33,291 bases of DNA, taken from positions 1 to 33,291 of the forward strand of contig NW_021832113.1 in the NCBI RefSeq assembly GCF_006345805.1. Reading direction: 5' to 3'. Numbering within the stretch: position 1 is the stretch's first letter; each line of letters starts with the position of its first letter. A program made the translations under genes and the position numbers. The notes under the pieces are model-generated. The model searched no databases. It was not told the DNA's origin and saw nothing but the letters and a program-made list of their open reading frames with translations. Shown one piece after another: positions 1 through 33,291 of this stretch. Origin of the DNA: Octopus sinensis (lineage: Eukaryota).

Positions 1-1430
1 AAAGTCACGATAGAGTTAATATTGTCTTCTGGAAGAGGGAACTATAATTTATTTCTTTAGGTGTAAACTCGTGAGTTAATAAGATAGTTGTTTGTTTTTC
101 TACTAAGATCTTTCGTAAGTTTTCTGATAGGTTATTCTTGATGTTGTTATGTAGCCAGATGTCTGTCGTAATATGTTGTATTTTCTGGGGCTGTGTACCC
201 TGAATGTCTCTGAATTCTAATTAAATATTAACTCTGTATAAGAATATTCATCATGAACTTAATTTTATTAAATGTTAAATTTGGTATTGAACCGTGAACA
301 TCTGTTTGCATTTAAACAAATTATTGGTGTTTATACAAAATATACAAACGGAAATTGAATATAACTTGAATACACAAATCCTTCTTTGTAACTATATATA
401 ATATACACTTATTACATTGTTTGAACAGCATTTACCATCCATATAGTCATTCTTTTTCTCACTCTTGTTAGATTTTAGATGATATTAATGCTAAAAGAGG
501 CACAGTTTTCCGAGTGTTTCACCATTTGGTCTTGATTGTTGCGTTCAAATTATTTAATGAAAGATAGTCATTGTTATTTGACCAGGAAATGAATTAATCA
601 TTAGTATTTGGCAGTGGACTTGGTTATATCTTTCTTCGTTTGCTCATGGAACTACCATAATATTAGCTGTGCTGAGACACAGTCATATTCATAGTAATGA
701 AGGCTATATGTTCTTTACTCAGATTATATACAATCTATATTGATATCTAGTATTGCACCGTCAAGCACAGTGCCATTGTATCACATATATACCCAATTAT
801 CATGATAATTAATAAGCTATAATTCATTAACTCTCTTACAGTTGTATGTCTGAATTGTAAACTGATTTTGTCATAGGGACATCGTGTACCATCACATTAC
901 ATTTTATATCTTGTTAGGGATCATGTTGGGGAAGGGTGTATGGAATTTGGCTTGTGGAGATGATTTTTAGGGGACAGATTGTGTGCGGGGTGGAGGGTAT
1001 GCACATAAAGGACATGTCTTTATGGGCTCAGTTTCACTTAATTAGAGAGGAATTCTAGAGATGAGAGGACAGTGCCATGCCATAGATTTGGCACAGTTAT
1101 AAGAAAAGAAAGACAAAGCCAAGGGAAAACTGTTATCAAGTTTTAATTAAATGAGATAATTGCAACATTGTTAGAATATTTAATGTGTTTTTAGAGAGAG
1201 AGAGGGAGAGGGTGGATTTAGAAATGTTAGTCTGTTTTATTGTGGACATATTGAGCTATTACATGGGACCACTGTAGAAAGTACAGAAATATTGACCAAA
1301 ACCATAATGGTCAACATTTGACCAGTAACGACAGGAATTGAATGTCTCACAATAACAAGGTAGTGTTTAATAAAAATAAAGATAAAGGAAGTTTATTTTT
1401 AAGTGTAAAACTTGGAAATATTTATTTCAG

Positions 1431-1508
1431 GGGCTCCAGAGTTTGAGGACAGATGTGTACAAACGGAGGCTACATGTCAGGAATTAGGGGCTGCATCTCA
1501 AGCAATAG
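1431..1508 (+). CDS. Repeat exon R1, 78 nt, phase 1-1: (G)APEFEDRCVQTEATCQELGAASQAI
   Basis: tttatttcag|GGGCTCC...GCAATAG|gtgagt; only the phase-1 frame is open. Confidence 0.75.
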
Positions 1509-4500
1509 GTGAGTATAAAATAATAGTTCCTAATTGATTTCTGTAAGGTTTTCTTCCCCCGAGTATATTGTGCTTGAAAAAATAACTGAAAACAGCTTCC
1601 ATTCCCCTTTTCCAATTGAACGATTATCCGTATAATAATTGAATTAAAGATATCGATTTGCTGAGAGTTTATGAAATACTCATTGAGGTTAATGCTGTTG
1701 GTAATAATGTTCAAATTAGAAGACACAATAGAGTTAATATTGTCATTTGGTGACGGAACGCATCATCATCATCATAATCATCATCATCGTTTAACGTCCG
1801 TTTTCATTGTAGCATGGGTTGGACGATTTCACTGGCAAGGCAGTAGGCTGCGCCAGGCTCCAATGTGATCTGGCAAGGTTTCCACATATGTATGCCATTC
1901 CTAACCACTTCGAGAGTGTGGTGGGTGCTTTTTACGTGCCACCGACACAGGAGCCAGTTGAAGTGGGAGCTGGTATTGACCACGTTCGGATGGTACTTTT
2001 TACATGCCAACGGCACAGGGAACCAGTCAGGCGGCACTGGGCACAAACAACGCTTGAATGTTACGTAATACGTGCCACCGGCACGGTTGCCAGTGAGGCG
2101 GCACTGGCATCGGCCATAATTACAATTTGCATTTTGATTTCGATCTTGATTTGATTTTGATTCGTGATTTCTGGTTTTTGGTTTTACTTGATTCAGAAAT
2201 TCTTCTCAAGCGCAACTTATCACTCTGTGATTCAAGGGCACTTTTAAAAGGGGCTGGTTATGCGACACTGGTATAGGCTACAGCTTTGATCTCACTTCAC
2301 TTGCCGGGTCTTCTCAATCACATCATATTTACAGAGGTCTCTGTCTCTTGCCATTACCTCTGTGAGGCCCAACGTTCGAAGGTCGTTTCACCACGTCATC
2401 CCCTGTCTTCCTGGGTCAGCCCTTTCCACGGATTCCTTCCACTGTGAGGGTGTAACACTTCTTCCCACAGCTCTCCTCATCCATACACATGACCATACCA
2501 GTGCAGTTGTCTCTCTTGTACACCACATCTGATACTTATTATGTCTAACACTTCTCTCAGGCCTCTTCACTCTGCATTGTGTGCACACTGACATCATTGG
2601 GTTCAAATTATTTAATAGAATATGGTCATTGTTATTTGACCAGGAAATGAATTAAGCATTAGTATTTGACAGTGGACTTGGTTATATCTTTCTTCGTTTG
2701 CTCATGGAACTACCATAATATTAGCTGTGCTGAGACACAATCATATTCATTGTAATGAAGGTTATACGTTCTTTACTCATATTATATACAATCTATATTA
2801 ATATCTAGTATTGCACCGTCAAGCACAGTGCCATTGTATTACATATATACCTAATTATCATGATAATTAATAAGCTATAATTCATTAACTCTCTTACAAT
2901 TGTATGTCTGAAATGTAAACTTATTTTGTCATAGCATCATCCTGTACCCTCACTTAACATTTTTCACCTTGTTAGGGATCATGTGGGGGAAGGGTATATG
3001 GAATTTGGCTTGTGGAGATGTCTTGTAGGGGACAGATTGTGTGCGGGGTGGAGAGTATGCACATAGAGGACATGTTTTATGGGCTCAGTTTCACTTAATT
3101 AGAGAGGAATGTTGATTAGTGAATTCTAGAGATGAGAGGACAGTGCCATGCCATGGATTTGGTAGTTATAAGAAAAGAAAGACAAAGTCAAGAGAAAACT
3201 CTTATCAAGTGTTAATTAAATGAGATAATTGGTACATTGTTAGAATATTCAATGTGTTCTTAGAGAGATAGATAGAGAGAGAGAGAGAGCGGGTGGATTT
3301 AGAAATGTTAGTCTGTTTTATTGTGGACATATTGTGCTATTACATGAGACCACTGTAGAAAGTACAGAAATATTGACCAAAACCATAATGGTCAACATTT
3401 GACCAGTAACGACAGGAATTGAATGTCTCACAATAACAAGGTAGTGCTTAATAAAAATAAAGATAAAGAAAGTTTATTTTTAAATGTAAAACTTGGAAAT
3501 ATTTATTTCAGGGGCTCCAGAGTTTGAGGACAGGTGTGTACAAACGGAGGCTACATGTCAGGAATTAGGGGCTGCATCTCAAGCAATAGGTGAGTATAAA
3601 ATAATAGTTCCCAATTGATTTCTGTAAGATTTTCTTCCCCCGAGTATATTGTGCTTGAAAGAATAACTGAAAAAAGCTTCCATTCCTATTTTCCAATTGA
3701 ACGATTATCCGTATAGTAATTGAATTAAAGATATCGATTTACTGAGAGTTTATGAAATTCCCATTGAGGTTAATGCTGTTGGTAATAATGTTCAAATTAG
3801 AAGACACAATAGAGTTAATATTGTCATTTGGTGACGGAACGCATCATCATCATCATAATCATCATCATCGTTTAACGTCCGTCTTCATAGTAGCATGGGT
3901 CGGACGAATTCACTGGCAAGGCAGTAGGCTGCGCCAGGCTCCAATGTGATCTGGCAAGGTTTCCACATATGTATGCCATTCCTAACGCCAACCACTCCGA
4001 GAGTGTGGTGGGTGCTTTTTACGTGCCACCCACACAGGAGCCAGTTGAAGTGGGGGCTGGTATTGACCACGTTCGGATGGTGCTTTTTACGTGCCAATGG
4101 CACAGGGAACCAGTCAGGCGGCACTGGCCACAAACAACGTTTGAATGTTACTTATTACATGCCATCGGCACGGTTGTCAGCGAGGCGGCACTGGCATCGG
4201 CCATAATTACAATTTGCATTTTGATTTCGATCTTGATTTGATTTTGATTTGTGATTTCTGGTTTTTGGTTTTACTTGACTCAGAAATTCTTCTCAAGTGC
4301 AACTTATCACTCTGTGATTCAAGGGTACTTTTAAAAGGGGCTGGTTATGCGACACTGGTATAGGCTACAGCTTTGATCTCACTTCACTTGCCGGGTCTTC
4401 TCAATCACATCATATTTACAGAGGTCTCTGTCTCTTGCCATTACCTCTGTGAGGCCCAACGTTCGAAGGTCGCTTCACCACGTCATCCCCTGTCTTCCTG

Positions 4501-7500
4501 GGTCACCTCACTTCCACGGGTTCCTTCCACTGTGAGGGTGTAACACTTCTTCCCACAGCTCTCCTCATCCATACACATGACCATACCAGTGCAGTTGTCT
4601 CTCTTGTACACCACATCTGATGCTTCTTATGTCTAACACTTCTCTCAGGCCTCTTCACTCTGCATTGTGTGCACACTGACATCATTGGGTTCAAATTATT
4701 TAATAGAATATGGTCATTGTTATTTGACCAGGAAATGAATTAAGCATTAGTATTTGGCAGTGGACTTGGTTATATCTTTCTTCATTTGCTCATGGAACTA
4801 CCATAATATTAGCTGTGCTGAGACACAATCATATTCATTGTAATGAAGGTTATACGTTCTTTACTCAGATTATATACAATCTATATTGATATCTAGTATT
4901 GCACTGTCAAGCACAGTGCCGTTATATCACATATATACCCAATTATCATGATAATTAATAAGCTATAATTCATTAACTCCCTTACATTTGTATGTATGAA
5001 ATGTAAACGTATTTTGACATAGCATCATCGTGTACCCTCACTTAACATTTTTCACCTTGTTAGGGATCATGTTGGGGAAGGGTATATGGAATTTGGCTTG
5101 TGGAGATGTTTTTTAGGGGACAGATTGTGTGCGGGGTGGAGAGTATGCACATAAAGGACATGTCTTTATGGGCTCAGTTTCACTTAATTAGAGAGGAATT
5201 CTAGAGATGAGAGGACAGTGCCATGCCATAGATTTGGCACAGTTATAAGAAAAGAAAGACAAAGCCAAGGGAAAACTGTTATCAAGTGTTAATTAAATGA
5301 GATAATTGGTACATTGTTAGAATATTTAATGTATTCTTAGAGAGAGAGAGAGAACGAGAGAGAGGGAGGGTGGATTTAGAAATGTTAGTCTGTTTTATTG
5401 TGGACATATTGGGCTATTACATGAGACCACTGTAAAAAGTACAGAAATATTGACCAAAACCATAATGGTCAACATTTGACCAGTAACGACAGGAATTGAA
5501 TGACTCACAATAACAAGGTAGAGTTTAATAAAAATAAAGATAAAGAAAGTTTATTTTTAAATGTAAAACTTGGAAATATTTATTTCAGGGGCTCCAGAGT
5601 TTGAGGACAGGTGTGTACAAACGGAGGCTACATGTCAGGAATTAGGGGCTGCATCTCAAGCAATAGGTGAGTATAAAATAATAGTTCCCAATTGATTTCT
5701 GTAAGGTTTTCTTCCCCTGAGTATATTGTGCTTGAAAGAATAACTGAAAATAGCTTCCATTCCTATTTTCCAATTGAACGATTATCCGTATAGTAATTGA
5801 ATTAAAGATATCGATTTACTGAGGGTTTATGAAATTCCCATTGAGGTTAATGCTGTTGGTAATAATGTTCAAATTAGAAGACACAATAGAGTTAATATTG
5901 TCATTTGGTGACGGAACGCATCATCACCATCATAATTATCATCATCGTTTAACGTTCGTTTTCATAGTAGCATGGGTTGGACGATTTCACTGGCAAGGCA
6001 GTAGGCTGCGCCAGGCTCCAATGTGATCTGGCAAGGTTTCCACATATGTATGCCATTCCTAACGCCAACCACTTCGAGAGTGTGGTGGGTGCTTTTTACG
6101 TGCCACCGACACAGGAGCCAGTTGAAGTGGGAGCTGGTATTGACCACGTTCGGATGGTACTTTTTACATGCCAACGGCACAGGGAACCAGTCAGGCGGCA
6201 CTGGGCACAAACAACGCTTGAATGTTACGTAATACGTGCCACCGGCACGGTTGTCAGTGAGGCGGCACTGGCATCGGCCATAATTACAATTTGCATTTTG
6301 ATTTCGATCTTGATTTGATTTTGATTCGTGATTTCTGGTTTTTGGTTTTACTTGATTCAGAAATTCTTCTCAAGCGCAACTTATCACTCTGTGATTCAAG
6401 GCACTTTTAAAAGGGGCTGGTTATGCGACACTGGTATAGGCTACAGCTTTGATCTCACTTCACTTGCCGGGTCTTCTCAATCACATCATATTTACAGAGG
6501 TCTCTGTCTCTTGCCATTACCTCTGTGGGCCCAACGTTCGAAGGTCGTTTCACCACGTCATCCCCTGTCTTCCTGGGTCAGCCCTTTCCACGGATTCCTT
6601 CCACTGTGAGGGTGTAACACTTCTTCCCACAGCTCTCCTCATCCATACACATGACCATACCAGTGCAGTTGTCTCTCTTGTACACCACATCTGATACTTA
6701 TTATGTCTAACACTTCTCTCAGGCCTCTTCACTCTGCATTGTGTGCACACTGACATCGTTGGGTTCAAATTATTTAATAGAATATGGTCATTGTTATTTG
6801 ACCAGGAAATGAATTAAGCATTAGTATTTGGCAGTGGACTTGGTTATATCTTTCTTCGTTTGCTCATGGAACTACCATAATATTAGCTGTGCTGAGACAC
6901 AATCATATTCATTGTAATGAAGGTTATACGTTCTTTACTCAGATTATATACAATCTATATTGATATCTAGTATTGCACCGTCAGGCACAGTGACATTGTA
7001 TCACATATATACCTAATTATCATGATAATTAATAAGCTATAATTCATTAACTCTCTTACATTTGTATGTCTGAAATGTAAACTTATTTTGTCATAGCATC
7101 ATCCTGTACCCTCACTTAACATTTTTCACCTTGTTAGTGATCATGTGGGGGAAGGGTATATGGAATTTGGCTTGTGGAGATGTTTTGTAGGGGACAGATT
7201 GTGTGCGGGGTGGAGGGTATGCACATAGAGGACATGTTTTATGGGCTCAGTTTCACTTAATTAGAGAGGTATGTTGATTAGTGAATTCTAGAGATGAGAG
7301 GACAGTGCCATGCCATGGATTTGGTAGTTATAAGAAAAGAAAGACAAAGTCAAGAGAAAACTCTTATCAAGTGTTAATTAAATGAGATAATTGGTACATT
7401 GTTAGAATATTTAATGTGTTCTTAGAGAGATAGATAGAGAGAGCGAGAGAGCGGGTGGATTTAGAAATGTTAGCCTGTTTTATTGTGGACATATTGGGCT

Positions 7501-10500
7501 ATTACATGAGACCACTGTAGAAAGTACAGAAATATTGACCAAAACCATAATGGTCAACATTTGACCAGTAACGACAGGAATTGAATGTCTCACAATAACA
7601 AGGTAGTGCTTAATAAAAATAAAGATAAAGAAAGTTTATTTTTAAATGTAAAACTTGGAAATATTTATTTCAGGGGCTCCAGAGTTTGAGGACAGGTGTG
7701 TACAAACGGAGGCTACATGTCAGGAATTAGGGGCTGCATCTCAAGCAATAGGTGAGTATAAAATAATAGTTCCCAATTGATTTCTGTAAGGTTTTCTTCC
7801 CCCGAGTATATTGTGCTTGAAAGAATAACTGAAAATAGCTTCCATTCCTATTTTCCAATTGAACGATTATCCGTATAGTAATTGAATTAAAGATATCGAT
7901 TTACTGAGGGTTTATGAAATTCCCATTGAGGTTAATGCTGTTGGTAATAATGTTCAAATTAGAAGACACAATAGAGTTAATATTGTCATTTGGTGACGGA
8001 ACGCATCATCATCATCGTTTAACGTCCGTCTTCATAGTAGCATGAGTCGGACGAATTCAATGGCAAGGCAGTAGGCTGCGCCAGGCTCCAATGTGATCTG
8101 GCAAGGTTTCCACATATGAATGCCATTCCTAACGCCAACCACTTCGAGAGTGTGGTGGGTGCTTTTTACGTGCCAACAGCACAGGGAACCAGTCAGGCGG
8201 CACTGGCCACAAACAACGTTTGAATGTTACTTATTACGTGCCACCGGCACGGGTGCCAGCCAGGCGGCACTGGCATCGGCCATAATTACAATTTGCATTT
8301 TGATTTCGATCTTCATTTGATTTTGATTTGTGATTTCTGGTTTTTGGTTTTACTTGATTCAGAAATTCTTCTCAAGCGCAACTTATCACTCTGTGATTCA
8401 AGGGTACTTTTAAAAGGGGCTGGTTATGCGACACTGGTATAGGCTACAGCTTTGATCTCACTTCACTTGCCGGGTCTTCTCAATCACATCATATTTACAG
8501 AGGTCTCTGTCTCTTGCCATTACCTCTGTGAGGCCCAACGTTCGAAGTCATTTCATTTCACCACGTCATCCCCTGTCTTCCTGGGTCACCCCTTTCCACG
8601 GATTCCTTCCACTGTGAGGGTGTAACACTTCTTCCCACAGCTCTCCTCATCCATACACATGACCATACCAGTGCAGTTGTCTCTCTTGTACACACACATC
8701 TGATACTTATTATGTCTAACACTTCTCTCTCAGGCCTCTTCACTCTGCATTGTGTGCACACTGACATCGTTGGGTTCAAATTATTTAATAGAATATGGTC
8801 ATTGTTATTTGACCAGGAAATGAATTAAGCATTAGTATTTGATAGTGGACTTGGTTATATCTTTCTTCGTTTGCTCATGGAACTACCATAATATTAGCTG
8901 TGCTGAGACACAATCATATTCATTGTAATGAAGGTTATATGTTCTTTACTCAGATTATATAGAATCTATATTGATATCTAGTATTGCACTGTCAAGCACA
9001 GTGCCATTGTATTACATATATACCTAATTATCATGATAATTAATAAGCTATAATTCATTAACTCTCTTACATTTGTATGTATGAAATGTAAACTTATTTT
9101 GTCATAGCATCATCCTGTACCCTCACTTAACATTTTTCACCTTGTTAGGGATCATGTGGGGGAAGGGTATATGGAATTTGGCTTGTGGAGATGTTTTGTA
9201 GGGGACAGATTGTGTGCGGGGTGGAGGGTATGCACATAGAGGACATGTTTTATGGGCTCAGTTTCACTTAATTAGAGAGGTATGTTGATTAGTGAATTCT
9301 AGAGATGAGAGGACAGTGCCATGCCATAGATTTGGTAGTTATAAGAAAAGAAAGACAAAGTCAAGAGAAAACTCTTATCAAGTGTTAATTAAATGAGATA
9401 ATTGGTACAATGTTAGAATATTTAATGTGTTCTTAGAGAGATAGATAGAGAGAGAGAGAGAGCGGGTGGATTTAGAAATGTTAGCCTGTTTTATTGTGGA
9501 CATATTGGGCTATTACATGAGACCACTGTAGAAAGTACAGAAATATTGACCAAAACCATAATGGTCAACATTTGACCAGTAACGACAGGAATTGAATGTC
9601 TCACAATAACAAGGTAGTGCTTAATAAAGATAAAGAAAGTTTATTTTTAAATGTAAAACTTGGAAATATTTATTTCAGGGGCTCCAGAGTTTGAGGACAG
9701 GTGTGTACAAACGGAGGCTACATGTCAGGAATTAGGGGCTGCATCTCAAGCAATAGGTGAGTATAAAATAATAGTTCCCAATTGATTTCTGTAAGGTTTT
9801 CTTCCCCCGAGTATATTGTGCTTGAAAGAATAACTGAAAACAGCTTCCATTCCTATTTTCCAATTGAACGATTATCCGTATAGTAATTGAATTAAAGATA
9901 TCGATTTACTGAGAGTTTATGAAATTCCCATTGAGGTTAATGCTGTTGGTAATAATGTTCAAATTAGAAGACACAATAGAGTTAATATTGTCATTTGGTG
10001 ACGGAACGCATCATCATCATCATAATCATCATCATCGGTTAACGTCCGTCTTCATAGTAGCATGGGTCGGACGAATTCACTGGCAAGGCAGTAGGCTGCA
10101 CCAGGCTCCAATGTGATCTGGCAAGGTTTCCACATATGTATGCCATTCCTAACGCCAACCACTCCGAGAGTGTGGTGGGTGCTGTTTACGTGCCACCGAC
10201 ACAGGAGCCAGTTGAAGTGGGGGCTGGTATTGACCACGTTCGGATGGTGCTTTTTACGTGCCAACAGCACAGGGAACCAGTCAGGCGGCACTGGCCACAA
10301 ACAACGTTTGAATGTTACTTATTACGTGCCACTGGCACGGGTGCCAGCCAGGCGGCACTGGCATCGGCCGTAATTGCAATTTGCATTTTGATTTCGATCT
10401 TCATTTGATTTTGATTTGTGATTTCTGGTTTTTGGTTTTACTTGATTCAGAAATTCTTCTCAAGCGCAACTTATCACTCTGTGATTCAAGGGTACTTTTA

Positions 10501-13500
10501 AAAAGGGCTGGTTATGTGACACTGGTATAGGCTACAGCTTTGATCTCACTTCACTTGCCGGGTCTTCTCAATCACATCATATATACAGAGGTCTCTGTCT
10601 CTTGCCATTACCTCTGTGAGGCCCAACGTTCGAAGGTCGTTTCACCACGTCATCCCCTGTCTTCCTGGGTCACCCCTTTCCACGGATTCCTTCCACTGTG
10701 AGGGGGTAACACTTCTTCCCACAGCTCTCCTCATCCATACACATGACCATACCAGTGCAGTTGTCTCTCTTGTACACCACATCTGATACTTATTATGTCT
10801 AACACTTCTCTCAGGCCTCTTCACTCTGCATTGTGTGCACACTGACATCGTTGGGTTCAAATTATTTAATAGAATATGGTCATTGTTATTTGACCAGGAA
10901 ATGAATTAATCATTAGTATTTGACAGTGGACTTGGTTATATCTTTCTTCGTTTGCTCATGGAACTACCATAATATTAGCTGTGCTGAGACACAATCATAT
11001 TCATTGTAATGAAGGTTATATGTTCTTTACTCAGATTATATAGAATCTATATTGATATCTAGTATTGCACTGTCAGGCACAGTGACATTGTATCACATAT
11101 ATACCCAATTATCATGATAATTAATAAGCTATAATTCATTAACTCTCTTAGATTTGTATGTCTGAAATGTAAACTTATTTTGTCATAGGAACATCATGTA
11201 CCCTCACCTTACATTTTATATTTTGTTAGGGATCATGTTGGGGAAGGATGTGTGCAATTTGGCTTGTGGAGATGTTTTTTAGGGGACAGATTGTGTGCGG
11301 AGTGGAGGGTATGCACATAAAGGACATCTTTATGGGCTCAGTTTTACTTAATTAGAGAGTTGATTAGTGAACTCTAGAGATGAGAGGACTGTGCCATGCC
11401 ATGGATTTGGTAGTTATAAGAAAAGAAAGACAAAGCTAAGAGAAAACTGTTATCAAGTGTTAATTAAATGAGATAATTGCAACATTGTTAGAATATTTAA
11501 TGTGTTTTTAGAGAGAGAGAGAGAGAGGAGGGGAGGGTGGATTCAGGAATGCTAGTCTGTTTTATTGTGGACATATTGGGCTATTACATGGGACCACTGT
11601 AGAAAGTACAGAAATATTGACCAAAACCATAATGGTCAACATTTGACCAGTAACGACAGAAATTGAATGTCTCACAATAACAAGATAGAGTTTAATAAAA
11701 ATAAAGATAAAGAAAGTTTATTTTTAAATGTAAAACTTGGAAATATTTATTTCAGAGGCTCCAAAGTTTGAGGACAGGCGTGTAAAAACAGAGGCTACAT
11801 GTCAGGAATTAGGGGCTGCATCTCAGGTAATAGGTGAGTATAAAATAATAGTTCCCAATTGATTTCTGTAAGGTTTTCTTCCCCCGAGTATATTGTGCTT
11901 GAAAGAATAACTGAAAACAGCTTCCATTCCTATTTTCTAATTGAACGATTATCTGTATAATAATTGAATTAAAGATATCGATTTACTGTGAGTTTATGAA
12001 ATACCCATTGAGGTTAGCACTGTTGGTAATAATGTTCAAATTAGAAGACACAATAGAGTAAATTTTGTCATTTGGTCACAAGTATAATCAAGTATAATCT
12101 TGGAAATATTTATTTCAGCAAGGCCAATATTTGAAGACAAAGAGGTCCAGACAGTAGAAGAGCCACGTGCTGAGTATAGAATGACATTACATAATTGATT
12201 TCTATAAAGTTTAGCTTTTACTGAGCTATTTTGGTCAATAGAATGACCGAGAACAGATACCACTGCTACATTTTATTTGAATGCTTAGCTATAAAGAAAT
12301 TCTGTTCTTCTACAACAACATGAATATCCAATAAATGTACTTTATGCAAACATCTGTTACTCATTCACTCGCAGAAAGAAAGATACAAACATTAAATATA
12401 AACCCTGAAACGGTTCTCTCCCGTTAAGGAGAATATTCGCCCTGTTTGTCATCTCATTGTACTCATTCATTCTCTCTCTCTCACTCATGCTCTTTCTCTC
12501 CGTCTTTTCAAGAAAGATGCTGGTTAAAAGTTTCAATACAATAAATGATATCATCTTCATCTTTTCTCATCTGCTCTCCATGCTCCCATACACTAGGTGG
12601 GTCATCACTGTCCAAGTCAGTTGTATCTGAAATTACTGCCAACCGTCATTTGTTGAGGAAAACATCTCACTTAAACATTGCAGCTTTTCTAAGGTGGTAG
12701 ACCCTTTCTAACCCCAACCACTTTATAAAGGGTCCTGGGTATATTTTATTGTTGCACAAGCATTAGAAATGATCATCAATTCCCCAACAATATCAAACGT
12801 TCCTTTCAAACTTGTGGTGTCATCTTTCCTAGTTTCCACCAACCACTTCCTAGTGTGTTCTGGGAGCATTTAATTATAGCACAAGTAGTAATCAAGTTGT
12901 GTTACATTCTATATAATTAGACGGTCCTCACTATTCTATGATGTTTTGGTTCACTGAAGCTGATGACATTTTCAGGAGGTGAGAAGGGAATGTGATGACA
13001 AAAGTATCAGGATGCGGGGAGAGAAATTTGCAATACCCCCTCTCCTGGCTGTGGGGTCTTTGTCTTACATGTCTTTTGGCTAAATATGCCAGTACTTGTG
13101 CTTTATAAAAAGGGGCCACGTACACTTTGTGAGGTGGTTGGCATCAGTAAGAGCATCCTACAGTAGAAAACCATGCAAAAGAAACCATCTGGGGCCTGGT
13201 GCAGTTGTCTGGCTTGTCAGATCCTGTCAAGATTTCCAACCCATTCCAGCTTGGAAAACAAATTTTGAATATTGATGATGAGGATGATGATGCTGTCTTC
13301 CAGTAACTCATCATAATTCTTTGTCTTAGATTGTTACAGTAGTTTCCTGTCTGGTATAACATATTAGCTCAGTATAATAATATTGATTGTGAAAACCGGT
13401 TCAGTGATTTTGATAACATTCATATTGAACAGAGAACATATGTTCACATTTGAACAAAACATTGATGCTAGCATATGCAATACATGGAAAGGAATGAACG

Positions 13501-16500
13501 TATGAGATTCCAGTGTGACTTGAACTTACAACACTTTTCTAACTATATATATATAATTATCGCTTGTTACGATGTTTGTATAACGTTTACTGTCCATATA
13601 TAGACATCGTTATACTGAAAATTGTTGGCTTTGAGATGGTTTCAATTGTAAGAGAGTCACTGTTTTCAGTCTTCCACATTTTGGTTTTACTTCCGACTTG
13701 ATTGTTCTGTTGAAATTAGATCATGGAACCTGGTCATTGTTATTTGACCAAGAAAAGAATTCATCATTAGTATTCAGTACTGGAAATGGTTACATTTTTC
13801 TATGGTTTCTCATGGAACTACCATAATATCAACTGTGCTGAGACACAACCATATTAATTGTAACAAATGTCACATGTTCTTCACACAGATTTTATACAAT
13901 CTATATTGATAGTTAGTGTTTATACGCTGCATTAACATGATAATTAATCAGCTATCATCCATTAACTCTCTTAAACTTGTCTGTCTGAAAGTTTCATAGC
14001 ATTATCTTGTACCCTCATCTAATATTTTACACCTTATTACCCTCAAAGTAAACATAACTTTTACATGGGTACACAACCACATCCCTACGAACTAGTTTTA
14101 CAGCTGTATGCCCTTCCCACAATAATAAAGTGTTGATTATCAATAACTATAATGAAATTATACTATAAAACGTAAAGCTTGAAAATATTCATTTCAAAGA
14201 CTCCAACTTCTGTGAAGGATGCCTTAACAACATCACAGCCAGTTGGTGAGTAGCAAATAACAGTACCTCATGGATTTCTATAAATTTAACCTTCACCTGA
14301 GCATTAGTAGTTTATCAGAATGACTGAGGACAAGATCCATTCCTAATTTACATCTGAAATATTAACTGTAAAATAATTCTATTAGACATTTTGATATCAA
14401 TGAAATTTCACAAAATATCCAACGGGGATGGCATGGTTTGGAAAATAGATAATTTAGAAGACAATAGAATTAATACTGTATCTTAAAACGGAAGACTAAA
14501 ATATGTAGTTACTAAGTTTACTGATAGGTTATTGCTGTTGTTGCTATTTTGGCAAATATCTCTCATAATGTGACAGATTTACAATGAAATGTGTTCCTTG
14601 TGTGAACACCCTGCCTTTTTTTTTTGACTGATAATAAATTTATCATTGCATCCCCTAAACATTGTCTTTATCCATGTAAAAGTATTAGGTTTGATGTTGA
14701 GACAACCGTCCTCTCTCTCTCTCTCTCCAAGATAGACACTGATGACCCTCATCATTTATCATCTGATGTCTATGCTCCTATCGATTGGATGGATGATTCC
14801 TATCCATGTCAGTTCTTATTAACAAATACTGTCCGCCTCGATTGGATGAGGAACACATTCCGGCTTTTCTATGGTGATGTGCCTTTCCTAACATCAACCA
14901 CTTTAAAAGGGCCTTGGGCACAATTTTGCTCCAAAAGCACTAGAAAAATTGTCGTCAACAAAATTAAACGCTCCTCTTTAACTTCTACAAGGAAATTCTG
15001 TTTGCAGATACTGAGAACAGAAAGCTAAAATACAATAAAGATGAACTGGATGGATATATGCTGGAGATCCAAAGCAAAAGCAGTGATTCCCATTCATAGA
15101 CAGTTTGAAATGTCCATTGAAACCAGCAATCAAATACCGATTGATTAGTTCAGACTAATTTCAACCTTGAATATAAATGGCGAGATTTACAAGGTTGTAT
15201 TCACAAAGAGATCAACTGTAAATCTACAGAATAATGAATATGGGACTAAAAGTATCTTGAAGACTGGAATCCTCTGGCATTCCAGGCTGTGTGGAACATG
15301 TGTCTTAAATCTTGGATGTGATACAAGACGGAAAGAAGAATAAAAGGGATTGAATGTTGTGTGATTTGATCTGGTTTATGGTTCTCTAGCAAACAAATTG
15401 TTGATGGAAGCAGTGGACCTGTTTTATATATGAGAAAAGATTAAGGATCTGATGAGGAGCTGCTATAACAATTTCAATATGCAGTTCATGAGGAAAACTT
15501 TCTCGATAGACTGGTATCATTTTGAAACGGGAATTGCTGTAGTTTCTACAAAATCAGTCATTTGGTTTGTGATTGTTATGGAGATGTTACTTAAATCAGC
15601 AGATTGATAAGAAATGGCTCAAAGGAAAACACTCGAGAAGACATTAATGGATTACATAACAATAGTAACAACAAATAAAAGGATATGCAAATAGTTCTGG
15701 ATTAACTGGGTAGACTGAGGAACTTGGTGAAGAATGTGCTTCAATGCAAATGGGTAATGAAGCCCGTCATTTGTGAAAGGTCAGCAGAAACAAGTGAAGG
15801 TCAAAATAGCAGGAGAAACCCTGATGAAGTTTAAAGGGAAACTTGAAAAACTATTACGACGATGGTAAACTACCTAATTTTGCAATAATAGTAAAGGCAT
15901 TGAGATCATGTCACAGAACGAAGATGGGTTAAAAGAAATAAATATGCCAAACATTCTGGAAAATAAAAGATTTGGAGCTCGCACTTTGTATTCCCGTCTT
16001 TCTTATATATTTTTGAGTATCAGTCCTTTTGTACCATTTCAGATGTCTTCACTGCATTAATGTGTAGATGTCCAGTTGTATGTAGTTAATGGGGTTTTGT
16101 ACAAGTGTGCAGTGTTTTAGGACACCTGATATCACTTTTTGTTTCATCTGTGGAGAACTGATCATTGCTCACCTTTATTAAGGAGTCTTAAAATATTCCC
16201 TGCATCTGATAATGACCTGGTGATCTGGGATGTAGGATGATAAAATTCACGATTTTCCAACAGCAAAGAGAACTGGTATTACGTTTATTTTACTTGAAGT
16301 GGTGTGTCATGCATTTGTGACGAGATCTTTGGAGACCACATTGGATGATATTGCACTTTAGCAGAAGATGAGGAGAATGGTGGTTAGTGAAGTCTAGAGT
16401 TTAGAGGACAGTCGCATGTCATAGATTTGGTTCAGATATATGAAAGGAGAGAGAGAACTATGAGAAGAAACAGTCTCATGAAATGATAATTAAATGAAAT

Positions 16501-18573
16501 AATTGCAACATTGTTAGATTATGTAGGATGTCTCTGTTAAAGAGAAATAAAGTTTCGGAAAGTTAGTCTATTTTGTTGCAGGCCTAAATATTGAGCTATT
16601 ACCTGGTCCCACAATGGAAAGTATAAAAATACTGAGCAAAACCCTAGTGGTCACCAGCCAGCCAACCACTGATGATAATAAATGTCCCACAACAATAAAC
16701 TACAGAATATTTATAGAGATAAATTATAAAACTTGGAAATATTTATTTCAGAGAGTCCAGTTCTGAAGGAGAGGGATCTTCTGAGAGTGGCTAAGAGGTT
16801 AGGACGTGATTGGTGGCAAGTGGGTGAGTATATTTGATTTCTATATATTTTACTTTCACCTGATCTATTTTATTTGTCAGAATGAATGAGAACAAGTTAC
16901 ATTCCTCATTTCCCATTGATAGGTTATCTGTATGACAATTTTATTTACGATATTCCTGATATTTCATAAAATATCCACTGAGGTTAGCATGGTTAGTAAT
17001 AATGGATAAACTAGAAAATAGAAATGGCGTTTAATATTATCTTTTGGAAGAAGGAACTAAAATATATTGTTTAAGGGTAAACAGATGAGTGAATTTGTTT
17101 TACATTTTCTTTAGGTTCACTGTTAGGTTATTGTAATGAAGGACAAGTACCAAAGTTAACATCTAAAACAAAGCATCTTTCTTCAAACAGAAGACTTTGA
17201 GTTTGGTTCTTCTTGCAGCCATTATTTATTGGGTTATTGTGTTGGAAGCTGATAATTCCAATTTAGATTGTCATTTTGTAATGACTTTACCACATGACAT
17301 ATGTCTGTAAATGCTTCAATAAAAAGAGATTTAATAAAGGTGACACAGCGAAATCCTATCATTCTCCTCAGGCGAAAACAGAGAATTCCTTTAAGGGAAT
17401 TTACCAGAAAATGAACTGGAGGTGGCATCTCTCATTGAGACTGACATAATAATAACTGAATAGGCTCTGTAGAATTGATTGAACCTGGAGTTCATTGGAG
17501 AAGTTTGAAATGGGTTGAATTTGACTTAGAATTATCGACTGTTGGACAATCACTGATCATTCGATTTTTAGTGTCCTCTTGGGAACTTTGCAAGGTAGTA
17601 GATGGCACAGAGGGACAGTACTTTCATGACCCTTTGAATACCAGGTCTGAAATCTACCAGAATAAGACAGATATATGGGATTCCTCTAAAGGGTCTTTGG
17701 AGTAATGTTACTCAATAGGATTTATAGTTCAGAGATCTGGGAGTCTCTCCAGGTTGAGCCACGTCTCCTCCACATCTGTGGTACCTCGGACATGTGATCA
17801 GGGTGTTGCAGGAATGAATTACAGGACATGTTCTCAAAGTCAAACCAATGGAACAGGATACCGAGGGGGAGGCCAAGAAAGAAATGGTTGGATGATATCC
17901 ATAGTCTTAGTTCTTCACATCATAGAATACAAGCAGAATGTCTAATGATGGATGCTTCTGATAGGACCCTATGGAGGAGGTGCCTGAGGACTCTTTCCCC
18001 ACAGCCCTTTCAAGAATATTGAGCAGAGGAAATGGATGGATCATATGCTTTCACTGTTGGAGGTCAATGTTAATTCTTGAGGTTCTGATATACTTTTGCC
18101 TTCACAAAAGTTTTCCTGCCCTCGTTTACCATATATTTTCTCAAGTATAATTTTCAATTAATTTTCTTTAAAAATCTCGTTTAATTCAAACTCTTTGTTA
18201 TTTTTGTCAATAGAAAACAATGTCTTATATTTTTCCTGTTTCTTAGCTATTTCTTTTTTGATTTCTCTAATGATAAAGTTTGTTTGTTATATTCATAACA
18301 ACCTACAGTACACAGCGTTTTATGTTATTGTCAGTGTTGTTGCATTTATTTCTTATTGTTGTGTCTTTTGCAGCTATTTTTTTAGGAGTTGATACAACTG
18401 AACTGAAAATTGATGATGAGTCTATTGACACTGTAAAACAAGGCTACCTGATGCTTCGCGAATGGTTCAAAAATTGCGACCCAGAAACACGGACACACGC
18501 AACATTAAGTGCAGCTCTTGAAGAAGCTGAATGTTTCACTGCGATGGAATGTCTGTCATTAGACGCAAAGTGA
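1431..18573 (+). CDS. 5'-partial multi-exon gene: tandem 26-aa repeat linker followed by a C-terminal death domain (gene start lies upstream of the window)
   Basis: Canonical AG/GT exons, all phase 1, join in frame. The last two give ESPVLKERDLLRVAKRLGRDWWQVAIFLGVDTTELKIDDESIDTVKQGYLMLREWFKNCDPETRTHATLSAALEEAECFTAMECLSLDAK*, which fits the death-domain pattern (VA..LG.DW..A..LG, Y.ML..W, T...L..AL). Which repeat exons are actually included is not known. Confidence 0.82.
1761..2601 (-). mobile_element. 5'-truncated RTE-type LINE (ORF C-terminus + 3'UTR + (GAT)n tail), copy 1
   Basis: The minus strand carries a degenerate C-terminus (IRCGVQER..WYGHV..VEG..G.G.PRKT) like the more intact copy at 29150-29425; the (CAT)n on + is the tail. 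Confidence 0.85.
3512..3589 (+). CDS. Repeat exon R2, same peptide as R1
   Basis: Same splice sites; differs from R1 only by a synonymous AGA>AGG. Confidence 0.75.
3842..4689 (-). mobile_element. RTE fragment copy 2 (amplified with the unit)
   Basis: Same junctions as copy 1. Confidence 0.85.
5589..5666 (+). CDS. Repeat exon R3, same peptide as R1
   Basis: tttatttcag| and |gtgagt; identical to R2. Confidence 0.75.
5919..6763 (-). mobile_element. RTE fragment copy 3
   Basis: Same junctions; shares diagnostic variants with copy 1. Confidence 0.85.
7674..7751 (+). CDS. Repeat exon R4, same peptide as R1
   Basis: tttatttcag| and |gtgagt; identical to R2. Confidence 0.75.
8004..8774 (-). mobile_element. 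RTE fragment copy 4 with internal 68-bp deletion
   Basis: Same junctions; lacks one 68-bp sub-repeat and has a shorter (CAT)n. Confidence 0.85.
9679..9756 (+). CDS. Repeat exon R5, same peptide as R1
   Basis: tttatttcag| and |gtgagt; identical to R2. Confidence 0.75.
10009..10855 (-). mobile_element. RTE fragment copy 5
   Basis: Same junctions as copies 1-4. Confidence 0.85.
11756..11833 (+). CDS. Repeat exon R6 (diverged): (E)APKFEDRRVKTEATCQELGAASQVI
   Basis: Canonical sites and 78 nt long, with several non-synonymous changes (VQT>VKT); has a new internal CAG|GTAATA donor-like site after 11826. Confidence 0.7.
12119..12166 (+). CDS. Older repeat exon R7: (A)RPIFEDKEVQTVEEP; ancestral donor lost
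   Basis: Intact cttggaaatatttatttcag acceptor. The homologous donor at 12170 reads ctgagt instead of gtgagt. An in-frame GT at 12167 would give a 48-nt phase 1-1 exon. Confidence 0.45.
13136..13292 (+). mobile_element. Old RTE/SINE-family 3' end with (GAT)n tail
   Basis: ggttggcatcagtaagagcatcc...ccaacccattccagcttggaaaac...gatgatgaggatgatgatg is a diverged sense copy of the same 3' end. Confidence 0.7.
13420..14560 (+). repeat. Diverged paralogue of the intron-exon unit (contains R8)
   Basis: Collinear with 280-910 and with the exon flanks; for example 13809-13847 matches 643-681 at 37/39. Confidence 0.9.
14198..14245 (+). pseudogene. Older repeat exon R8: TPTSVKDALTTSQPV; ancestral acceptor mutated (AG>AA)
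   Basis: cttgaaaatattcatttcaa|AGACTCC...CAGTTG|gtgagt lies in a paralogous intron unit; an alternative AG at 14198-14199 gives a 46-nt exon that starts in phase 0. Confidence 0.45.
15010..15868 (+). mobile_element. Degenerate non-LTR reverse transcriptase remnant (R2-group, Hero/NeSL-like, tentative)
   Basis: Frameshifted motifs FRLISTLN, GIPGCVEH, LNVV*FDL.YGS, WYHFETGIA...SVIWFVIVMEMLL, LMDYITIVT. Confidence 0.8.
16380..17095 (+). repeat. Diverged paralogue of the intron-exon unit surrounding death-domain exon 1
   Basis: Collinear with the R-exon flanks (ttagtgaa.tctagag, aattaaatga.ataatt, identical cttggaaatatttatttcag, ctgaggttagca, ggaagaaggaacta). Confidence 0.9.
16752..16823 (+). 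CDS. Death-domain exon 1: (E)SPVLKERDLLRVAKRLGRDWWQV
   Basis: tttatttcag| and |gtgagt, 72 nt, phase 1-1; carries the death-domain N-terminal motif VA..LG.DW. Confidence 0.85.
17690..18015 (+). mobile_element. RTE (Expander/Rex3-like) LINE 3' fragment
   Basis: LQVEPRLLHI, WYLGHVIR, PRGRPRKKWLDDI...DRTLWRRCLRTLSPQP across frameshifts. Confidence 0.7.
18374..18573 (+). CDS. Death-domain exon 2 (terminal coding exon) ending in TGA
   Basis: gtgtcttttgcag|CT ATT TTT TTA GGA; in frame with the previous exon; matches the 3' part of ORF 18280..18573. Confidence 0.88.
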
Positions 18574-18815
18574 ATTTCCATGTAACTGTTGTTGTTTAGC
18601 TTCAGATTAACCTTGACCAAACAGAGTCTTTTGATCAAACGCATTCCAGCCAGGACCATCATGCCTATTTCCAAAGAGAACCCACAACCACCTCGTCCAA
18701 TATGCCCTTCTGTACAGTGATATCGTGTGAATTTAGCTACTAATTCTAGCAGGTATATCAACCACATTGTGATCCCATCACTGGTTTTGCTCCTTTGTTA
18801 AAAATTCACTTTTAA

Positions 18816-18821
18816 AATAAA
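18816..18821 (+). terminator. Putative polyadenylation signal of the death-domain gene
   Basis: AATAAA about 240 nt after the stop, followed by a GT-rich tract (gttgttgctgttgttgt) near 18845. Confidence 0.55.
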
Positions 18822-20254
18822 GACAAAGTTTGAAATGTTCATTTATTGTTGTTGCTGTTGTTGTATATCTAATCCCATCCCTATATTGTTATATAGACAG
18901 CTTTAATATCTTCTCCTATATTGATAGTTATCTACCTTCATTTTTAGCTGAGAGTAGAATGCCTGGTATATATATATTGATGTCTTTTCCCTTTATATAT
19001 CCTATAGAGATAGTATTTCTATATAATACATGATGTATCTAAGGATATATCTCACTTTGTCCTGTTGTGGTTTAAGACAGGCCTCTCCAAAGTGGCGGTG
19101 GTTGAATAAAAATTCAGGGGGTTTTGAGTGCAATATACAATATTTTAATTTTATATTCTTACTTTATGACCTTCGTTATTTACTAATGACTGCAATTTTC
19201 GTCAGTAAAAATAAACTTCACTATTATACATATGAAAATAAATCAAACAAATTAAAATTAAACAATAGCTGTGCTGAAAAATTGTGAGATAATAAAATAA
19301 TGACACAACATTTGTTGTTTTAATTGCATGTGATTGTGGAAAAGCCACAGTGTCTCCCTCTTTTTAAGTAACTTCAGATAAAGGAAGAGTACAATTCTTC
19401 CCTACAATATTTACCTTCATATTACTCCACTGTTATTACATGTTATTTTAATTTGAAATTAGATTTCAAGTTCTTACAGCAGAGACCAAGATTAAATAAG
19501 TAAAATACATGAGACCTTTATGTACATTATAAGATGTGACAGGAAGCTCTACCGAGCAGACTTTTGTGGAATTGGAAAGGAAGACTCATAAGTATTCTCC
19601 ACTTTTTATTGGATTCTTTTGTGATAGAAGTGAACAAACCTGATTGTTTTTAAATTAAATAATCAAGATATTTAAATTAGATAAAAATAAACTTTATTCA
19701 GAAATTGATAATTACTTTTAAAGCAAACCGAAATTTTACCGGTGAGTGTGTTAAATAATAAGGCACTAAAAGAGAATGACTCTCCCCAGACACAACAAAA
19801 TTATTTTGTATCAAACTTTGTACAAAATTATTCCAAATAAATTGATAACATAAGTTTCTGATTTTTTTCTTGGATAACTTGGGGAGAAATGCTTTTCACA
19901 CATTATATGCAATGTAAATACACAACAAAAAAATAAAGCTGTCCAAAGCTATAGGTTACTGTTTATATAGACCAGCTGGAGCAAATTTAGTTTAACATTT
20001 AATGCGTAGCAATAAACTCATTTATATAAGTGTTAGTTTTCTATAAATTGAGAAAACGTAAGACTTTTAGTGACTTTATAAAACTAAAAAGAGTAACTTC
20101 AAACTTTGGTGACCCCAGACAAATTCCTTTACTGACGGAGATATTCGTCTTGTTTTGGTCAATGACTGTCAAAGTAATTTTCATATTTTAAAAGCATCAA
20201 AAGGAAAATATGTTGCCCAGAGAAGAGAGGTTGAATTTGTCAAATTATAAAAGC

Positions 20255-20390
20255 ACAGAGAATAATGATGGACTGGACATTTTCTTTAGGTTAATGATCA
20301 GAGGATCCTTAAACAGATGCTATATGCTAAACTTCTGTATGGAGAGAGCCCCCAGCAGAAACGAAGACTACGATTTAAGGACTGTGTATG
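20255..20390 (+). mobile_element. RTE LINE C-terminal fragment
   Basis: WTGHFL*VNDQRILKQMLYAKLLYGESPQQKRRLRFKDCV. Confidence 0.7.
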
Positions 20391-20439
20391 TATATATATA
20401 TATAAACTGAGCGGATACTTACCAGGCTGAAAAAATGTA

Positions 20440-20520
20440 CTTTAATGAGGTCAATTGGTTCGACTAAAAATCCTGCAAGGCGGTAACCCAGCATGGCCAC
20501 AATTCAATGACTGACAAAAG
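20440..20520 (+). mobile_element. SINE 3' fragment
   Basis: ttcgactaaaaat...aaggcggt..cccagcatggccaca..tcaatgactga, the same tail as other SINE copies here. Confidence 0.6.
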
Positions 20521-20882
20521 GAAAAAAAAAAGAGGCAATATACGAAAATTCTCATCGATGTCAACAAGTTCCCCGTCGCTCTTTCACAAATTCAGCGAAG
20601 CAGAAATGAAAGCACACACACACACACTCATACACTTTCTTCAGAATGTCACAGTTTTATGGTCAACATTTTTAAAGCATAAATAGCTACGAGTGTGCGT
20701 CTTTGCATGTATCTATATGTGTGGGTGATAGGACGGGTGGGTGTTTGAGCACAGTCCACCCATACCCAAGGTGGTCGCATCGTCTCATGTGACCCAGCCA
20801 CGAGTGTTCCGGATCCCATTAATGAACTCATTTGCATACAACCAGTCAGAGCTCACCTTCAACTTGTTGTCAGGTTAACAAA

Positions 20883-21047
20883 CAGGAGTGTCTGTAGGGG
20901 AAGTAGCTCGCTTACCAACCACATGATTCCAGGTTCAATCCCACTACATGGCACCATGGGCAAATGTTTTCTACCATAGCCTCGGACCGACCAAAGCTTT
21001 GTCAGTGGATTTTGTACACGGAAACAGAAGGAAGCCCGTCGTATATA

Positions 21048-21096
<49 letters not shown>

Positions 21097-21270
21097 GTAT
21101 GTTTCTGTGTCTGTGTTTGTCCGCCCAGCATAGTTCCACAACCAATGCTGGTGTGTTTACGTCCCTGTAACTTAGCGGTTCGGCAAAGGAGACCGATAGA
21201 ATAAGTACTAGGTTTAGAAAGAATAGGTCCTCTGGTCGATTTACTCGACAAAAGTCGGTGCCCCAGCATA
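20883..21270 (+). mobile_element. tRNA-derived SINE with internal (AT/GT) microsatellite
   Basis: Degenerate A-box region and B-box ggttcaatccc, then ggaaacagaaggaagcccgtcg-(AT)n-gtgtttgtcc...taacttagcggttcggcaaa...ccccagcat. Confidence 0.8.
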
Positions 21271-21274
21271 CAAC

Positions 21275-21282
21275 CATATATG

Positions 21283-21331
<49 letters not shown>

Positions 21332-21364
21332 TATGTATATATATAATATATATATATATGTATG

Positions 21365-21395
<31 letters not shown>

Positions 21396-21455
21396 GTATG
21401 TATGTATATATTATGTATGTATATATATATATATGATATATATATATATTATATG

Positions 21456-21494
<39 letters not shown>

Positions 21495-21594
21495 TATATA
21501 TATATATCTTTAATATATATATATATGTATATATATCTTATATATATATATGTATATGTATATATATATCTTTATATATATATATATATATGTA

Positions 21595-21629
<35 letters not shown>

Positions 21630-21730
21630 ATATATATATGTATATATATATATATATATGTATATATATGTATGTATGTATATATATATGTATGTATATA
21701 TATATGTATGTATGTATATATATATGTATG

Positions 21731-21792
<62 letters not shown>

Positions 21793-22190
21793 GTATATAT
21801 ATCTTTATATATATGTATATGTATATATATCTTTATATATATGTATATGTATATATATCTTTATATATATATATGTATATGTATATATATCTTATATATA
21901 TATATATATGTATATATATCTTTATATTATATATATATATATATGTATATATATATTATATATATATATATATATGTATATATATGTATATATATCTTTA
22001 TATATATATATATGTATATATATCTTTATATATATATATATGTATATATATCTTTATATATATATATATGTATATATATCTTTATATATATATATATATC
22101 TATATATATATATATACCTTTATATATGTCTATATCTATCATTATATATATCTATATCTATCTATCTTTATATATATATATATATATATA
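21275..22190. repeat. ~0.9 kb complex (AT)-rich microsatellite with higher-order atatgtatatgtatatatatcttt-like units
   Basis: Direct reading; source of spurious IY-rich ORFs. Confidence 0.95.
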
Positions 22191-23776
22191 TCATCATCAT
22201 CATCATCATCATCATTTAACGTCCGCTTTCCATGCTAGCATGGGTTGGACGGTTCAACTGGAGTCTGGGGAGCCCGAAGGCTGCACCAGGCCAGTCATAT
22301 CTGGCAGTGTTTCTACAGCTGGATGCCCTTCCTAACGCCAACCACTCCGAGAGTGTAGTGGGTGATTTTATGTGCCACCGACACAGGTGCCAGACGAGGC
22401 TGGCGAACGGCCACGCTCAAATGGTGTTTTTTATGTGCCACCGACACAGGTGCCAGACGAGGCTGGCAGACGGCCACGCTCGGATGGTGTTTTTATGTGC
22501 CACCGACACAAGTGCCAGATGAGGCTGGCGAACGGCCACGATCGGATGGTGTTTGTTACGTGCCCACAGCACGGAGGCCAGTCGATGCGGTACTGGCTAC
22601 GGCCACGTTCGGATGGTTTTCTTGTGTGCCACCGGCACTGGTACCATAAAGATACAAATTCCATTGATGTTCATCTATTTTGATTTGGTTTGATTTTCAC
22701 TTGCCTCAACAGGTCTTCACAAGTGTCATAAGAAGGAAGGTATGCACAGGTGGACTGACTACGTCCCAGGTAGGGGCCACGGGTTATGGCCTGACTAGTC
22801 TTGCCGGGTCTTTGGATGGTGTTTTTATGTGCCACCAACACAGGTGCCAGATGAGGCTGGCGAACGGCCACGATCGGATGGTGTTTGTTACGTGCCCACA
22901 GCACGGAGGCCAGTCGATGTGGTACTGGCTACCACCACGTTCGGATGGTTTTCTTGTGTGCCACCGGCATTGGTACCACAAAGATACAAATTCCATTGAT
23001 GTTCATCTATTTTGATTTGTTTTGATTTGATTTGATTATGATTATGATTATCACTTGCCTCAACAGGTCTTCACAAGTGTCATTTGATTTGATTAGATTA
23101 GCACTTGCCTCAACAGGACTTCACAAGTGTCATAAGATGGAAGGTATGCACAGGTGGACTGACTACATCCCAGGAAGGGGCCACGGGCTATGGCCTGACT
23201 AGTCTTGCCGGGTCTTCGGACAGGTGCCAGATGAGGCTGGCGAACGGCCACGATCGGATGGCGTTTGTTATGTGCCCACAGCACGGAGGCCAGTCGATGC
23301 GGTACTGGCTACAGCCACGTTCGGATGGTTTTCTTGTGTGCCACCGATACTGGTACCACAAAGATACAAATTCCATTGATGTTCATCTATTTTGATTTGG
23401 TTTGATTTTCACTTGCCTCAACAGGTCTTCACAAGTGTCACACACTTGCCTCTGCCTCAACAGGTCTTCACAAAGTGTCACACACTTGCCTCTGCCTCAA
23501 CAGGTCTTCACAAGTGTCACACACTTGCCTCAACAGGTCTTCACAAGTGTCATAAGAAGGAAGGTATGCACAGGTGGACTGACTACGTCGCCGGGTCTTC
23601 GGATGGTGTTTTTATGTGCCACCGACACAGGTGCCAGATGAGGCTGGCGAACGGCCACGATCGGATGGTGTTTGTTGTGCCCACAGCACGGAGGCCAGTC
23701 GATGCGGTACTGGCTACGGCCACGTTCGGGTGGTTTTCTTGTGTGCCACCGTCACTGGTACCACAAAGATACAATT

Positions 23777-23778
<2 letters not shown>
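22191..23778 (-). mobile_element. RTE-family 3'UTR with (GAT)n tail, expanded by nested tandem repeats (~62, ~330, ~35 bp)
   Basis: (CAT)n-ttaacgtccgc...ctggatgcccttcctaacgccaacc; repeated atgtgccaccgacacaggtgccaga and cttgcctcaacaggtcttcacaagtgtca blocks. Confidence 0.85.
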
Positions 23779-23835
<57 letters not shown>

Positions 23836-23890
23836 CATACGTACATACATACATACATAAATACATACATATATAGGTGTATATACCCAC
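23779..23890. repeat. (AT)n/(CATA)n microsatellite
   Basis: Direct reading. Confidence 0.95.
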
Positions 23891-24206
23891 ACACGCATAT
23901 ATACTATCTAAAACAAAATAATCACCTGATCAAGTCCAAAGGTTTGTACTAGATATTGTTATTACTTTATATAGTTGTGGCGTGTAATTAAATGTAAAAT
24001 ATAAGCTAGTCAATGTTTATTTGTTAAAGGTATCAGCAGAAGCTTGCATGCGTATGTGTGTCTGTTGGTGCGCCAATGCTCGTGTCCCCTTCGCAAGCGA
24101 AAAACGAGCCCGTTTCAATTCGAAACTGTCACGTCGGTTTTATATGACTAAGATGTTATTTTTTAGTTATCTCCCTTAATTAAAGAATATACACTTTTGG
24201 CACTAT

Positions 24207-24352
24207 TTGCTCTTTTAATCTCTCACTTGTTTCAGTCGTTTGACTGCGGCCATGCTGGTGCACCACCTTTAGTCGAGCAAATCTACCCCAGGACTTATTC
24301 TTTGTAAGCCTAGTACTCATTCTATCGGTGTCTTTTGCCGAACCGCTAAGTT
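24207..24352 (-). mobile_element. SINE 3' half
   Basis: Reverse complement of the 3' part of the SINE at 21160-21270 (gccgaaccgctaagtt, gactgcggccatgctgg). Confidence 0.8.
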
Positions 24353-24354
24353 GC

Positions 24355-25050
24355 ATCGTGTGTCGTTGCTTTTACAAGGCAAGTTTGATGTGAAGGTATG
24401 GAAGGAAGATTTTTTCTGGGTTTACCAGCGGCACATGCTGCACATTGTAGGGACCAATTATGCGCTCATCTCTTTTAGAGCAGTCTTTTACAGTGCAATG
24501 GTTGCTGTCATCACGACTGTTCCAAAAATACAAGAAGTGCATATTTTTTATGTATTCCAGCTGCAGTCCTAGGAGGAGGAAAATCATCTTTAAATCACCA
24601 GAAATATTTCACTTATGAACTGAGTAATTAACTCCTTTCAGAATGAGTTCCATCGATTCATAAGTTTCTTCCATACCGATAGCATGACCCACAGGAATGG
24701 AAGGTTTTTCATTACCATTATGTAACAGCACAGCTTCGAGGCTAACCTTACTCGAGTCTTTAAACATTCTCCATTCGTTAGTCACATACACTTGTCGTAG
24801 TTTTTGCATAAGTGCATTAACGTTAGTGCAGAAACAAGCATTATTTTCTTGCTTGAAAAAGACAGATAAGCCTTCATGGCGAGAATGGAAAATAGAAATT
24901 TTCGCACCTTACTGTTGGAGATTCCGTTGCTGTAGTCTGGATCCCAAAACTTCTGCCTTCTCCTTTGACAATGGTAGGTCTTTTACTAAATCATTCAAAT
25001 CTTCTTGATTAAACAAGCTTGGCTCACTTTTCTTAGAATCAACTACGTAC
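24355..25050 (-). mobile_element. Fragmented DDE DNA-transposase (Chapaev-3/CMC-like, tentative)
   Basis: Minus-strand pieces LFNQEDLNDLVKDLPLSKEKAEVLGSRL, EWRMFKDSSKVSLEAVLLHNGN, LLGLQLEY...FWNSRDD...PLVNPEKIFLPYLHIKL. Confidence 0.8.
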
Positions 25051-25230
25051 TCTCCATTATTTACATCATTTACATTTGACGGATATTTGTCCTCATCTGG
25101 TTTGTTGTTAACACAACATTTCGGCTGATATACCCTCCAGCCTTCTTCAGGTGTCTTGGGGGAATTTGAAACCTGAGTTCACATTCCTAAGGTATTTTTC
25201 AATGTTGTTGTTATTATTATCATTATTATT
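25050..25230 (-). mobile_element. Penelope-like element terminal-repeat fragment
   Basis: Contains the PLE-typical ctga.gaaggc...gccgaaa.gttg hammerhead segment; merges into an (ATT)n tract. Confidence 0.6.
25110..25155 (-). ncRNA. Minimal type I hammerhead ribozyme motif
   Basis: Minus strand: GACAC-CUGAAGA-A-GGCUG(gagggtatat)CAGCC-GAAA-UG-UU-GUGUU; stem I 5 bp (one G.U), stem II 5 bp, collapsed stem III. Confidence 0.7.
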
Positions 25231-25494
25231 ATTATTATTATTATTTTATTATTATCATCATCATCATTATTATTATATTATTATTATCATTATTATTATT
25301 ATTATTATTATTATCTTTATATATATATATATTATATATATATATATATGTTAAAGTTTCAGCCCAGAGCTACGGCCATGCTGATGACAGCATTTATATG
25401 TACCTGTATCTAGAGTTATATTTCTCTCTCTCTCTCTCTTTCACTCTCTCACTCTCTCTCTCTCTCTACTCGCTCACATATATGTATATATACA

Positions 25495-25640
<146 letters not shown>

Positions 25641-26156
25641 ATAAAGACGAGAATGTGTATATTCCTACATTTCTGAGGTCCTACATAAGTAGCAGGCAAC
25701 AACACAAGCCTACATAAGCACAGACATAAACGAAGAGAAAGAGAGAGAGGGGGAAAGAAAGAGAGAAAGTGAGCGAGAGCGAGATAGAGTGAGAAGGGGA
25801 GGGTTACGGAAAAGAAAGACTGAGCGAAGAAAGGTTTGGGGTGAGAGAGAGAGAGAGAGAGAGAGAAGAAGAAAAGAGGTGAAAATGACTAACACTCATT
25901 TTAAATCAATTTTTCCTTATGACGTCATAATCTCTCTGCCTGACATCGTCCGACACCTTAACATTCAGTCGAATTATCTGTCTATACACACACATAGACA
26001 AGCTTTATAGATATAGGTGTGACTGTGTGATAGAGATTTCAGGTTCAGTTCCACTGCGTGACACCTAGAGCGATTTTTTTCCGTTTTTTTTTGCCATAAC
26101 CAAATACCTGTTTGTGGGTTTCAGAGATGGTCAGTGAAAGAAGCGTACGATATGTG

Positions 26157-26311
<155 letters not shown>

Positions 26312-26327
26312 ATATGTGTGTGTGTGT

Positions 26328-26566
26328 GGAGACGCAATGGCCCAGTGGTTAGGGCAGCGGACTCGCGGTTTCGATCCCCAGACCAGACGGAAACTGAAAG
26401 AAGCCTGTCGTATATGTATATGTATATGTGTGTGTCTGTGTTTGTCCCCCCAACATCGCTTGACAACTGATGCTGGTATGTTTACGTCCCCGAACTCACA
26501 ACGTAACGACAAACGAAATACCGCAAAGCATTTCGCCCGGCGTGCTAACGATTCTGCCAGTTCGCC
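26328..26566. mobile_element. Chimeric SINE cluster: tRNA-like head (+), body of a second SINE (+), inverted head of a third SINE (-, 26492-26566)
   Basis: gcaatggcccagtggttaggg...ggtttcgatccc; ggaaactgaaagaagcc; antisense ggcgaactggcagaatcgttagcacgccggg. Confidence 0.7.
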
Positions 26567-26589
26567 ACAAATCTGTAAACTCTGTTGTT

Positions 26590-27085
26590 GAAGACATGGG
26601 AATTGCCGATTATCTGGTTGAGTTCTTAAACTCACTGGATCCACAACGAGCTCCCCCTCGTTGCCTTCGATTGAAAATGAGCGCTCCAATCATGCCTCTG
26701 GAGACCTTTTCCCAACCGAAGCTGTGCAGTGGTACAAGAATTGTTGTGAAGAAATTAACGAGAAATATCATAGAAGCCACAATAATTTTTGTCTTTGGAA
26801 AAGGTGAAGATATATTTATGCCTCACTTAAGTTTAATACCTTCAAAATATTCGCATCGAATTCAAACGACTTCATTTTCCAATACGTCAGTCTCTTGCGA
26901 TGTCCATTGATAAGTACCAAGATCAGACTTTCAAAGTTACTGCTTTGCAATTAGAGAAGGGTTGTTTTTTTACAAAGACATATGCTGGGGTTCCAGAGTG
27001 GGGAGCAAAGACAATTTTATCATTTTCACCCCTACAGGTAAAACTCAAACCAATGTTTGTAAGAACGTTTTTAGCATGGGATCAA
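26590..27085 (+). mobile_element. Helitron PIF1-like helicase C-terminal remnant
   Basis: YLVEFLNSLDP..PP..LRLK..APIM...PKLCSGTR.VVKKL..NIIEATI...GKGED.F.P, then MSIDK.QDQTFKV and SRVGS. Confidence 0.92.
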
Positions 27086-27318
27086 CGAACAAGATTTGCA
27101 GAATGAATAAAAACTTTGAATTGAAATTGTCAACGCAACACTATATTCGCATAAGAAAATGTATTTCTATTTTTTGGTTGTTGTAATACTTAAGTTCAAT
27201 AATTCTGTTGTGTCTGGAGAGAATCCTTTTCGTTTTGTGCCTTATTATGTAAAACACTCACCGGTAAAATTCCCACTTTTTTCTTATTTTTATTGTCCTA
27301 AAATTTTCGTTGCGTCTT

Positions 27319-27374
<56 letters not shown>

Positions 27375-27400
27375 CCGGTGAATGTGTTATATTATAACAT

Positions 27401-28048
27401 CCGAAAGGATGAAAGGCAAAGTCGACATCGGCGGAATTTAAACTCAGAACGTAACGGCAGACGAAATACCTATTTCTTTAGTACCCACAAGGGGCTCAAC
27501 ACAGAGGGGACTAAGAAGGACAGACAAACGGATTAAGTCAATTATATCGACCCCAGTGCGTAACTGGTACTTATTTAATGGGCCCCGAAAGGATGAAAGG
27601 CAAAGTCGACATCGGTGGAATTTGAAACCAGAATGTAACGGCAGACGAAATACCTATTTCTTTACTGCCCACAAGAGGCTAAACACAGACGGGACAAACA
27701 AGGACAGAAAAGCGGATTAAGTCGATTATATCGAGCCCAGTGCGTAACTGGTACTTAATTTATCGACCCTGAAAGGATGAAAGGAATTTGAACTCAGAAC
27801 GTAACGGCAGACGAAATACCTATTTCTTTAGTACCCACAAGGGGCTAAACACAGAGGGAACAAGCAAGGACAGACAAACATATTAAGTCGATTATATCGA
27901 GCCCAGTGCGTAACTGGTACTTATTTAATGGGCCCCGAAAGGATGAAAGGCAAAGTCGACCTCGGCGGAATTTGAACCCAGAACGTAACGGCAGACGAAA
28001 TACTGCTAAGCATTTCGCCCGGCGTGCTAACGTTTCTGCCAGCTCGCC
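27401..28048 (-). mobile_element. tRNA-derived SINE with one head and ~3.5 tandem body copies (184, 184, 166 bp)
   Basis: ccgaaaggatgaaagg recurs at 27401, 27585, 27769 and 27935; head ggcgagctggcagaaacgttagcacgccggg at the right end. Confidence 0.88.
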
Positions 28049-28304
28049 ACATTAATAAAAGCGAAATTCCCATGTGCCTGTGACCCCTGTCCCTCAGTCT
28101 ACATAGACATATTCTACCTTTTTGGAATCAGGATGATCCCAGGATTGAAACTCTGCTCTACATTTGGTTCTTGACGATCCAGCATTGGGATCTGGCTTAA
28201 AACCATTTTGGCTGCTATTTCTAGCAGTTGAAGCCACAGTGGGAGGTACAAGAGTTACGTCCCTTAGCTTAAGGTGTTACTGAGGAATTTTGTAGTTTTT
28301 TTCA

Positions 28305-28790
28305 CATTTTTCAGTTACTAGACTGCGGCCACGCTGGGGCACCGCATTGAAGAATTGTAATCTAAGAAATTGACACAAGTTATTTCTTACTTCTGTCTGG
28401 TAGATTATATTGGCCTCTTATAGCGAACCGCTAAGTCACATGGAGATAAACGTAAACGACAGACATACACACAAAGCCACTATACACGCACGCACACACA
28501 CACACATACATACATACATACGTACATACATACGTATATACAGACGTACATACGTACATACATACATACATACATACATACGTAATACATGCATAATACA
28601 TATATACATGCATACATATATACATACATACATACGTACATATTTACGTACGTACATACATACACACATACACGTACATACATACATACATAATACATAC
28701 ATACGTACGTACGTACATACATACCACATACATACACACAGAAATGTATGTGTGTATATATATATATATATATGTATATAAATATATATA
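28305..28790 (-). mobile_element. SINE 3' half plus expanded internal (CATA/TACG)n microsatellite
   Basis: gactgcggccacgctggggcaccg...gcgaaccgctaagt, then CATA-rich repeats. Confidence 0.7.
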
Positions 28791-29424
28791 TCATCATCGT
28801 TTAACGTCCGTTTTCCATGCTAGCATGGGTTGGACGGTTCGACCGGGGTCTGGGAAGCCAGGAGGCTGGCAACGGCCACGATCGAATGGTGCTTTTTATG
28901 TGCCCCCAGCACGGAAGCCAGTCAAGACGGCGGTGGCATCAGTCACGTTGAGATGGTGTTTTGAAAGTGCCATTGGCGCGGGTATCAGAACTACAATTTC
29001 CATTTGATGTTGATGTACTTGACTCAATAGGTCTCCTCAAGCACAGCAGGTCACCCTACGATCCAAGGTAACCACAGCAGGCCGTCCTGCGATCCAAGGT
29101 ATTTCCGATGGGTTGGGGCTGTTATGTGAAGCTGCTGCAGGAAACAGCCTCACGTTATTTGTCGGGTCATCGCAGTTACAGCATATCTCCAGATGTCTCG
29201 GTCTTTCGTCATTGCCTCTGTGAGGCCCAACGCTCGAAGGTCATGCTTGATAACCTCATTCCATGTCTTCCTGGGTCTACCTCTACCCCGGATTCCTTCA
29301 ACTGTTTGGGAGTGGCACTTTTTCGCACATCTCTTCTCATCCATCCGGAGAACATGACTATACCATCGCAAACATCTTTCTTGCCTGCCACATCCGATGC
29401 TTGTTATGTCCAGCATTTCTCTCA
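28791..29424 (-). mobile_element. 5'-truncated RTE LINE with open ORF C-terminus
   Basis: ORF 29150..29425 ...RQERCLRWYSHVLRMDE...VEGIRGRGRPRKTWNEVIKHDL...DRDIWR; (CAT)n tail at 28791. Confidence 0.92.
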
Positions 29425-30574
29425 TATATATATATATATATATTATTTTATTTTTATTTTATCTAGTTTCATCTCACGAGCTGTGACCATGCTGGGGCAC
29501 CGAAATTATATATATATATATATATATATTTGTTGAAATGGAAAGATGAATTATCTTGTTACAGATTATTTAAAAGTTTAACCGATACCTGGGTAGCAAA
29601 AATCACAGCAGAAAAAACACGGTTGGAGTTATGACCATAGGGTGTTGCAACCGTGCGTTGGTGCGGATAATTGAAGTTTAATATAATTAGTGAATGGAAG
29701 AAATGGAGTTGAACGAAGATTGTACAGAATTCCTTTTATTACATTCAACACATGTTTCAAAGGCCACAATTTTCCAAATTCTGATTGAATAAGGATACCA
29801 TATTGCAGCTTTCTCTTCAGGAAAATCCAGGAATTACGATGTCCAAAACAAAGGCGCAGCAAGCAATTCGAACAATAACGCTCCTTAAGAGCCCATGTAT
29901 TGGGGCAAACTGTTTCTCAATATACGTTGAAATCGGGGGGTTGGTGGAGGCCGACAAAAAGGTCCGTTGGAATAAATCAAGGTCAGGCCGCGGTCAAATC
30001 TAGTAGGTGAGGAATTAATGAAAACAAGGGGTGTGAAGATATTCTGTGTAACCAAAATTAAAGCTCTGAATATTTTAAGAATTCAGGGTGTATTATTTAG
30101 GTGCGAGACACTACCTACCTACATGCATGTGTGTGTATGCTAGCCTGTGTATGCGTGGGGCGCGAGATAGTGAGCACTGCTGAAAATAGCCGGTCAGGCG
30201 GCTGAAATAATTCTGTGTTCGTGTGTCCGTCAGTGGCCTGCTTATCTAAATTAACCTCGCCAAAAATCAGGGGGGTATATAACTCCTGCCCTTGCTTCTA
30301 AAAACCGACCAATCGCCCAAGGGGAGCAATTTCCCCTTGCAAAAATTGTTCAGAGATTTTTTTCAAAAAAAATTTTTTCAAAATTTATTTCCTTTTATTA
30401 GGATATCAAGGTGTTAATTGTCTTAGGTATCATTTATATGTAAGAAACGTATGACGCCGCCAATGGGGACATCGAAAAGCAGTCTGTAAAAGCCCGTTTA
30501 CCAAACGGCCTCTGGCGAACAATATGTGGAAAAGCTCAGAGTTACAAAGATTACATATCCTTTATTCCATTCAC

Positions 30575-30847
<273 letters not shown>

Positions 30848-31103
30848 TCATCTCTCTGTCTATATATCTACCCTCTTTGTAATGTTGGAAAATGGAATAA
30901 GTATAAAAATGAATATTGTCAATTTAATTTAAAATGTCCATATGTGGCTGAAGCGTGCTCTACATTTTAAAACTGACGTAATACTTACATTGTTTAATTA
31001 AATGAAGTAGCATGAAACGAGTAAACTACACTACATTTGGATATCCTTGTTGCTTATATTGATTATATATATATATTATATATATATATATAATATATAT
31101 ATA

Positions 31104-31186
<83 letters not shown>

Positions 31187-31581
31187 GACTCCGGCACTCG
31201 GGCTGTTCGAGCTTAGCCCGAATATAAATGTAATAAGGTGGACGTGTATTTATAAGCTGATTTCATTTCTGCCAACACTGACTTCAAGTATGTAATTGCA
31301 GCCAATAACTCGTGCTCCTTTTATTGAGCCTGGTCGCTGTTGGTTTATTTTCGTTCACCGTCTGTGTCAAAATATCATTCGTAGCAGACGTTCTCTCGAC
31401 ATCGTTCACACGCGCCTGACTCGGTCTCAGAAGTTACATCCCGAGTTCTTATCAATAATCGTAAAAATTAAAATTAATTCAAATGCAATGTTTTCTTGAA
31501 ACTATAAATTTTTAGAGAGATTAATATTTAAATTAAAATCCATGAAAAGTTTCCGTTCTGTAATATTCTTAAAGGAACGAA

Positions 31582-31996
31582 GGATCTTTTCGGTTTGAAC
31601 GGCAGTTTTTTTCTAGCGATGGCATATGAAATTGTCACCCATAGTTATGACCCTAGTATCGATCTATTGCATTTCAATCTGTTTTAGGGTTAGGGGTGAG
31701 GGAAGGGTATCTGTTTTTCTTCAGAAATGTAAATAAACCCAATCTGTTTCTTAAACGAGGGACATATTCATACGGCACAGAATGTTTTTTTACCTCAATA
31801 GAGGTCACTGATTGGTTGAAATTGCAGAAATTGAAGAAAAAAACAACAACAAATATCTTACATACTATAGAATTTTCTCAATAAAGCCAAGAGAAAAAGA
31901 TGTTTTATAAACACATTCTACCAGTATACGAAGTTTAAAAGTGTTTAGTTACGGGGAAATTATTTTCAAAAACTGCCGTTCAAACAGAAAAGACCC
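31582..31996. mobile_element. 415-bp MITE with 29-bp TIRs and 8-bp TSD (GGAACGAA)
   Basis: 31582-31610 and 31968-31996 are inverted repeats (2 mismatches); ggaacgaa at 31574-31581 and 31997-32004. Confidence 0.9.
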
Positions 31997-32420
31997 GGAA
32001 CGAAAATTTATCCAGCAACTCGGGCTAATAGGAAAGAGCCTGGAAGGAGTAAAAGAGAAACTGGCATCTCTTGTCAAGATTACAAGCGACAGTCAGATCG
32101 CTGGTGTTTGCTTGTGCACTCCGCTGTCGTAATTTGATTGCTGTTATTCTGTGCATCTGTGCGGCGCAAAAATCAGTTGTGTTTTGCAGGGTTGCTTTCT
32201 TGTAATCGTTAACTTAGAAACGGAGAAAGACATTGTGTTAGATGTGAAAAAATAAGCCATTTGGGGCTAGAAATAAAGCGGGAAAACGGGAAATTCTTCG
32301 AGTAGAAATGTGTCTCGTACGAAATCTGTGATGAGCCCGTGTGACACTGAATGGCCCCTGAGATATATATAAATAAAATATGTGTGTGTGTGTATGTGTA
32401 TTCATGAACGTATGCGCGTG

Positions 32421-32479
<59 letters not shown>

Positions 32480-32484
32480 CCATA

Positions 32485-33010
32485 AAGACACACCCGATGG
32501 TTTTGATATCACGGTGGGAAGATCTGCTTCAGCACAAGTAGCTGATTTGGTCTGAATATATATACTTTCGGAAATGGTAGACCAGTTCCCAAACATCAAT
32601 AGAGGTCTATATCGTGTTGATTGTTTACTTTACCTCAAAAATGTTTCTGACCAAAAAGTACAAAATGTTAAGAATACTTCAGTTAATTTTTTTTTCCGTA
32701 GAATGGGTTTAGGCATTGTCTTTAGGATGATGTAACGAAAGCCAACTTAACTTACACAATAATTCTTACGTCCCATACCACAAACAATCGACCAACCTTA
32801 AGTATATTAGCCAATTAAATAATCATTCTAAGGCGATCACTAAGAACTTAGTTAAGAATATTTCATTTAGATTTTCTAAGTTCTCTGCCTATGTAGGCAC
32901 TTTTAACGACAAGGCTCAATTTTGTACCCCTGCCTTACTTAAAGCAGTTTATACAGATAAAGTTATCTACATTGATTGCATTCAATCTTATTCTACCTTT
33001 AGTAAGGGAG
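32485..33010 (+). mobile_element. Penelope-like reverse transcriptase remnant
   Basis: FDITVGRSASAQVADLV*IYILSEM...NINRGLYRVD resembles the PLE motif FDVTMGSYDGAEVCELVG.Y.L...GLYRDD; downstream NNSY.PYH and NH-like segments. Confidence 0.82.
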
Positions 33011-33291
33011 ACATGAAATCTAGCTGTAAGGATATAAACGATATCAGTTTTAATTTATACACCAACTCCAAACAGAGGAAGGGAGATAACCGTTATTTAA
33101 ACCCCTTTTTTCAGTCTAAAGGTAAGTCGATGTCTTTCAAAGGTGGTTACACTAAAAATAAGGCACTAATAGCAAAACAATTTGGTTGATTATATATATA
33201 TATATATATATGTAAGAGGGATGACTAGTATGTGGACATCGATTGTGCTAGAAGGAAATCCGCTATGGTCTTATCACGAAGAAAGGAAGGT

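What the first reader, a model, noticed from the sequence alone, without database searches (positions are those of the whole stretch)
1431..18573. Hidden tandem array of frame-symmetric mini-exons feeding a C-terminal death-domain protein
Seen: each 2.08 kb unit carries a 78-nt AG/GT-bounded exon that the ORF track misses. All repeat exons and death-domain exon 1 are phase 1-1 and a multiple of 3 long (78, 48, 72 nt), so any subset can be skipped or added without a frameshift. Established: death domains are homotypic adaptors in apoptosis and innate-immune signalling. Inference: the linker upstream of the death domain can vary in length through both genomic copy number and cassette splicing, a possibly undescribed, tunable immune or cell-death adaptor in a cephalopod.
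Basis: partly seen in the sequence, partly recalled or inferred. Interest (0 to 1): 0.9.

Follow-up and report, generated by a model that had tools for sequence, protein, structure and literature searches.

The report
Octopus repeated-exon linker before death domain
The window holds the 3' half of an octopus gene, already in RefSeq as "MIB1-like", in which a 2.08-kb block carrying a 78-base exon is repeated six times ahead of a death domain, so the array is real but is a further example of a known kind of length-variable repeat gene.

Summary
The window holds about 5.5 tandem copies of a 2.08-kb unit. Six 78-nt exons with tttcag|…|gtgagt borders are followed by a 48/51-nt mini-exon, a decayed mini-exon and two death-domain (DD) exons ending at the TGA at 18573. 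All the linker exons and DD exon 1 are phase 1-1.

It is not an unannotated gene. The window is a 98-100% identical copy of an Octopus sinensis locus (CM016885.1) whose RefSeq product, "E3 ubiquitin-protein ligase MIB1-like" isoforms X1-X5, reads ankyrin repeats, one RING, n × 26-aa repeat, then a C-terminal DD. The Ank and RING exons lie just upstream of the window.

- **Isoforms:** the RefSeq isoforms already differ by inclusion of these cassettes.
- **Copy number:** 78-nt exon counts are 6 (window), 4 (O. sinensis reference), 1 (O. vulgaris orthologue), 4 and at least 4 (two paralogues) and 0 (another paralogue). The 6-versus-4 difference could be assembly collapse.
- **Family:** dozens of loci, all from Octopus among the top hits, and not found in the literature searched.

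The "adaptor" reading is only partly right, because the protein is a putative RING E3 ligase carrying a DD. Any tuning role for linker length is inference. This is a new member of known kinds (coding tandem repeats, molluscan RING-DD fusions) and is of moderate interest.

The parts
495..12076 (+). Tandem array of a ~2.08-kb unit: five full units plus a sixth truncated after its exon.
   Evidence: Spacings are 2005-2088 nt at 94-100% identity. Units 1 and 2 are 100% identical to units 1 and 2 of the O. sinensis reference locus L001.
1431..1508 (+). 78-nt cassette exon, copy 1, phase 1-1, encoding (G)APEFEDRCVQTEATCQELGAASQAI.
   Evidence: Borders are tttcag| and |gtgagt. The identical exon is used in the RefSeq X1 model.
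3512..3589 (+). 78-nt cassette exon, copy 2.
5589..5666 (+). 78-nt cassette exon, copy 3.
7674..7751 (+). 78-nt cassette exon, copy 4.
9679..9756 (+). 78-nt cassette exon, copy 5.
11756..11833 (+). 78-nt cassette exon, copy 6, a variant encoding (E)APKFEDRRVKTEATCQELGAASQVI.
   Evidence: It has 8 substitutions. It is identical to L001 23982-24059, which is used in RefSeq X1 and X2 and skipped in X3, X4 and X5.
12119..12169 (+). Mini-exon of 51 nt as modelled by RefSeq (…ARPIFEDKEVQTVEEPR), or 48 nt if the GT at 12167 is used.
   Evidence: The homologous donor is CT here and in L001, but GT in paralogue L002 and in O. vulgaris L003. The RefSeq chain reproduces only with the CT donor. Both lengths keep the frame.
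14198..14245 (+). Decayed mini-exon, (Q)TPTSVKDALTTSQPV, with its acceptor AG changed to AA.
   Evidence: The AA acceptor is seen in the window and in L001, L002, L003 and L004. No O. sinensis or O. vulgaris model whose sequence was read here contains this peptide. The O. bimaculoides homologue P0026 does contain the homologous peptide.
16752..16823 (+). Death-domain exon 1 (72 nt, phase 1-1), encoding SPVLKERDLLRVAKRLGRDWWQV.
   Evidence: It shares its acceptor flank and first ~25 nt with the mini-exons. It is identical to paralogue L002 and differs at 4 nt (3 aa) from L001.
18374..18573 (+). Death-domain exon 2 (200 nt), ending in the stop codon TGA.
   Evidence: The AF2 model of both DD exons has pLDDT 86, and its best PDB match is the RIPK1 DD at TM 0.81.
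1765..2566 (.). Transposon-derived insert inside unit 1, present in every full unit. It holds ~65-nt internal repeats and an antisense LINE 3' tail.
   Evidence: The same sequence recurs at 22190-22450 and 28790-29424. The ORF at 29150-29425(-) reads …GRGRPRKTW…. The LINE identification rests on recall of that motif.
18816..18821 (+). Candidate polyadenylation signal AATAAA, 243 nt after the stop codon.
   Evidence: Sequence only. Its role is inferred.

Best explanation
The window is the 3' half of an Octopus sinensis-type gene for a putative RING E3 ubiquitin ligase. Its layout is ankyrin repeats, one C3HC4 RING, a modular acidic linker, then a C-terminal death domain.

**How the linker is built.** It is made of homologous phase 1-1 mini-exons (48-51 nt and a 78-nt derivative). 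These arose by serial tandem duplication of a block made of intron tail, exon and intron head, and death-domain exon 1 belongs to the same series. At this locus a transposon inserted into one such block. The resulting 2.08-kb unit was then amplified, presumably by unequal crossing-over between units, to six 78-nt exons.

**Consequences.** Every unit is a multiple of 3 and phase-symmetric, so unit gain, unit loss or exon skipping each change the RING-to-DD linker by 26 (or 16-17) residues without a frameshift.

**Inferred function.** The DD docks the ligase on DD-containing signalling assemblies. The flexible linker sets how far the RING-E2 can reach. Donor read-through isoforms would lack the DD altogether.
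For: **Shown.**
- Array and exon anatomy.
- The locus matches O. sinensis CM016885.1, 98-99% over the long alignments and 100% for units 1-2.
- RefSeq protein X1 is rebuilt exactly from that exon chain, with phases 1-1 for all linker exons and DD exon 1.
- Isoforms X1-X5 differ only in cassette content. Paralogue LOC115225502 carries isoform numbers up to X17, and the five aligned here differ only in 17-aa cassettes.
- Pfam finds Ank, zf-C3HC4_3 and Death in family members. The Death cut-off is passed by P0011 (36.7 bits) and P0028 (27.7 bits).
- DD assignment by profile and by fold.
- All five exon types share the 23-nt acceptor flank AAACTTGGAAATATTTATTTCAG and the start of the exon. The intron upstream of DD exon 1 is homologous to the 3' end of the unit.
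- The acceptor flank (-26 to -1) shows 0% divergence between paralogous arrays.
- pN/pS is 0.38 over 12 distinct 78-nt exon copies.
- Copy numbers are 6/4/1/4/≥4/0.
- The linker has pLDDT 28-66, against 85-93 for the DD and 82-95 for the Ank repeats.

**Inferred.** Unequal crossing-over as the amplifying mechanism, ligase activity, DD-mediated recruitment, and any functional effect of linker length.
Against: - No transcript reads could be examined. RefSeq isoforms over near-identical exons, with 97%-identical paralogues present, may be partly mapping artefacts.
- Between paralogous arrays the 78-nt exon is no better conserved than its flanking intron: 5.5-8.9% against 2.8-8.6%. Constraint on the peptide is therefore modest.
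- The 51-nt exon has a non-canonical CT donor at this locus, and one unit is dead. This copy may be decaying.
- The third unit of the reference mostly carries the majority state of window units 3-5, as expected if the older assembly collapsed three units. Polymorphism within the species is therefore unproven.
- No biochemical data exist for any family member.
Confidence: 0.6

Rival explanations
1. The array and exons are real, but the variability is mostly apparent. The 6-versus-4 difference is assembly collapse, and the repeat-number isoforms come from short reads mapped ambiguously among identical exons and close paralogues. In vivo the gene would make essentially one product containing all repeats.
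For: - Units 1-2 are 100% identical between the two assemblies, while reference unit 3 is mostly a majority-state mosaic of window units 3-5 with a unit-5 tail.
- Differences between the two assemblies are patchy: 0 per 500 nt in many bins and about 5% in others. Mixing of paralogue reads during polishing would look like this.
- Paralogue L002 is 97-98.7% identical to the window from 12087 onwards.
Against: - Independent assemblies and loci show 0, 1, 4 and ≥4 copies, so copy number changes at least between species and between paralogues.
- Isoforms X2-X5 need junctions that differ in sequence from exon-to-exon repeats, such as SQAI|ESPVLK, SQVI|ESPVLK and SQAI|ARPIF.
- Cassette variation is annotated in several paralogues.
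Confidence: 0.25
2. This particular copy is a decaying member of a large, fast-turnover family. The repeat expansion is neutral unequal-crossover noise with no functional consequence.
For: - The CT donor on the 51-nt exon and the dead exon at 14198.
- The exon is no better conserved than its intron flanks.
- The RING scores below the Pfam cut-off in P0044: 25.6 bits against 27.
- The family has dozens of loci and many partial models.
Against: - The reading frame is open through all six repeats and the DD.
- The eight RING cysteine/histidine ligands are present by eye in P0044. The DD model is confident.
- Splice flanks are perfectly conserved, and pN/pS is 0.38.
- RefSeq models multiple isoforms at the locus. 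From knowledge of NCBI's pipeline, this normally requires transcript support.
Confidence: 0.15

Closest known systems
[quoted passage not shown]
   Same: A head-to-tail multi-kb unit that contains complete, frame-preserving exon(s). Copy number sets protein length. The presumed mechanism is unequal crossing-over.
   Different: Here the unit encodes a 26-aa low-confidence linker module rather than a folded domain. Copy numbers are small (0-6). Variation within the species is unproven. Cassette skipping is annotated as well.
Phase 1-1 symmetric exon modules and tandem exon duplication, meaning classical exon shuffling and mini-exon linker arrays such as titin PEVK (from general knowledge).
   Same: The exons are symmetric, phase 1-1 and multiples of 3, and can be duplicated or skipped in frame. 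The linker is an acidic region predicted with low confidence.
   Different: This is an intracellular RING-DD protein. The duplicated series includes the first exon of the folded domain itself, DD exon 1.
Mind bomb E3 ligases MIB1 and MIB2, the source of the RefSeq name. Mammalian MIB2 ubiquitylates the DD protein RIPK1 and cFLIP in TNF signalling (PMC5912950, PMC7815719).
   Same: Ankyrin repeats followed by a C-terminal C3HC4_3-type RING. The MIB1 ANK structure is among the fold and profile hits, at 31% identity.
   Different: No MIB/HERC2, ZZ or REP domain was found, and there is one RING rather than two or three. A C-terminal DD is added, which MIB proteins lack. Here the DD is fused to the ligase, rather than the ligase binding a DD protein in trans.
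Expanded oyster IAPs with novel architectures that combine RING and death domains (PMC8917759).
   Same: A mollusc-specific expansion of RING E3-type proteins that have acquired a DD.
   Different: There is no BIR domain. The domain order is Ank-RING-linker-DD. The family is restricted to Octopus among the hits seen.
Ankyrin-repeat plus DD proteins: ankyrins and ANKDD1 (ANKDD1 from general knowledge).
   Same: Ank repeats and a C-terminal DD. The ankyrin-G DD is the second-best sequence and fold match.
   Different: There is no ZU5-UPA module, and a RING and a mini-exon linker sit between the Ank repeats and the DD.

Membership tests
Death domain (Pfam PF00531, DD superfamily) | Sequence match to the DD profile | tested here: met
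   The window peptide scores 22.4 bits, E 1.3e-4, just under the 22.6-bit cut-off. Paralogues pass it: P0011 at 36.7 bits and P0028 at 27.7 bits. A family profile hits the RIPK1 DD at 3.3e-7, and also the ankyrin-3, PIDD, CRADD, FADD and Fas DDs.
Death domain (Pfam PF00531, DD superfamily) | Compact all-helical DD fold | tested here: met
   The AF2 model of the window's own 89 aa has pLDDT 86 and pTM 0.79. The top 13 Foldseek PDB hits are all DDs: RIPK1 at TM 0.81 and rmsd 2.4, then ankyrin-G, PIDD, FADD and Fas. Their E-values are weak (0.04-0.2), as expected for a short domain.
Death domain (Pfam PF00531, DD superfamily) | Homotypic DD-DD assembly | not testable with these tools
   This needs binding or oligomerisation assays.
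Mind bomb (MIB1/MIB2) E3 ligases | N-terminal MIB/HERC2-ZZ-MIB/HERC2 and REP substrate-binding region | tested here: not met
   Pfam scans of P0044, P0028, P0026 and P0032 give only Ank, RING and Death. The longest relatives listed (up to 616 aa) also show only Ank, RING and Death families.
Mind bomb (MIB1/MIB2) E3 ligases | Ankyrin repeats followed by C-terminal C3HC4_3 RING(s) | tested here: met
   Ank plus one zf-C3HC4_3 is present. The RING scores 25.6 bits in P0044, below the 27-bit cut-off, and 29.4-37.9 bits in paralogues. These exons lie upstream of the window, at L001 10001-15005.
Coding VNTR / tandemly duplicated cassette exons | Head-to-tail multi-kb unit that contains a complete exon with symmetric phase | tested here: met
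Coding VNTR / tandemly duplicated cassette exons | Repeat exons are included in mature transcripts | tested here: inconclusive
   RefSeq protein models contain them and are rebuilt exactly from the genome. The underlying RNA evidence could not be inspected.
Coding VNTR / tandemly duplicated cassette exons | Unit number varies between genomes | tested here: inconclusive
   Copy numbers are 6 (window), 4 (O. sinensis reference) and 1 (O. vulgaris orthologue), and 0, 4 and ≥4 in paralogues. The difference between species and between paralogues is clear. The 6-versus-4 difference within the species may be assembly collapse.
IAP (BIR-containing) RING-DD proteins of bivalves | At least one BIR domain | tested here: not met
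   No BIR hit appears in any Pfam scan or in the precomputed domains of 120 relatives.

The most novel reading that the evidence does not exclude
The Octopus-restricted Ank-RING-linker-DD family could be a diversifying innate-immune or cell-death E3 repertoire. Cassette number, set by unequal crossing-over and by combinatorial mini-exon splicing, together with exchange of linker+DD modules between paralogues, would generate many ligases with different reach or specificity toward death-domain signalosomes. That would be a somatic-plus-germline length-diversification system for an intracellular immune effector.
Probability: 0.12. Interest if true: 0.7.

Novelty: new member of a known kind. Interest (0 to 1): 0.35.

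Why it matters
If the linker variation is real in vivo, this family is a compact natural example of protein-length variation produced at two levels. One is genomic unit number and the other is cassette splicing, both acting on a ligase fused to a death domain.

It also documents a large gene family, seen only in Octopus among the hits examined, that couples ubiquitination to DD signalling. This parallels in cis what mammalian MIB2 does in trans with RIPK1. Cephalopod innate immunity and cell-death wiring are poorly known, so the family is a reasonable entry point.

For genome annotation, the locus is a caution. Arrays like this are easily collapsed in assembly. RefSeq here carries a CT-AG intron that is probably inherited from paralogue evidence.

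Tried and rejected
- **TRF:** it cannot see the 2.08-kb period because its limit is 500, so the repeat finder was used instead.
- **Alternative acceptor for DD exon 2:** the site at 18385 is out of frame.
- **PCF11 RFEGP-repeat Pfam hit on the linker:** E 1.7e-5 and 25.4 bits against a 43-bit cut-off. I judged it periodic compositional similarity rather than homology.
- **Contig look-ups:** P0001 and P0006 are not on record. The longest isoform, P0044, worked.
- **Excess exon conservation between paralogous arrays:** no signal. Only the acceptor flank and a modest pN/pS support constraint.
- **Foldseek on the full-length model:** swamped by ankyrin-repeat hits, so it was repeated on the DD alone.
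- **Rfam and tRNA scans of the window:** nothing found.
- **ORF scan of the rest of the window (18.6-33 kb):** only microsatellite and transposon debris and no second gene. tblastn with family proteins found nothing else.
- **DD-profile word-index search:** only short Octopus proteins. The exhaustive HMMER search was needed to see that the next relatives are generic DDs of sea stars, an annelid and fish.
- **Literature:** searches for this family in Octopus found nothing.
Full report
**1. The observation**

The repeat finder shows a head-to-tail repeat of about 2.08 kb from ~495 to ~12076. Spacings are 2005-2088 nt and identity is 94-100%. TRF could not report it because its longest period is 500.

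Each unit holds a 78-nt segment flanked by tatttatttcag| and |gtgagtataa, at 1431, 3512, 5589, 7674, 9679 and 11756. Copies 1-5 encode the same peptide, (G)APEFEDRCVQTEATCQELGAASQAI. Copy 6 has 8 substitutions and encodes (E)APKFEDRRVKTEATCQELGAASQVI.

Downstream lie four further elements:
- a 48-nt homologue at 12119-12166;
- a further homologue at 14198-14245;
- a 72-nt exon at 16752-16823;
- a 200-nt terminal exon at 18374-18573 that ends in TGA.

The spliced frame is open with the mini-exon at 48 nt, at 51 nt or skipped.

**2. What it is**

The spliced peptide finds Octopus sinensis and O. vulgaris RefSeq/GenBank proteins named "E3 ubiquitin-protein ligase MIB1/MIB2-like". Their sequences read ankyrin repeats, a C3HC4 RING, n copies of exactly this 26-aa repeat, and a C-terminal death domain.

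The longest isoform of the best hit is XP_036369820.1 (P0044, 375 aa). It maps to O. sinensis CM016885.1, fetched as L001. The window aligns to L001 at 98-99%, and units 1 and 2 are 100% identical over 2.08 kb each. The window is therefore another copy or assembly of this same locus.

I rebuilt P0044 exactly from ten L001 exons:
- The two Ank exons and the RING exon have phases 0-0, 0-2 and 2-1. They lie at L001 10001-15005, about 1.4 kb upstream of window position 1.
- Every linker exon and DD exon 1 is phase 1-1.

Nothing else gene-like is present in the window. The region 18.6-33 kb is microsatellites and transposon debris. Rfam and tRNA scans are empty.

**3. The death domain**

- The window's own 89-aa C-terminus scores 22.4 bits against Pfam Death, where the cut-off is 22.6.
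- Paralogues pass the cut-off, at 36.7 and 27.7 bits.
- A profile of eight family DDs hits the RIPK1 DD (3.3e-7), ankyrin-3, PIDD, CRADD, FADD and Fas.
- An AF2 model of the window peptide has pLDDT 86. Its top 13 PDB matches are all death domains, led by RIPK1 at TM 0.81.

The DD assignment holds.

**4. Corrections of detail**

(a) The "48-nt" exon is the 51-nt exon of its relatives. Paralogue L002 and the O. vulgaris orthologue L003 have CCACGTG|gtgagt. The window and L001 have CCACGTG|ctgagt. The RefSeq model nevertheless uses the 51-nt form, which makes a CT-AG intron. A GT 3 nt upstream (GTGCTG) would give the 48-nt in-frame version, reading …EEPQSPV… instead of …EEPRESPV…. Which form is used at this locus, if either, is unknown.

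(b) The unit at 14198 has AA in place of the acceptor AG in all five loci examined. The next AG would give 46 nt and a frameshift. No O. sinensis or O. vulgaris model whose sequence I read contains the peptide, although an O. bimaculoides homologue does. It is most likely a dead exon.

**5. Origin of the array**

An alignment of the five exon types with their flanks shows an invariant acceptor flank, AAACTTGGAAATATTTATTTCAG. It also shows homologous exon starts and homologous donor-side introns. DD exon 1 belongs to the same series.

The 78-nt form equals the 48/51-nt form plus a 27-nt insertion.

A self-comparison of one unit gives its layout:
- positions 1-78 are the exon;
- ~335-1136 are transposon-derived, recurring at 22190-22450 and 28790-29424, the latter overlapping an antisense LINE-tail ORF;
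- 1178-1551 are homologous to 13709-14039;
- 1685-2077 are homologous to 16389-16751, just upstream of DD exon 1.

The inferred history has three steps. An old series of mini-exon duplications came first. A transposon then inserted into one intron. Finally that enlarged unit was amplified recently.

**6. Variability**

*Splicing.* RefSeq isoforms X1-X5 of this locus differ only in which cassettes are present. Paralogue LOC115225502 carries isoform numbers up to X17, and the five aligned here differ only in 17-aa mini-exons between the RING and the DD. Some models end in …SQAIGEYKIIVPN, which is read-through of the donor and would remove the DD.

*Copy number.*

| Locus | 78-nt exons |
|---|---|
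| Window | 6 |
| L001 (O. sinensis reference) | 4 |
| L003 (O. vulgaris orthologue) | 1 |
| L004 (paralogue) | 4 |
| L005 (paralogue) | at least 4 |
| L002 (paralogue) | 0 |

*Caveats.*
- L001 unit 3 matches window unit 5 at 99.5% in its last third, but elsewhere it mostly carries the majority state of window units 3-5. A consensus that collapsed three units would look like this.
- Differences between the window and L001 are patchy, with 0 in many 500-nt bins and ~5% in others.
- The window's DD exon 1 is identical to paralogue L002 and differs at 4 nt (3 aa) from L001. This points to gene conversion or to paralogue mixing during assembly.
- I could not inspect any RNA reads.

**7. Constraint**

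Between paralogous arrays the exon (5.5-8.9% divergence) is no better conserved than its flanks (2.8-8.6%). The 26 nt before the acceptor are invariant.

Over 12 distinct exon copies pN/pS is 0.38. Replacements cluster at repeat residues 3-5: P/T, E/K/N and F/C/S.

In the AF2 model of P0044 the linker has pLDDT 28-66, against 82-95 for the Ank repeats and 85-93 for the DD. The repeat carries 5 acidic residues and 1 basic residue. It therefore looks like a flexible acidic spacer with some helical propensity.

**8. Family and distribution**

A profile search returns 1095 proteins at E ≤ 1e-5. Of the best 120, 118 are named Octopus proteins (sinensis, vulgaris, bimaculoides) and two carry no source name (P0122, P0128). 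Many combine Ank, RING and Death.

An exhaustive HMMER search with the DD profile gives 448 hits at E ≤ 1e-3 and 75 at E ≤ 1e-10. Ten representatives were sampled. The non-Octopus ones are generic DD proteins of sea stars, an annelid and fish. Squid and cuttlefish were not specifically excluded.

No paper describing this family was found.

**9. Likely mechanism**

*Shown:* the architecture, the exon phases, the duplication series, the copy-number differences and the annotated cassette isoforms.

*Inferred:*
- unequal crossing-over between the 2.08-kb units adds or removes 26-aa modules;
- exon skipping does the same at the RNA level;
- the DD recruits the RING ligase to DD assemblies, and linker length sets its reach.

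The nearest functional analogy is mammalian MIB2, which ubiquitylates the DD protein RIPK1 (PMC5912950, PMC7815719). In the octopus protein a RIPK1-like DD is fused to the ligase itself. RING-plus-DD fusions are already described in expanded oyster IAPs (PMC8917759). Exon-bearing multi-kb VNTRs are well known, with LPA KIV-2 as the standard example (PMC11462820).

**10. Verdict**

The protein is a putative E3 ligase rather than a bare adaptor. It is already modelled in RefSeq. Its variability is plausible but not yet proven at this locus.

It is a new member of known kinds. Its interest is moderate and rests mainly on the large, apparently undescribed, Octopus-restricted family.

Noticed in passing
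window 12167-12172 (and L001 24395): The RefSeq X1, X3 and X5 models of this locus imply a CT-AG intron, because the canonical donor G of the 51-nt exon is C in both O. sinensis copies. It is G in paralogue L002 and in O. vulgaris. The model may rest on transcript evidence from paralogues.
   Followed up: partly
window 16500-17000 (DD exon 1 region) and 500-1500: Differences between the window and the O. sinensis reference are patchy, with ~5% in these bins and 0 in many others. The window's DD exon 1 is identical to paralogue L002 and differs from the reference at 4 nt (3 aa). This suggests gene conversion between paralogues or paralogue mixing during assembly or polishing.
   Followed up: partly
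L002 (O. sinensis VCDQ01005432.1) 13653-29112 versus window 12087-28236: An unplaced scaffold carries a 97-98.7% identical copy of the 3' half of the gene plus ~10 kb of downstream intergenic DNA. It is joined to a different RING exon and has no 78-nt repeats. It is either a recent segmental duplication that made a chimeric gene or a divergent haplotig.
   Followed up: partly
78-nt exons in window, L004 and L005; paralogue LOC115225502 mini-exons: Cysteines recur in the linker modules: CX6C in the 26-aa repeat, F/C/S variation at repeat residue 5 that gives CX3CX6C, and CPKC/CPRC in the 17-aa cassettes. This might indicate metal binding, redox sensitivity or lipidation. It was not examined.
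   Followed up: no
window 1509-1535 and equivalents: Reading through the donor of a 78-nt exon gives …GEYKIIVPN followed by a stop. Several paralogue models (P0025, P0035, P0036, P0040, P0041) end this way, which would yield Ank-RING-repeat proteins without the death domain.
   Followed up: partly
window 17760-17900 (+) and 29150-29425 (-): These are LINE ORF2 C-terminal tails carrying …GRPRKKW… or GRGRPRKTW-type motifs. One sits in the intron between the two DD exons. The other is related to the transposon piece carried in every 2.08-kb unit. The identification is from recall of the motif only.
   Followed up: no
window 21276-22191, 25211-25635, 26157-26315, 28496-28791, 30580-31183: The downstream intergenic region contains long microsatellites, including (AT)~464, (TTA)41, (ATAG)35 and 67, (ACAT)62 and (TA)n. 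There are also 63-nt, 184-nt and 380-nt tandem repeats at 22366-23780 and 27401-28003.
   Followed up: no
P0014 (O. vulgaris, 278 aa): One protein model joins leucine-rich repeats directly to DD exon 2 of this family (…FIFLGVDTTKLKIDDES…). The DD exons may also be shuffled onto non-Ank/RING genes, or this may be a mis-model.
   Followed up: no

What the first reader, a model, noticed from the sequence alone, without database searches (positions are those of the whole stretch)
16380..17095. The linker exons appear to be neofunctionalised duplicates of the first death-domain exon
Seen: several hundred bases on both sides of death-domain exon 1 are collinear with the flanks of R1-R8, including an identical 20-nt acceptor (cttggaaatatttatttcag) shared with R1-R7. 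The peptides retain traces of shared ancestry (SPVLKERDLLRVAKR--LG vs APEFEDRCVQTEATCQELG). Inference: since the death domain is ancient and needs this exon, the exon unit was serially duplicated upstream, and the copies lost the fold and gained a short linear motif. That would be a traceable case of a folded-domain exon becoming a motif-repeat linker.
Basis: partly seen in the sequence, partly recalled or inferred. Interest (0 to 1): 0.8.

Follow-up and report, generated by a model that had tools for sequence, protein, structure and literature searches.

The report
Death-domain exon copies became linker
In an octopus gene for an ankyrin–RING–death-domain protein, the small repeated "linker" exons are diverged tandem copies of the first death-domain exon. 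They now encode a floppy, variable-length spacer, which makes this a neat but not revolutionary example of a folded-domain piece turning into disordered sequence.

Summary
Window 16375-17100 (first death-domain exon, DD1, plus about 375 nt upstream and 275 nt downstream) is collinear with the units around R1-R6. BLAST gives 65-66% identity over 700-760 nt (E 1e-37 to 1e-51). R7 and R8 match only partly. The 20-nt acceptor is exact in 8 copies.

The exon bodies are homologous too. In the same codon register they are 47-61% identical, against 27-32% for codon shuffles. All exons are phase 1/1.

The flanks are not a dispersed repeat in the sample I could read. Across about 218 kb from eight Octopus loci, they occur only between the RING exon and DD1.

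The gene belongs to an Octopus-only ankyrin-RING-linker-death-domain family that NCBI names "MIB2-like".

The duplication is old. It predates the O. bimaculoides / O. sinensis-vulgaris split and the spread of the paralogs. One O. bimaculoides paralog keeps a full-length 72-nt copy. R1-R6 are a recent re-amplification of one already diverged unit, with 6 copies here and 2 in a near-identical O. sinensis locus.

The linkers are predicted disordered, evolve about as fast as their introns, and are included or skipped in annotated isoforms. Some are dead (R7 donor, R8 acceptor). "Neofunctionalised" and "gained a motif" are not shown.

The parts
10..80 (+). Tail of the downstream flank of a further linker unit (R0) that lies just upstream of the window
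   Evidence: It matches DD1 downstream flank positions 208-271 at 80%. The R0 exon is seen in the near-identical locus L005 at 14099-14149.
1050..1760 (+). R1 unit: upstream flank 1050-1430, exon 1431-1508 (78 nt, APEFEDRCVQTEATCQELGAASQAI), downstream flank 1509-1760
3107..3841 (+). R2 unit, exon 3512-3589
5196..5918 (+). R3 unit, exon 5589-5666
7271..8003 (+). R4 unit, exon 7674-7751
9282..10008 (+). R5 unit, exon 9679-9756
11354..12101 (+). R6 unit, exon 11756-11833 (APKFEDRRVKTEATCQELGAASQVI)
   Evidence: The peptide is identical to the two R exons of L005 and of protein P0003.
12099..12306 (+). R7 unit: exact acceptor 12099-12118, 51-nt-class exon 12119-12169 (RPIFEDKEVQTVEEPR), partial downstream flank 12171-12306. 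The homologous donor reads CT instead of GT. An in-phase GT lies 3 nt upstream.
   Evidence: The paralog L001 has GT at this site.
14115..14510 (+). R8 unit: short upstream flank, acceptor with AG changed to AA, 48-nt exon 14198-14245 (TPTSVKDALTTSQPV), downstream flank 14246-14510. Probably a dead pseudo-exon in this gene.
   Evidence: A related exon is used in O. bimaculoides protein P0054.
16375..17100 (+). DD1 unit, the finding itself: upstream flank 16375-16751, acceptor 16732-16751, death-domain exon 1 at 16752-16823 (72 nt, SPVLKERDLLRVAKRLGRDWWQV), downstream flank 16824-17100
18374..18573 (+). Death-domain exon 2 (AIFLGVDTTEL...SLDAK, stop codon 18571-18573), the last coding exon
   Evidence: The acceptor was chosen to match annotated relatives, which read WWQV-AIFLG. 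The Pfam Death score rises from 14.7 to 22.4 bits with this splice.
535..12079 (+). Tandem array of six units of about 2.08 kb, 94-96% identical. Each unit holds a spacer, the exon unit and two repeat fragments, for example 1765-2019 and 2250-2559.
   Evidence: The near-identical locus L005 has only two units.

Best explanation
The window holds the 3' half of a gene of an Octopus-only family with the layout ankyrin repeats, cIAP-like RING, linker, death domain. NCBI names these proteins "MIB2-like". The death domain is split into two exons.

Exon 1 (72 nt) lies between two phase-1 introns. At some point it was duplicated in tandem together with about 0.4 kb of upstream and at least 0.27 kb of downstream intron. 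Because the exon length is a multiple of three and both introns are phase 1, any number of copies between the RING exon and the death domain splices in frame.

The copy next to exon 2 kept its death-domain role (Pfam positions 4-23, the first helix). The upstream copies were released from the fold and diverged into several forms:
- a full-length 72-nt form, still present in an O. bimaculoides paralog;
- a 78-nt form, which is R1-R6 here;
- a 51-nt form that lost the last seven codons (GRDWWQV), which includes R7 and R0;
- a 48-nt form, which is R8.

Together they encode a predicted disordered, acidic spacer between RING and death domain.

The first duplications are old. They happened before the O. 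bimaculoides / O. sinensis-vulgaris split and before the paralogs spread. Later, single units were re-amplified locally by unequal recombination of about 2-kb segments, which gave R1-R6 here: 6 copies against 2 in a near-identical locus. Individual copies die (R7 donor, R8 acceptor, exon-less relics). Annotated isoforms include or skip them.

Shown: homology of the units, their age, restriction to this gene interval in the sampled DNA, loss of predicted structure, and the copy-number difference.

Inferred: the direction of copying, the unequal-crossover mechanism, and the role as a tolerated spacer of variable length rather than a selected motif carrier.
For: - Flank collinearity: E down to 1e-51.
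- Acceptor: exact in 8 units. The donor-proximal intron (GTGAGTATAAAATAA.AGTTCCTAATTGATTTCT, which reads GEYKI.VPN*) is shared by DD1 and linker units in other loci.
- Exon bodies: 47-61% identical in register against a 27-32% null, p as low as 5e-5.
- Full-length intermediate: a 72-nt linker exon with the same flanks lies 2.6 kb upstream of DD1 in O. bimaculoides L006. It is 48-55% identical to DD1 exons, p <= 8e-5.
- Peptide traces: the O. bimaculoides linker NPNFEEKQRETMAKRVG compares with DD1 SQKLKEKDLLRVAKRLG.
- Location of flank copies: in 8 loci (about 218 kb) they lie only between the RING exon and DD1, on the gene strand. The exceptions are an inverted partial copy beside R0 in L001 and in L007.
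- Age: DD1 flanks from different paralogs and species are 78-83% identical and form a clade (bootstrap 100% upstream, 83% downstream). DD1 versus linker flanks are 60-75% identical.
- DD1 is a true death-domain part: Pfam Death scores 22.4 bits with exon 1 and 13.2 without it. Relatives score 29-35 bits. The family profile hits PIDD, RIPK1 and ankyrin death domains at about 3e-8, starting at DD1.
- Structure: AlphaFold2 gives pLDDT 26-41 for the linker and 80-90 for the death domain, with helix 223-244 encoded by DD1.
- Splicing: annotated isoforms occur with and without linkers. Examples are P0017 versus P0019, the set P0009 / P0012 / P0020, and a gene with isoforms numbered up to X22 whose 14 listed lengths step by 17 aa.
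- Copy number: 6 units here against 2 in L005, which has zero mismatches to the window over 11266-14250. L007 has 2 units and L001 has none.
Against: - No outgroup with only the death-domain exon could be read. The family was found only in three Octopus species, so the ancestral state is inferred and not seen.
- A genome-wide check for flank copies was not possible. The sample is about 218 kb, and part of it is the same locus twice.
- Evidence that the exons are spliced in comes from annotated protein models (NCBI Gnomon and an O. vulgaris GenBank annotation), not from reads I examined.
- The exon-body similarity could be inflated a little by shared purine-rich splicing-enhancer content.
- The R8 exon body is not significantly similar to DD1.
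- The window's death domain scores 22.4 bits, just under Pfam's 22.6-bit cut-off.
Confidence: 0.78

Rival explanations
1. The flank similarity comes from a dispersed repeat (transposon or SINE) that inserted repeatedly and was turned into exons. On this view the exon bodies are unrelated.
For: Each R1-R6 unit does carry repeat fragments that recur elsewhere in the window: 1765-2019 matches 22190-22450, and 2250-2559 matches 29115-29424. The octopus genome is repeat-rich.
Against: - Those fragments lie outside the 0.7-kb segment shared with DD1.
- The shared flanks occur in 8 loci only between the RING exon and DD1, on the gene strand, and bracket an exon or its relic.
- The ancient death-domain exon sits at exactly the same place inside the unit.
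- The exon bodies are homologous in register.
- There is no Rfam or tRNA match.
Confidence: 0.04
2. Only the introns are related. Gene conversion or unequal exchange spread linker-type flanks around an unrelated death-domain exon, or the reverse.
For: There are signs of sequence exchange in this family:
- The acceptor is exact although the flanks are about 35% diverged.
- The linker-plus-death-domain module is far more alike among paralogs than the Ank and RING parts.
- DD1 differs at 4 of 72 nt from an otherwise near-identical locus, and its peptide equals that of another paralog.
Against: - The exon bodies are significantly similar in the same codon register, including a full-length 72-nt copy.
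- Flank identity is an even 60-75%, as old divergence would give, and not a recent conversion patch.
- DD1 flanks form their own clade across species.
Confidence: 0.05
3. One reading: the copies were kept by selection because they gained a new function, for example a repeated short linear motif that recruits a partner.
For: - The R1-type peptide core (EDRCVQTEATCQELGAASQAI) recurs nearly unchanged in many paralogs of two species.
- A 35-nt stretch of the exon is invariant in 9 copies.
- Among R1-R5, 1 of 78 exon sites varies against 38 of 605 flank sites, p = 0.049.
- Different paralogs amplified different linker types independently.
- TCQE and TVEE fit the very loose TRAF-binding pattern [PSAT]x[QE]E. 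That is my own recollection and was not tested.
Against: - Across nine R1-type copies, exon and flank vary alike: 12 of 78 against 70 of 591, p = 0.36.
- Exon identities among the 51-nt linkers are 52-81%, overlapping the range of their flank identities (40-78%).
- Most changes are non-synonymous.
- R7, R8 and R0 have broken splice sites, and exon-less relics exist.
- The similarity among paralogs also holds for the introns (93-96%). It may therefore reflect recent exchange and not selection.
- The only Pfam hit is below threshold (PCF11 RFEG repeat, 25.5 bits against a 43-bit cut-off).
Confidence: 0.2
4. The direction is reversed: DD exon 1 was recruited from a pre-existing linker exon.
For: None directly. 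Unrooted trees cannot give a direction.
Against: - DD1 matches the N-terminal positions of the Pfam Death model and of solved death domains from distant animals.
- Family members exist with no linker at all (P0016, P0051, P0094, P0095, P0114, P0125, P0129).
- The linkers look like degraded DD1. They are truncated and have lost the Trp core residues.
Confidence: 0.02

Closest known systems
Tandem exon duplication (Kondrashov & Koonin 2001 and Letunic et al. 2002, from my own knowledge; tandem duplicated exon substitution events, PMC9741552)
   Same: An exon was duplicated in place with its intron flanks. The copies keep length class, phase and splice sites, and they are alternatively spliced.
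   Different: The classic cases are mutually exclusive and both copies keep the same fold. Here the copies add up (0 to at least 6 in one transcript model). They encode only a fragment of a domain, have lost the fold, and serve at most as a spacer.
Arrays of small symmetric exons that encode disordered spacers, for example the titin PEVK exons (from my own knowledge, not tested here)
   Same: Runs of short in-frame cassette exons encode a disordered segment. Copy number varies and inclusion is differential.
   Different: The origin of these units can be traced to an exon of a folded domain in the same gene.
MIB1 / MIB2 E3 ligases (the name NCBI gives these proteins)
   Same: Ankyrin repeats are followed by a C-terminal zf-C3HC4_3 RING. 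The best Foldseek hit of the model is the MIB1 ankyrin domain.
   Different: Pfam finds no MIB/HERC2, ZZ or REP domains in P0003, P0040 or P0059. The family has one RING and a C-terminal death domain that MIB proteins lack. The RING is closest to the cIAP and XIAP RINGs.
Death domains of PIDD, RIPK1 and ankyrin-2/3
   Same: The family profile matches these solved domains at E 3e-8 to 5e-6 over the whole domain, including the part encoded by DD1.
   Different: The domain context (Ank-RING-linker-DD) is not that of any of these proteins.

Membership tests
Tandem exon duplication | Neighbouring exons of one gene, on the same strand, with the same intron phases and lengths that are multiples of three | tested here: met
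   All units are on the + strand and phase 1/1. Lengths are 78, 51(48), 48 and 72 nt.
Tandem exon duplication | Sequence similarity of the exon bodies beyond chance | tested here: met
   47-61% against a 27-32% codon-shuffle null, p 5e-5 to 1e-3. R8 is not significant. The full-length O. bimaculoides copy gives p <= 8e-5.
Tandem exon duplication | Similarity extends into the flanking introns | tested here: met
   About 375 nt upstream and about 235-275 nt downstream, E down to 1e-51.
Mutually exclusive exon cluster | Exactly one exon of the cluster is present in each mRNA | tested here: not met
   Annotated proteins carry 0, 1, 2 or more linkers plus DD1. One isoform carries R7 without DD1 (P0020). 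This is annotation-level evidence only.
Dispersed repeat / exonised transposon | Copies lie in unrelated genomic contexts and in both orientations | tested here: not met
   In about 218 kb from 8 loci, the copies lie only between the RING exon and DD1. They are on the gene strand except for an inverted partial copy beside R0 in L001 and L007. A genome-wide test was not possible.
Dispersed repeat / exonised transposon | Transposon hallmarks: RT or transposase ORF, tRNA-derived head, terminal repeats | tested here: not met
   No Rfam or tRNA match in the window. No long ORF lies in the flanks. Terminal repeats and target-site duplications were not searched for specifically.
Death domain (Pfam PF00531) | Match to the family model at the curated threshold | tested here: inconclusive
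   The window's domain scores 22.4 bits against a 22.6-bit cut-off (E 1.4e-4). Paralogs P0040 and P0059 score 35.1 and 29.5 bits and pass. The family profile hits solved death domains at 3e-8.
Death domain (Pfam PF00531) | Six-helix bundle, with exon 1 contributing the first helices | tested here: inconclusive
   The AlphaFold2 model has confident helices at 223-244, 260-274, 282-291 and 295-302, with pLDDT 80-90. DSSP calls four helices, the first of which covers DD1. Foldseek on the whole model returned only ankyrin hits.
MIB1 / MIB2 | MIB/HERC2 domains, ZZ finger, and two or three C-terminal RINGs | tested here: not met
   Pfam finds only Ank, one zf-C3HC4_3 and Death in P0003, P0040 and P0059.
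Short-linear-motif repeat | A defined motif that matches a known binding consensus and is conserved under selection | tested here: inconclusive
   No curated family matches above threshold. Exon and flank variability are alike. Motif libraries and binding could not be tested with these tools.

The most novel reading that the evidence does not exclude
The cassette arrays derived from the death-domain exon are not just tolerated spacers. They would be a diversification module of an Octopus-specific, rapidly evolving family of Ank-RING-death-domain E3 ligases. Copy-number variation plus combinatorial splicing would tune or switch assembly of death-domain signalling complexes, for example in innate immunity. 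The splicing includes isoforms that swap the true first death-domain exon for a decayed copy and so disable the fold.
Probability: 0.1. Interest if true: 0.75.

Novelty: new variant of a known kind. Interest (0 to 1): 0.45.

Why it matters
How disordered linkers and repeats arise is usually untraceable. Here every step is still visible in living genomes:
- a full-length copy of a folded-domain exon;
- truncated copies;
- re-amplified arrays;
- dead copies and exon-less relics.

All of these sit in the same intron context. The case shows that a symmetric exon encoding part of a domain can seed an in-frame, expandable spacer. It also points to a large, undescribed Octopus-only Ank-RING-death-domain family whose "MIB2-like" name is misleading. 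It does not change any general principle, because tandem exon duplication is well known.

Tried and rejected
- My first splice model for death-domain exon 2 used the wrong AG (WWQV-GVDTT). Comparison with relatives corrected it to WWQV-AIFLG.
- The "L001" tables mixed L001 and L002, because both records were in one file. This was sorted out.
- The Pfam hit of the R array to the PCF11 RFEG repeat (25.5 bits against a 43-bit cut-off) is treated as noise from repetitiveness.
- Foldseek of the whole model against the PDB returned only ankyrin proteins and said nothing about the death domain.
- Look-ups of isoforms P0002 and P0004 failed, because only the longest product of a gene is on record.
- I searched for relatives outside Octopus with a single protein, a profile, and an exhaustive HMMER scan. 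RING-death-domain members turned up only in O. sinensis, O. vulgaris and O. bimaculoides. I checked species names for only 10 of the new hits. One was a more distant death-domain protein of Argonauta without the RING.
- Tests for purifying selection on the linker exons gave p = 0.049 for R1-R5 only and nothing for the wider set.
- Two literature searches found no description of this family or of this kind of exon fate.
- No Rfam family and no tRNA was found in the window.
Full report
**What is at the coordinates**

The + strand of the window carries the 3' part of a spliced animal gene. After each copy of the 20-mer CTTGGAAATATTTATTTCAG there is a short open frame that ends at a GTGAGT donor. 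The exons are:
- six 78-nt exons, R1-R6, at 1431, 3512, 5589, 7674, 9679 and 11756;
- a 51-nt-class exon, R7, at 12119;
- a 48-nt exon, R8, at 14198;
- a 72-nt exon, DD1, at 16752-16823;
- a terminal exon at 18374-18573.

All internal exons start with two bases that complete a codon and end with one base of the next, so all are phase 1/1. DD1 plus the terminal exon give ESPVLKERDLLRVAKRLGRDWWQV|AIFLGVDTTEL...SLDAK.

**Is it a death domain?**

This sequence matches Pfam Death at 22.4 bits (cut-off 22.6, E 1.4e-4) over profile positions 4-80. The terminal exon alone gives 13.2 bits over positions 24-80, so DD1 supplies positions 4-23. Paralogs pass the cut-off at 35.1 and 29.5 bits. A family profile hits the solved death domains of PIDD, RIPK1 and ankyrin-2/3 at about 3e-8, starting at the DD1-encoded residues.

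**The observation**

The acceptor 20-mer is exact in eight places (R1-R7 and DD1) and has three mismatches at R8, where AG has become AA. None is expected by chance.

Self-BLAST aligns 16375-17057 collinearly with each R1-R6 unit at 65-66% identity over 706-759 columns, E 1e-37 to 1e-51. A multiple alignment shows the exon at the same place between the two flanks.

R7 shares only the acceptor region and about 116-136 nt downstream. R8 shares about 80 nt upstream and about 240-265 nt downstream. The first 80 bases of the window are the tail of yet another unit, R0, that lies just upstream.

**Exon bodies**

I lined up the exons from the acceptor without gaps. The linker exons are 47-61% identical to DD1 exons from four loci. 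Shuffling the linker's codons gives 27-32% (p 5e-5 to 1e-3). R8 is the exception at 29%, which is not significant.

The 51-nt class corresponds to the first 51 nt of DD1. It lacks the last 21 nt, which encode GRDWWQV.

**What the gene is**

Protein searches return only Octopus proteins that NCBI names "E3 ubiquitin-protein ligase MIB2-like" and the like. Their layout is ankyrin repeats, one zf-C3HC4_3 RING, a variable linker, and a death domain.

They have no MIB/HERC2 or ZZ domains, so the name is misleading. The RING is closest to the cIAP and XIAP RINGs.

An exhaustive HMMER scan of 1.84 billion representatives found 126 proteins at E <= 1e-10. The ten new ones whose source I looked up were from O. 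sinensis and O. bimaculoides, plus one more distant Argonauta death-domain protein without the RING.

**Related loci**

L005 (O. sinensis chromosome CM016885.1) is the same locus, or a very recent copy of it. It has zero mismatches to window 11266-14250 and is 98.8% identical overall. It supplies the missing 5' part: two Ank exons, the RING exon, R0 (with a lost donor), only two R units, then R7, R8, DD1 and DD2.

Other paralogs were read from three species:
- O. sinensis: L001 and L002;
- O. vulgaris: L007;
- O. bimaculoides: L003, L004 and L006.

In every one of them the linker exons sit in units with the same upstream flank, acceptor, donor-proximal intron and downstream flank as that gene's DD1.

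**Not a dispersed repeat, as far as could be tested**

In about 218 kb from these eight loci, the flank sequences occur only between the RING exon and DD1. They are on the gene strand and bracket an exon or an exon-less relic (L003 near 34750 and near 26626). The only exception is an inverted partial copy beside R0 in L001 and L007.

The transposon-like pieces inside the 2.08-kb R units lie outside the segment shared with DD1. Rfam and tRNA scans are empty.

**Age and order of events**

DD1 flanks from the window, L001, L002 and O. bimaculoides L003 are 78-83% identical. They form a clade with bootstrap support of 100% (upstream) and 83% (downstream). DD1 versus any linker flank is 60-75%. The duplication therefore predates both the species split and the spread of the paralogs.

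O. bimaculoides L006 still has a full-length 72-nt copy (SLKMEENHFHSTAKILSVKQQQV) 2.6 kb upstream of its DD1 (IPELNKKDLLMVAKRLGGKWQRA). It is 48-55% identical to DD1 exons over all 69 in-frame bases (p <= 8e-5). Another O. bimaculoides linker reads NPNFEEKQRETMAKRVG, next to DD1 SQKLKEKDLLRVAKRLG.

R1-R6, by contrast, are 94-96% identical copies of one already diverged unit. The near-identical locus L005 has two of them. O. vulgaris L007 has two where O. sinensis L001 has none. Other paralogs have amplified other linker types: four copies of CPKSEEKAVQTVAES., and two to three copies of VNRTFEVKETQTLAEPV.

**What the linkers are now**

AlphaFold2 was run on P0003, the product of L005, with a 27-sequence family alignment. 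It gives pLDDT 26-41 and no secondary structure for residues 159-218, which are the two R exons. It gives pLDDT 80-90 for the death domain, whose first helix (223-244) is the DD1 product.

Annotated isoforms show the exons behaving as cassettes:
- RING to DD1 directly: P0012, P0016, P0019 and P0051;
- with one or more linkers: P0009, P0017, P0003 and P0005;
- with R7 but without DD1: P0020;
- ending in the retained intron after a linker (...GEYKIIVPN*): P0027, P0029, P0032 and P0034.

One gene has isoforms numbered up to X22, and the 14 listed differ in length by steps of 17 aa. This is evidence from gene models, not from reads.

**Is there selection on the linkers?**

The evidence is weak. 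Among R1-R5, 1 of 78 exon sites varies against 38 of 605 flank sites (p = 0.049). With R6 included the difference disappears. In nine R1-type copies from three loci, 12 of 78 exon sites vary against 70 of 591 flank sites (p = 0.36), and most exon changes are non-synonymous.

In this gene R7 has CT at the homologous donor and R8 has AA at the acceptor. P0003 indeed skips both.

No known motif family matches above threshold. I therefore read the linkers as tolerated, expandable, disordered spacer sequence. A selected motif remains possible but unshown.

**Verdict**

The claims of neofunctionalisation and motif gain are not supported by what could be tested.

This is a clear and unusually complete example of a known process, tandem exon duplication, with an uncommon outcome: a fragment of a folded domain becomes a disordered cassette array. 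It sits in an undescribed Octopus-only gene family.

Noticed in passing
window 535-12079 versus L005 14593-18241; L007 10958-13778 versus L001: The number of 2.08-kb R units differs between very close sequences. The window has six and the near-identical O. sinensis locus L005 has two. An O. vulgaris paralog has two where the similar O. sinensis paralog has none. This could be haplotype polymorphism, recent paralogy or assembly collapse.
   Followed up: partly
window 16726-16805 (DD1 exon 16752-16823): Against L005, which is otherwise almost identical, DD1 has 4 differences in 72 nt, 3 of them non-synonymous. The window's DD1 peptide equals that of paralog L001. This suggests gene conversion between paralogs or fast evolution of the first helix.
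   Followed up: partly
alignment A2 (family proteins); L007 versus window R units: The linker-plus-death-domain end of the proteins is about 90-95% identical among paralogs whose ankyrin and RING parts are only about 50-60% identical. The R-unit introns are also 93-96% identical between paralogs and species. The 3' module seems to evolve in concert or to be exchanged between genes.
   Followed up: no
proteins P0009, P0012, P0020 (locus L001): One gene has annotated isoforms with R7+DD1, with DD1 only, and with R7 only. The last lacks the first death-domain exon and should not fold as a death domain.
   Followed up: no
window 16560-16585, 16727-16751, 16824-16853, 16877-16906 (approximate): Several intronic blocks are conserved across all unit types and species: about -170 to -150 and -25 to -1 before the exon, and +1 to +30 and +54 to +83 after it. 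They may be splicing control elements.
   Followed up: partly
window 26464-26907 (+): An open frame matches the Pif1 helicase 2B domain (E 4.7e-8). The same domain is annotated downstream of the gene in L001. It is probably a Helitron-like or PIF1-like remnant.
   Followed up: partly
window 17272-18307; 17798-18019 (+); 29153-29458 (-); 2250-2559 and its copies in each R unit: A segment of about 1 kb in the death-domain intron is absent from paralog L001. It and two other places carry frames with the ...RGRPRK.W...D... tail that I recall from the ends of LINE reverse-transcriptase ORFs. Pfam gave no significant hit. One such fragment is part of every R unit.
   Followed up: partly
window 21276-22191, 22366-23780, 27401-28003, and other microsatellites: Downstream of the gene there is a 0.9-kb (AT)n tract and tandem repeats of 63, 380 and 184 bp. 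The 63-bp repeat is related to a fragment inside each R unit (1765-2019).
   Followed up: no
L001 11018-11178 and L007 8859-8986: An inverted partial copy of the first 120 nt or so of the unit's upstream flank lies directly before the R0 unit in two paralogs.
   Followed up: no
window 1431-11833 (R array product): The R-array peptide gives a sub-threshold Pfam hit to the Pcf11 RFEG repeat (25.5 bits against a cut-off of 43). It is probably an effect of the repeated FED/FEG periodicity.
   Followed up: no
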